The translations under genes and the position numbers were made by a program. Positions 1 to 64,000 of a stretch of 64,000 nucleotides of DNA are shown here, piece after piece (position 1 is the first letter of the stretch; each line of letters starts with the position of its first letter). Where the stretch lies: contig OZ024752.1 in assembly GCA_964016885.1 (NCBI GenBank), positions 8,928,001-8,992,000 of the forward strand, read 5' to 3'. This stretch comes from Eledone cirrhosa. Its lineage: Eukaryota. The notes beneath the pieces are model-generated. The model did no database searches. It saw nothing but the letters and a program-made list of their open reading frames with translations, and had not been told where the DNA came from.

Positions 1-2831
1 GTGGGCTGCCCATGCTGTGGCTTATCATATGGTGGGCTGCATAGGATGTGGCTTATCATATGGTGGGCTGCATAGGATGTGGCTTATCATATGGTGGGCT
101 GCATAGGATGTGGCTTATCATATGGTGGGCTGCATAGGATGCAGCTTATCATATGGTGGGCTGCATAGGATGTGGCTTATCATATGGTGGGCTGCCCATG
201 CTGCGGCTTATCATATGGTGGGCTGCCCATGCTGCGGCTTATCATATGGTGGGCTGCATAGGATGTGGCTTATCATATGGTGGGCCGCATAGGATGTGGC
301 TTATCATATGGTGGGCCGCATAGGATGTGGCTTATCATATGGTGGGCTGCCCATGCTGTGGCTTATCATATGGTGGGCCGCATAGGATGCGGCTTATCAT
401 ATGGTGGGCCGCATAGGATGTGGCTTATCATATGGTGGGCTGCCCATGCTGTGGCTTATCATATGGTGGGCTGCATAGGATGTGGCTTATCATATGGTGG
501 GCTGCATAGGATGTGGCTTATCATATGGTGGGCTGCATAGGATGTGGCTTATCATATGGTGGGCTGCCCATGCTGTGGCTTATCATATGGTGGGCTGCAT
601 AGGATGTGGCTTATCATATGGTGGGCTGCATAGGATGCGGCTTATCATATGGTGGGCTGCCCATGCTGTGGCTTATCATATGGTGGGCTGCCCATGCTGT
701 GGCTTATCATATGGTGGGCTGCATAGGATGTGGCTTATCATATGGTGGGCTGCATAGGATGTGGCTTATCATATGGTGGGCTGCCCATGCTGTGGCTTAT
801 CATATGGTGGGCTGCCCATGCTGTGGCTTATCATATGGTGGGCTGCATAGGATGTGGCTTATCATATGGTGGGCTGCATAGGATGTGGCTTATCATATGG
901 TGGGCTGCCCATGCTGTGGCTTATCATATGGTGGGCCGCATAGGATGTGGCTTATCATATGGTGGGCTGCATAGGATGTGGCTTATCATATGGTGGGCTG
1001 CCCATGCTGTGGCTTATCATATGGTGGGCTGCATAGGATGTGGCTTATCATATGGTGGGCTGCCCATGCTGTGGCTTATCATATGGTGGGCCGCATAGGA
1101 TGTGGCTTATCATATGGTGGGCTGCATAGGATGTGGCTTATCATATGGTGGGCTGCCCATGCTGTGGCTTATCATATGGTGGGCTGCATAGGATGTGGCT
1201 TATCATATGGTGGGCTGCATAGGATGTGGCTTATCATATGGTGGGCTGCCCATGCTGTGGCTTATCATATGGTGGGCTGCCCATGCTGTGGCTTATCATA
1301 TGGTGGGCTGCATAGGATGTGGCTTATCATATGGTGGGCCGCATAGGATGTGGCTTATCATATGGTGGGCTGCATAGGATGTGGCTTATCATATGGTGGG
1401 CTGCCCATGCTGTGGCTTATCATATGGTGGGCTGCCCATGCTGTGGCTTATCATATGGTGGGCTGCATAGGATGTGGCTTATCATATGGTGGGCTGCATA
1501 GGATGTGGCTTATCATATGGTGGGCTGCCCATGCTGTGGCTTATCATATGGTGGGCCGCATAGGATGTGGCTTATCATATGGTGGGCTGCATAGGATGTG
1601 GCTTATCATATGGTGGGCTGCCCATGCTGTGGCTTATCATATGGTGGGCTGCATAGGATGTGGCTTATCATATGGTGGGCTGCATAGGATGTGGCTTATC
1701 ATATGGTGGGCTGCCCATGCTGTGGCTTATCATATGGTGGGCCGCATAGGATGTGGCTTATCATATGGTGGGCTGCATAGGATGTGGCTTATCATATGGT
1801 GGGCTGCCCATGCTGTGGCTTATCATATGGTGGGCTGCATAGGATGTGGCTTATCATATGGTGGGCTGCATAGGATGTGGCTTATCATATGGTGGGCTGC
1901 CCATGCTGTGGCTTATCATATGGTGGGCTGCCCATGCTGTGGCTTATCATATGGTGGGCTGCATAGGATGTGGCTTATCATATGGTGGGCTGCATAGGAT
2001 GTGGCTTATCATATGGTGGGCTGCCCATGCTGTGGCTTATCATATGGTGGGCCGCATAGGATGTGGCTTATCATATGGTGGGCTGCATAGGATGTGGCTT
2101 ATCATATGGTGGGCTGCCCATGCTGTGGCTTATCATATGGTGGGCTGCATAGGATGTGGCTTATCATATGGTGGGCTGCATAGGATGTGGCTTATCATAT
2201 GGTGGGCTGCATAGGATGTGGCTTATCATATGGTGGGCTGCCCATGCTGTGGCTTATCATATGGTGGGCTGCATAGGATGTGGCTTATCATATGGTGGGC
2301 CGCATAGGATGTGGCTTATCATATGGTGGGCCGCATAGGATGTGGCTTATCATATGGTGGGCTGCATAGGATGTGGCTTATCATATGGTGGGCTGCCCAT
2401 GCTGTGGCTTATCATATGGTGGGCTGCATAGGATGTGGCTTATCATATGGTGGGCTGCATAGGATGTGGCTTATCATATGGTGGGCTGCCCATGCTGTGG
2501 CTTATCATATGGTGGGCTGCATAGGATGTGGCTTATCATATGGTGGGCTGCCCATGCTGTGGCTTATCATATGGTGGGCTGCATAGGATGTGGCTTATCA
2601 TATGGTGGGCCGCATAGGATGTGGCTTATCATATGGTGGGCTGCATAGGATGTGGCTTATCATATGGTGGGCTGCCCATGCTGTGGCTTATCATATGGTG
2701 GGCTGCATAGGATGTGGCTTATCATATGGTGGGCTGCATAGGATGTGGCTTATCATATGGTGGGCTGCCCATGCTGTGGCTTATCATATGGTGGGCTGCA
2801 TAGGATGCGGCTTATCATATGGTGGGCCGCA
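1..2831. repeat. 31-bp minisatellite (~90 copies, runs off the left edge)
   Basis: Unit GTGGCTTATCATATGGTGGG followed by CTGCATAGGAT, CTGCCCATGCT or CCGCATAGGAT; variants are interspersed. Confidence 0.98.
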
Positions 2832-2928
2832 CTACTAAAAAATTCAAGGTAATTTTGGAATTAGGCGTGACATTCGGAAAGCCGAGCGGTCCACATGCAG
2901 GTTGTGGACCACAGTTTGCCCATGATTG
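2832..2928. mobile_element. Right end of a hAT (Charlie/Buster-like) non-autonomous element hosting the 31-bp array
   Basis: GGTCCACATGCAGGTTGTGGACCACAGTTTGCCCATGATTG resembles the GGCCGCA...CAGTTTGCCCA-type terminus of Charlie-like MITEs. Confidence 0.55.
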
Positions 2929-3464
2929 TTGTAGACGGATGTTGCAGGAACTCGGTTTTGCTTTTCTTCTCTTCTTGCTCGACGAGGCCGGGGTCATCCT
3001 AAGCCAGCAATCCCTAAGCATCGTTGAGTGTAGAACCAAGTCAGTTCCGTAACAGGTTGATGGTTCTTCTGAGAAAGTTGTTGACCCTCCTCAGAATAGC
3101 CAGATGATGGGGCTGCCATCTTGGTGGCAAGATGACACGCCACGAGTCACTGTTGGGCTGGAACCTCCCCAAGAGACCAGCCGACCTAGGGTGGCCCTAC
3201 AATGAGAGAAGCACCAGATGGTAACATTCTCTCGGATTTAGGGGACACACAAGCCCCCTCGCCACGTCAAGGCTAGACCCAGGAGGGTCCAAAAGATAGG
3301 TATATGTGCCCGTTGACATGGGCCTGCGATTTTGAAGGAGGCATACCATCCTCAAACTCTAGTTGATTTATTCTATTACTTCTAGTAAGTAAAGGAATGA
3401 CCCCGGGATTTGCACCTAGAAAGTTTCCCTCCGAGGTACAAGCCTGGGCAAGGTTGTTTGTGGA

Positions 3465-3710
3465 AGACCAGCAGTCATCCATACCAGTCTCCCCTCTCCA
3501 CGCCACCGATGTTGTCCAGGGGAAAGGCAATGGCTGATACAGCTTGGCACCAGTGACATCACAACTCATTTCTACAGCTGAGTGAACTGGAGCAATGTGA
3601 AATAAAGTGTCTTGCTCAAGGACACAACACATCACCCGGTCTGAGAATCGAACTCACAACCTCAGTATTGTAAGCCCGACACTCTAAGCACTAAGCCATG
3701 CGTATTCACA
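3465..3710 (-). mobile_element. tRNA-derived SINE
   Basis: Minus strand has an A box (TGGCTTAGTG) and B box (GAGTTCGATTC) followed by CCTTGAGCAAGACAC; related copies near 13945, 30210, 33560 and 36240. Confidence 0.8.
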
Positions 3711-3749
3711 TACACCATGTAAATACTAATAATCCATATATATATAAAT

Positions 3750-6700
3750 GAATAGGCTATGTAGCCGGTAAACCCTAAAGGGACGCAACACACATCGCTA
3801 TAGCGTTTCACCAACCCTTTCCTTCTGTTGTCTCTTCCTGTCTATATATTTACCTGTAGATGTGTGTATATGTAGGTTTACACCTGTCTTGTCTCTGTAT
3901 GTCTCTATATTTACCTGTAGATGTGTGTATATGTAGGTTTACACCTGTCTTGTCTCTACCTGTCTATATATTTACCTGTAGATGTGTGTATATGTAGGTT
4001 TACACCTGTCTTGTCTCTGTATGTCTCTATATTTACCTGTAGATGTGTGTATGTAGGTTTACACCTGTCTTGTCTCTACCTGTCTCTATATTTACCTGTA
4101 GATGTGTGTATATGTAGGTTTACACCTGTCTTGTCTCTGTATGTCTCTATATTTACCTGTAGATGTGTGTATGTAGGTTTACACCTGTCTTGTCTCTATC
4201 TGTCTATATATTTACCTGTAGATGTGTGTATATGTAGGTTTACACCTGTCTTGTCTCTGTATGTCTCTATATTTACCTGTAGATGTGTGTATATGTAGGT
4301 TTACACCTGTCTTGTCTCTAGCTGTCTATATATTTACCTGTAGATGTGTGTATATGTAGGTTTACACCTGTCTTGTCTCTACCTGTCTATATATTTACCT
4401 GTAGATGTGTGTATATGTAGGTTTACACCTGTCTTGTCTCTGTATGTCTCTATATTTACCTGTAGATGTGTGTATATGTAGGTTTACACCTGTCTTGTCT
4501 ATATCTGTCTATATATTTACCTGTAGATGTGTGTATATGTAGGTTTACACCTGTCTTGTCTCTGTATGTCTCTATATTTACCTGTAGATGTGTGTATATG
4601 TAGGTTTACACCTGTCTTGTCTCTAGCTGTCTATATATTTACCTGTAGATGTGTGTATATGTAGGTTTACACCTGTCTTGTCTCTACCTGTCTATATATT
4701 TACCTGTAGATGTGTGTATATGTAGGTTTACACCTGTCTTGTCTCTGTATGTCTCTATATTTACCTGTAGATGTGTGTATATGTAGGTTTACACCTGTCT
4801 TGTCTCTATCTGTCTATATATCTACCTGTAGATGTGTGTATATGTAGGTTTATACCTCTCTTGTCTCTATCTGTCTATATATTTACCTGTAGATGTATGT
4901 ATATGTAGGTTTACACCTGTCTTGTCTCTACCTGTCTATATATTTACCTGTAGATGTGTGTATATGTAGGTTTACACCTGTCTTGTCTCTAGCTGTCTCT
5001 ATATTTACCTGTAGATGTATGTATATGTAGGTTTACACCTGTCTTGTCTCTATCTGTCTATATATTTACCTGTAGATGTATGTATATGTAGGTTTACACC
5101 TGTCTTGTCTCTATCTGTCTCTATATTTACCTGTAGATGTGTGTATATGTAGGTTTACACCTGTCTTGTCTCTATCTGTCTATATATTTACCTGTAGATG
5201 TATGTATATGTAGGTTTACACCTGTCTTGTCTCTTCCTGTCTCTATATTTACCTGTAGATGTGTGTATATGTAGGTTTACACCTGTCTTGTCTCTACCTG
5301 TCTATATATTTACCTGTAGATGTGTGTATATGTAGGTTTACACCTGTCTTGTCTCTGTATGTCTCTATATTTACCTGTAGATGTGTGTATATGTAGGTTT
5401 ACACCTGTCTTGTCTCTTCCTGTCTATATATTTACCTGTAGATGTGTGTATATGTAGGTTTACACCTGTCTTGTCTCTAGCTGTCTATATATTTACCTGT
5501 AGATGTGTGTATATGTAGGTTTACACCTGTCTTGTCTCTATCTGTCTATATATTTACCTGTAGATGTGTGTATATGTAGGTTTACACCTCTCTTGTCTCT
5601 ATCTGTCTATATATTTACCTGTAGATGTGTGTATATGTAGGTTTACACCTGTCTTGTCTCTGTATGTCTCTATATTTACCTGTAGATGTGTGTATATGTA
5701 GGTTTACACCTGTCTTGTCTCTACCTGTCTATATATTTACCTGTAGATGTATGTATATGTAGGTTTACACCTGTCTTGTCTCTGTATGTCTCTATATTTA
5801 CCTGTAGATGTGTGTATATGTAGGTTTGCACCTGTCTTGTCTCTTCCTGTCTATATATTTACCTGTAGATGTGTGTATATGTAGGTTTACACCTCTCTTG
5901 TCTCTATCTGTCTATATATTTACCTGTAGATGTGTGTATATGTAGGTTTACACCTGTCTTGTCTCTATCTGTTTATATATTTACCTGTAGATGTGTGTAT
6001 ATGTAGGTTTACACCTGTCTTGTCTCTGTATGTCTATATATTTACCTGTAGATGTGTGTATATGTAGGTTTACACCTGTCTTGTCTCTACCTGTCTATAT
6101 ATTTACCTGTAGATGTGTGTATATGTAGGTTTACACCTCTCTTGTCTCTATCTGTCTATATATTTACCTGTAGATGTGTGAATATGTAGGTTTACACCTG
6201 TCTTGTCTCTACCTGTCTATATATTTACCTGTAGATGTGTGTATATGTAGGTTTACACCTCTCTTGTCTCTATCTGTCTATATATTTACCTGTAGATGTG
6301 TGTATATGTAGGTTTACACCTGTCTTGTCTCTATCTGTTTATATATTTACCTGTAGATGTGTGTATATGTAGGTTTACACCTCTCTTGTCTCTATCTGTC
6401 TATATATTTACCTGTAGATGTGTGTATATGTAGGTTTACACCTGTCTTGTCTCTATATGTCTATATATCTACCTGTAGATGTGTGTATATGTAGGTTTAC
6501 ACCTGTCTTGTCTCTATCTGTCTATATATCTACCTGTAGATGTGTGTATATGTAGGTTTACACCTGTCTTGTCTCTATCTGTCTATATATCTACCTGTAG
6601 ATGTGTGTATATGTAGGTTTACACCTGTCTTGTCTCTATCTGTCTATATATCTACCTGTAGATGTGTGTATATGTAGGTTTACACCTGTCTTGTCTCTAT

Positions 6701-8711
6701 CTGTCTATATATTTACCTGTAGATGTGTGTATATGTAGGTTTACACCTGTCTTGTCTCTTCCTGTCTATATATTTACCTGTAGATGTGTGTATATGTAGG
6801 TTTACACCTCTCTTGTCTCTAGCTGTCTATATATTTACCTGTAGATGTGTGTATATGTAGGTTTACACCTGTCTTGTCTCTGTATGTCTCTATATTTACC
6901 TGTAGATGTATGTATATGTAGGTTTACACCTGTCTTGTCTCTTCCTGTCTATATATCTACCTGTAGATGTATGTATATGTAGGTTTACACCTGTCTTGTC
7001 TCTATCTGTCTATATATCTACCTGTAGATGTGTGTATATGTAGGTTTACACCTGTCTTGTCTCTGTATGTCTCTATATTTACCTGTAGATGTGTGTATAT
7101 GTAGGTTTACACCTGTCTTGTCTCTACCTGTCTATATATTTACCTGTAGATGTGTGTATATGTAGGTTTACACCTGTCTTGTCTCTGTATGTCTCTATAT
7201 TTACCTGTAGATGTGTGTATATGTAGGTTTACACCTGTCTTGTCTCTGTATGTCTCTATATTTACCTGTAGATGTGTGTATATGTAGGTTTACACCTGTC
7301 TTGTCTCTGTATGTCTCTATATTTACCTGTAGATGTGTGTATATGTAGGTTTACACCTGTCTTGTCTCTGTATGTCTCTATATTTACCTGTAGATGTGTG
7401 TATATGTAGGTTTACACCTGTCTTGTCTCTATCTGTCTATATATTTACCTGTAGATGTATGTATATGTAGGTTTACACCTGTCTTGTCTCTTCCTGTCTA
7501 TATATTTACCTGTAGATGTGTGTATATGTAGGTTTACACCTGTCTTGTCTCTATCTGTCTATATATTTACCTGTAGATGTGTGTATATGTAGGTTTACAC
7601 CTGTCTTGTCTCTACCTGTCTATATATTTACCTGTAGATGTGTGTATATGTAGGTTTACACCTCTCTTGTCTCTATCTGTCTATATATTTACCTGTAGAT
7701 GTGTGTATATGTAGGTTTACACCTCTCTTGTCTCTATCTGTCTATATATTTACCTGTAGATGTGTGTATATGTAGGTTTACACCTGTCTTGTCTCTACCT
7801 GTCTATATATCTACCTGTAGATGTGTGTATATGTAGGTTTACACCTGTCTTGTCTCTGTATGTCTCTATATTTACCTGTAGATGTGTGTATATGTAGGTT
7901 TACACCTCTCTTGTCTCTATCTGTCTATATATTTACCTGTAGATGTGTGTATATGTAGGTTTACACCTGTCTTGTCTCTATCTGTCTATATATTTACCTG
8001 TAGATGTGTGTATATGTAGGTTTACACCTGTCTTGTCTCTACCTGTCTATATATTTACCTGTAGATGTGTGTATATGTAGGTTTACACCTGTCTTGTCTC
8101 TACCTGTCTATATATTTACCTGTAGATGTGTGTATATGTAGGTTTACACCTGTCTTGTCTCTGTATGTCTCTATATTTACCTGTAGATGTGTGTATATGT
8201 AGGTTTACACCTGTCTTGTCTCTGTATGTCTCTATATTTACCTGTAGATGTGTGTATATGTAGGTTTACACCTCTCTTGTCTCTATCTGTCTATATATTT
8301 ACCTGTAGATGTGTGTATATGTAGGTTTACACCTGTCTTGTCTCTTCCTGTCTATATATTTACCTGTAGATGTATGTATATGTAGGTTTACACCTGTCTT
8401 GTCTCTATCTGTCTATATATTTACCTGTAGATGTGTGTATATGTAGGTTTGCACCTGTCTTCTCTCTGTATGTCTCTATATTTACCTGTAGATGTATGTA
8501 TATGTAGGTTTACACCTGTCTTGTCTCTATCTGTCTATATATTTACCTGTAGATGTGTGTATGTAACTAAAGTGTAACGTACGTTACCAATGGACGACTA
8601 AATGATTTTAACTTGTGTTTTAACAACTGATGGTGGAAAAGATTTCAAATTGTTTTAATTCGAGCCGCAACTCATGGTGTCTGACCCTTTTACCGGCTAC
8701 ATAGCCTCTTC
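3750..8711. mobile_element. TIR MITE expanded by an internal satellite
   Basis: TIRs GAATAGGCTATGTAGCCGGTAAA (3750-3772) and TTTACCGGCTACATAGCCTCTTC (8689-8711); unexpanded sibling at 9641-9916. Confidence 0.85.
3830..8565. repeat. 61-bp minisatellite (~77 copies)
   Basis: Unit TTTACCTGTAGATGTGTGTATATGTAGGTTTACACCTGTCTTGTCTCTATCTGTCTATATA, with point variants. Confidence 0.98.
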
Positions 8712-9050
8712 CAATTATATATGGTTACAAGTGTATAATGATGCAAGACAACATTAAAACTGGGAGTATAGTTCTGTGAAAGAATTATATAACAAATTTA
8801 ATCCAGGACCTTCTCACTCCTATCAGAGGAAATCCCTTCCTGATTGACCTCCACAGTTTTCTGTCTTGGTTTTGGCCATGTCAGGGGTGTAGCCGTACTC
8901 ACCACACTTGACCAATTGCGGGGTTTGTGAGGTTATTTAACTCATAGCTGGGTAAACTTATTTCTACAGCTAAGTGAACTGGAGCATCGTGAAACAACAG
9001 ATGCTATATTAACAAAACATCAAAGTATCTATGTATAAATAAGGTCTTAC

Positions 9051-9198
9051 CTTTCGATCTCTCTTTCTTGTTCGATACGCTGTTTCTAAGGATTGGAGGT
9101 AGAGGTAGTTTATAAGGGAACACTTCTTTATAATTGTTGAATTTTCCATGAAAACCCGGTCGCCGACCCCGATTTAATGTTTGGGTAAGTCGCGTCAT
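9051..9198 (-). CDS. Probable first coding exon of an unidentified gene continuing beyond the left edge (MTRLTQTLNRGRRPGFHGKFNNYKEVFPYKLPLPPILRNSVSNKKERSK)
   Basis: ATG at 9198, strong donor AAG|GTAAGA, unique CpG-richer context, promoter-like motif at 9559-9572; no homology recognised. Confidence 0.45.
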
Positions 9199-9640
9199 TT
9201 GAAGATTATTTCTGTTGCTGCTGTTTCTAACAAACCTAACGACCACGACGAAGCTCCTTCGTTAAGTGGAAGTTGATTGAGTTCGGAGGAAAACAACGTG
9301 CTTAAATTTCACCTTCAAACCTACTTCCGATCGCCGTAGTTTGACGATATAAAAACTGATTCGTTTTTATTAGAGTTTGGTTTAACTGTTAAAATTTTCT
9401 AATTTTAATAATATTTTGTATATTTTCAACATTTTAGTAAGTTTAATTCTAAACAACGTTATTTATATGTTTAATAACATGGATTAACTATATTTACAAA
9501 AATACGACAGTCTAACGGTTTATGGCAACTAAGGGAAGCTACACAAAGTTATAAATCCAAGGGAAATAACTCTGTATAACTCGCACCTGTGTTAAGAAAT
9601 TAGTGGAAACAGGACCGCGTAGTAAAGTTGTTGTTTTTTT

Positions 9641-9916
9641 AATAACCTATTGTGCCGGTAAACCCTAAAGGGCCGCAACACACATCGCTATAGCGTTTTA
9701 CCAGCCCCCTCTGTTGTCTCTATCTATTTATGTATTTACCTGGAGATGTGTGTGTATGTAACTAAAACGTAACGTACGTTACGAATGGACGACTAAATGA
9801 TTTAAACTTATTTTTTAACAATTGATGGTGGAAAGGATAATAAATTGTCTTAATTCAGACCGTAAAAGGCCGCAACTCGTGGTGTTTGACACTCTTACCG
9901 GCTACATAGCCTCTTC
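9641..9916. mobile_element. MITE, unexpanded sibling of 3750-8711
   Basis: Colinear with both flanks of the 61-bp array; contains roughly one monomer-like unit. Confidence 0.85.
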
Positions 9917-12866
9917 CTTTTTTTTTTCTCTCTCGACCTGTTAGAAATAGCAGACAAATCTTACTCAACTGCATTAAAAACTAAACAATATATTATATAA
10001 CCTTCTTCTTTGTTCACTTATTCCTGAGAAGGTCGTGGGAGCAGTCCTCAAACACTCCTCGTCAGAAGCAACCGTCTCTAACTAATCCGACTGGATCCCT
10101 AAGCGAGACCAGTCAAGCTCATGGATGTTACCCAACTATTTTGCTTGGGGTCTCCTGCCAGTTGCCCGTAAAATCTGCCCAGCTATACTTTCCTGAGACA
10201 TTCTAACCACATGTCGGAGCTGTGAGAAGTAGCAGTATCTTATAATCTACTTTTAGTTATTCCTAAAATAACGGGATGACCAAAGATGGATGATCATTTG
10301 CCCACTCAATCAGGGTTAACTAAAGGCTAAACAGCTCTTAAAACATTTTAAATTCTTGCATGCTCTAATTTTACCGAGTGAGTTGTTATAATAATAATAA
10401 TTGTTTCTACGTTTGGCACAAGGCCAGCAATTATCCAGTGCATTACTGGTACTTTATTTTATCGACCACATAAGGATGAAAGGCAAAATTAACCTCGGCG
10501 AATGATTTCTAGTATAGGCACAAGGCCAGTAATTTTGGTGGGAGGGAAAGTCAGGAAAGTGAACAGTGTACGAGTCATGATATACACACACACATGTATG
10601 TATATGGAGGGGGAATATCAGGTGTAGTGTTGGCGAATTTCAGGAAGTTTTGAAGGATGCAGTGTTCCAACAGCTAACTGATGCAGGTAGTTTGTGAAAA
10701 ATTATTTTTGAAAGTTATGGGAGTTGTGCTGTTTTTGATTTTGTAAGCATGTCTATGTGTGTTTAGACATATAGGATTCAAAAAGGTGCTTAGGGTTGTT
10801 GTTGGAAAGATGGTTAATAATCTTGTGGATGTCTACCAAGTCAGTTGCCAGACGTCAGAGCATCTGATGAAATGCCTGGTATTTATTTCAGATCCTTGCA
10901 TTCATCATTTAATGTCCATTTTCCATGTTTGAATGGGTTAGACAGGTTGTCACATTATAAGACAAGTCAGGTCCAGAGGCCACAAGATGCTCATACAGAT
11001 CTATATTTTGACTTGGTTTCTATAGCTGGATGCCCTTTCCTAATACCATCCATGTTAGTGTGGACTGGGGCTGCTTTTCATTGTGGCACAGTTCAAATTC
11101 TGCCTTGGTCAACTTAGCTTTTCAACCTTGTCGAGGTTGATGAATAAAATACCAGCCTAAGGTGGTAATCTGATGGAATTGTTCAGCTCTTAGAAGTTTC
11201 AGTTGAAATCTTGTGATCTACTTCAGTGATGGACTTAATGCAAACATTCAAGTCAGGTCTCCTGTTTAACCCTTTAGCATTTAAACCAGTTGTATCCAGT
11301 CAGAATTCTCTCATCTTTTTCTGTTCAAACCAGCCACTCATACTGATGTTAAGGTATTGTTCTCAAAATCTAATAGATTCAATATTATGCGAGTAAAGCC
11401 TTTACCACAAAAATACAATAGTATATATGGAGTAATCATCATCACCGTTTAACATCCTCTTTTCCATGCTGGCATGGGTTAGATGAGTTATCTTGTGAGC
11501 AATGCCAGGTCAGGTGAGCATAACATGCTCATACAGAACTGATTTTCGCTTGGTTCCTACAGTTGGATGCCCTTCTTAGCGCCTAATGTAAATGCTAAAG
11601 GGTTAAGCATACCTTTATCCTTCCTTCCCAAGTCTTGGAGACCCTGAAAACATTGAGCCTCTGGACTAGCTGATTTAAAAATAAAATATAGAAGTTTACT
11701 TCTTCAAATATAGTTATTCTGTAAGGTTGCTCTAAACTTTTAACTTTGAAGAACAATAACTCATTTTAAGGACTTAAATTTATGACATGTTCACAAATTC
11801 AAGCCCTGAAACAGGCCAAACAAACAACAAATTTTCCTCCTTCAAATATAGTTATCTAAATGTAAATGCTAAAGGGTTAAGCTTACCTTTTTCCTTCCCT
11901 CCCAACAGTCTTGGAGGCCCTGAAAAAACCCAGGGCCTCTGGACTAGATGATTAAAAAATAAAACTGTAAAACTGCAGTTAATGTTTAGATTCTATTTAT
12001 TAATGCTTTTTTTTTCCATGATATCTCTGGAGATAAATAGTTCTTTCTGGAATTGTCACTTAAATAGTACAGAGGAAACATGGGAGGAAATGTACAGAAA
12101 TGGCATTTGATAGTGAAGAGTAAAATACAGGAACGTCCATATTTTTAATGTGACGAATCGCTGAGTTTATTATACTCATAACGGTCCGATACTGAATTTT
12201 AGAGAATGATAAATATAAGTGAAATATTGACCAATTACATTTATCATCATCATCACCATAATGATCATGAAATCTTGACCATCTACATTCACACAATATA
12301 TATATATTATTAGTACAGATTAAAATTTAAGCAAAGAATCACTGCTTTCACTATATTACGGGATCTTCTTAAACTCCTGTAATAGGGTGAGTTCTTTGCT
12401 TAAACTTTAATCTGTAAAAATAATAAATATTTTCTCTACAGGTTTATATATACAATCCTTATCGAGCCCTCTTTGGATTTTGGTCTTCGTAATTATTACT
12501 ATATATATATGTATATATATAGCTTAGTGATTGTAATGTCACGTTACTGTAGGTTCACCAAAGTGTGCAATTGATGTGTAGTCTCTAGTAGGTACTTTGG
12601 TGTTGTACTAAGCAGAGTATAATATTAATAATAATAATACATTTGGACGAGGTGTCAAATTTTCATTAAGCTAACAGAAGTCTGATGAGCTATTGATTCC
12701 AGAGTCGGGCTCAATTGATAGAGAGCAAACCTTGAGCTGATCAATCATGAAACACACGTTACACCTGAATAACCTTAATGAAAATTTGACACCTCATCCA
12801 TATTTATTATTAATTATATATATACATATATGTGTGTGTGTAAATGAAAACAAGTTAAAAAGTACT

Positions 12867-12976
12867 TTAATCAGTGTTTAACATAGATTTGATCCTGTCT
12901 TTGTTGGAAAATAAGCAATAAGCAGCAGCCAGGCTAAAGCCAATACCACCAGCACGGACACATTTTTTAAAGCCAG
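12867..12976 (-). CDS. TIMM23: TIM23 translocase subunit, exon 7 (AGFKKCVRAGGIGFSLAAAYCLFSNKDRIKSMLNTD*)
   Basis: CAG acceptor, phase consistent with exon 6, TAA stop; similar to the Tim23 C-terminal TM segment. Confidence 0.92.
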
Positions 12977-14236
12977 CTGGAATATAGAAATAAAAAGATA
13001 TAAGGAATATGATTAAATAACAGAAAATACATTACAATAAATATAATAGAAACTTTTATAGAATAATCTTTGTTTCTAGTATTTTATTAAATAATATACT
13101 TTTATGTTTATGACTTGTATTCTAAACTAAACTTTTAACTTTGAAGAACAATAATTGTTATGTTAAGGCCTTGAATTTCAACATCATCATTGTTTAACGT
13201 CTATCTTCCACGCTAGCATGGGTTTAGACGGGAATTGTCCCACTTGAGGCAAGATTGGTCGTCTCGCTCGTATAGGATTGTCTGGCAGGTTTTCTACGGC
13301 TGGATACCCTACATATTTATGTCTACATATTCAGAAATTGAAACCCTTTAACGTTTACATTATATATACTATTATATTTTCACAGTAAATGCTTTATCTC
13401 ACATAATATCAAATCTATAAGATTTTGATACTATTTATTTTGAGAGCAATACCTTAACATCAGTATGAACAGCCGGTTATGGCCAGTTTAAACAGAAAGA
13501 GGTGAGAGAATTCTGGTCGGATATGGCCAGTTTAAATGCTAAAGAGTTAACAGGTCAAACAAACATAGAAATTTACTTCTTCAAATATAGTTATTCCGTA
13601 AGGTTGCTCTAAACTTTTAACAAGAGCTTAAATTTATGACATGTTCACAAATTCAAGCCCTTAAACAGGTCAAACAAACACACACAGAACTTTCCTCTTT
13701 CAAATATAGTTACAGTGAAATCTCAGCAGTGTCAAATATCAACTTGCTTCACTCAGTTGCCCTTCTGTATTGTTTGGACCTGGTGTCATCATCAACATCA
13801 TTTTACGTCCGCCTCTCCCTGCTTGCAAGGGTGGGATGGGAACTGATTCTGACTCGATTTCTACAGCTAGATGCCCTTCCTAACACCAACCTCATTTACA
13901 GTGAGTGCTGGGTGCTCTTTTTCCATTGCGCCTACACGACCACTTTGCAGCTGAGTAAACTGGAGCAATGTGAAATAAAGTGTCTTGTTCAAGGAAACAA
14001 CACATCACCCGGTCTGAGAAATGAACTCACAACCTTTCGATTGCAAGGCTAATGCTCTAACCACTAAGCCATATGCCTCCATGTGTATATATTGATTTAC
14101 CACACCACATTAATACATAAATCAAGTGAACTAATTCTTCTATTTTCAGTAGAGAACATTTGCCCTAAAAAGTTATATCAACAATAAATTTATTCCTGTT
14201 ATAAGAAAAATATTTTTCTCAACAAATAATTCTTAC

Positions 14237-14347
14237 CAGACGATTTATAGAGCAGACCAGTACTTGTAGCTGCTGTTAGAGTATTTATTTCATCATCAAC
14301 ACCGCGGCCAAGTTGCAGTAACACACCAATAACACTATACATCAAAG
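14237..14347 (-). CDS. TIMM23: TIM23 exon 6 (ALMYSVIGVLLQLGRGVDDEINTLTAATSTGLLYKSS)
   Basis: AG/GT boundaries; PRAT motif RGxDDxxNT..A...TG.LYK. Confidence 0.95.
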
Positions 14348-15302
14348 CTGAAAATAAAATACAACTTCATTTTATGTATTTATTTAAAACCATTTTTCAA
14401 ATAGCGCATATATTACAGGTAAATACAAATAAATGAGTAAATAAGTGTCGATGTTCTCCCTCTTTCACTCACTGCTTCCATCCCTCTCCCTATCTCTCAC
14501 TATCATAAGCAAATGGGGGAGGCTCGACACACTGGCTACCTTGCAGCCCTGGTGGACAGACTAGAAAAGGCGTTTCTTCAGAGGATGCTGAAGGAGATGC
14601 ATTGGAAGAGCCATTCCAGTTTGCGAGACTCACACCTATGGGTAGCCAGCTCTGTGCCGATGGTGGTGAGTAAGGAGGTGGTTCTAGGGCCAAGGACACC
14701 ATAAGTCTCCATTTACAATCATTGTAATGCCATGAACAACTGACTGAAGACCAGATGCTGTGAAATGTTTCAGTTAAGTTGCTTTACATTCTTCATTGAA
14801 TCTGACTGGAGTTAAACTTTCATTCCTCTAAGGTTAATAAAATAAATTTATGCATCAAAATAGAGGAACAATAATATAATGTGGAATTTCCATGTAACCC
14901 ACCAGTCAATATTATTAGGGGGACCATAATGTCCATGTGACCTACTAGTCATGCTGGTGACATAACAAAAGGCACCCAGTACACCTTGTATGGTGTTTGT
15001 GTTGGTGACAACAAAAGGCACCCAGTTAGATGGTTGTTTCAGTGCCATGATAAAAAAAAAACCCAGTCCACAATGTAGCAGGGTTGTGTTAGGAAGGGCA
15101 GCTGTAGAAACCAAGCCAAAATATAGATCTGTATGAGCAGGTTGGTCTCATAACATAACCCATCTAATCCATGAAAGCATGGAAAAATGGACGTTAAACA
15201 ATGATGATGATGATGAATATCTATGGCATTCATATTCAGGCTGTTATGGTTATGATAAACACTGACTTTAAGGACTGATGAAACTGTAGATCCTTTACTT
15301 AC

Positions 15303-15361
15303 CAATAACACCTAAAGATTGAGCAGAAGAAGCTCCTTGCTTTGTGATAAAATTTAACATT
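15303..15361 (-). CDS. TIMM23: TIM23 exon 5 (QMLNFITKQGASSAQSLGVI)
   Basis: AG/GT boundaries; matches Tim23 ILNMVTRQGALWANTLG. Confidence 0.95.
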
Positions 15362-16204
15362 CTGCAAAATTAAAATAAACACGTTTAATAAAGGAATCTA
15401 ATGTAAAGAACTTGAAAAACATTAGCAAAACTATATTAAGAAAAGATATTATTTTAACCCTTTCATGACCACATTTTTAATGAAATACACTCTATTTTAA
15501 TTAGTTAATGAAGAATTTTGAGGCATTTATTAAAATCATTAATTATTTCATTACTAATACTTTATTTTAATTAATTAACAATTTTGAGGGATTTACTAAA
15601 ATCCTTAATTATTTCATTACTAAGATAGTAACTTAATCCTTTCATGATCATATTTCTAATAAAATATACTCTATCTTAATTAGTTAATGGAGAATTTTGA
15701 GGGATTAACTCAAATCATTAATTATTGGATTGGCAGTATCGGTAGAGGGTAGGACGCCATGCTTTGACGCATAGAGTTATGGCCTTTGCCATTCTGAGTT
15801 CAAATCCCGCCGAGGTTAACTTTGCCTTTCATCCTTACGGGGTCGATAAAATAAAGTACCAGTAATGCACTGGGTATTTGCTGGCCTTGTGCCTGAAGTA
15901 GAAACAATTAATTATTTCATTACTAAGACAGTAACTTAATGGAAAGTCCTCATATAAAATTATGTTGGAAGGTTTTAATTTAAATTGGAAAACTTTAAAA
16001 TGGGTGATTCTATTTCATAGAACCAGAGCTGGTTTTGGTTGGGTTGGTAACTAAAGGGTTAAAGTAATTATTTGTGATGGGAAAGAGGCAGGACACAGTC
16101 ATCTGACCTAGCTTGTCTCACAATGGGACAACTCCTCTAACCCATGCTAGCATGGAAAAATGGATGTTAAATGGTGATGATGATGGTAACTTGAAATTAC
16201 TTAC

Positions 16205-16292
16205 TGTGTTCGTCGTACAGCCCCAGTTAACTGAGCTGTGCTTGTTTCTCGAAAACCTGAATATAAACCATTTAAACCTCCTACGGCTGCTC
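16205..16292 (-). CDS. TIMM23: TIM23 exon 4 (GAAVGGLNGLYSGFRETSTAQLTGAVRRT)
   Basis: AG/GT boundaries; GxxxG TM motifs. Confidence 0.95.
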
Positions 16293-16687
16293 CTGTTAAT
16301 TAAAAGATAAAAATGAAATTAATTTATGTTTGCATTAATACATATTCCTTAACCCTTTAGCATTCACATTATTTTATATATACTATTATATTTTCATGGT
16401 AAAGGCTTTATCTCACATAATATCGAATCTATGAGATTTTGAAAGTATTTATTTTGAGAACAATACCTTAACAACAGTTTGAGTGACCAGTTACAGTCAG
16501 TTTCAACAGAAAGAGGTAGAGAATTCTGGCTGGTTTGAACACACACACATCCCCAATAGAGAAATTTTATCATAGAGATCAAAGTGTTTCAAATTCATCT
16601 CATGCAATTGATTATGACTAAACACGGTGTTGTCTGTCCAAAGGACATATTAGAAAGTTAGTTAAGCCTCAGATTAGCCCTGGTAGC

Positions 16688-16961
16688 CAGGGTTGGATTT
16701 AAACCTTGGCGGGGCCCCTCATACACAAAAAAATAGAATACACAGCCCCCCCCCCCCCCCCCCCCCCCCCATTTTACATATCAAAGTTAGCTTGGCACAA
16801 ATAATTAGAATTGAAAAGTTATATATGCAGCTATTAAATTAAAAAATTCTAACCATCTTAAAACTAAAAAGCATAACTGAGGGCACAAATAAATTGCTTC
16901 AGTCGTTGCTGGTGAGGACCAGAGCAATTGCCCCCTTTGCACCCCATTAAATCCGGCCCTC
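16688..16961. mobile_element. hAT-type MITE
   Basis: TIRs CAGGGTTGGATTTAA / TTAAATCCGGCCCTC; 8-bp TSD-like CTGGTAGC/CTGGTAGT. Confidence 0.7.
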
Positions 16962-17982
16962 CTGGTAGTAACAGACGACTTATAATGAAAGGTGTTCCAG
17001 GCACACCTATTCTGTTTTTTTAAAAAAATATAATGTATCTAGGACTAAATTATCTAATGTGTCCTTTCATTTTTAAGATGGTTGGGTATCATCTGAGGGA
17101 AATGTTTTGCTGTCTACCAGGTTGAATAACTGTAGCTCCACCCACCTTCATAACAAAAAACACACACGACCATGTAAATCATCGTTTAATGTCCATTTTC
17201 CACGCTAGCATGGGTTAGACGATTTGCCCCGTTGTGAGACAAGTCAGGTCCGATGGCCATGACTTGTTCATACAGGACTGGTTTTGGCTTGGTTTCTATG
17301 GCTGGACGCTCATCCTAATGCCAACCACATTCGCAGTGTGTGCTGAGTGCTTTTTTCATGTCACCCACACAACCACCTTACAGTGTGGGCTGGGTGCTTT
17401 TTGTCATGTCACCTACACACTCTAATTCACTCATTAAAGAATTAGTATTAATGACAGTCAATCAAATATTTCTGATTTAGGCACAAGGTCAACAATTTTG
17501 GGGGAGGAGAAAGTCGATTAAATCTACCTCAGTGCATTACTGGTACTTTATTTTATCGACCACGTAAGAGTGAAAGACAAAGCTAACCTCAGCAGGATTT
17601 GAACTCAGAATGTAAAGGGGCATAACTATATGACGCAGAGCACAGTGTCTGACGTTCTACCGATTCTGCCAATCAATCGCCCTCAGTCATTCAAACAAGA
17701 CATCTCAATAGTTCTTGGCATGGATAAATACATATAATCATATACGTATGTTTAAAAAGGAAGTAAGATTTTAAAACAAGTGGTTGCTGTTAGGAAGGGC
17801 ATCCAGCTGTAAAAATCCTGGCCAGTTTACAGTTCTGTCTGAGCAAGGCATGGCGCAGCAGGGCCAACTGGCCTGACTTGACTCATGACATGGACGACCC
17901 GTCTAACCCATGCAACCATGGAAAATGTACGTTGAATGATGGTGATGATGATGACACAGTTGTTTAGAAATGATTATCTTAC

Positions 17983-18079
17983 CTGCAAATACAGACCCTC
18001 CAATCTGAGAGAAGGCTAGTTCAAGTCTACCACGTTGTCGACTAGCACCTTCTGGAAAAATGAAGTCAGAACTACTGTC
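17983..18079 (-). CDS. TIMM23: TIM23 exon 3 (DSSSDFIFPEGASRQRGRLELAFSQIGGSVFA)
   Basis: AG/GT boundaries; matches Tim23 EFILPTGANKTRGRFELAFFTIGG. Confidence 0.96.
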
Positions 18080-18632
18080 CTGCAAAGGCAAGCAGACAAA
18101 ATATATAAAAGTATGACATTTGTAAAACTGGGGGAAGAAAATAAAGATATAATTATTGGCAGTCTTTTATTGCTTCCAACAAGTGGTAGCTTTCAAGTCA
18201 AGTCTCCGGTTTAACCCTTTAGCATTTAAACCAGCCATATCTGGCCAGGATTCTCTCACCTCTTTCTATTCAAACCGGTTGTAACTGGCCACTCATACTG
18301 ATGTTAACCCTTTAACATTTAAACCAGCCATAATTCTCTCCTGTTTCTGTTCAAACCAGCCATAACTGGCCACTCATACTTATGTTAAGGTATTGTTCTC
18401 AAAATAAATAATATCATCAAAATCTCATAGACTCGATATTATGTGAGCCTTTACTGTGAAAATATAATAGTAAATACTAAAGGGTTAATATGCTGCCTGG
18501 TTTGGGATAAGATAATCAATTAAAACCTCCTCAGTAGTTGCCAGGCACATCTTTCATCAATCCTGGAAGGTAAAATTGACTGTCCTATCGCAGGATTTCA
18601 ATTTATGCTAGAATTTAAAGGGGATGGGGCCG

Positions 18633-18674
<42 letters not shown>

Positions 18675-19199
18675 GCTCTGCATAAATGAAAAATCTTAAA
18701 TCACCAAAGACCTGCCTGAACACAAAGACGGAAATTTTCACCAGTTGCCCACACATGAAATCACACCTGCTTTCCACCTCATATAAACTTAACACTTTCA
18801 GATACTTATCCTCCATAAACTCTTATTATTCTCTTTATAATTACCCTTTCTGATTTACTTTCATTTTTATCCTTATTGTCGATAAAATAAAGTACCAGTA
18901 ATGCACTGGGTAATTGCTGGCCTTGTGCCTAAAGTAGAAACAATTATTAATTTCATTTATTTTTATATATTTTTTTTATTTTTACTTCACATCCACCAAT
19001 AACCGCCCCCCCACCCTTATACTCCGATTCACTTACCTAATATCTTCACTTTCCATTTTTTACTTCCCTATTTCCTTCACTAACTGATTACACTAGTCAC
19101 TTGCGTTTTCCATTCCAGATATTTTTTATTTTTGAGCAGCCAATCTTACTATTTTATATTTGTACTTACTTATCCACAAGTTTTTTGCACCCTGTTTCT

Positions 19200-19986
19200 A
19201 TGTGTCTGAACGCCTTAATGTGTGTATACTTTCTATATATGTATATGAGCGCCTACGTATGTGCGCGCACGTGCGTGTATATATATATATATATGTATGT
19301 GTATGTGTCTTTACATCTAGGTTTTATGTTTTGTTTCTTGTTTCTTCTCCCCTCTTTTTACATCCTCATTTTTATGCGTGTGCATGCAAACAGGTCAATA
19401 TACGTGAGTGTATGTGTGTGTGTGTGTGTGTACGTATCGAACGTATGGATGTGTAAGTGTGCGTGTGTATGCGTGTACCTTGTTTGTCTTCTTTCCTTTA
19501 ATTTTTTCTTTCTAAATTTATTGTTCCATTTTTATAAATATATCGAGATTGATACTTCCCTTTAATTATTACACTCCCTTACCTCTTTTACTTCCGCATA
19601 TAAGTGTACGTGTGTTTATGCGCGCGCCTTCATATTCTTATGATGTATCTATTCTGTCAGATACACAGATACATTTGCCCTAAATTACATATTTACGCAC
19701 ACTTTTTCACTATACGTATACATGTGCATACACATATATGCACATCTGTGAGCGTATATACATACATATACACACACCTAACTATATTTCTTGAAAGATT
19801 TTTATATATTTCATATTCTAATTCATTTGTCTATATTTTTTTTGCTTTTCTTGATGAGACTTTCCAAGTATTTACCCATGTTTTATATTGCCTCGTCTGA
19901 CGAACGAATGAAGACGTTTCTTTCGTATTCGTCTCATTCAGGAAACCTCTGGTAATGAGGTAATTATATTGTATTGATTTTTATAC

Positions 19987-20017
<31 letters not shown>

Positions 20018-20495
20018 TTTTGGTTGTGCGTGTTTATGATATGTACGTATTCGTATGTGTATAATTGTTTAGCTATGTATGTATATGTGTGTGTGTATAT
20101 AGTTACATATACATATGTGTGTGTATATATTGTATACGTGTGCGTGTTTGTGCATGTATGTGTATGTATGTGTTTATGTATTTGTATATGTATATTTATG
20201 TGTGAGTGTGTGTATGTGTTTACTATTTCGTACGTATGTATACGTGCATGTGTGTATTACTTACCACGCGTGTCTGTCCAGTTAGCTGGGTCATGTAACG
20301 ATGTCAAAAATTTTTTAATATATATATATTTTTTTCTTATATTTATTTGCGTGTGTGAATATGTAGAGGAGTGCATTTATGTATGTTTATGTATGTACGT
20401 GTGTATATATGTATGATTGTGTGAATGTATGTATGTATTTGTGTGTGTGTATGGCTATGTTTGTGTATATGTATGCTTGTACACACATATATATA

Positions 20496-20548
<53 letters not shown>

Positions 20549-20617
20549 ATATGTGTATGTATGTGTATGTATGTATGTGTATGTGTGTGTATGTGTATAT
20601 ATATATATATGTGTATA

Positions 20618-20660
<43 letters not shown>
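19200..20660. repeat. TA/TG/TATG microsatellite-rich low-complexity tract
   Basis: Long (TA)n and (TG)n runs; source of spurious ORFs. Confidence 0.9.
19888..19963 (+). ncRNA. Type I hammerhead ribozyme motif (PLE/retrozyme-like)
   Basis: Stem I TTGCCTCGT/ATGAGGTAA, core CTGACGA, stem II GAATGAAGACG/CGTCTCATTC, GAAA, CC-TCT-GG, TA. Confidence 0.75.
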
Positions 20661-20661
<1 letters not shown>

Positions 20662-21055
20662 AAGTTATATTTAAAATTGTTGGGTTACAACTAGTAAATA
20701 TTTATAACTGATATAAAAGCACTCGACAAATACTTGGAGTATATTTACAATATTAAATAAATGGAAAACTATATTTATAAAACCATATTTATTTCATTAT
20801 ATATATTTCGGGGATATCATATTAACAATATGCTATGCCTTCATCAGACAAAATACAATATAAACAGTTTTATAGATAAATATATTCGACATACCGTATG
20901 TGTGTGTATGTATGCTTTTGTGTTTTTTTGTGTGTGTGTGTTTGCATGTGTAGTTTTATTTTATTTTTCCTTTCCTTCTTCCTTCTCCAGCCTCACTTTC
21001 ATATAGATTGCATTTTTGTTTTTTAAAATCCAAATTCAATAAACAAACCAGGATT

Positions 21056-21116
21056 TTTTCATTCTGAGGATTGAAAGCAAAACCTTTTGCTTTTAAGAAA
21101 CCACTGGTAAATGGAA
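21056..21116 (+). ncRNA. Type I hammerhead ribozyme motif
   Basis: Stem I TTTCATT/AATGGAA, core CTGAGGA, stem II TTGAAAGCAAAA/TTTTGCTTTTAA, GAAA, CCACTGG, TA. Confidence 0.8.
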
Positions 21117-21167
21117 TAAAAAATTGCCTTATGTTGTTTATTACATAATAATAATTATATATATATA

Positions 21168-21507
21168 TGAGGGTTGACTGAAAAGTTCATAGGCTGACCA
21201 AGATACTCTCAAGGAATGACAAAAATGAGGTTTATTTCCACATAGTGTATGGAAAGAAACAATACAGTTATTGATAAGAAGATTTGAAATTAATGCATGC
21301 AAGATTTCATAGCTCTAGCATCACTCCTTCATAGACTGACCAAGATACTCTCATTGTACGAACAAATGAGGTTTATTTTTCAACATAGTCCTTGGAAAGA
21401 AACAATGCAGTTATTAATAAGAAGAGTTGAAATCAATGCACGCAAGATTTCTCGGCTCTAGCATCATTCCCTCATAGCCAGCCTATGAACTTTTCAGCTG
21501 GCCTTCG
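21168..21507. mobile_element. Mariner-type MITE with internal tandem duplication
   Basis: TIRs (TA)TGAGGGTTGACTGAAAAGTTCATAGGC / GCCTATGAACTTTTCAGCTGGCCTTCG(TA); TA flanks. Confidence 0.8.
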
Positions 21508-21551
21508 TATATGATATATGAGGGGGAAAGAAAAAAACAAAACAAACTTAC

Positions 21552-21619
21552 TGCTCCAATATAGGCTGGATCGAAATTTAGGTATGGTGACATAACAGTG
21601 CCCATGCCCTTGGCCGAAA
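21552..21619 (-). CDS. TIMM23: TIM23 exon 2 (VSAKGMGTVMSPYLNFDPAYIGA)
   Basis: AG/GT boundaries; conserved SPYLNxDPxY motif. Confidence 0.95.
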
Positions 21620-22988
21620 CTGGAAATAAATTGAAGATAAGACTGAATCAAGCCGCTTATAATAACAGATAATGCCATAAAAATTCCTGGGTTTCAAACT
21701 CTTTATTTTGAATAAAAAAAAAAAAGGTTATCCAATAGTTAGAATGAATACACCAGATATTCTCAAAATCTTTAAGTAAACCAATTTACAACCATCCAGT
21801 TTCACCACTCTCAGCACCAGCTTCTTATCATTCTATCAGCACCACACACCTATTACATCTCAGTGGCTAGTTCACCTTTTGTTTTCATCCCCTGTAATGA
21901 CTATGGGCATAATTACATCCCCGTTGATTTTTTTTACAAACCAGCATTAGTCGTTTAGCTTACATATTGAGACACTAACCCATCCTATTTATTTTATGGG
22001 ATTTCTAGTTATGTATAAAGAAAATTAATTGTTGCAGGAATGCTACCACTTAAAATAAAATTTCGCCGGAGATAGATAAGCAAAATTTAATAAGTGGGAG
22101 TTGGGGGTTTGGAAAAAATCCGAAACGTTAATAAGCGGAACAGGGGAAGATTATTCGAGGCCCGAGAGTACATATTACGGCCATGGGCTTCTAAGTTCTT
22201 CTTCGTCCAATTATTCCTGAGACGGTCGTAGACTTCTACGTTATATTGTTATTTTCTCAAAGTAGTGCTTTTAGAGTAGATATGTTCTCCATATAATTTC
22301 TAACATTGACTGTTTACTAATAGAATATTGCTTTATGTCGTAAACAAAACAAAAATAACATGAAACTTTATCTGATTGCATAATCTGGCCATCTAGTTCC
22401 TTCAGCCACTGTTGCTCTTCCAGGGAAAGATCCCTGTCAAGGACGGCTGCTTTTTTCTTTTGTCTTAATATTGAATTTTATAACCGTCATCATATTACTA
22501 ATAGAAAGAGAAAAACACACACATAAGCCGGTAATACCATATACAACAAAAGGCAGGCGAAAGGGGTGGACAAACGGACCCCTGCCAGTACAAAAGATAA
22601 CCAGTTCGTGCCACACCTTCCCAGGTCATAAAAGGGGCAACAAAGTTATAGAGATAACCACGAATTAAAAATATGTTCCAACGAACGAATGTTTATAAAA
22701 CAAAGCACATGAAACTAATCTATAAAGTACACATACTTGATTAATTATAGAAATGTTATATTTTCTGTCACTCATTAGAACTATGAATATTATCGATTAG
22801 GTGCTTTTTCCATTTATGTTTATATTTTTTATACCACAATTAAAGGTAAGAAAATAACTAGCATTATATATAAATCAAGTTAACTTCCAAAAAACGTTTA
22901 TTCGTCTTCCTTACAATTAAAGGTCAAGTTATCAAGTACAATAGAATAATTAAACGTATTTAGAAAGAATATAATTAATTGTAAATAC

Positions 22989-23070
22989 CTCCAGCTGTCA
23001 TAGATGGATCAGCGCTGGAATAAGGGTTGAAAAATGTTTTTCTAGATGAAGGATCACCACTGCCGTCCAT
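22989..23070 (-). CDS. TIMM23: TIM23 exon 1 (MDGSGDPSSRKTFFNPYSSADPSMTAG)
   Basis: ATG and GT donor; 82 nt gives the phase needed by exon 2; total CDS 615 nt = 204 aa. Confidence 0.85.
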
Positions 23071-23529
23071 TTCAAGATATTTTAGTAACGACCTTACGTA
23101 TTGCAAATATACAATCTCCTCACTTAGTCACCATGCGGGGTCAAAGGGATAGTACGCATGCGTGAAATGAGAGTTATCTCCCTTTCATTTAGCGGAAACT
23201 TTAGAAATTTAATTCTTCTTTCGGAGTGATGACGTGTTAAAATAACAGCTCTACAATTTTTAATTGTGTCTGTGAACTTGGATAATCTCAAAGCAACACA
23301 TTGCTTTTATATAATTTATTTAACCGATTCATTTGGTTAACAAAACAAAACAAAAAAAAAAAATACTTGAGTAAATTTAAAAAGAAGCAAATCTGTGGCG
23401 GGTAGAGATTGAGAAGGAACATGTAATGTCGAAGCAGAATTTAATATTTCTATAAAATACTTTGTCTTTTAAAATTACTTTGTTGCTGTTTACCATCGGT
23501 GTTATATTTAAAAAAAAAATATATAAAAC
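23071..23529. promoter_or_regulatory. Bidirectional promoter and 5'UTRs of TIMM23 and NAF1
   Basis: 459 bp between divergent ATGs; NRF1-like ACGCATGCGT (23154), GAGTTATCTCCCTT (23171), GCGGAAA (23192), CRE-like TGACGT (23230). Confidence 0.75.
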
Positions 23530-24062
23530 ATGGATCTAAAAGAGTCAACGGTGGATTTAATGAGTAAAACCGAAGAAAATGATAGTTTGAAAGATGGTGG
23601 TATGATGAATGTAGATAATGATATTAACCGAAAGGAGGGAGAAGATAATGTAAATGATTTTGTTAACGAAGTCTCTACAACATCTATTTCTAATAATGAA
23701 GTTGCTGATAAGGAAAAGAAGAAAGAAGCAGGTATTGACAATGAAGAAACTAGAATGGTCGGTGTTGCCAGCCAAGAAAACATTTTTACACGTGGTACTA
23801 ACGAAAAGAACGATCTTAATCATATCAGTCACAAAACAAACATTGCTACTAACTCGGATCCTTTGGATTTGGGGAAGGATTCTGAGACATCAAAGCCAAC
23901 TTCATCTAATATGCAGTTTAATTTTGATGGAAAAAATACAAATAACACAATTTATCGCTCCGGTAATATTAACGACGAAGTTACATCGGACAGTGGAAGC
24001 GACTCGACATCAAGCGAGGACGAACAACCAAAGAAACCTGTTGTTAAAGAAAAATCCACAAT
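23530..24062 (+). CDS. NAF1: NAF1 (H/ACA RNP assembly factor) exon 1, acidic Ser-rich N-terminus
   Basis: ATG in AAACATGG context; SDSGSDSTSSEDE tract; donor AT|GTAAGT, phase 2. Confidence 0.88.
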
Positions 24063-25565
24063 GTAAGTAGTTTAGTTGATTTAAGATTTTATTTTACAAC
24101 AATTCTTTTACTCTTTTACCTGTTCCAGCCATGCTGGGGCACGATTTATTAAAATAAAATATTTCACGTGTCCTGAATGTTTTGTAAATTAGCGGCATGT
24201 AAAACGCACGTGCTTTACTTCATCACGAGTCATTACTTTTATTATTGTACTAATTACATCTTAGAACAGGTTGCCTGCAAATTAGCCACTCACACGTATG
24301 TTAAGGTATTGTTCTCAAAATAAATAATATTAAAATCTAATAGATTCGATATTATGTGGGATAATTGTGAGAGATAAAGCTTTTGCCGCGAAAATACAAT
24401 AGTATATATAGAGTCATGTGAATGCTAAATGACAGTTATTGTTCTTCAAATTTAAAATTTTAGACTCTAAACTTTTAAATTCTAAGTCTTAGAATAAACA
24501 AATAGGCTACTTTGCCGGTCCCGATTAAATAGACAAACGTTTTTTAAGCTTGTTTTACCGGTAAATATAAATGTTAGTGTTAGGTTTGGGTTTAAATTGT
24601 CTTAGTAATTGATGGTGAGAATGAATAAACTTCTGTGTTAAATATGTGTTATTATTTTTAACATTACCTTCCTCCATAATAATATTTTTTGATTTAGGCA
24701 CAAGGCCAACGATTTTGGGTGGAGGGAAAGTCGATTAAATCCACCTTAGTGCATTACTGGTACTTTATTTTATCGACATCGTAAGGATGAAAGGCAAAGT
24801 TAATTTCGGCGGGATTTGAAAAAAATAAGTAAAAGCATTCTGATTTTTTTTTCATTCTTGTTAAAAAATACGGATAAATTGAAAAGTTTTACAACTAGAT
24901 TCGTGACGCGTTTGAGGTGAATTTTTGTCCTTAAGTTTTAAAATATATCTCAGTCTCCATTTTATACCGATGACCCTGCGACTTGTCCTGGGAGGTGTTT
25001 GATGGACGCATTGCATATCCCGAGACCCCAAAGAAGGTTCGGGAAGGGGCAAATCATGACAATTGGAACCACCTGGAACATCACAGCCTTATAAATAAAT
25101 AATTATATTTCTTTAAAATTATCATCGAAAATAACTCATTTTTTTTTTAAAGATTAGGAATATGAAATGTTGAGGTCACCATCACCACATTCTTGAACTA
25201 AATTTTGAGAGGGATGACAAATAAGGATTTGTTTTAGTGTTCGCCATTGTGTTCTTTATTCGTTGGTTAATGTTTCGTTAAAATCGTCGTAAAATAACTT
25301 TCTGTGGTTTCCCTATTCGACCATCCCCTCCGTCCAGTAGGGTTAACTAAAAAACCGAATTATTTCATGACTCCTTTTCTTTTCATCTGTTGATCCTATT
25401 ACATTAGATATATCCTCGCAACCCCACTTCTACCCTGATGGTGGCGTCAGGGTCTAGAGCAAAAAGCACGTGGAAATATATACACATATCTAATACGTAA
25501 ACATACCAGAAAATACAAGTTTCCCTGTATATTGAAAAAAATTTATCATTTTTTTTTTCAATATA

Positions 25566-26498
25566 CAGTCAAGTCCGCTTAAGAGTATACTATTTTCCAT
25601 TGCCTCGGGAATGGAAAATAGTATACTCTTAACCGGACTAAATAAAAATATTCCATAGTATTATTATTTTGAGTCTTTCAATGATTAAAATCGCTTTATT
25701 ATCGCTTAAAATGCATTTATAAGTAAAAAAAAAAAAATGAGAGATACACCAAAAAATTCAACAAGAATTATTGCAAATTATAGATAAATTAAGCAATATT
25801 TCAACATTTGCTATTTTTATTTCCTAAAAATAGTCCAAAATGCTTTTTTGCACTCGACTGCTCGCAATTTTTATTTCAATCAATTCCTCGATCTCAGACA
25901 GAGTATAATTTTCAAACTTTTCAATTGGTTGCATCATATAGGACCGTAATTCCTTCTTTTCCAGAGATCTAAAATATTGATAAATCATTAAAGTTATGTT
26001 AGGTACCTATTTATGCACATTCATATTATAAATATAAAAATAATTTTCTACTTTTTGGCACAAGGCCAGCAAAAACCCAGTGTATTACTGGTACTTTATT
26101 TTATCGACCCCGTAAGGATGAAAGGCAAAGTTAACCTCGGCGGGATTTGAACTCAGACCGTAAAGGGATGTAACTATGCTAGAAAGCATGGCGTCCGACC
26201 CTCTACCGATACTGCCAATTCAATATAATCTTCCTCCTCTTATATCGTTTCAAAGACATTTTTTTATGACAATGAATTATTATTTTTGTATTTGCATATA
26301 TTAAACTTTATGGTTGTATAAATGACATCATCGCATTTCATTTTGAATTGTTTTAAAATGGTTGTTACATTATAAGCCCAATTTACTTTACCGTATTCAT
26401 TATACTCTTATTCGGACTAAATTATATATAAAATATATAAACGGGAATTGATTATGCTATACTCTTATGCGAACTATACTCTTAAGCGGACTCGACTG
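25566..26498. mobile_element. pogo/Tigger-like MITE with a nested SINE (~26044-26222)
   Basis: TIRs CAGTCAAGTCCGCTTAAGAGTATA / TATACTCTTAAGCGGACTCGACTG; TA flanks. Confidence 0.85.
26044..26222 (-). mobile_element. tRNA-derived SINE with CCTTTCATCCTTACGGGGTCGATAAAAT central domain
   Basis: Pol III boxes; further copies near 10400, 15725, 17470, 24690, 28580 and 36790. Confidence 0.85.
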
Positions 26499-27382
26499 TA
26501 CTAGGAAATCCATATTTAGTCCATAAAATCTGTCCAGTAATTTTTTCCTGAGACATTTGCTTGTATTTCGTGATAATATTCTTTCGGTCATTCTCGAAAG
26601 AATACTGTATTCTTTCGGTATCACGAATACAAGCGGTCGAAATGGGGTTCCTCCGAAGGATCTTTGGAGTAATGTTACTCGATAGAGTGGGTAACTCGCA
26701 GACCAGAGGGTCGCTTCAGGTAGAGCTGTTATTTCTCCGAACTGAGAGACCAGAGCTCCGACTAAGAGATACAAAATCCCGACCGCGGCACCCAACAGTT
26801 TCGGCTTGTGTTGAGCAAGCTGAAACCGCTTGGCGCCGCTGTTGAGATTTTACATAGCTCTATACCCACTCTGCATCTCCCCATGAATTATTGAGTACCC
26901 CCATGATTAGTGGTCTCAGCAGACGCTCTCACTCTTTCTCTAACCAAGTTTAAGCAAATAAATGGCCCCGGAAGTGCGGGAGAATGTCTCGTTATTCCTA
27001 CTTTTTCAGTTAACCGAATGGAATATACTCACATTTTTACATTTAACCCTTTAGCATTTACATTACTCTATATTTACTATCATATGTTCATGGTAAACAC
27101 TTTACCTCACATAATTATCCCACATAATATCGAATCTGAGATTTTGATATTTATTATATTTTGAGAACAATACCTTAACATCAGTATGAACGGCCGGTTA
27201 CAGTCAGTTTGAACAGAAAGAGGTGAGAGGATTCTGGCCGGTTTAAATGCTCATATATTCTTTTAGCTTGACCCAGCTGGTTGCCTTATGTTTATTTAGG
27301 AAGTTCTGTTTCCTAAATATCCAGTTTTAGATATTAGATATCCTTTATATCAAACTTTATTAATGACCTTTCTACATTTCAG

Positions 27383-27434
27383 AGATGAAGAAGGTGTCGA
27401 GAATCTGAAAGTGAAAGGAGAACTTGGGATTCAG
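27383..27434 (+). CDS. NAF1: NAF1 exon 2 (DEEGVENLKVKGELGIQ)
   Basis: AG/GT boundaries; KxKGEL motif preceding the Gar1/Naf1 domain. Confidence 0.92.
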
Positions 27435-28256
27435 GTGAGAAGCTGAAAGTTTTATAACCCTGTTTTAACCCTTTAGCATTTACATTACTCTATATTAACT
27501 ATTGTATTTTCATGGAAAACACTTTATTTCACATAATTACCTCACCTGCAAGATCTTGATATTATTTATTTTGAGAACAAATAAGTATGAGCAGCCAGTT
27601 TAAATGTTAAAGAGTTAAGCCTATCATGACTATTTCTAATGAAATACACTGTTTTAATTAATTAATGAAGAATTTGGAGGGATTTACTAAAATTATTAGT
27701 AATTATTTCATTACTAAAATAGTATCTTAATGTAAGGTTCTTATAAAATTATTGGAAGGTTTTAATTTAAATGGAAACCTTTAAAATGGGTGATTTTATT
27801 TCATAGAACCGAGTTCCCACAGATACAAGCTGAAGTATATAGACAATTTTCCCCCACGCATATCCGCTGTTAAGTGGTCATGTAGGTGTCACGACAAAAA
27901 GCACCCAGTCCATGCTGTAAAGTGGTCGTGTGGCCGCCACGGTAAAAAAGCACCCAGTACTCACTGTAAATGAGGTTGGTGTTAGGAAGGGCATCCAGCT
28001 GTAGAGATCAAGCCAGAATCAGTTCCATATGAACAAGACAAGGTCAGCTGACCACAACAGGATAACCTGTCTAATCCATGCTAGCATGGAGACATCGACG
28101 TAAAACGGTGATGATGATGAACCAGAGCTGGTTTTGGTCGGATTAGTAACTAAAGGGTTAAACCATGTGGCATCATTGCAGTTTTGTCACATGCAAAATC
28201 TGAAGTATGTAGCATCTTTATCATTTAGAAATTAACAATATTTTTTACTTTTACAG

Positions 28257-28350
28257 GATCTCCCTCCTATTGAAGATCTGAAGATAACTGTTGATGAAAA
28301 GGTGAACCTTGTATGTGTTGGGTTGATTTCCACGATTATAGATTCTCTGG
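28257..28350 (+). CDS. NAF1: NAF1 exon 3 (DLPPIEDLKITVDEKVNLVCVGLISTIIDSL)
   Basis: AG/GT boundaries; start of the Gar1/Naf1 domain. Confidence 0.95.
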
Positions 28351-28369
28351 GTAAGTAATATGGCTTAAC

Positions 28370-28925
28370 TAGATATGTTTGACAGATATGTGAGGTTTAA
28401 CTACTGCTTGATAGATATGTGGTTTAACATGATCTTGTTTGACAGATATGTGAGGTTTAACTTGATGTTTGATAGATATGTGAGGTTTAACTAATGTTTG
28501 ACAGACGTGAAGCTTAACTAATGTTTGATAGATGTGAGGTTTAACTAGATCTTGTTTGACAGATATGTGAGGTTTAATTAATTGTTTCTACTTTTGGCAC
28601 AAGGCCAGCAATTACTCAGTGTATTACTGGTACTTTTATTTTATTGACCCCGTAAGGATGAAAGGCAAAGTTAACCTTGGCGGGATTTGAACTCAGAATG
28701 GCAAGGGCCATAACTCTGTGCGTCAAAGCATGGCATCCGACCCTCTATGTGAGGTTTAATTAATGTTTGATAGATATGTTCTGTTTGACAGATATGTGAG
28801 GTTTAACTAATGTTTGTCAGACGTGAAGCTTAACTAATGTTTGATAGATGTGAATTAACTAGATCTTGTTTGACAGATATTTGAGGTTTAATTAATGTTT
28901 GATAGATGTGTTAGGTTTAACTTGA
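28370..28925. repeat. Degenerate ~30-40 bp tandem repeat (TTTGACAGATATGTGAGGTTTAAC) interrupted by a SINE
   Basis: Repeated motif on both sides of the SINE at ~28580-28745. Confidence 0.85.
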
Positions 28926-30025
28926 TCTTCTGTTTGACAAATATATGAGGTTTAGCCCTTTAGCATTTAAACCGGCTGTGTCTGGCCAGATTGTAACCTG
29001 TCTGGCACATGTCATCATAGAAAGTGGACGTATAATGATGATGATATTAATAACTGATTTTAGAAATGTTTCAATTAGAAGCTGGACATGATTTGTGAGT
29101 CAGTTTTATGCCCGTTTATTTTCCTGGCATGGATTTAATGAGTTTGTAAAACTAAAGTCTTCCACATGAATGTTTACAGTATCATCATCATCGTTTTCAT
29201 GCATGGTTGGACGGGTTCTTCTTAGGACAGCATCTCTCCACTTGTCACGATTTGAGGTCAGCTCTTACAACATCTGCCCAGGTCTTTCTTGGTCATCCTC
29301 TACTGGGATTTCTTGGCATTTCTTCACCCATTGTCCATGCACATCACATGTCCATACCAATGCAATCATCTCTCCTGCACACCATCTTGGATTCCTTTTA
29401 AATCCAGTTTCTTCCTCAGTTCACCCAAGCTCTGCGTTTTTCTCACAATTACATTGCACATTGTACCATAATGTCCTGTGTTGACACTCCCTCACCACCC
29501 TCTGGGGAAATGCCTTCTCTATTCTGTCCATGTGGCCCCCACGGAGACAGAGACTGTACCAGCATTGCTGAAGTATTTTGCATAGTTAAAGGTCCAGTGA
29601 TTTTGTTAAATACCTTATTGAACTATTTTTATGCTTATATTGATTTCAAAACTGACGCTTAACCTGTTGACTGCCATGTATATTTTACACAACTACAGTT
29701 GCAGTGCCGGTTTTTTTTTTCTTTCAGTAATGTGACTATTTTTTTAAACAAACATTTATTAACAACACATATCTGAATGATTGACAAACATCACATCAAT
29801 AAACTAGTAACGCCATCTAGTTGTGAAGTTATGAACATGGGAACAAGTTCAAACATGTTAGGATGAGTTATCTCCTCTATCGCACTGAAGAGGTTAAACT
29901 ATTACAGATTTACTGTACACACGTAAAGGTTTATAATCATATTTTAATGGCATTACAATCCTGGGTAGATTGAAAGCTCTATAATGTGGTATCTGCTCTC
30001 TATAATTGTTTTTATTCCATTTCAG

Positions 30026-30111
30026 TTATAATTCAGTCTCTTGACTCTGAATCTTCACCACTCAATGATGACAGTATATTGTTTTTGGAAGACAGGACCT
30101 CGTTAGGACAG
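30026..30111 (+). CDS. NAF1: NAF1 exon 4 (VIIQSLDSESSPLNDDSILFLEDRTSLGQ)
   Basis: AG/GT boundaries; phase consistent. Confidence 0.95.
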
Positions 30112-30635
30112 GTATGTATATTTTACAGGTGTATTATAGATTTTTAGGGGTTTCTACTGTTTCATTTGTTGGATAAAATCTGTGGGTTTTTTTTCTTCTA
30201 ATACCAGAATATGTGGCCTAGTGGTAAGGGTGTTGGACTTACGATCATAATGCCGTGGGTTCGATTCCTGGACTGGGTTACATGTGTTCTTGAGCAAAAC
30301 ACTTCATTTCACGTTGCTAAAAATGAGTACCTGCGATGGACTGGTGAGAGTATTGTACTCTCAGTCGCTTCACGCCTTGAAACCGGCTCTACCAGGAGTT
30401 ACGGAACCATACATACATATACCAGTAATATAAAGTTAGATATTTTACTAAAACCTTTCAAATTCATTGAAAATTATTAGTAGCATGCTCATTAGAATAT
30501 TGTCTCAAAAGTGAATGAAATTTTGTTGAGAAATTTAAAATCCAAATTAATGGCACAACTTAGTGAATATATTAACTGAACCATCATATCAAGCAGTTTA
30601 GTTGTAACTCTCATTTTCTGTTTTATATCTAAAAG

Positions 30636-30796
30636 GTGTTTGAAATATTTGGTCCTGTACGAAGACCTTTATATTCTGTTCGGTTTAACAGCTCTAAAGA
30701 TATCATTGAAAAGGGGTTGGAAGTTGGCACAAAAATCTTTTATGCCCCTAAAGAATTACAGTACACCAAATATGTATTTGTGCAAGATTTGATGAA
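30636..30796 (+). CDS. NAF1: NAF1 exon 5 (VFEIFGPVRRPLYSVRFNS...TKYVFVQDLMK)
   Basis: Gar1/Naf1 signature EIFGPVxxPxYxVRF. Confidence 0.97.
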
Positions 30797-31999
30797 GTAA
30801 GTTTGTCTTCTTTTCTATTGTGTAATTGTTGAGTGTGGTGGTGTGTGTACTGAGTGAGGTCAGTGTTTTAGTGTGTAGTAAAATCGTGTGGTGTGTGTAA
30901 TGAGTGAAATCGGTTGTGTACTAAGTGAGGTTGGTTGGTTATTTGGTAAATATTGTGGTGTGTACTGAGTGAGGTTGGTTGCATAATTGTTGAATCATGT
31001 GGTAGAAAACGTGCCAGAAACAGTTCTGTACGAACGAGACACGGTCACCTGACCAATCTTGCCTCAAGTGGGACAAACCAGTCCAACCCATGCTAATGTG
31101 GAAGATAGATGTTAAATGATGATGATGTGTTTGTACTGAGTAAGGCCAGCGTTAATGTGTAGTAAAATTACATACTATCTGGGTTATACAAATCAGTAGG
31201 TCTCCAGGGGAAAGCTTGCATGTAATTTTTATACAAGCAGGGTTAGCATGGCAAGAATCTGACAGACTAGTTTAGTTCTTTTTATATCAAATGGTGGAGG
31301 ACATGGCCTAATGGATAAGTGTGTTGTACTTACGATTATAATGTCGTTGCTTTGATTCCTGGTCTGAGTTGCATCTTATGTTCATCATCATCGTTTAACG
31401 TCCATCTTCCACGTTTGCATGGGTTGGACGAGTTTGTTCCACTTGAGGCAAGTTTGGTTGGGTGACCGTGTCTTGCTCTTACAGAACTGTTTCTGGTAGG
31501 TTTTCTATGACTGGATGCCCTTCCTAACACCAACCACATTTACAGTGTGGACTGGGAGCCTTTTTTACCGTGTCTCCTATACGACCACTTTACAGCTGAG
31601 TATGAGTAGCAGCAATAGCTGGGGCTTTAACTCTGTGATAGACTGGTGTCCTGTCCTCTCAGTTGTTTAATGCCGTGAAACCAGGATAAACGCCGAGTGT
31701 ATAAACAATGTATTTCATTAGAAAGGCAGTCGTGAATAGTTTAAGTAGACTTTTAGAACATAATAAAAATGCTCTTATATAAAATATTAACAGAATGTTT
31801 TAATGTAGATATAAAAACTATAAAATTTATTACAGAAGCAAGGAGTGTTTCAGGCAGTTTGGTATCTAATAGGTTAAATTGTAATTGGAGTTGAAGGTAT
31901 TCCTGTTCATTGGATGTCAACAACATTATAGAAACTAGTGACAGAGTATCTATATTCTTTCTCTGATTTACTTGATGTAACAACCAAATCTCTCTTTAG

Positions 32000-32522
32000 C
32001 ATTTAGACCAGCCACATCCAGCCAGAATTCTCTCACTTCTTTTTATTTAAACTGGCTGTAACTAGCCACTCATACTGATGTTAAGGCATTGTTCTCAAAA
32101 TGAATATCAAAATCTCATAGATTCAATATTATGTGAGATAAAGCCTTTGCCGTAAAAATACAATAGTATATATACAGTAATGTAAATGTTATGTGAGGTA
32201 AAGCCTTTACTGTGAAAATACAATAGTATATGTAGAGTAATGTAAATGTTATGTGATATTATGTGAGGTAAAGCCTTTACTGTGAAAATACAATAGTGTA
32301 TATAGAGTAATGTAAATGTTATGTGAGATATTATGTGAGGTAAAGCCTTTACTGTGAAAATACAATAGTATATATAGAGTAATGTAAATGTTATGCGAGA
32401 TATTATGTGAGGTAAAGCCTTTACTGTGAAAATACAATAGTGTATATAGAGTAATGTAAATGTTATGTGAGAGGGGAAAATACAATAATAAATATAGAGT
32501 AATATAAATGCTAAAGGGTTAA
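32000..32522. mobile_element. TTAA (piggyBac-type) MITE with internal ~60-70 bp tandem expansion
   Basis: Ends in AATGCTAAAGGGTTAA; the CCCTTTAGCATT family also occurs near 11270, 13350, 16350, 18213, 27045, 42830, 43340 and 44615. Confidence 0.8.
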
Positions 32523-32842
32523 AAAAAAATTACACCTGCTGAGACGATCTATCACAGGACCACAATATACGATGTCCTTTTTGAAAATATTAGTGTGATT
32601 TTCTGTTTTTGGTGAATCAATGGATTACATGATACATCCATCCCACATTAGCTTGGCATGTTTCATGCTGAACCAGCATACCTAATGTTGAGTTAGACCA
32701 TTATCTCTAAAAGGGAGACCAAACTGCTGGAATTTGTCCAATTTTAGTAAATGGCAGCAGTTGATCTAGAAACTTCTTTCCATGATAATCTTTTTTCTTA
32801 GAAAAAAATTAATTCTGTGATTTTCTTTTATTTTATTTCTAG

Positions 32843-32894
32843 ACAAAAGGGTTCTGATGCATCATGGGAACATGACTGGGAACCACCAGAAAAG
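32843..32894 (+). CDS. NAF1: NAF1 exon 6 (QKGSDASWEHDWEPPEK)
   Basis: Naf1 signature KGSDASxxxDxEPP. Confidence 0.97.
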
Positions 32895-33052
32895 GTTAGC
32901 ATCCTTGTTATTTGGTTTTATTTTATTCCTTTTACTTTAATCTAAATAATTGGTGCAAATTATTTATTACTGTAATAGAAATAAAACTCCTTAAAATCTC
33001 TTGGGAAGTCAACTAGTTTCTTGGCCAAACTTAGTTTGATGTGTGATGAACA

Positions 33053-33315
33053 TACGAGGTGGTATCAAAAAGTTTCCAGACTACTTCTGTAGTGAGTCAA
33101 CAGATGGTAACATACAGTTGTGTGCCAGTGAGAGCTTGCAGTGACCTTCATGCACCAGTGTGCTGAGTGACATCGCTGTGGTCACTTCACATGTGAAATT
33201 TGTGTTTTTGTGATCACGTCTCCTGTACCCTGCGATATTGTCACCAGTAGGAAGTTGGAACAAAGCCATTGTGAAATTTTGCGTTTAACTTGGGAAGTCT
33301 ACCACAGAGACATTG
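33053..33315 (+). mobile_element. Mariner 5' fragment
   Basis: TACGAGGTGGTATCAAAAAGTTTCC terminus and decayed N-terminal VKFC..LGKSTTET. Confidence 0.6.
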
Positions 33316-33717
33316 AGTATATATATATATATAGATCATCATCATCATCACCGTTTTACGTCTGTTCTTCCACGCTCGCATGGGTTAGACGGGTTGTCCT
33401 GTTGTGGGCAGTGTCCGGTTGGCTGACCTTGGCTGGCTCATACAGGAACTGATTCTGGCTTGATTTCTACAGCTGGATGCCCTTCCTAACACCAACCTCA
33501 TTTACAGTGTGAGCTGTGTGCTTTTTTGCAGTGGAATGATAGGGACCCCAGTCTTATCTCATTTCTACAGCTGAGTAAACTGGAGCAATGTGAAATAAAG
33601 TGTCTTGCTCAAGGAAACAACACACCACCCGGTCTGAGAATTGAACTCACAACCTTTCGATTGCAAGACCAATGCTCTAACCACTAAGCCATGTGCCTCC
33701 ATATATATATATATATA

Positions 33718-34955
33718 AAGTATGGGTGCATAAAAGATGTAGTGGGATCACAGGTAAGCTAACTAAGAACATAGATTTTACATGTGGCCGGTGCTCTGGT
33801 GCAATAAGTAGCAGCAAGTGCCCACAAAATACTAGCTCCTTCAACTGCGCAGAGGGTTCTATAGAAATAGTGGACAGCTTCCGTTATCTGGGTGACAAAA
33901 TCAGCAGTGGGGGAGGGTGCTCTGAAAGTACAGTAGCTAGAGTCAGAACTGGATGGAAAAAGTTCAGAGAGCTTATACCACTATTAGCCGCTAGAGGGTT
34001 CTCCCTAAAAATAAAAGGCAGGTTATACGATGCCTGCATACGAACAGCAATGCTGCATGGCAGTGTGACCTGGGCATTGTGTGCAGAGGATATACGCAGA
34101 CTAGAGAGGAACGAAGCTTGCATGCTCCGCTGGATGTGCAATAGTAATATACGTGAACGGCAAAGCATAAACGAACTAAGGAAAAAATTAGAAATAAGAG
34201 GGATCAGATGTTGTTTACTCGAGAGAAGGCTACGTTGGTACGGTCACGTGATGCGCATGAAAGACGACAGCTGTATAACAAAGTGCAGGGCAATAAAGAT
34301 AGACGGTAGCCACGGAGTAGGCAGACCCAGAAAAACATGGGACGAGCTGATAAATTCCGACCTCACACGCTTACACCTCTCCAAGACAATGTCACTGGAC
34401 CGAGACCTTTGGCGGTACTCAGTAATAGAGAAGACCCGCCTTACCTAAATACAAAGTAAAAACCTACTACAGTCAGTAGGCACCTCTATCAAAACACACC
34501 CCCGTCCCACTACCTCCACCCCACCCACACCGCCCCTTTCAATGTAAAGTTATGTTGGTCCCACAACATCCAGGCCGAAACAAATGAGATCGTGTAGGTG
34601 TCACGACAAAAAACACACAGTCCACGCTGTAAATGTGGCCGTGTAGGCAACACGGTAAAAACCTCCCAGCCCCACACTGTAAATGTGGTTGGTGTTAGGA
34701 AGGGCATCCAGCTGTAGAAAACCCGCCAGACAGTCCACGCTGTAATGTGGCCGTGTAGGCAACACGGTAAAAACCTCCCAGCCCCACACTGTAAATGTGG
34801 TTGGTGTTAGGAAGGGCATCCAACTGTAGAAAACCCGCCAGACAGTCCTATGCGAGCAAGACAACCACTCTTGCCTCAAGTGGGAAAACCCCCGTCCAAA
34901 CCCATGCAAGCGTGGAACACGGACGCTAAACCTGATGATGATGATGATGATGATA
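33718..34955 (+). mobile_element. 5'-truncated RTE-clade LINE (3' part of ORF to 34448, 3'UTR, (GAT)n tail)
   Basis: WVHKRC..C..C finger-like segment, FRYLG, RRLRWYGHVMRM, GRPRKTW; tail shared with many short RTE-tail repeats in the window. Confidence 0.92.
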
Positions 34956-35070
34956 TTAGCATCGTAGTTGTTCCAAAACTACAAGTTGAAAACCCAGTCA
35001 TTTATTTAATATTTGTAATATTTTATAAAAAGAAATTGATTATATTTTGTTTTATTCCTAATATATTTAG

Positions 35071-35225
35071 TTCTTGGATTATTCTGACGACGAACAAGAA
35101 CGAACAATGAAGAAGAATAAAAAGAAATCCCATGTTGACAATTCTGAAAATGACACAGAAACTAGTAAAGAGGATAGAAACCAAACCCAGAGAAGGAGGG
35201 ACCCCAACAATCCGTTCTTTTTGAA
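35071..35225 (+). CDS. NAF1: NAF1 exon 7 (FLDYSDDEQERTMKKNKKK...)
   Basis: Naf1 signature DYSDDExE followed by a basic stretch; AG/GT boundaries. Confidence 0.95.
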
Positions 35226-35329
35226 GTAAGGACTGTTTTATTTTTACATTGATTTATTTTTGACTGGTTTACTTGGCTAGTCATTTACTCTGCAATCACT
35301 TTTAATGAGTTATGCCCCTCATTGTAAAT

Positions 35330-35660
35330 CCTGATTCCAAGCAATTTATATCTCTCTATTTCACTATACACACACACTGAGATTCCAAGCAATTTATATC
35401 TCTGTATTTCACAATACACACATACTGAGATTCCAAGCAATTTATATCTCTGTATTTCACTATACACACATACTGAGATTCCAAGCAATTTATATCTCTG
35501 TATTTCACTATACACACACACTGAGATTCCAAGCAATTTATATCTCTGTATTTCACTATACACACACACACACTTAGATTCCAAGCAATTTATATCTCTG
35601 TATTTCACTATACACACACACTGAAATTCGAAGCAATTTATATCTGTATTTCACTATACG
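35330..35660. repeat. ~45-bp tandem repeat (GATTCCAAGCAATTTATATCTCTGTATTTCACTATACACAC)
   Basis: About 7 copies. Confidence 0.9.
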
Positions 35661-35749
35661 GTAAGTTCCAACAGTCTCAATAAGAAAAAAAACTTCGAAA
35701 AACTACTTGTTTTCTTTTACAATTTGTCATTTTAAATTCATTATTACAT

Positions 35750-35978
35750 GTTATATATACCTCTATATACTGTATATATACATCTATATACTGTATATAT
35801 ACATCTATATACTGTATATATATATATATATATATATCTATATACTGTATATATACATCTATATACTGTATATATATATATATATATCTATATACTGTAT
35901 ATATACCTCTATATACTGTATATATACCTCTATATACTGTATATATACCTCTATATACTGTATATATACATCTATATA

Positions 35979-36009
<31 letters not shown>

Positions 36010-36050
36010 ACTATATACAGTATATAGAGGTATATATATATATATATATA
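35750..36050. repeat. (TATATATACCTCTATATACTG)n and (TA)n low-complexity repeat
   Basis: Direct inspection. Confidence 0.9.
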
Positions 36051-37199
36051 TCATTCATATAGAAAGCTGTAGTATCAATGTAACATATATGGCGTTACTG
36101 GTGTGTACTGTGTTAGACTTACAAACAAATCAACTAACGAACGGTCCCTTGGAACATAACTTGTTTGTAAGTGGGGGACTTTACTAATAAATATATAGAG
36201 TATACACAAAATAGCACTACTAGTTACTGCACACATATTATTGAAAGGCTTTGAGTTCAATTCTCAGACCGGGTAGCGTGTTGTTTCCTTGAGCAAGACT
36301 TTATTTCACATGGGCTCCAGTTTACTCAGCTGTAGAAATGAGATGATAGGACTGGGGTCCCCTGTAAAGTGGGCGTGGAGGTGCCACGGCAAAAAAGCAC
36401 CCAGCCCTCACTGTAAAGTGGTTGTGGAGGTGCCATGGCAAAAAAGCACCCGGCCCACACTGTAAAGTGGACGTGGAGGTGCAACGGAAAAAAAGCACAC
36501 AGCACTCACTGTAAATGAGGTTGGTGTTAGGAAGGCCATCTAGCTGTAGAAATCAAGCCAGAATCAGTTCCCGTATGAGCAAGCCATGGTCAGCCGACCG
36601 GACACTGCCCACAACAGGACAACCTATCTAACCCATGCTAGCGGGGTAGAACAGACGTAAAACGGTGATGATGATATTACGAAGAGTACTCTCAATACTA
36701 TAGAAGTAACAAGGACATCACGGCACATAGCCAAGCTACACAGAGCTGTGCTCAGTAATGCAGTGATGATGTAATAAAGATAAGATTAATAATTGTCTAC
36801 TTTTGGCACAAGGCCAGCAATCACCCAGTACATTACTGGTACTTTATTTTATCGAATCTGTAAGGATGAAAGGCAAAGTTAACCTCAGTAGGATTTGAAC
36901 TTAGATCATAAAGGGCCGTAACTCTGCAAAGCATGGCATCTGGCCCTCTACCGATACTGCCAATCCACTAGGCACAAGGCCAGCAATTTGAAAGGAAGGG
37001 GGAAAGTGGATTAAATCGACCCAGTGCATTACTGGTGCTTTATTATATCAACCCCGTAAGGATGAAAGGTAAAGAAGGGGATAGTGAGAAAACTATAGCA
37101 AAACACCAGTTAGTGAATGTGTGTGTGTTTATGTATATATCTGAGTATTTTTGTAAGTGTGTCTGTGTTTATATTTATCTACTCATACATATAAATGTA

Positions 37200-40100
37200 C
37201 TAGCGGAGCTACCCGGCTTCGCTCAGTGTTAAAAAGCTTATTTAGAAAAGAATAATATTAACATTTTAATCGTTATTTAAAAACTTCTGTAATTTAGTTT
37301 CTATTTTTTAGATTTTAACATTTATCTTTAAATGACTGAATGACTGACGAATTTAAAGAAAATTCGTTATAAGAACATTTAATTTGTTTTACTGAAGTGC
37401 TTTTGGATGCACAATGTTTTTTGTTTTTCCTTCTGGTGCGTACACGAATAAATCAGAAGGTTTACCGACGCGTGAGCAAGCCACATACAGCTGTCCATGT
37501 GAGAAGCATGGATTTTCTAAATTTAGTCCACACACTTGTAGCGATTGTCCTTGTGCTTTATTGATAGTCATTGCAAAGGCGAGTCGCACCGGAAACTGCA
37601 AACGTTTGAAATCGAATGGCGTATCTGTTGGAATTATTGGGATGCGTGGCAAGAGTACATCTTCTCCTTTAAATTTTCCATTTAAAATTGTAGCCTCGGT
37701 GATATTGTTCGTCTTTTTCACTGAAAGTCTGGTACCGTTGCAAAGTTGTGGTGGATTGATTTTTCGGAGAAGGATGATAGGCACGCCAATTTTCAATGTT
37801 AAAATGTGCGGTGGCATGCCTGGCAAATCAAGTGAATTCAAGAATTCAATTGGATAATTGATAATTTCGTCTTGATTCATTACAGTATCGATGGACTTAT
37901 ACGTTGTCTCTTCGCCTGGTATTTCGTTTTGAATGCTGAAATTAATGGCATTGACATCGGTGTTTTTGGCTGCTAATATAGCACGTACACTGAGCCACTG
38001 ATGATTTTTGTAATGCTGCGCAATATTTGGGAACACTTTGTGAATCAGTTCGTCTCTGGTTGCCGTGATTCTACAGAAGTTTGTTGGCAATGTGATACAT
38101 TTTGTGGAATCATCGATTACCATTTTCCCATTCCCAATATCCAGCAATTGTTTTGTGAAACGTTCAGCGGATGCGTCATTTTGTAGTTGTACACGCATAT
38201 TGTTTTTTAAAGTTAATTTCTGTACGTGTCGCCATAAAACTGATGATTTGAGACATGCATTAAGCTCATCAGCGGGTGTTGATCGCGGTATAACTGGTAG
38301 AGTTTGTCGAAAATCACCAGACAATAAAATGAGTGTGCCACCGAAGAGGTGTTCATTTCCTTTCAAATCTTTTAGCGTATTATTAAGCGCTTCCAATGAT
38401 TTTTTGTGCGCCATAGTACATTCGTCCCATATAATGATTTTACATGATTGGAGTACTTTACCTATACCAGAATGTTTGGTAATATTGCATGTTGATGTCT
38501 CAGCAATTTGCATATTCAATGGCAATTTCAGGGCTGAATGTGCTGTTCGGCCACCATCTAAAAGAGTTGCCGCAATTCCAGATGATGTGATTGCCAGTGC
38601 AATATTATTTTCTGATCGTATAGTTGCCAAAATAAGTGAAATGAGAAAAGTTTTGCCTGTACCACCTGGCGCATCTATAAAATACAATGTGCCGCTTTGA
38701 CTTATAATTGCCTGCATAATTTGGTCATATACTATGCGTTGTTCTGGTAGCAATTTGGGAAGATTCGTTTGAACAAATGTACCCAATTCGGCGACATCAA
38801 AGTTTGTTTCTCATTGCAAATCACGATCGAAAATGTCGTTTACAGATCGATTCGGCGCAGGCATTCCCAATTGTACCAATGTTTTGTTAGCGATTGCTAA
38901 ACATATGACCTCAATGGAAACCAATGCTTCATTATACACATTTTGTGTGAATTGAATATTCATATTTTGATTTGTTGCACGCAAACGATGTAGGATGTCT
39001 TCACTCATGTAGTCTTTATATTTTTCCCAAAGATCTTTTGGATTTGATGGGAAGCACGTTGTCAATATTATTGAGAATAATGTGCGTATTTGCTTTGGTC
39101 GAGCAGTATTCGATGCATCAGCGAGTGAAGTGTCCCGATGTCCATCATTTTCAAGAAGATTTAATTCTTGGCAAGCTTCACGATAAGTGGCACATACTTG
39201 ACCGTTTACTGTTCTCAATTCTTGGAATGATGTCGGTCCACGTATGTGTCCAGGTCAGGAAAATAAGGACAGACGAAATGAAGATATCAAATTACAGCAC
39301 TTAGTTAAGGGCTAGCTGAAAAAGTATTCCCTGTAATGGGAGTGGAAGGGAAGTAATGTGAAACAGACACTATACTAATTCTATTGAAATTATATTAAAT
39401 TAAAGAGAGAATTTACTAATTCTATTGAAATTATATTAAATTAAAGAGAGAATACTAATTCTATTGAAATTATCTTTAATTAAAAAAATTTCACACTCGC
39501 TCTTTCACTCACTCTTTGTCTATACGTTGATTTCTCTTTCTCTGTTTATAGCACTCACTCTTTGTCTATACGTTGCTCTTTCACTCACTCTTTGTCTATA
39601 CGTTGATTTCTCTTTCTCCGTTTATAGCACTCACTCTTTGTCTATACGTCGCTCTTTCACTCACTCTTTGTCTATACGTTGATTTCTCTTTCTCCGTTTA
39701 TAGCACTCACTCTTTGTCTATACGTTGCTCTTTCACTCTCTCTTTGTCTATACGTTGATTTCTCTTTCTCCGTTTATAGCACTCTCTCTTTGTCTATACG
39801 TTGCTCTTTCACTCTCTCTTTGTCTATACGTTGATTTCTCTTTCTCCGTTTATAACTTTAGAGACAGTCTAATATAGGGAGTGGTTCAAAGCAGCCAGAC
39901 TACTTGCTCTTTCACTCGTTGCTCTTTCACTCTCTCTTTGTCTATACGTTGATTTCTCTTTCTCCGTTTATAACTTTAGAGACAGTCTAATATAGGGAGT
40001 GGTTCAAAGCAGCCAGACTACTCGCTCTTTCACTCGTTGCTCTTTCACTCTCTCTTTGTCTATACGTTGATTTCTCTTTCTCCGTTTATAACTTTAGAGA

Positions 40101-40357
40101 CAGTCTAATATAGGGAGTGGTTCAAAGCAGCCAGACTACTCGCTCTTTCACTCGTTGCTCTTTCACTCTCTCTTTGTCTATACGTTGATTTCTCTTTCTC
40201 AGTTTATAACTTTAGAGACAGTCTAATATAGGGAGTGGTTCAAAGCAGCCAGACTACTCGCTCTTTCACTCTCTGTTTGAATATACGTTGATTTCTCTTT
40301 CTCCGTTTATATCTTTGGACAAACAAACAAACATACATTCATTTTTATATATATAGA
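37200..40357 (-). mobile_element. Internally deleted Helitron with both termini, in NAF1 intron 7
   Basis: 5' A|TCTATATATATAAAAATG at 40357; 3' hairpin GCGAAGCCGGGTAGCTCCGC then CTAG|T at 37200; inserted at AT with no TSD; internal tandem repeats at 39500-40320. Confidence 0.92.
37389..38786 (-). CDS. Helitron RepHel C-terminal Pif1-like SF1B helicase (partial; upstream part at 38811-39245 is separated by a stop)
   Basis: DAPGGTGKT, IIWDE, GDFRQTLPV, LCNGTRL, QFPVRLAFAMTINKAQGQ, HGQLYVACSRV. Confidence 0.9.
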   Translation of the reverse strand: MGTFVQTNLPKLLPEQRIVYDQIMQAIISQSGTLYFIDAPGGTGKTFLISLILATIRSENNIALAITSSGIAATLLDGGRTAHSALKLPLNMQIAETSTCNITKHSGIGKVLQSCKIIIWDECTMAHKKSLEALNNTLKDLKGNEHLFGGTLILLSGDFRQTLPVIPRSTPADELNACLKSSVLWRHVQKLTLKNNMRVQLQNDASAERFTKQLLDIGNGKMVIDDSTKCITLPTNFCRITATRDELIHKVFPNIAQHYKNHQWLSVRAILAAKNTDVNAINFSIQNEIPGEETTYKSIDTVMNQDEIINYPIEFLNSLDLPGMPPHILTLKIGVPIILLRKINPPQLCNGTRLSVKKTNNITEATILNGKFKGEDVLLPRIPIIPTDTPFDFKRLQFPVRLAFAMTINKAQGQSLQVCGLNLENPCFSHGQLYVACSRVGKPSDLFVYAPEGKTKNIVHPKALQ

Positions 40358-41063
40358 TGCATACACACATGCGTCATCATCATCTTCGTTTAACGTCCAT
40401 CTTCCACGCTAGCATGGGTAAGGCGGGAGTTGTCCCACTTGGGGCAAGGTTGATCAGGTGACTGTGTCTCGCTCATATAGGACTATCTGGCAGGTTTTCT
40501 ACGGTTGGATGCCCGTCCTAACACCAACCACATTTATAATGTGGAACTGGGAACTTTTTACCCTGTTACCTACACGACCACATTACACTGGACTGTGTTT
40601 TTTCTTGTCGTGACACCTACACGATCTCGATCTCATCTCATTTATTTGGACTGGATGTTGTGGTACCAACTGTACAGAGAGAGGATGATGTTAGTGGGAG
40701 TGGGAGGATAGGGTAGGGGTAGTGGATTGGGGTGTATATTTAGTTAAGAGGTGCCTACTGACTAGGTTTCGCTTTGTACATACAGCGTGTTGAAAAAAAA
40801 AATCCTAGTTCTAGAAAGACATTTTTTCATAAAATTTTACTCTATCATCATCGTTTAACGTCCATCTTCCACGCTAGCATGGGTTAGATGGGAATTCTCC
40901 CACTTGAGGCAAGATTGGTTGGGTGACCGTGTCTCGCTGGTATAGGATTATCTGGCAGGTTTTCTACAGCTGGATGCCCTTCCTAACACCAACCACATTT
41001 ACAGGGTGATATTTGAAATAGTGTTGTACCTTTCTGATATATATTCATTCATTACATTTTCAG

Positions 41064-41110
41064 GAAAAAATCTCTGGCGAATCCAAAGAATAAACACCAC
41101 AAGAAATATG
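41064..41110 (+). CDS. NAF1: NAF1 exon 8 (KKSLANPKNKHHKKY)
   Basis: TTTTCAG acceptor and G|GTAATG donor; converts phase 2 to phase 1 exactly as exon 9 requires. Confidence 0.8.
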
Positions 41111-41980
41111 GTAATGTAAAGTTGTATTTCTTTTTTGATTGTAAATATTATAGGTATGTTTCTAAACTGTGTTATGGCCATGTTCCAACGAGATATACCT
41201 TCAGGGAGGCCAGCTAAACCTACACAGGTGTTGGGGGAATGTGTTATGTAGGTTTCTTAACTGTGTTATAGCCATGTTGGGGGAATGTGTTATGTATGTT
41301 TCTTAACTGTGTTACAGCCATGTTGGGGGAATGTATTTCTATATTTGTCATTTTTAGTAATTTGTCAAAGAAAACAAACACTCATCTAGTTCAGTGCTCC
41401 CGCATTGTGAGGTTGAGTTAACAGAGTAATTGAGGTCCTTTCTACAGCGTAGGGTTAAGTCTTGAAAACAGAATAAGAGTCAATCACAGCAACTGGAGCA
41501 AATAGAATTGGGTTTTTTTCTTCTTTTTTTTGCTATGGGACACAATCTAATATCTATCTATGCCAGGCGTGGGGAATTTTTTTGGGACGTGGCTCATCAT
41601 AAGGTAGGCCACATAGTTTTTGAGAACAATACTGTAACATAGTATGAGTGGATTATGGCTGGTTTGAACAGAAAGAGATGGGAAAATTCTGGCCGGTTTA
41701 AATCCTAAATGGTAAAACTAGTGGAGTAGAGAGTGTAGCCTGACAAAATGTCCAACAGTATTCATTATACAAGTAAAATTCCGTTATAACGAATTTTTCG
41801 ATATAATGAAACTTTTTTCAATCCATGAGGTGATAACAAGCAAGCGCTTGATTTGTTTCAGCCAATCTCATAAAGAATTTTCATTATAATGGAATTTCAC
41901 TATATTCTAATTTCAAGTCCAGTTATTATTGGGCTTAATGAAATAGATCAAAATTATCATTGTTATTATTATCATTTCAG

Positions 41981-42801
41981 AGGGCAATGTAAGCAACCAA
42001 GGATATCGAAATGAACCAGAATTCAACCCACAGCAACATAACAGATGGCGCTTTAATACTAACACAGGTCCATTTCCTCCAAATGGACCGAGAAATCAAC
42101 CATTTGATGCTTCTAGCAATAGATTTCCTAATGCCTTTCATAACAGGCACCCAAATCCATCCAGCAATTGGCACCCAAATCCATCCAGCAATTGGCACCC
42201 AAATCCATCTAACAATTGGTCTACAAATCCGTCCAACAATTGGTCGACGAATCCATCTAACCAAAGGTCTCAAACTGAGAACAAGAACTGGATTCCAAAT
42301 CTTAATAAATGGCCACCAACAAATGACTCTAACAGAGGACCAACAAACAGCTTTAATAGTTGGTCTCAAAATGTTATTAACAGTTCAAGTATTCCTAATA
42401 ACTGGTCTGAAATCAGTTTAAACAGTTGGACCCAAAATAATCCTAACATTCCAACACAAAATACTGTTAATGTTCCACCCCAAAATAACCTTAATAGTTG
42501 GCCTTCAAATTGGCCAAACAACTGGCCCCCTGATATTAACAGCCCACCGCCAAACCTTTTTAGCATTCCTCCACCAAATGTTCCAAGTAGCTTCTCAAAT
42601 TCTACCAGCAACCCCTCTACAAGCCATCCAAACCACCCACCTCTACATGCTCAGAGCTGGACACAGAATCCACAATTATCTTCTCCTCCTCCGCAAACAC
42701 AAGGCTTCCCATCCAATAACAATCAGTGGCCACCTGAACATGTAAATAGTTCTTGGAACCAGCAGCCACATGGAAATTCCTACACATCAGAAAACTATTA
42801 A
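41981..42801 (+). CDS. NAF1: NAF1 exon 9, N/P/S/W-rich low-complexity C-terminus ending SYTSENY*
   Basis: TTTCAG acceptor; 821-nt open frame with no ATG, so missed by the ORF track; total CDS 2001 nt = 666 aa. Confidence 0.85.
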
Positions 42802-44393
42802 CTTCAAACAGTAATGAATGTAGCTTGATTAACCCTTTACCATTTACATTACTCTATATATACTATTGTATTTTCATGGTAAAGGCTTTACCTCACATAA
42901 TATCAAATATCTGAGATTTTGAAAGTGTTTATTTTGAGATCAATACCTTAACATCAGTTTCAGTGGCCAATTACAGCCAGTTTGAAGAGAAAGAGGTAGA
43001 GGATTCTGGCTGGTTTGAACATTAAAGGGTTAAGTAATTGGGTTTCAATTGCCACCTACTGGCCTTGCTTGAATGTTATTTTTCTTGCAATTACTTTTCT
43101 AATAATAACTGCTCTTGCATAAACTAACCTGTGACTCCAGGATCAATCTCATCAGTCATAAACTCTGAGCTTACATTTGAGAGTGAGGATCAGTGTATCA
43201 GTTGACTAGGGACTTGTTATAAGACATGCTACCGAAAATAAATGGTTCTCTGTTGGTTTCAATAATGAGGATTCATTGAAATATCGTTTACATGGCTGAA
43301 TATTATATACTTTTTCTAACCTAATTCTCTGGCAGATTTACACCCTTTACCATTTACATTAGTCTATATATATAATATTGAATCTGAGATTTTGATATTA
43401 TTTATTTTGAGAACAATACCTTAACACAGTATGAGTGGCTTGTTTGAACAGAAAGAGGTAAGAGAATTCTGGCCAGATACAGTTGGTTTAAATGCTAAAG
43501 GGTTAAAGCCACCCATTCCTGAGTCTGTGCAGTCAACCACGCTACAACAATTTCAGTGCTTTTCTTTTCCTCTCTCCACCATAGTATCCTTCCAGCACAT
43601 AATCTGCATCACCTTGACCATAGTTTTCACAGGGCTTTCTCCAAGGACCCCTACATGGCTGTCTTCTCTGTTCCTGCACATTTTGTCACACCTGTCCATT
43701 ATTTGCTAACATCCCCACCCTCACTTGACTCAAACAATCATTCCTTCTGCATCAATCGGACAAACAGGCGAGCTGATTCACAACTGATTAGGAAAAGACA
43801 CTGGTTGCTCATCATTTCCATTCCAGGAATCCCTCCATTTCTCTGATTTGGGCTTAACCGTACACGCTGGACTGCCAAACTTTTACTTCTGGAGTAAGCA
43901 TTGGTTAGTATTTCTGAACAATTTTAACCTTTACGATGCTGACTTTTTTTTATGAATTGCTTCCCTTGACGCTATTGTGTGTTTAGGGGAGATTACTCTC
44001 TCGGCGACTTATGTTGCCGACAGCGCCAAGAAAGTTAAGTATTCACTACAGTTTCTCTAGCAAACACACACACACACACACACACCTTACATACGCCCAC
44101 ACTACAATGGTATGTACCCTTCACTCACATAGACAAAAGCACATACCCACACAACACATGCTTGCTGAAATACCTTGTATAAAACACAATCAGCTCACAC
44201 TTATAGATAGTACCATCATTATGCACGCATATAAAACATACAAGAAACAGACCTAGCCACCCAAACACACACACGGTAACCCTTGGTTTGCCACTCACCT
44301 TCAGATATATATATATATAATTATGTAATTATAAACAACACAATTATATATATAATTATGTAATAATAAACAACACAAAACAATTATTCCATT

Positions 44394-44549
44394 TACCAAA
44401 GGTATAACGGATGAAGTATTTAACCTTTGGAATAATTCAGTTTATTTCTTATTTGCTAGTACAAAAAATCTTAAGAAATATAATTCTTCAAATAAGAACT
44501 AAAACTGAATTATTCCAATGTTAAATACTTCCTCCGTTATATCTTGGTT
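44394..44549. repeat. Fold-back inverted repeat / MITE
   Basis: ~60-bp imperfect arms: ...TATAACGGATGAAGTATTTAAC...GGAATAATTCAGTTTT / AAAACTGAATTATTCC...GTTAAATACTTCCTCCGTTATA. Confidence 0.8.
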
Positions 44550-44824
44550 TAATAATATACAAGAGAAAACTAAGTGTAGATTTCTACCCCTCTATTACTG
44601 AATCCTTATTAATTAACCCTTTAGCATTTAAACTGGCCATATCCAGCCAGAATTTCTTGACCTCTTGCTGTTCAAAATAGCTAAACTGGCCATTCATACT
44701 GATGATAAGGTATTGTTCTCAAAATAAATAACATCAATATCTCATAGATTTGATATTATGTGAGATAAAGCCTTTACTGCAAAAATACTAGAGTAAATAT
44801 AGAGTAATGCGAATGCTAAAGATT

Positions 44825-45060
44825 TAAAGTTTTAGAATTCGCTAGACAATTTATTAATAAATCCAATTTATAGGAGGGTGTTATTTTACACGTTAGGAAC
44901 ATGCTACTTTTCAAAGAAGAAACTTGGGTTAAAAAATCAAACCCAGAAAACCCCTTTGATGTCTCTGGGAGCATATTAAATTTTTCATTCTAATGAACGA
45001 TTTCAGACGTGTCTGTTGAGCTCATCTGTCTTCGTGAAACCTTTGGTAGATGAATAATTG
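44825..45060 (+). mobile_element. Penelope-like RT fragment plus a degenerate hammerhead
   Basis: LEFARQFI...LLFKEETWVKKSNPENPFDV; then CTAATGA-ACGA..TCGT-GAAACCTTTGGTA. Confidence 0.65.
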
Positions 45061-45151
45061 TTTTGTGTTATTACATAATTATATAGCTCTGTAGCATACA
45101 TAGAGCACTCTCCCTTCCTTTAACCTTTCTATGGAAATACTTTATATATAT

Positions 45152-45812
45152 ATATAGTAAAAAATTGAACGGGAACAAAACAGAGAGGCTGTACGAACAA
45201 AGGTTTATTAGTTTCACGCTCTTGAGAGTGGGGTGGTGGTGGGGAACAGGAAAATCATAGACAAAAAATCATAGACAGAAATAAACAAGTACAGTAAATA
45301 AATCAAACAAAGGTAATGCAAAGAAAGGAAAAAACAAGTGTGGGAAGGTGTGTGGAAAGTTCAGAGAGTGGTCACGGCGGATTAGATCGGGGTTGAGCCT
45401 GTAGTCAAGGTATATTCCAAAGGTATGGAAGCCGTGGCAGCGTGTATTGTATAGTAAAAAATTGAACAGGAACAAAACAGAGGCAGTACGAACAAAGGTT
45501 TATTAGTTTCACGCTCTTGAGAGTGGGGTGGTGGTGGGGAACAGGAAAATCATAAACGTAAAAACACAGGCAATCGTGGACAAAAAATCATAGAGAAAAA
45601 TAAACAAGTACAGTAAATAAATCAAACAAAGGTAATGCAAAGAAAGGAAAAAACAAGTGTGGACAGTTCAGAGAGTGGTCATGGTGGATTAGATCGGGGT
45701 TGAGCCGGTAGTCAAGGTATATTCCTAAGGTATGGGAGCGTGTATTGTATAGTAAAAAAATTGAACGGGAACAAAACAGGCAGTACAAACGAAGGTTTAT
45801 TAGTTTCACGCT
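45152..45812. repeat. ~300-bp direct tandem repeat (about 2.2 copies)
   Basis: TATAGTAAAAAATTGAAC...GGTTTATTAGTTTCACGCTC recurs at ~45152, 45449 and 45748. Confidence 0.85.
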
Positions 45813-46513
45813 CACAGTCGTGGAAATTGTTTAATACCAAACATAATGTTTATGGTAAAAAACGCTTTCATTTCGGCAGAAACTGTTGGACGCCATAACA
45901 GATCAGATTTTCCTCGGTTAGAAATTTGTTGTTGTGCATAGCGATTTGTCTCTTCTGCCACAACTTCGAAGAAAGTTTGTGGTAAAAATAAAAAAAAATA
46001 ATCCAGTGCTTTAGCATCGGGTGGTAATGTGTGTTGTGGTCCAGTATTTTCATTAAAATCCGAAACATGTATCGATGTTGTTTCTTTCAACCACGTTAGT
46101 GTTTTTTCAATGGTGTCAGTTATCTCTTCGCTTTCACTTTCAAAGTGACTATCATCATCATCATCAGATATATCAGAAATAAATATATCTGATTCGTTTG
46201 AAGATAAATCACTGATATTATCTTCTGTTTCTTTTTTATCTTGAATGTCGTAGGATGTAAAACCTTCAAATTCGTTGTCGCTACTTTCGGAAGCCATGTT
46301 ACACTTTCAACGTTAAAAACACATGTTATCGCAAGTTCTTTAACTATACTAAGAGTTAATTTTCGTGCGTAAGGGCTTTATCTCGCAGTAAACTCGAATT
46401 GAGATTTTGATGATGTCAATGTTTATTTTTAGAAAGAGATCTCTGTGTAGTATTAAATGTCGGTTTGAATAAATGAAAGGGGACATAATCTTGTCGGTTT
46501 GAATGCTAAAGGG
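45812..46513 (-). mobile_element. piggyBac (PGBD4-like) left end with transposase N-terminal fragment (ORF 46297-45812)
   Basis: TTAA|CCCTTTAGCATTCAAACC TIR at 46513; acidic N-terminus, TGP...LDYFFLF...EETNRYA...W.P...EMKAF. Confidence 0.9.
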
Positions 46514-46517
46514 TTAA

Positions 46518-47135
46518 ACCAATCGATAACTTCACTAGTTCCTTTCCATAATTTTAAATAAGATAAATTAGATAAATTCTTAATTTGTGGTATTATTCTG
46601 TCCAGAATATTTTTGCTAAGTCTGCCAAGGTCCGATTTAGATGGTGCAATTAATCTGACTGGTAAATCGGTTTTGAAGTTCCTTTTATGATCCTTCATAT
46701 TAATCTTAGGTTTCCTTGGCATGAAGGGTTGTGTCCTATTTTCAATGCCTAGTTCATGCATTATATAAGAGGCATTTGTATTCAATTTTTCAAGGTCGTC
46801 TTTATTTGCTACTTTGTATTTCTTCCTTAATTCCTTTAAAATAAGGTCGTTATAAATGTCCTTTTGTATTCCGTAAAGATTATTAGTTTTGTCAGACTTG
46901 ACTAGAATTTTCTTCGTTTTCTCCAAGTTTTCAATATTATTTTTAAGTAATCCTGGCCTTTGAAGTTGTTTTTGAATTTGATGCTTTGGATGATAGATAT
47001 GATATCATTTTCAAAATCCATTAGTAGTTTGTTGTGGGGTGGATTTTTTTAGATTTGAAGATTTTATCCAGATTGGAAACATATTTTTTTTTTCTGTGTA
47101 GCTGTTGGGTTTACTATTTTAGTGGAGTTCAGCAA
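46518..47135 (-). mobile_element. Penelope-like element ORF fragment
   Basis: FKSKKNPP, KSDKTNNLY, MKDHKxNF, PVRLIAPSKSDLG. Confidence 0.85.
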
Positions 47136-47339
47136 TTTGTGTAGCAATAAGTTGTAATAGTGTATGAAAATATTTGTCACTACTTTTTTTATACACTGTT
47201 GAATGAATGAATTTGTTTTGCTGCATATTCAGAGGTCACCATTTTTAGTGAGCTAGTCCCAGGATCCCAGCTACTAAATTTAATCGAAATATGAGATAGG
47301 AGAATTTTCATACAATATCAGGCCGTGTGAGAATTATCT

Positions 47340-48690
47340 CTCACTACAAAGGTTTAGGCGGGGTGGTCAGGCATCCTGTCTAATTGGATATAATATACTG
47401 GCACATGGGCAAACAAGGAAGAAGGAACATACCTCAAAATTATGTTATGTGAACATTTTGTTCGAAAGTTCCCGCCGCTGTTGATTCTCTTACACACACG
47501 TAATTTAAACCAAATTCGTTACATTCTGCCAAGTGTGAATCTTCCATCCAACCTGTTCTCGTTATTGGTCTGGGTTTTCCTTGATCCAACCAGTATTTCC
47601 CGTGATCCAGTGTACTTCCCATGTATGGTACAGAGGATAAACTGATGCAACCATCCATTAAACATAAGCTCTGTTCCCCCTGGTGATGAGCGTTAGACCA
47701 TTTACCATTATTTAATATCGTTCCGTGTTGAATAGCTAAACCTCCCCATTCTGTACTCGTCAACGGTTTTCTTAACAGTGAATGGTTTGTCCACTCATGC
47801 ACAAATGTATCGCCCTGTCGTATTTCTTTTACGGTGTGAAGACCTCTCCAGTCGTGAAACGTCATGTTCATCTCGCACTTATTATCTATGAATGTTCCTC
47901 CATAGTCTTCTACTAGTTTTTTAGGCGCCATATAGAAATAAGCGTATTGTGGTAACAGTAACTCATCTATTTTTGTTGGACGTATTTTCTGAAAGCCGTC
48001 ATTTGGTATTTTATTGCTTCCTCTCGGGTTATTGTATCCTATATATTTTCCTGTCCACATAAATTTGAAAATAAGGAAGCGGGTTGTTGATAAATTGATC
48101 TTCTCCTCGTTGTACTATCCACTCTGAACACATAATGTTAGATATCTTGAAACCCGCCTTTTGGATTCTGTATTTTGTAGCCAATTTCATGTTTGTTTCC
48201 CATTCTATCGGCTTAACCCACGAGGTCAGGTAATAAGGTACCAAGTAATCTGCCGATACACATGTGCCTCTAGTCATGTGATTACTCAGCGAAGGCGGAG
48301 GATTAAGTTTGTCTTGAGTTTGAGTCAGTACTTCAAACGTACCTTTGGCCTCATTCATATTTGTACTTTTTACACAGTTCTGAAACTTCCGTGTAAATAC
48401 GACTGTTCTTCTGAATGGTCCAGTTGGCTCGGGTATGTTGACCACGTCACCGTGCGCTGTGCTACTCCATCCACCTCCTCCATCATTTCTTGCAGTTTCC
48501 TGCTGCCGTCAACATTATCAGACTGCAAAGGTCGAAAGTAGTTATCAAGCCCCAGGTAATGTTTCGCAGTGATTGCTGCTGATGCCAATATTCCGACTGG
48601 ACCTGATTGTATAGCTTCTCCGATGAATTTCTTATCTGCATCCCAAGTGTCGATATCTTTTTGTCCATACGCAATATTTTGTGTGGCAAA
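47340..48690 (-). pseudogene. Endogenous parvovirus/densovirus-like capsid (VP) gene remnant with a decayed PLA2-like VP1u
   Basis: Frameshift-linked ORFs: ATQNIAYGQKDIDTWDADKKFIGEAIQSGPVGILASAAITAKHYLG (resembles the vPLA2 HDxAY..AD..F region), RRTVVFTRKFQ, YLVPYYLTSWVKPIEW..YRIQKAGFKISNI, INNPLPYFQIYVD, EIRQGDTFVHEW; similarity judged by eye. Confidence 0.7.
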
Positions 48691-49549
48691 GTTTATAAGA
48701 TGTAGGCGTATAACACAAAATTACTGTAGTTGGTTGTCGAGAGTTTACAGACGTCAGATTCTTTGTATGAATGCCAAATAGCCATTTATTGGGTTATAGT
48801 CGGAACCCAGTCGTTCCTGAGGATTTGTCGTAGCTTCACGTGAAGACCTCGTGAAAAATTCCAGCATTTTGAGGACAGCAGATTATTTTGTGTATCTCGG
48901 TGGATACGAATCTGCTGAACGGATGTATGTTTATTACGGCTAGTTTGCGTGTCCACTCCATGAGGGAATTTAGCCGGATGGAAGGCTATGGAAAACAGCG
49001 GACTGACCCGTGTCTCTTGGTTGAGAGACATCGCTGAACTGAGGTTATCAGCCCAGAGTTATGATGTCATCGACCAACATCAGCTTGGTCGTGATTGGTC
49101 AGTTTGTCGGTAAGGTCAATCAGTGTGTAATCAGTAGCAATCAAATTCTCAGAATTAGAAAGCAGTGAGCCTTCTGAGAATTCAAATATGAATCTGAAAG
49201 TAATCAGCTTCTACGAATTCAAGTGAGAATTAGAAAGTAGTGTTTTTCCACGAATTCGAGTGGAGAATTTGTGTACGCTACAAAAGAATGCACACAGTTT
49301 ACAATGCTGTAACAAATGCATCACAAAACACATATATTTCTGGGTAGTGAAATCATAAATAAACTTACTTGATATGTAACACGTCTGTGTTCGTGGGAGG
49401 TATAGAATGAACTGAGCTGGGCACAATTGAAAGGCATGCGTGTGGGGCTTGAGTTGTCAGACATGTCAATGGAATTTGATTAAACCTCCTGCTTATACAA
49501 CAGATCTAAAAGTGCCGCCCCTATCGCCCCCCTCTAGCTACGCCACGGC

Positions 49550-50503
49550 CCAATGGTATGGTTAGGGAATTTCTCTTTAAGTGTGTGGAGGAGGAATAGG
49601 CCGACTAAATCACACACGTCAGCACTGTCAAAAGAACCCATTGAGACATCAAAGGGGTTCTCGGTTAGATTTTTTTTACCCAAATTTCATTATTAGCAAA
49701 GAGTAAAGTATTTCTAGCATGCAAAATGACATTCTCTTCAATATCGGAAATATTAATAAACTTTTTAGCGAAATTTAATGCTTTCCTTAACAGAGGGAGA
49801 GTAATAGACGGGTAGAAGTCTACAATGTCAAATTGGGTGAATCTAGAACTATTTTTAAGCCAATGTTCTACAGAAGAGCTATTTATCCATTGGAGTAATT
49901 CTGACTTACTTCTAATATGTTTGTTTATGTTATTTAATATCTTTTTGCTAGCAAGTCCGATTTCAGTCTTAGCAGGGTTGATTAATCTGCAACTGGGACG
50001 ATTATTAAAATTAGATTTGTGATCTTTAAGAGTGATATAGGCATTATGTTTTGCTAGTTTTTCTGTTCTATTGTCTATTTTTAATTTGCTAGCTAATTCT
50101 TTGGCTTCATTATTAATAGTATTATAGGTGTTAATATTAACTATTTCGTATTTAGAGGTGATGCTATCTGTTAAGAGTTGGTCATGTAAGTTATTATTAA
50201 CTTCGTATAAATTTTTAGTTTTATCAGAAAAGGAACTTATTTTTAGAAGATTTAAATTTAAAAATATCGTTAGATAGTTTAGATTGAAAAATGTTATAGT
50301 ACTTACGGAATTTGATTTGATTGATTAAATTAACTAAGTCTAGTTCAAAAGTGGTCATGTTTTTACCCTTTGTGGGTATTTGAGACTTGATATCAAAGTA
50401 TTCTGTAGAGTCCGTGATAAAGTGTCCATCGAAAATCAATGCGCTCCATCTCGTTCTTTTCACAACTTTTTCTACTTTATCAATCAACATTTTAGTGTAG
50501 GAA
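49550..50503 (-). mobile_element. Penelope-like element N-terminal/RT fragment
   Basis: KRTRWSA, TLKDHKSNF...RLINPAKTEIG, PFDVSMGSFDSADVCDLVGLFLL. Confidence 0.88.
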
Positions 50504-50605
50504 GTTTTAGGCGGGAAGTGGTCGTCAGTCATCCCGTCTAATTGGTTATGGTTTACTGGCACATTTCAAACAAGGAATAAAGACACCTCAATTTATGTTA
50601 CAAAA
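50504..50605 (-). pseudogene. Second, diverged copy of the 3' part of the putative capsid remnant
   Basis: Colinear with 47352-47448 (TTTAGGCGGG..CATCC.GTCTAATTGG..TACTGGCACAT..CAAACAAGGAA..ACCTCAA..TTATGTTA). Confidence 0.6.
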
Positions 50606-50949
50606 AAACATTCTTTATGTAGGAGCAATTACAAAATATATACGAATACATTAATGCTCCTAGGTTGGGAATATGTTTAAAATGTCAAATACTGCCACAT
50701 GGTGTTGGTGTCATCACTTGAGCCACTGTGTGATTATCGCACGTCTATTGTCTCCAAGCACTCATTGTCCAAGTGTTATTGTCTCAGCCACTGACGTCAG
50801 AACTAAGGGCAGTTAATCGACTGTGTAGGCAGTCGACGCTAGATGGCGTGATCTTCTACAAAGTGTTAGGTGTTGGTATGTTCTTGATGGAGTAATCCAA
50901 ATAATATCGATCCATATTAGGTATTGGTTAAAATTCATTTTAACTGAAG

Positions 50950-51910
50950 AGTGCTCGACTTTAAAGGGCTGGAAAGTGCCAATCTCAACTGAGGCCTGAC
51001 CCTATGTTGGTATGTCCGAGAGCCAAAGAACTTGTGAAGAGGATATTCAGTGGTTCCACTAAGTCATGTTTGCATGTTTTTAGGAGGACTGCTGGGAATC
51101 CAGCAGCTGAGTTTGTTCTAATCTCAGTTATGGCGGATATCACATCTTCCTCCATTTGTAGTTGATGGTCACCATTTCTTCATGGAGTGTTGTGCCTCAG
51201 TCGACGTGTGAACACACTTCTGTACTGTTCATTCAGTATTTCACTTATCCCTTGGGGATTCTCGGTTAATAAACGGTCTTCATGCAGTGTACCGAGGCAG
51301 TTTCTTTTGCAAATTTAAAGAAGGCGTTAGGGTTTGTTTTAATATTTTCTATGGCCCTGCTTTCTCTCTCTCCTTTTCATGGGAAAGTTTGAGTGCCTGT
51401 TTCAGATAGGGTTCCTTCTTGTTTTTCTGTTGTGCATTCAACTGATTTGAGAGTTTAGTTCTTTGTCTCTGGGAATAAAATTTTTATGTCCGTTGGCCGT
51501 TTTCTCTGGGACAAACCTATGGCATCCGGTTTGTATTGTTGTCATGAAAACTGAAAATGTGTGTTGGCGTCTTGTGTGGTGATGTTGTTGCTCCAGTTTT
51601 GCTTCCGGATCTCTTTTTGGATCTTTTTCCAGTTAGCCTTGTGAAAGTTTAGGCTGGATAAATTCCCGGTGATTCTTGATGGTTGTGTCTCTGTTGATTC
51701 TCTCGGACCACATATCATTAGTTCTACTAGGTTATGATCCGAGAAAATCGTTGGTATCACCTTTACATTGTGGATGAGCACTGCGTTGTTTGTAAAGCAG
51801 AGATCAAGGACATTCTCGCCTCTTGTTGGGAGAAGTACTGCTTGTTCCATGAACAGCCTGTGTGTGAGGGCCAGCAGGGACTCTGTCTGTCTCTGTTCTA
51901 GTGATGTCAT
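50950..51910 (-). mobile_element. CR1/L2-like LINE fragment (APE endonuclease C-terminus and linker)
   Basis: EQAVLLPTRGENVLDLCFTN, SDHNLV, NFHKANW, NIKTNPNAFF. Confidence 0.85.
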
Positions 51911-53910
51911 TCCAAGTGCCTACCTCCACCCCGAGGTATCGGAAGGTTCCAGAAGGATCTACTCGCGGCAGAGGCATCCCGTTGATCCCCGGGGGAGCCT
52001 CTCTGTTCACCATGAAGGTTCGGGCCCGTGAGTCCAACGAGAACGTCGTACGCTTTGACACGTTTACCGCCATACTGACCTAGGCACGAAATTCCCACGG
52101 CCTCGACTCAGACATGCGCTCCAAGAGCGGGTCGGTCGCTATGTTAAATAAAATCGGGGAAAGCGCATCACACTGTCTAACCCCTCTCAAAATCGGAATG
52201 GGACCACTCCGAGCGAATCTCGAATCTGGTCGTCGCCCCCGTGTATAGGTTGGCCACCAGCTAAATGATGTGGGCGCAAAACCCCTTCCGCCGCATTCCC
52301 GCGGCCACCAACTGATGGGGAACGTATCGAAGGTCTTTGCGAGATCCAAGAAGGCAAGATCTAGACGACGCAGTCGTCGGGCTCCCTTCCGACTCTGCGC
52401 ACGCCTTATCAACTCTGGAATCATGAAAACGTTATCGCCGCATCCGTCTGCCTTAATAAACCCGCGCTGTGCCTGGCTAAGCGGGGTCGCCTGCAGAATA
52501 CGTCCCGCCAGCACCTTCGTGTACAGGCGATAAATCGCAGAGCAAATCGTCAGTGGCCTCCAGTCAGACAGATAGAGCGGATTCCTCCTGCTCTTCGGGA
52601 GAAGAATCGATCTACCAACTTTAAGCCCGGTCAGCACCTGACCCGCCAAAAGGAAACAATTGAACAGATTCACGAAGACCGGGACCGGCTGCACGAACCG
52701 CCCTCGGGGAGACTCCGTCAGGACCGGCCACCGAGCCGGGCTTCAGCCCCCGGAGAGCTGCGGTGACCTCCGAGACCGTTAACGGGCGCAACAGCGTGGG
52801 GTTCACCTCGGCCAGCGGGACAGGGCAGACGCCGCCCGTGCCCTCGCCCAGTATGAGCCTCAGAGGTTTCTTTCGGTCAACCTCATATAGTCTCTGGTGC
52901 TGGGAAAACCTGGCGTAGACGCGCGTCGACCCCTCTCGCCGGCCTCCTGAGCTCCGACGGCACTTCCTCCCCCATGCTGGGGCTTGCGCCTCGTACCCGA
53001 ACGGGAAGAACGGAGGGAGTCTATCCAAGCTTCCCACGAGTCTCCGCCAGCCCTCGTCCGAAACCCCGTCGGCGAAGTCCAAGTCGCACTCCGCAAACTC
53101 CACCGACCATGCCGAACGACTGGGGACTGCGGTCCCACCAAAACTTCCCCTCCAGGCCGCATCTACGGGGACGGCCATTTGGGAGCGGGGGCCGGGACCA
53201 TCGGGCCACTCGACCTGCCTTTCGCTGTCAGGTCTCGCCTCTTGTCACTTATTTGTTTCCGAGTCTTGCTGGGGAGAAAGGACTCGAGGGCGACATTAAC
53301 GAACCGCACACCCTCTCGTACCAGCTGTTGCCCCTTCGTTTCAAGGATTTTAATCTCAACCAGCATCCGTTTCTCTTCCCACGTGGCTCGGGCCCAGCCC
53401 ACACCAGAGCACGTTTCTCTCTTTTTCTCTAGTTCTTTCGCATAACTGGCAATTCGTCTAGCGTTCGATTCATCGGGGTGTCGATACCGTATGTGCTGCG
53501 ACACCCCGGACACCGTGGCAAAGAATTTACCACAGAAGCCGTACCCTCAGCTCTTGCGGGGGCAGCGGTGGCAGGAACGAGAACAGATCCCTGCGTGAAC
53601 CCTGATCGAGTGGAGGGCCCCGGCTCCACCTGCGCAGAAACGGCATCTGAAAAACAAGCGGTCTTCGTGCCGATCGATCTGGTGTTGGCCAAAAGAGGCC
53701 GGCGTTGAAAAACTGCGGGGGCAAAAGCGGCAGTGCAACAACGGGACCCGTTTCAGAATGAGCGTGTCCGATTCGGCGTCTCCGGGGTGGGGTCCTCCGC
53801 CAGGTTCCGTAGTTGAGGGTGAAGCGGTTACCCGTTCTGCTACGAACTACGATAGTAGGTAAAGTTTCAAATCCGGTGGGGACGGCAATCTTACTGTGGT
53901 GCAGACCCCA
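51911..53910 (-). mobile_element. R2-like (RLE) non-LTR retrotransposon fragment: zinc fingers, Myb-like domain and RT; frameshifted and 3'-truncated
   Basis: CRFC..F....GQH...H, CRFC...H...C, CGKFF....VSQHIRYRHP, WEEKRML, WRPLTICSAIYRL, QRGF, LAFLDLAKTFD, GVRQCDALSPILFN, FRYLG; GC-rich. Confidence 0.88.
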
Positions 53911-53914
53911 GCCG

Positions 53915-55720
53915 ATGTCGATAAACCGCTGAAATGTTTGTGCAGCGTTGCGCAGACCGAACTGCATTCGCAGGAATTCAAATAAACCGAACGGTGTCGT
54001 GATTGCGGTCTTCGGAACATCAGCAGGCTCCATAGGTATCTGGTTATATGCTCGTATCAAATCTATCTTGGAAAAGATGCGTGCGCCTTGCAGAGAGGCA
54101 GAAAAGTCGTGCAAGTGAGGTACAGGGTAATCATCGGGTACTGTAGAATTGTTGAGTGCACGATAATCCTCACATGGGCGCCAATCATTCTCTGTTTTCT
54201 TAGGAACAAGGTGTAGTGGTGCAGACCAGTTGCTGGAGGAAGAGCGAATGATTCCAAGATGCAGCATGTGTTGAAACTCCTGTTTGGCGATTCTCAGTCG
54301 GTCTGGAGGCAGTCTCCTTGCTCGGGCAGCTGTGGATGGTCCTCTCGTCTCGATATGATGTGTGACACTATGTTTAATAGGTCCATCCATAAATACTGGG
54401 CGAGTGATGTCTGGGTATTTTTGGAGAATGCAGTTCTGACTGGCAAATTACAGGGCTTACTGTGGATTGCGTGGTAAATATACCTCTCACAGTGAGGTTT
54501 GTGGTGGCGTCAATAAGCCTCCAGTTCTTCATGTCCAACAGAAGGTTGAAGTGGTGGAGAAAATCGGCTCTTAAGATAGGGGTCGGCAGGTCTGCCACGA
54601 CGAACACCCATTGAAAACGACGTCTCAGGCCTAAATTGAGGGTCAGTGATTTCTCCCCGAAAGTCTGAATTGACGATCGGTTCACTGCCTGCAAAAAGGA
54701 CGGTGTTGGATGTCTTTTGCCCGAGACTAGTGAAACAGGAATAAAGCTAACCTGGGCTCCTGTATCCTCGAGGTAACGGATGCCTGTTGCTTGGTCGTTG
54801 ATAAAAAACAGACGACTTTTCTTCTAAGTCCCAGGGATGAACGTCTTCGCTAGGCCCTGGTCTGCCCAGTTCCCTGGGTGGTATTCTGGAAAGAGCACGG
54901 GGCCTTGCACTTAGATGCCTGTGCGCCGAATTCTACGTGATACCAGCAAAGGTTGCCAGACACGATTTTGACTGGGACTACTGGATCTTCGATGGAGAAA
55001 GGGTCTGGATCGACTGTTGCTGCGCCGCCGGTGTAATCGAAAGGTCAGGTTTTCTAATTGATTTGAGAGGGCTTTAATTTGACCAGCCTGCTCTCTGATC
55101 ATAGCCTGCAGCTCTGAAGTCTCGGAGGTGGAGTCTGAGGACGCTGCGTAAGGGTTCGTCTGATGATCAACTTGAGCCACTGAGGCAAAAGGGTTTGACA
55201 CCTGAGCGATATTATCCGCGAAAATCGCCAGTTCTTCTGGGGTTGCTGACTCGTTAGTCGACGCCAGAATGCCCTGCATTGATAGGGGCAAGCGCAGTAT
55301 AAACAGCCGTTTCAGCACATCTTCTGAAAGCGGTTGGTCTTCCATCAGCTGTCTCATCTTTTGCAATAGTTGGGATGGTTTTCTGTCCCCCAATTCTTCT
55401 GCAGACACGAGTTGGTTGAGTCGTCTCTGCTGTGACGCGGTCGTTCGTTTTATCAATTCCTTGCGGAATGATTCATATGACGCGGTGTCATGACGAGGTC
55501 CCTCACCTCAGCTAAAACTTCTGGCGGGACAGACCCAATGATGTGGGTGAGCTTTGCAGAATCGCTCTTAATTCTATTAGCGGCGAACCACAGGGTTGGG
55601 TAGTTGGACCAAAAAAAAACAGGGACCTTCAACGTTAAAGCTGCTTGCGGGGTTGGTATCTTGGCCTCTGTCGTTGGTTGTGACATGTTCATGTTGGTTT
55701 CTTGTTAGGCTACTGTCTGG
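53915..55720 (-). mobile_element. Ty3/Gypsy internal fragment (gag, protease, RT N-half)
   Basis: gag ELGDRKPSQLL; protease EDTGAQVS; [48 protein letters not shown]. Confidence 0.95.
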
Positions 55721-55750
55721 TTCGTGTTCGAATCACGTCGGGGGTCACCA
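55719..55750 (-). other. Gypsy primer-binding site, tRNA-Trp
   Basis: Minus strand ...CTACA-AT-TGGTGACCCCCGACGTGATTCGAACACG, complementary to the tRNA-Trp 3' end; LTR remnant follows at 55753+. Confidence 0.85.
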
Positions 55751-56079
55751 ATTGTAGTGGAAAAGTAATATTATGCCTACATGGCATAATATTAATAAGA
55801 ATGAATATGTTATTGTTGTTATTTGTTATAGTGAGAGAGAGAGGCCAAGTTAGCCATAAAGTGAATGCTTGTTGAAGTAGTTGTAGTTCATTGTAGGCTT
55901 TGTAGAAAATATGTAGTGCCATGTAGAATTGCCTGAATTTACAGTACACAGGTACACCATACTCGAATCTAGGCATCTATTTTGCATGGGCACTTATTCA
56001 GTTGGTTGTAGTTACATTTGGAGATTTTTTTGTGTACAACCACTCCGTTGCGGTTTTGCATGTTGTGGGTGGGTTGAGA

Positions 56080-56300
56080 TTTAGGACTATTAGTGTTTTG
56101 TTGTGATGCACCCTGATGTGTATGTTGTATTTAGTGCTATCTGAACGGGTCCAATACTCATTGTTGAAGTTAATAAGAGTTCTTCTAGCTGTTAATATGA
56201 TATCAATTTCATCTGTGGTTAGATCCGTATGCTTATAAGTCAAAAGGAAACGAATGATAGTGGATGAATGAACAATACATCGTTTCTCTTTGTAGAAATA
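56080..56300 (-). mobile_element. Penelope-like RT fragment
   Basis: IDIILTARRTLINFNNEYW. Confidence 0.65.
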
Positions 56301-56704
56301 AATGACTCCAGAAGGGGGTGAACAGTTAAAAATCAACGATCCTTTATTAAATGCGACATTTAATAAATTATGTACAATGTCAATTCAAACATACCTTGTG
56401 GGTTAATAGAAGTAGTGTAATTATATTCTCCGGTGCAGGAATAACGAAAGAATAAGCGAATGCATATTAGTCGAGATATCGTGGCGTCCTTGATCCGAAG
56501 GAGGGCATTTTCACATAGTCCCTCACGAAGCCAGCATGGTCAATATTTTGAGGAGCAAATCCTTTCACGTCTGTTCATGTCCGCGGTACATGAGAAAGAG
56601 AGAGCAAACCCGCGTCTGTGACCGGATGTATCTTGCCTCCGCTCTCTGAAGAGTTGTTAAGGGGAGGCAACTGCTAGTTGCTAAGCGACCATCTCAGTCA
56701 CTAC

Positions 56705-57800
56705 AAGTCTATCATAGAACCTTATTTAGTAGGTTGGGTGTTATGGAAGAATAGTAGTTTATGTCCATCTGGATGAATTTATGGTTTTTCTTATCATCTA
56801 TATTCTTGTACCATTCTATGACTTCACTATGTATCTTTACACAAGCTCAAACTAGATCTCAATTTAAGAGCAGGTAGGATTCTATCGATGATGTTTTTAC
56901 TGATTACTCCAATATCCGATTTGGATGGAGCAATCAATCTAACTGGCATATCTTCCTCAAAGTTTCTTTTGTGATCCTTTAAGTTAATCCGCGGCGGCCT
57001 AGATATAAATGGCTCGGTTCTTCCTTCTATTCCTAAATTGGTAATTAATTTATAGGCATCCTCGTTAATTTCTGAAGATCTTCAGCCAGGGCTTTTTTAT
57101 AATTTTTCCTAAGTTCCTTTAAAATCAAGTTGTTATATTCATCTTTGTTTATCCCATATAAATTATTTGTTTTGTCGGATTTAACCAATATTTTGTTAAC
57201 TATTTTTATTTCCGTGATTTTTTCTTTTAGAGTTCTAAGGTATTGGTGACCTGTATATGGGTTTTTCCTAAATTTAATTTTTTTAAGCACACCGAGCATT
57301 TCAGTTTCAAAATCCTCCAGGAGTTGTATGGAGGATTCTTTCTTGATTTAAATAAAGATTCAAAATTATTGCTGTTGGTTTTCCTTTCAGCATCTTTATT
57401 TTCGAAATGAAATGCTCGCCATCTCATTCTTCTAATAAAAGAGTTTGTTTGTTCAATAGTTTTCCTCATGTATTCCTCATTTGAAGGTATTGGTACATCC
57501 TTGAGGGATGTCGGGAAGTTAAAGAAATCCATGTTTATTGAATATGCAATCTATTGTATAAAAAAGCGCTCAACCAATTGGGAGCAATATATATTAAAGA
57601 GTTAAACAAGATTCAATGAGTACATCAAAGAATGTGTTTTACAGTAGATTGGAAGCACTCTACAGTAAAAAATAATTTCCAGAGTTATTAATATTAAAAT
57701 ACAAATATTAATAAAATAGATGTTCTTGTGATCAATTAAATTTTATTATACACATTTCAGAGGTACAACAGTATGTCCTCATCAGATAAAATAAAATGAT
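56705..57800 (-). mobile_element. Penelope-like element 5' part (ATG at 57532) with an upstream hammerhead-bearing pLTR-like region
   Basis: SLKDVPIPS, FIRRMRWRA, KSDKTNNLY, LKDHK, FIQMDI..YYSSI; minus-strand TTTTAT-CTGATGA...GAAA-TGTG-TA-TAATAAAA at 57740-57797. Confidence 0.85.
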
Positions 57801-57844
57801 ACATGACATACCCTGAGATGTTAAATGGTTAAGATTTAATCAAG

Positions 57845-58025
57845 GTAGTGATTAATTTCCTAGATGTTACGTTTAACTTAAACTCTGGCTTTTATTACTC
57901 TTTTCATAAGCCCAATGAAAACTTAAACTATGTTAGTTACTGCTCCAATCACTCTAAATCTGTAAAAAAAGCTATAGTAAATAGTGTGCAAAAACGCATT
58001 AGTAGAATATCAGCCAATAAAGCAA
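57845..58025 (+). mobile_element. Penelope-like RT thumb fragment (inverted relative to neighbours)
   Basis: INFLDVTFNL...HKPN..LNYV...SNH...KRISRIS. Confidence 0.8.
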
Positions 58026-58086
58026 TATATATATATATACATTATATAAAGAATGAGGAATCAGTAATGCATCAAACCACAATTTA

Positions 58087-58380
58087 TTAACATATTACAT
58101 ATGTTTCTCCAGGAATCTTCTCCGCCAGTCGTTGGAAGAGGAAAATTCCCAGCAGATCCGTTGCTTGGGTGGAGTCGCTTGACTCCATCGTTATGTCAAA
58201 GCTATCGGGTCTATCGCCGTACCGTATTAATATCTTTCTCGCTGCTACAATATTGTCTACTTCTCTTCGTGTGAGGTGAGATTTGCCCATAGCGTTCATG
58301 AGGCCTTATTAACAATTACTGGGGATATGGGCGGTAATAATCCGCTATGTCCAACTGTAGGAATTTCACTTGATGTTTGT
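58087..58380 (-). mobile_element. Penelope-like RT fragment
   Basis: DSFDITMESSDSTQATDLLGIFL. Confidence 0.7.
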
Positions 58381-58449
58381 TACCTAATAGCGAGAACCAG
58401 TCTATCACTTCCATGGTGGAGCTCCATAAGCTAAGATAAAAAGAAACAC

Positions 58450-59335
58450 TCACAGCCCCAATAATATTTCAACAGAACCTGCTAGCGCTACTTCCTCCAC
58501 AAACCCGACACCCCCGGCTGCCACATCATTTCTGCCTGCAACTACCTTACCGAACTAATCTCTGCCTTCCTTGACTCTATCCTTGCCCCCCCCCCCTCTC
58601 ACTGCCCTCCCCTCCCGGATTTTCAACACCAACCCCACCTTTCACCTTTTTGACTTCCTCACCTTCCCACCTTGCCCAACGCCTCCTTTACACTTTAGAC
58701 ATTAAATCCCTCTATACGCCCCCCCCCCCCCCCCCCCCACTACTGTGACCTTCATCCCTCCACCCCCCCACTGAGCTGGTCTTCACCCATAGCTGCTTCT
58801 CCCCTCTCGGGTGAATTTTACCAGCGCGTCACCGGAGTGGCCATGGGCACAAGAATGGGCCCCAGCTTTTTCGTTGGCCACATTAAGGGCCAGATCTTTG
58901 TCCAATACACTGATCCCACCCGTGAACTATACGGTCGTTATATTGACGATTGTATTGGGGCCACCCAGGGGCAGCTTGACTCCTCTTTTTCTTCTGTTCC
59001 TTCCACCACCTCTGTCCAGTTCTTGTGGACATCATTGACCCCCTCCCACTGACCCCTCATCACCTCTGCAGGCCACTGACTCCCACTCTACCTCCTCCCA
59101 CTCCACTCACACCAGACATTCCATACCCTACTCCCAACTTCTCCGGATCCGCCGCCTTTGCAGCGGAGATTAGGATTTCGAGACCCAATGTCTTTCTCTG
59201 GTCTGTCATTTCACTTGGAGGGGTTAACTCCTCCCTTGTCCACCACACCACCACCCTCGCTCTCCTCCGCCACTGTCTCCCCCCTACCCCTCTACCGAAA
59301 CATCCTGCGTCTCTTCTGAAACCTCCAGCCTGACT
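58450..59335 (+). mobile_element. Decayed Penelope/Poseidon-type RT fragment
   Basis: TLDIKSLYT, YQRVTGVAMGTRMGPS, YGRYIDDC. Confidence 0.8.
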
Positions 59336-59514
59336 TATCCCCCCCCACCCCATAAGGCGCCTTATGGTGGGGTAGGTAGTGTTTATACCCTGGTCATTGG
59401 TAGTCAGTTGTTATAAATATATGAGAATAGAATAGAATACAAGTAGGGATCACTCACCTTTATTTTCTTCTCTATTCTTTAACAGTGATTTAATACTTAC
59501 TTCAATGGTGTCAT

Positions 59515-59697
59515 GGCCGACATCACAAGTGGACAGAATCACTGGCAGTGACAAGATGGCGTCTAATTATTTATATATATATATATCTACTATTAAACCC
59601 GAAACTATAAATCAATAGTTATATATTAGTTCTTGTAATCATCCGCCATCTTGTCACTGCCATCGGTTTTATACACTGTTGTCTCTTATCTGTCGGT
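59515..59697. mobile_element. Small MITE / inverted repeat
   Basis: Perfect arms TGGCAGTGACAAGATGGCG / CGCCATCTTGTCACTGCCA. Confidence 0.75.
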
Positions 59698-59759
59698 AAT
59701 CTAAAAATAAGTTAACAAGACGTATTTGAAATTTATGACACGTTTATTCAGATTAAATA

Positions 59760-60270
59760 CATAAATGTAAATCTCGGCCATGTTCGGTACAGAATTGCAT
59801 GTCTTTATCGAGGTCATAACAGCATTTGAAGTCGCTCTAGTTTGGTACGTGTTCCTTTTTTTCGAATGGGTCATCAGTATCGTAATCGTCTCTTAGTTCG
59901 TGGCAGTTGCCATCGAAGATTTCTTTCATTTCTTCTTCTGTATATGAGTTTGCTGGTGCAGCTTTCTTTTTATTTGGTGATTCTGTTTTGTCTATGTTGT
60001 TATTTCGTCTCTTTAGGGTTGTGTTCAAATCAATGTTGTTTTCGTTGTAATGTTGCTGGTAAGTTTAGTGGACATGTACGTATTGTTTTGGAAATCCTTA
60101 ATGTATTCCTGCCATATTACAAGCCACATTAGGGATTGAGTTCTTTCTGTCCCCATTTTTTTAATTGTGGCATCGAACGGGCTGTGTTGTACAAAAACAT
60201 TCGAGCTCTGAGGGCAGTTTCGTCCTGCATTACTCTATCCCATGGTTCGCTATTTCCAGTACTATTAAAG
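59760..60270 (-). pseudogene. Endogenous parvovirus/densovirus-like NS1 C-terminal remnant (end of the SF3 helicase)
   Basis: With two frameshifts reads LIV-TGNSEPWDRVMQDETALRARMFLYNTARSMPQLKKWGQKELNP-MWLVIWQEYI, resembling SF3 motif C, the Arg finger and the LxPxxW tail of densovirus NS1; by eye. Confidence 0.65.
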
Positions 60271-60399
60271 CAGAAAACTGTTTAAAACTATTGCATTATT
60301 TTAGTTCTTTTTTATTTTATATTTTGGAAATGTACACACGGTTTTTTTTTTTTTTTTTTCAATTTTTTCGGGGGCCCTAAGCTATAGCTTGTTTAGCTT

Positions 60400-60762
60400 A
60401 TACGTAAATCGCACTCTGAGGCATACATACATATATAAGCTTTTTTTTGTTTTGTGTGCGTCTGTTTTCATTTTGTCCTTAATTATAAGTTGTGATGTTG
60501 CTATTCCATTCATGTTTTCTATTTCATTTATGTTTATTGCCTCTGTGATTTGTCTAAACATTGCGTCTTTTCTGTGTACATACAATTTTTATCTCTGTTC
60601 TCTAATTTGCCCTTATGTTCTATTTTAGCATGTTGGTGGAATATTGATGACTCTATCTTGGAGTTCTCGCCAGTGTTCATTTAATCGTCCTCCTATGCGA
60701 CGAGCTGTCTCACCTATGTACACTATATTCTTATCTTTACATTGTCCCTCGGTACATCTTAT
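60400..60762 (-). mobile_element. Penelope GIY-YIG endonuclease fragment
   Basis: RCTEGQCKDKNIVYIGETARRIGGRLNEH ... RQITEAINI. Confidence 0.85.
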
Positions 60763-60798
60763 CTATGGGATCCTTTTTAGCGTCAAAAAGGGATTTGA

Positions 60799-62244
60799 GG
60801 TAGGTCTTCTTGTCTGGGATGGGAATGGACTTAAGTGAGATCCTGCAGTAAGTACTTCCAAAGCAGGAAAGTAAACGTCGTGCATGCTCTCATAGGCATG
60901 GATATTCAACAGCATTTGACCAGATTTCTATGGGATCCTTTTTAGCCTCAAAAAGGGATTTGAAGATACTATCTTCCCCCAACTCAAATAACTCGACTTG
61001 TAGTTCCGTAGGACCCTCGGATATATCTACTAAATGTGGTTCAAATACCAGTTTCATAGCAGGTGTGTATTTGTCAAAATCTGAAAATCTTTCAGTATAT
61101 TCTTCTATTAAAGAATCCAAGACACCTACATATCCATCAAATATTTTATTTTCACATTTCTGCTCATTCAACATTTTTGCTAGCTCCAGGAAGTGTTCTG
61201 CAGATATATCCGAGCGAGAGAGTAATGTTTTGAAAAATGTTAATTTTTTTTTTTGAAACGCTTGGATCTTTTGCCACATTTCATATATATGCTTTGTTTT
61301 ACCTTGCAAGCAAATATTTAAATTATTTTGTTTTGTCATGATATCAGACAAAAATGCAATGTTTCTGCAAAATGCTTCATCTGATAGATCACAAAGTTTT
61401 CCTTGTTCGTGATAAAAGTTTAAAATTTGTCGTCGTAAAGTTAAAACTTTTATCAAAACCTCTCCTGTTGATAGCCAGCGAACCTTGCAGTAGATCAACA
61501 CTGTATGTTTCCTCGTCTAAAGTTAGCATCTGCCTAAATTCACGATGATGCATTGCATTAACGCAAATATGGTTGACAATCGCAATTGCTCTATCCAGAG
61601 CGTCTTGCAAAATGCAGTGAAATGATATAAATTTTTTCAAGTTTAAGTTTTCCTATTTTAATAAAGCAATGAATCCTTTCATAGAGGGTGCGCCATCGGT
61701 GCAGACACTGACTAAATTACTGACATTTAATTGTAATCGATGACATACCTCTCTGAAGTTTTCGAAAATGTCAACTCCGCGAGTTCTTCCAGTTAGCATA
61801 CCCAGCGCAAGAAGTTCTTCGTAACACTGAACATCTTTAGTTACAGCACGAATAAAATATAAAACTTGCGACAAGTCAGTTTTATCAGTGCTTTCATCCA
61901 AAGCAATTGAAAAATAAACAATCTTCATTTTGTATTATTGTACAAAGTTGCTCTGTTACATTTTGAGCTAATTCGTGCTGTCGATCTGTTATAGTTCTTC
62001 TTGAAAGAGGCAATTGTTTGTATTTATCAACTTTTTCTGGATCTAACATACCCACTGCTTCAACAATACATTCTTTAATTATTTCTACGTCACTAAATGG
62101 TTTGCCTCTTTTTCCAAGTATATGTGCTATTTTGTAAGTAACATCAACGGCAGTGGATTATTCTTCACAAAAGGACTAAAAGACGTCTGTTGATAATGCC
62201 TTTCATTTTTCAATTTTTGAAGTGCAGCTTGTCGAGATTCACCT
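60799..62244 (-). mobile_element. hAT (Buster/SPIN/GTF2IRD2-like) transposase fragment, copy 1, no TIRs
   Basis: GKPFSD.E..K, LSRRTI, FSIALDESTD, VCTDGAPSM, FHCI, CKVRWLS; disrupted. Confidence 0.93.
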
Positions 62245-62869
62245 TCATAGCTTACAGATTATGCACTTCCTATCTATACAGAGAGGTCTTTGAAAAGGGT
62301 ATGTATTACTAATTACTGTTTTTATAGAGGTACCTGGTCTTTCCACTATCTTTATATTTAGTTTAAGTTTATCTAGGGCCCTTCTAAATTTGTAAGCTAG
62401 TTCACCTCTAGGGGTTGTATTGATGAACATTACACTCTGGTATTTATTGCTATCATACTATCAGTTTATTTTATTAACCTTATTCCTAGTTCTTTCTATT
62501 CTATTCCAAAATTTCCCCCTATACAAGGGGCAGGTCCCATTTGTATCATTATCTACCATTTTTTTCCATTTGGTTCTGGCTCCTCTATATACTCTGATTT
62601 TATCTCTGATTGTAACCAGAGAACTGCATATGGTGGATGAAGTGTTGTATGTGTCTCTCTAGTTCTTTGGGGTTGCACATGCGGGACACGTTTCTCATCA
62701 CCCGTACTAAATCCGTAATCAGTATGTTGATTTTGGTGTGATCCGAAACAGCTGAGTTTCGGTAGATCAGGTATTTGGAAGTCATGGGTTTGGCATAATG
62801 GGAATGCAGGATTTGTTTTTTGTTATTAATGGTTTCTAACCAGAGCTCTGTCTAGTACAGGTAATCGAT
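62245..62869 (-). mobile_element. Penelope-like thumb/linker fragment
   Basis: YAKPMTSKYLI..NSA, DLVRVMRN, MQFSGY, IVERPG, C..C knuckle. Confidence 0.85.
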
Positions 62870-64000
62870 GGTAGGTCTTCTTGTCTGGGATGGGAATGGA
62901 CTTAAGTGAGATCCTGCAGTAAGTACTTCCAAAGCAGGAAAGTAAACGTCGTGCATGCTCTCATAGGCATGGATATTCAACAGCATTTGACCAGATTTCT
63001 ATGGGATCCTTTTTAGCCTCAAAAAGGGATTTGAAGATACTATCTTCCCCCAACTCAAATAACTCGACTTGTAGTTCCGTAGGACCCTCGGATATATCTA
63101 CTAAATGTGGTTCAAATACCAGTTTCATAGCAGGTGTGTATTTGTCAAAATCTGAAAATCTTTCAGTATATTCTTCTATTAAAGAATCCAAGACACCTAC
63201 ATATCCATCAAATATTTTATTTTCACATTTCTGCTCATTCAACATTTTTGCTAGCTCCAGGAAGTGTTCTGCAGATATATCCGAGCGAGAGAGTAATGTT
63301 TTGAAAAATGTTAATTTTTTTTTTTGAAACGCTTGGATCTTTTGCCACATTTCATATATATGCTTTGTTTTACCTTGCAAGCAAATATTTAAATTATTTT
63401 GTTTTGTCATGATATCAGACAAAAATGCAATGTTTCTGCAAAATGCTTCATCTGATAGATCACAAAGTTTTCCTTGTTCGTGATAAAAGTTTAAAATTTG
63501 TCGTCGTAAAGTTAAAACTTTTATCAAAACCTCTCCTGTTGATAGCCAGCGAACCTTGCAGTAGATCAACACTGTATGTTTCCTCGTCTAAAGTTAGCAT
63601 CTGCCTAAATTCACGATGATGCATTGCATTAACGCAAATATGGTTGACAATCGCAATTGCTCTATCCAGAGCGTCTTGCAAAATGCAGTGAAATGATATA
63701 AATTTTTTCAAGTTTAAGTTTTCATAAAGCAATGAATCCTTTCATAGAGGGTGCGCCATCGGTGCAGACACTGACTAAATTACTGACATTTAATTGTAAT
63801 CGATGACATACCTCTCTGAAGTTTTCGAAAATGTCAACTCCGCGAGTTCTTCCAGTTAGCATACCCAGCGCAAGAAGTTCTTCGTAACACTGAACATCTT
63901 TAGTTACAGCACGAATAAAATATAAAACTTGCGACAAGTCAGTTTTATCAGTGCTTTCATCCAAAGCAATTGAAAAATAAACAATCTTCATTTTGTATTA
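62870..64000 (-). mobile_element. hAT transposase fragment, copy 2 (near-identical to copy 1, runs off the right edge)
   Basis: Same 203-aa ORF; differs by a ~9-bp indel near 63723 versus 61652. Confidence 0.93.

Follow-up and report, generated by a model that had tools for sequence, protein, structure and literature searches.

The window analyzed here is a stretch of 64,000 nucleotides from Eledone cirrhosa (positions 8,928,001 to 8,992,000 of contig OZ024752.1, called C12 below). Three overlapping open reading frames are present on its minus strand (48370-48720, 48029-48508 and 47440-48114), and the original prediction, made from the sequence alone, had read them as frameshift-linked parts of a parvovirus- or densovirus-like capsid gene with a decayed phospholipase A2 segment, extending over 47340..48690. 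All three frames and the peptides quoted from them were recovered, and a tblastn search with the unbroken paralog VP1 L033 (614 aa) joined them as successive pieces of a single gene (E 8e-20 and 1e-118). The viral homology is narrower than the region annotated originally, spanning only 48677 to 47461, and is flanked at its two ends by two unrelated host repeats. The features of the locus are as follows.

37392..64000, minus strand: window part of a larger tract in which fragments of transposons and viruses share one strand (whole tract: 61 of 61 long ORFs minus)
47353..47459, minus strand: host repeat at the 3' end of the element, made up of the final 107 bp of a ~365-bp LTR of gypsy type (88-96% matches)
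47461..48677, minus strand: endogenous parvoviral element, an internal VP1 fragment in single copy (tblastn and blastn to paralogs; junction-spanning read contigs)
48454..48677 (to 48681 by tblastn), minus strand: piece 1, C-terminal half of the viral phospholipase A2 (PLA2) / VP1-unique region (L033 residues 54-129, 58-59% identity)
48041..48499, minus strand: piece 2, glycine-rich linker and N-terminal jelly-roll strands, up to the INNPLPYFQIYVD segment (L033 residues 126-275, 63% identity)
47461..48051, minus strand: piece 3, middle of the capsid protein (L033 residues 273-471, 56% identity)
48679..48766, minus strand: host repeat at the 5' end of the element, non-coding (74-77% matches to many genomic copies)
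60132..60263, minus strand: short NS1 fragment of the viral lineage of the window VP1 (82% identity over 44 aa, NS1 residues 408-451, E 4e-18)

The element is ~1.2 kb long and corresponds approximately to residues 54-471 of L033. Its reading frame breaks near 48505 and again near 48052, and the frames homologous to the paralog are free of stop codons. Piece 1 (59% identity across 75 aa, paralog residues 55-129) lacks the Ca-binding loop and the catalytic His, and the Asp position falls on the junction. The PLA2-like segment proposed originally was thus recognized correctly, but not its decay: the HD motif is intact in the paralogs and is absent from the window copy because the gene was cut at the junction with a transposon-derived repeat, which removed ~53 N-terminal residues, Ca-binding loop included, and not because of substitutions. 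At the other end, piece 3 stops ahead of the last two core strands, the paralog model having additional strands at approximately residues 498-502 and 513-531, past residue 471. Since these strands are missing, the window copy could presumably not build a shell. There is no NS gene beside the VP1 fragment, and a separate short NS1 fragment lies 11.5 kb away. Taken as a whole, the insert is almost certainly a dead parvoviral capsid fragment.

In Pfam and PDB searches, the three window pieces alone gave no relevant match, and the identification rests on paralogs, profiles, the ESM Atlas and folds. The paralog L033 carries the viral PLA2 domain (PF08398, E 6e-10), which was above the cut-off in L033, L041 and P0001-P0004; a VP1-unique PLA2 with Ca-binding loop and HD motif is therefore a feature of the family. 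HMMER aligned the paralog PLA2 to AAV VP1, and the paralog INNPLPYFQIYID segment to the AAV NNLTSTVQ segment, a parallel that had been drawn in the original prediction. When a profile built from 12 relatives was compared with PDB sequences, parvoviral capsids were the first 32 of 34. In the ESM Atlas, the best matches of window piece 2 were viral capsid clusters, at 0.97, a score whose calibration for partial proteins is unmeasured.

The fold was modeled on the shell region of the paralog and not on the window copy. A first model was poor (pLDDT 43), with parvoviral matches in Foldseek, and weight was put on a second model (66 sequences, pLDDT 67, pTM 0.69), for which all the rows listed by Foldseek were parvoviral capsids (best E 3e-10). 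In a VIA search of 48,161 chains, ranks 1-20 were all parvoviral capsids (Z 17.7-10.2), followed by a chain at 6.1. As the suggested structural check had anticipated, the paralog model is a single parvoviral jelly-roll. Ranks 1-12 were vertebrate parvoviruses (Z 17.7-16.5, rmsd 4.1-6.2 A, 260-278 residues), and ranks 13-20 were invertebrate parvoviruses (Z 14.2-10.2). The original label of a parvovirus- or densovirus-like gene can be refined in that the modeled capsid fold of the window family is closer to vertebrate parvovirus capsids than to densovirus capsids.

Two viral lineages, A and B, can be distinguished in this genome, with ~24-27% identity to each other both in NS1 and in VP, and the window VP belongs to lineage B. 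The NS1 of both lineages passes PF01057 (1e-16 and 7e-16). The NS1 adjoining lineage-B VP1 at other loci matches this family at 1e-16 and has AAV Rep proteins as best PDB matches, and an NS1-type protein near VP-related loci matches it at 1.4e-10; a cognate NS1 with an SF3 helicase, as expected of Parvoviridae, is thus found at other loci and not beside the window VP. Full-length relatives at 38-39% identity are present in public assemblies, and a profile search returned 35 representatives at E<=1e-30. Two named VP homologs, from Octopus vulgaris and Sepia pharaonis, were among the 20 proteins examined, which points to a coleoid cephalopod as the likely host. The window element is a parvoviral VP1. 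A host gene that had been domesticated, or a protein of cellular or transposon origin merely resembling a capsid, might account for the silence of the window pieces in Pfam and PDB and for the stop-free frames; but the two frame breaks, the missing start region, the cuts at both ends and the fact that all significant structure and profile matches of the family are parvoviral largely refute this explanation, which we regard as extremely improbable.

Both junctions were then considered with respect to the surrounding repeats. The repeat at the 5' end has a second piece at 48991-49286, and its other copies sit upstream of an ORF matching DUF4371 (E 9e-8) and, weakly, zf-BED, which we take to be a hAT-like transposase. 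Matches to the gypsy-type LTR at the 3' end are paired ~4.8 kb apart and enclose an RT-RNaseH-integrase ORF. Read contigs of 1840 and 1813 nt cross both junctions at depths of 11.4 and 6.7 (two runs of one sample), and the junction depth resembles that of the single-copy flanks. The viral fragment is integrated in the host chromosome. An assembly chimera of contaminating viral DNA would be compatible with the fact that the best read sets come from one sample of one study, possibly the assembly's own, and that coverage of the element is scant in two reduced-representation runs of other samples; single contigs crossing both junctions at single-copy flank depth, together with frameshifts and truncations that are not expected in a replicating virus, make such an artifact most implausible. 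The original view of a fossil of viral infection, now seen to be integrated, truncated at both ends and twice broken in frame, thus held.

A sequencing-run search listed no RNA run. At the 5' junction (48620-48720), a different sample (run X5) contributed about two reads, too few to indicate a shared insertion. An identical 7-nt word is present at both junctions (47455-47461 and 48676-48682) and may represent microhomology or chance; a target-site duplication was considered for this direct repeat and rejected, because the flanks belong to different repeat families and do not join. At two other loci, viral NS or VP sequence directly adjoins retroelement coding sequence, in frame behind a gypsy-like integrase (L017:1-1941) or behind an RT-like ORF (L005:1514-2960), the element labels being assigned by eye in both cases. 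These viral-retroelement joins hint at a retroelement-aided capture.

In order to place the window copy among its relatives, the 3.0-Gb genome was searched. The DNA search detected related stretches at 70-73% identity, and the nearest copies of the window element have 65-73% DNA identity to it. Protein searches yielded 58 matches for NS of lineage A, 31 for VP of lineage B and 74 for NS of lineage B, which merge into at least 67 parvoviral sites on at least 23 contigs. Between the window copy and the paralog, 66-84% of the nucleotides at codon positions 1-2 are identical, and 41-50% of those at position 3. As the divergence is concentrated at third codon positions, it would have arisen under protein-level selection in replicating viruses, and because of this pattern the window copy appears to be a separate capture and not a duplicate of another insert. 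In a tree of 19 rows, several of them fragmentary and none of them a named viral reference, the window piece nests in a 100/100 clade of six copies of the same genome. That its 1.2 kb contain just two frame breaks and not a single stop suggests that the insertion is fairly young.

Additionally, lineage-A copies that are 99.6-100% identical were observed on four contigs (L048-L051, L025, L060-L061), at C14:8.497-8.503 Mb, C10:49.486-49.493 Mb, C5:102.83 Mb and C998:34-39 kb. Their arrangement as inverted repeats, both head-to-head and tail-to-tail, resembles that of rolling-hairpin intermediates, and they are either very recent insertions or viral DNA of a current infection that was built into the assembly.

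The surroundings of the element were analyzed by a census of non-repetitive ORFs of at least 150 aa in C12:8,858,001-9,166,000, in which the longest ORF was kept at strand overlaps (n=77). The one-strand tract extends past the window over ~141 kb, from ~8,965,000 to ~9,106,000, and 61 of its 61 ORFs are on the minus strand, versus 4 of 16 outside it. The borders of the tract were chosen after seeing the data, and the ORFs are not independent (several per element, and seven tandem ankyrin ORFs); the strand contrast is large in spite of this. The 61 ORFs comprise 12 parvoviral ORFs, 16 of transposon families (E<=1e-4), 7 ankyrin ORFs and 26 with no assigned family, and Pfam matches in the tract include Helitron, piggyBac-like DDE, RT, integrase, hAT and IS1595-like. 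Six of the 67 parvoviral sites are located in these 141 kb of the 3.0-Gb genome, where 0.003 would be expected, and all of the tract's parvoviral sites are on the minus strand except for one short plus-strand NS piece. Dense transposon fragments in a single orientation are the layout of uni-strand, flamenco-type piRNA loci. The tract, in which many transposon classes share one orientation, is on this analogy likely a uni-strand piRNA cluster. The antisense position within a cluster that had been proposed originally is supported as to strand bias, with the plus strand as the putative transcribed one.

Several further observations concern the tract and similar regions. At its far end (C12:9,072,000-9,089,000, L045-L047), a same-strand stack contains VP-NS blocks and fragments of both lineages. 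The seven tandem minus-strand ankyrin-repeat ORFs are located at L064:5649-6164, L065:2658-3329 and 6805-7476, and L066:1134-5739, and adjoin a long Helitron-like ORF set in L067. Within the window, identical transposase-like ORFs of 208 aa at 60890-61516 and 62961-63587, ~2.07 kb apart, represent a recent tandem duplication. Six other hot spots with multiple parvoviral matches, mostly on a single strand in the search listings, are found at C18:15.04-15.08 Mb, C25:7.435-7.453 Mb, C2:345.366-345.396 Mb, C27:17.61-17.64 Mb, C3:58.11-58.18 Mb and C841:32-83 kb, and are further candidates for piRNA clusters.

By analogy with flamenco-type loci, it is reasonably likely that the putative role of the window insert is that of a piRNA template. 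Endogenous viral elements (EVEs) are frequently over-represented in piRNA clusters in arthropods, as described in PMC7527727, where it is also reported that densovirus targeting in Diaphorina citri did not require EVE-derived piRNAs; a defensive role is therefore not guaranteed. This dispensability is in line with a neutral fossil, that is, a VP1 fragment that persists in a repeat-tolerant region and produces no functional small RNA, the strand bias having another cause, e.g., a long transcript within which insertions in sense orientation are selected against. The 65-73% DNA identity to the nearest known relatives, which may be too low for targeting, points in the same direction. Against it, one-strand ORFs from many unrelated element classes form the pattern of a uni-strand cluster, and 6 of the 67 parvoviral sites lie in a single tract, so that we consider the neutral fossil possible but rather doubtful.

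The gene order of the parent viruses was deduced from relatives, because no NS gene adjoins the window copy. We examined the loci of 15 of the 58, 12 of the 31 and 20 of the 74 search matches together with flanking stretches, and considered those NS1 starts with at least 300 nt of upstream DNA. In 20 of the 22 starts examined, NS1 is directly preceded by the C-terminus of a capsid gene on the same strand. This holds for all 15 starts of lineage A, of which five are near-identical, and for 5 of the 7 starts of lineage B. The spacers between the VP stop and the NS ATG, measured in five cases, are 25, 48, 53, 54 and 61 nt long, and no hairpin was found in the four that were folded. Tight same-lineage NS-to-VP junctions were seen 0 times. 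The order NS-then-VP was observed only between different lineages, at two junctions on C12 that are 400-830 nt apart; on C23, a truncated lineage-A NS that was filtered out of the 22-start count lies ~160 nt before a lineage-B VP.

In 4 of 4 lineage-B copies, a TATA box precedes the VP1 ATG by 33-34 nt. The upstream sequence common to lineage B stops ~200 nt before VP1, where one copy has an 83-nt palindrome (z -8.6, the best of 61 windows); of 5 lineage-B/B2 copies, it is the only one to show a strong hairpin where the left end is expected. One set of near-identical lineage-A copies carries, upstream of VP, a 19-nt motif that recurs in inverted form downstream of NS, within fold-back junctions. 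Fold-back palindromes flank the viral unit in this lineage-A set. These features may be traces of the terminal hairpins that a linear parvoviral genome of 4-6 kb should have; terminal palindromes are absent from the window copy. A 37-nt sequence common to an upstream and a downstream end was considered as a terminal repeat and rejected, as it belongs to a host repeat ORF.

According to a 2024 review (PMC11357303), all parvoviruses have the NS cassette on the left and the VP cassette on the right, and the loci examined depart from this arrangement. A reversed parvovirus gene order was not found in a word-match search of the literature covering few subscription journals, including the portions drawn on of PMC10267136 and PMC11822035. 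No exogenous genome of the lineage was retrieved from the viral contigs of IMG/VR or from JGI metagenomes by an exact-short-peptide scan, which is weak for distant relatives, and the capsid-first step is for this reason deduced from endogenous copies. The same gap would be consistent with VP-then-NS units that arose when an ordinary NS-then-VP parvovirus formed head-to-tail concatemers or circular episomes, or that stem from a virus whose genome is circular, and so would the existence of tandem and inverted multimers of viral units and the mixed NS-to-VP junctions on C12 and C23. A concatemer junction, however, should hold two termini, each 120-600 nt in parvoviruses (PMC6537627), and a promoter, for which spacers of 25-61 nt, unstructured where folded, leave no room; moreover, at the loci examined NS was never tightly followed by a VP of its own lineage, as it would be in an ordinary genome, TATA boxes and a common upstream sequence precede VP, and the lineage-A palindromes flank the unit. 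We therefore consider a concatemeric or circular origin improbable, and the family of the window element probably has a capsid-first layout.

In the explanation that we propose, which we hold to be quite probable, the window contains a truncated, twice-frameshifted, integrated VP1 fragment that does not code for a capsid and likely serves only as an antisense piRNA template in a one-strand trap. Circulating strains would have been captured separately many times, and its entry into the germline would be one such event, by end-joining or by retroelement-aided template switching. The tract would be transcribed from the plus strand, so that the insert is read antisense, and the transcript would be cut into piRNAs against related viruses. 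In the parent viruses, a linear monosense genome would carry the capsid gene ahead of NS1. On a broader scale, we lean somewhat towards the view that coleoid cephalopods host undescribed parvoviruses of at least two deep lineages, with a linear monosense arrangement of terminus-VP1-NS1-terminus, the window lineage being PLA2-bearing and vertebrate-like in fold, and that these viruses may have been captured dozens of times and stacked in antisense orientation, the resulting flamenco-like piRNA cluster serving as an antiviral record that is inherited.

The sites, at least 67 in number, record the gene order and the capsid family of viruses that have not yet been isolated. A capsid-first monosense layout, if true, breaks the NS-left, VP-right rule and raises the question of how NS1 could be produced early when it is encoded last, 25-61 nt behind the capsid stop. 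Likewise, a mollusc element with a vertebrate-like capsid has implications for the origin of the AAV/bocavirus-type shell, and the tract provides a precise candidate for a piRNA cluster in a cephalopod; no paper devoted to cephalopod piRNA clusters was among the literature matches listed.

As for cephalopod parvovirus EVEs, the word-match search, covering few subscription journals, found only a 2016 survey and the 2024 review to be relevant, and the latter, which deals with aquatic parvoviruses, names no cephalopod parvovirus in the text drawn on here (PMC11357303). In the 2016 survey, Francois et al. described an Octopus vulgaris transcript (JR446908, 565 nt) whose VP is 33% like that of AAV, and NS fragments from O. 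bimaculoides (one WGS sequence, beside a transposon), Sepia and Euprymna (PMC5013282). The window element is therefore a new copy of a lineage glimpsed before. As also reported there, mollusc sequences nearer to vertebrate parvoviruses branch outside all genera, and the Euprymna and Sepia NS rows resemble, by eye and not by computation, the NS1 of the present lineage. In the parts of the survey drawn on here, the cephalopod records are short single-gene fragments only, and nothing is said of VP1 structure, of the order of genes, of a census of copies or of a cluster setting. The EVE alone adds to these known fragments, and the capsid-first order is the surprising part.

The EVE of D. citri is likewise a parvoviral fragment, located in a piRNA cluster that gives primary piRNAs (PMC7527727). 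It differs in that it is an NS/ITR fragment of an ambisense densovirus, 86% identical to a known virus, in an insect, and its piRNAs were measured, whereas the window element is a VP1 fragment in a mollusc, has no known cognate virus and lies in a cluster candidate defined from sequence alone. The capsid of the Penaeus monodon metallodensovirus (6WH3) is the best PDB sequence match of lineage A (E 4e-8), which differs from that virus in carrying a PLA2 domain, and the model of the window family matches it with a Z of 12.3. The best structural matches of this model are the capsids of human parvovirus 4, AAV, H-1, bufavirus, B19 and a Syngnathus chapparvovirus (Z 16.5-17.7, 260-278 residues). 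The vertebrate capsids and the window family share the PLA2-bearing VP1 N-terminus and the AAV-like segment around NNLTSTVQ, but the window family is set apart from the vertebrate parvoviruses by an identity of only 9-15%, by its invertebrate host and by a capsid gene that would stand before NS1.

Follow-up and report, generated by a model that had tools for sequence, protein, structure and literature searches.

Decayed parvovirus NS1 and capsid pieces on one strand of a transposon-rich locus in Eledone cirrhosa

How do remains of two parvovirus genes come to lie about 11 kb apart on the same strand of a cephalopod genome, by one event or by two? This question is raised by a stretch of 64,000 nucleotides from Eledone cirrhosa (NCBI GenBank assembly GCA_964016885.1, contig OZ024752.1, positions 8,928,001 to 8,992,000 of the forward strand; hereafter the window), which is animal DNA dense in transposon debris. 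An initial annotation, made from the sequence alone, had described a densovirus-type NS1 helicase remnant, separate from a capsid piece about 11 kb away and in the same orientation, and had taken the shared orientation as a sign of independent capture. The arrangement itself was confirmed, with both pieces on the minus strand.

Layout and decay of the NS1 remnant

The coding part of the NS1 remnant has the following features:
near 60290, minus strand: 5' end of the NS1 remnant, broken off
60132..60290, minus strand: conserved part, with the beta strand and Asn of SF3 motif C, the Arg finger and the post-helicase P-x-LK...NP segment
60066..60131, minus strand: continuation of NS1 in another frame (MWLxxWxxY segment), matching the following Euprymna segment at 5/10 positions by eye
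59753..60065, minus strand: probable NS1 C-terminal tail, with a basic cluster, an acidic stretch, a Cys/His cluster, an internal stop and a terminal stop

The NS1 peptide was confirmed at 60260-60132 on the minus strand. It occupies the C-terminal 43 residues of a stop-to-stop frame of 50 codons (60129-60281, minus) that has no ATG start. The coding remnant runs from about 60290 down to a stop at 59753-59755 and is spread over four frames, with an in-frame internal stop at 59837-59839. The frame changes lie near 60262, near 60131 and somewhere within 60065-60030; of these, just the one near 60131 is pinned down by alignments that reach it from either side. Short-read contigs from two runs of one sample, which may be the source of the assembly itself, span 59135-60292 with 0 gaps at a depth of 7-13, indicating that the frame breaks are present in the reads too. 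This remnant is unable to make a working protein.

Walker A, B and B' and the HUH nuclease domain of NS1 were found nowhere in the window, and all of them are present in the metagenome relatives introduced below. Their absence probably reflects truncation, since such parts would sit upstream of the 5' break. Judged by its sequence, the NS piece is the decayed last third of a parvovirus NS1. The term NS1 helicase remnant therefore holds as far as NS1 is concerned, but of the helicase only the end is present.

Evidence that the peptide derives from NS1

To compare the remnant with known proteins, a profile was built from the NS1 ends of 17 Densovirinae proteins, drawn from 17 of 18 genomes and fetched by the Walker A motif only. 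When this Densovirinae-only profile was anchored at the codon after the Arg finger, the score at the remnant was equalled or bettered at 5 of 127,600 window positions (p = 4e-5). By this anchored test, the conserved segment after the Arg finger is present in the remnant. Translated ESTs of the squid Euprymna scolopes are identical to the NS1 peptide at 24 of 43 residues without a gap (counted by eye), and these fragments run on into the MWL..W segment found in the window's next frame.

A nine-residue pattern taken from the peptide gave one IMG/VR match, motif C of Porcine parvovirus 7 (PPV7) NS1. A variant of the pattern matched seven metagenome contigs; three of them (L021, L023 and L024) carry Parvo_NS1 and the other four are chance matches. 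Since PPV7 and the three contigs were chosen by a pattern from the remnant, they are circular as support. The anchored Densovirinae test and the Euprymna match escape this circularity. The alignment of the relatives' NS1 maps onto AAV Rep40 (E = 1e-20) with the Asn and the Arg in register. These two residues are known as the sensor and the Arg finger, and the initial annotation was right to see motif C and the Arg finger here.

General searches were less informative. Pfam returned no family for 5/5 NS pieces at E<=0.5, nor for 3/3 at E<=10; the NS piece covers the end of the PF01057 model only, and matches to this model in the relatives stop at position 208-234 of 271. The Densovirinae HMM and tblastn, run across the window, found nothing at the NS1 remnant. 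With single Densovirinae queries, 1-45 of 214 background bins scored at or above the remnant, and six densovirus queries stop at 60094-60100, inside the continuation segment. The unanchored Densovirinae profile was not significant at the remnant (E = 7.4). There was no match in the word-index search, among PDB sequences, in IMG/VR by peptide or in prokaryote genomes, and no accepted match in the ESM Atlas (best 0.80, a lead only). Two structure predictions were of low confidence (mean pLDDT 30.5 and 43.0). In length and make-up the probable tail resembles the tails of L021, L023, L024 and Euprymna, and its alignment was not significant (best rank 2 of about 214 bins).

A chance peptide in decayed DNA, and not NS1, might explain why the NS piece itself lacks a Pfam, PDB, word-index or Atlas match, and why unanchored scores drop to background and lose significance once the nine pattern columns are masked. 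It does not explain the anchored profile result or the ungapped squid match, which was found later and independently. We regard a chance origin as hardly credible, and the squid match refutes it for practical purposes.

Affinities of the NS1 remnant

Over the 43 residues, Densovirinae NS1 proteins share 8-11 identities with the peptide (n = 17), as against 17-20 for two unclassified metagenome NS1 proteins; L021 alone shares 14/43 and L023 20/43. In a tree of 22 rows and 43 residues, built without Parvovirinae, with L023 and L024 pattern-selected and with low power, the remnant joins L023 and L024 (support 99.6/100) outside the 17 Densovirinae, and hence does not group within that subfamily. 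The label densovirus-type was therefore right about NS1 but imprecise, given 8-11/43 for Densovirinae against 24/43 for the squid fragments. On the best reading of these sequences, the remnant comes from a cephalopod-associated, unclassified parvovirus outside the sampled Densovirinae.

The NS1 proteins of Densovirinae (17 genomes, within L001-L018) and of PPV7 (L019) have motif C, the Arg finger and P-x-LK...P in register with the remnant. Identity to the window's peptide is 8-12/43, their capsids are not alignable to the window's VP core, and their genomes are NS-first or ambisense. The three metagenome relatives end their Parvo_NS1 with TxNxxPW...ALxxRM...LK...P, as the remnant does. They also have an acidic NS1 tail, like the window, and related capsids. 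In contrast to the window, their frames are intact, and identity is only 14-20/43. The L021 and L023 capsids have no Pfam PLA2 match, whereas the window's VP carries PLA2. L023 and L024 have in common a small frame after NS1, which is lacking in the window.

The capsid piece

The capsid piece and its upstream stretch were delimited as follows:
47450..48850, minus strand: capsid remnant in three aligned frames, made up of a degenerate PLA2 region and roughly three quarters of a VP of the 608-aa type
48850..49500, minus strand: low-copy non-coding stretch upstream of VP, with local hairpins and 37-nt repeats (z = -4.3 for 49080-49270)

The capsid alignment extends over 48681-47458 on the minus strand, about 11 kb from the NS1 piece and on the same strand, and residues 46-467 of the 608-aa PLA2-VP are present in the window. 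The 3' end of the remnant is cut by a Penelope-like piece. At E<=0.001, 19 proteins match, the top one being Octopus vulgaris CAI9735766.1 (E = 8e-29). This protein (P0001) and the Logan protein P0002 represent the PLA2-bearing capsid family of the window's VP, at about 40% identity.

The VP family matches AAV-type VP1 via PLA2. Compared with the L021 and L023 capsids as a pair, it gave a probability of 94.6 (E = 7e-8), and the comparison with each of them alone was weak (E 0.03-0.08). With a VP-core HMM, the L021 and L023 capsids were not separable from noise (E 0.46 and 1.9). None of nine densovirus/PPV7 capsid sets aligned with the family (E>=0.13). With the PLA2 region left out, all eight densovirus sets had E>=0.13, so that no homology to Densovirinae capsids was detected in them. 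The VP pieces were unmatched in the word-index search, IMG/VR, PDB and prokaryote genomes.

Contigs of the same two runs cover 47410-49222 with 0 gaps at depth 7-13. Since this depth resembles that of neighbouring unique DNA, both viral pieces, whose copy number was judged from the read contigs, are single-copy. Contigs also bridge the host junctions at 59345 and 47447 with 0 gaps. Both pieces are thus joined to host DNA and have broken frames, indicating that they are endogenous. Frame breaks number 4 in 0.54 kb for NS and 3 in 1.34 kb for VP, a difference that is not significant (p = 0.11).

The non-coding stretch upstream of VP is a candidate left end and promoter, possibly of viral origin. 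The roughly 650 bases upstream of the capsid gene contain no NS1. RAD reads of another sample, which are reduced-representation data, start at 49438 in this stretch, and none fall on the NS piece. A faint likeness to the NS1 end at 49408-49335 was dismissed: it had been chosen after looking, 8 of 1094 background stretches were as good, and whole-flank alignments were at background. Another faint, colinear likeness, between 49082-49061 and the bases just past the NS hairpin, is not significant.

The 3' flank of the NS1 remnant

Three features follow the NS1 stop:
59743..59748, minus strand: AATAAA directly after the stop, with no poly(A) run after it
59507..59741, no strand: imperfect palindrome with 19-bp perfect arms (59543-59561 and 59644-59662) and an AT-rich loop
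59345..59506, no strand: single-copy 135-nt stretch with a TATA-like box and a perfect 28-bp palindrome; the junction at 59345 is bridged by contigs of X1 and X3

The imperfect palindrome, which the initial annotation had missed, folds with z = -6.2 and -8.0 in separate computations. It lies inside an unbroken single-copy contig, so it does not belong to a common MITE. The window has about six more inverted repeats of at least 17 bp that are not microsatellites, so that the chance of finding one within 250 nt of the stop is roughly 3%. By itself, the position of the palindrome is modest evidence of a viral origin. Parvovirus genomes have hairpins at their ends (PMC13426907). The palindrome is a candidate right-end hairpin or origin and probably marks a viral genome end.

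The perfect 28-bp palindrome (59345-59372) sits exactly where the viral 3' flank meets a plus-strand Penelope-like fragment and might be a fold-back scar. Rfam gave no match in 44-64 kb. A 15-mer common to the NS 3' flank and 47187-47201 was dismissed, as its second copy is part of a multi-copy element.

Gene order in the metagenome relatives

NS followed by VP is the usual order in monosense parvoviruses. The capsid gene lies upstream of NS1 in both relatives that have upstream sequence (L021 and L023; L024 starts inside NS1), an arrangement that the initial annotation had also missed, and no capsid gene lies downstream of NS1 in any of the three. In L021, the capsid gene (PDB VP2 match, E = 0.0034) ends where NS1 starts, and a hairpin with 29-bp arms lies 280 nt past the NS1 stop. 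In both L021 (401-3947) and L023 (357-3546) the capsid gene immediately precedes NS2/NS1 and shares its strand, opposite to the usual monosense order. A capsid-first parvovirus order was not found in the open-access literature by exact phrase and may be in print elsewhere.

The three contigs have no terminal repeat that would show circularity, and none of their accessory frames match the flanks in the window. In L023 (4213-4673 and 3832-4210), the viral part starts immediately after (CCCTAA)n repeats and a GDSL-like frame, which suggests that this contig, too, derives from a eukaryotic genome with a viral insertion.

The interval between the viral pieces and its strand bias

The space between the two viral pieces is filled by transposon fragments:
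49560..59344, mostly minus strand: truncated transposon pieces, mostly 5' parts (Penelope-like, LTR gag-protease-RT, zinc-finger non-LTR RT, LINE endonuclease)

The label Penelope-like is our assignment from motifs we presume to be typical, without a Pfam match. No whole nested element with target-site duplications was found in the 11-kb interval; a simple nested insertion is therefore not demonstrated. In 45.8-64 kb, 12 of 14 transposon pieces are on the minus strand (p = 0.013), or 11 of 13 (p = 0.022) when one split element is merged. This tally was made by hand with a boundary set after looking, the pieces are not independent, and their labels come from Pfam for five and from mutual similarity or characteristic motifs for the rest. 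At 8.5-45 kb, where pieces are few, neither strand is visibly favoured.

The interval and the strand bias fit a piRNA-cluster-like trap. If the locus has any function, it may lie in an antisense precursor of small RNAs, transcribed from the plus strand. Trapping of this kind has been proposed for shrimp IHHNV elements (PMC9357335, PMC12287923).

On the minus strand at 45800-58400, unrelated transposons succeed one another, each of them cut and most represented by their 5' parts. One of them, the zinc-finger non-LTR piece (51887-53950), has a single copy in the reads.

Origin of the two pieces

The reading that we prefer, with a rough probability of 0.42, is a dead endogenous parvoviral element that goes back to one head-to-tail or circular junction of a capsid-first virus and was later split. 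The NS piece would be the right end of the virus, comprising the last third of NS1, the poly(A) signal and a terminal palindrome. The capsid piece would be the left end of the same kind of virus, with the capsid gene ahead of NS on one strand. Viral DNA would have entered the germ line as a junction with the order NS end, hairpin, left end and VP. The site would have been a region that traps transposons; further fragments would have accumulated at the junction later, and deletions would have taken away both outer parts. Since the sequence runs past AATAAA into the hairpin, viral DNA was most likely captured and not a polyadenylated mRNA. There is no overlap between the pieces, which face each other with their natural ends and point outward with their broken ones. 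They look like facing right and left ends, because the relatives are capsid-first and L021 has a hairpin after NS1. If the virus was indeed capsid-first, the order of the pieces excludes a simple linear monomer and fits either two captures or a junction of the head-to-tail or circular type. One cephalopod-associated lineage is suggested for both pieces, as the nearest NS sequences are squid fragments and the nearest VP is from Octopus vulgaris. We infer that the palindrome and the stretch upstream of VP are viral, that the virus was capsid-first and that both pieces stem from one event. Within the window, flank comparisons reveal no sequence linking the NS flank with the VP flank, and no read contig spans both pieces. 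It also counts against a junction that L021 and L023 are distant and pattern-selected. We are more doubtful about a fuller version, in which the locus preserves a junction from a cephalopod parvovirus lineage with the capsid first, NS last and a hairpin after NS1, possibly replicated through or packaged as a circle whose only origin lay between the end of NS and the start of the capsid gene, and in which L021 and L023 belong to the same unclassified group.

Independent capture is a close rival and a real, if tentative, possibility: two insertions of one lineage into a strand-biased trap, for example a piRNA cluster of the uni-strand type, with the minus-strand orientation retained in both cases. 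The initial annotation had favoured it on the grounds of the shared orientation. This argument fails, because one same-sense virus also puts both genes on one strand, and orientation cannot decide between one event and two. What keeps independent capture alive is that the 11 kb hold truncated fragments of unrelated elements in a chain and no whole nested element. The minus-strand excess among the transposon pieces speaks for it too, as does a shrimp precedent of scrambled parvovirus fragments in piRNA-like clusters (PMC9357335). It demands, however, two events from a rare lineage within 11 kb that left complementary, terminus-bearing pieces facing each other, and the few pieces at 8.5-45 kb show no such bias. 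An ordinary monosense genome, integrated whole and split between its genes, would need no unusual intermediate, and the minus-strand order of NS then VP is the usual one. We nevertheless consider it unlikely. The palindrome would have to be internal or non-viral, which means that the genes were separated by about 1 kb of non-coding DNA holding a strong palindrome, or that two extra non-viral single-copy inserts are present, and the relatives with the nearest fetchable NS1 carry no capsid after NS1. Least expected among these origins is a bipartite parvovirus, of which one segment with NS alone and a hairpin at its end was captured next to another with VP alone; we hold this to be highly improbable. 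The poly(A) signal and palindrome immediately after the NS1 stop and the absence of NS1 upstream of VP would suit it, and AdSDV offers a precedent (PMC10267136). But L021 and L023 hold both genes on one contig, and the contigs of P0002 and P0014 (4470 and 4581 nt) have room for both. The surviving NS right side and VP left side share only 9-mers; they are not corresponding ends, so that terminal identity of the AdSDV type is not comparable here.

Relation to known cephalopod and shrimp sequences

Parvovirus-related sequences from cephalopods were reported in 2016. That paper (Francois et al. 2016, PMC5013282) lists the Euprymna scolopes ESTs DW283133, DW277466 and DW277051, Sepia officinalis FO193416 and the Octopus vulgaris VP transcript JR446908, and describes the mollusc sequences as nearer to vertebrate parvoviruses and outside known genera. 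As given there, they are short transcripts without genome context. In contrast, the copy in the window is genomic and broken, with a palindrome in its 3' flank and a capsid piece nearby. The Euprymna NS1 ESTs cover the same NS1 segment as the window, at the 24/43 identity given above, and continue into the MWL..W segment. The locus is thus a new genomic member of an already published kind of cephalopod parvovirus fragment, and mostly an ordinary viral fossil. Octopus parvovirus elements, and mollusc piRNA clusters with parvovirus elements, were not found in the open-access literature by exact phrase.

The IHHNV clusters of Penaeus monodon (PMC9357335) also consist of separate parvovirus fragments in repeat-rich DNA and are a proposed source of antisense small RNA. 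Those elements are up to 99% like the living virus and run in mixed directions, whereas the window has two decayed pieces, on one strand, of an unclassified virus.

A dead NS1 fragment alone is of small importance, since cephalopod parvovirus pieces were already reported in 2016. The locus joins loose cephalopod NS and capsid fragments in one genomic place and adds a probable genome end. The capsid-first layout of L021 and L023, which the two pieces of the window fit, is the more interesting by-product. If it holds for the cephalopod lineage, it would mark out a group of genus rank whose genome plan is unusual. Viral capture by a piRNA-type locus of a mollusc would then also have a testable example here, if this is what the locus is.

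Other features of the window

A plus-strand frame of 284 codons (41947-42801), with N/P/S/W-rich repeats, has no Pfam match. At 37389-39254 on the minus strand, a PIF1 helicase frame of 473 aa (E = 2e-63), probably of a Helitron, is almost intact. Two copies of a transposase piece, presumably hAT-like (60799-61937 and 62870-64000), are 99.3% identical and interleaved with a Penelope-like element, pointing to a recent duplication or an assembly repeat. Satellite DNA with repeat units of 31 nt and 61 nt forms two long arrays, at 1-2831 and 3828-8562.
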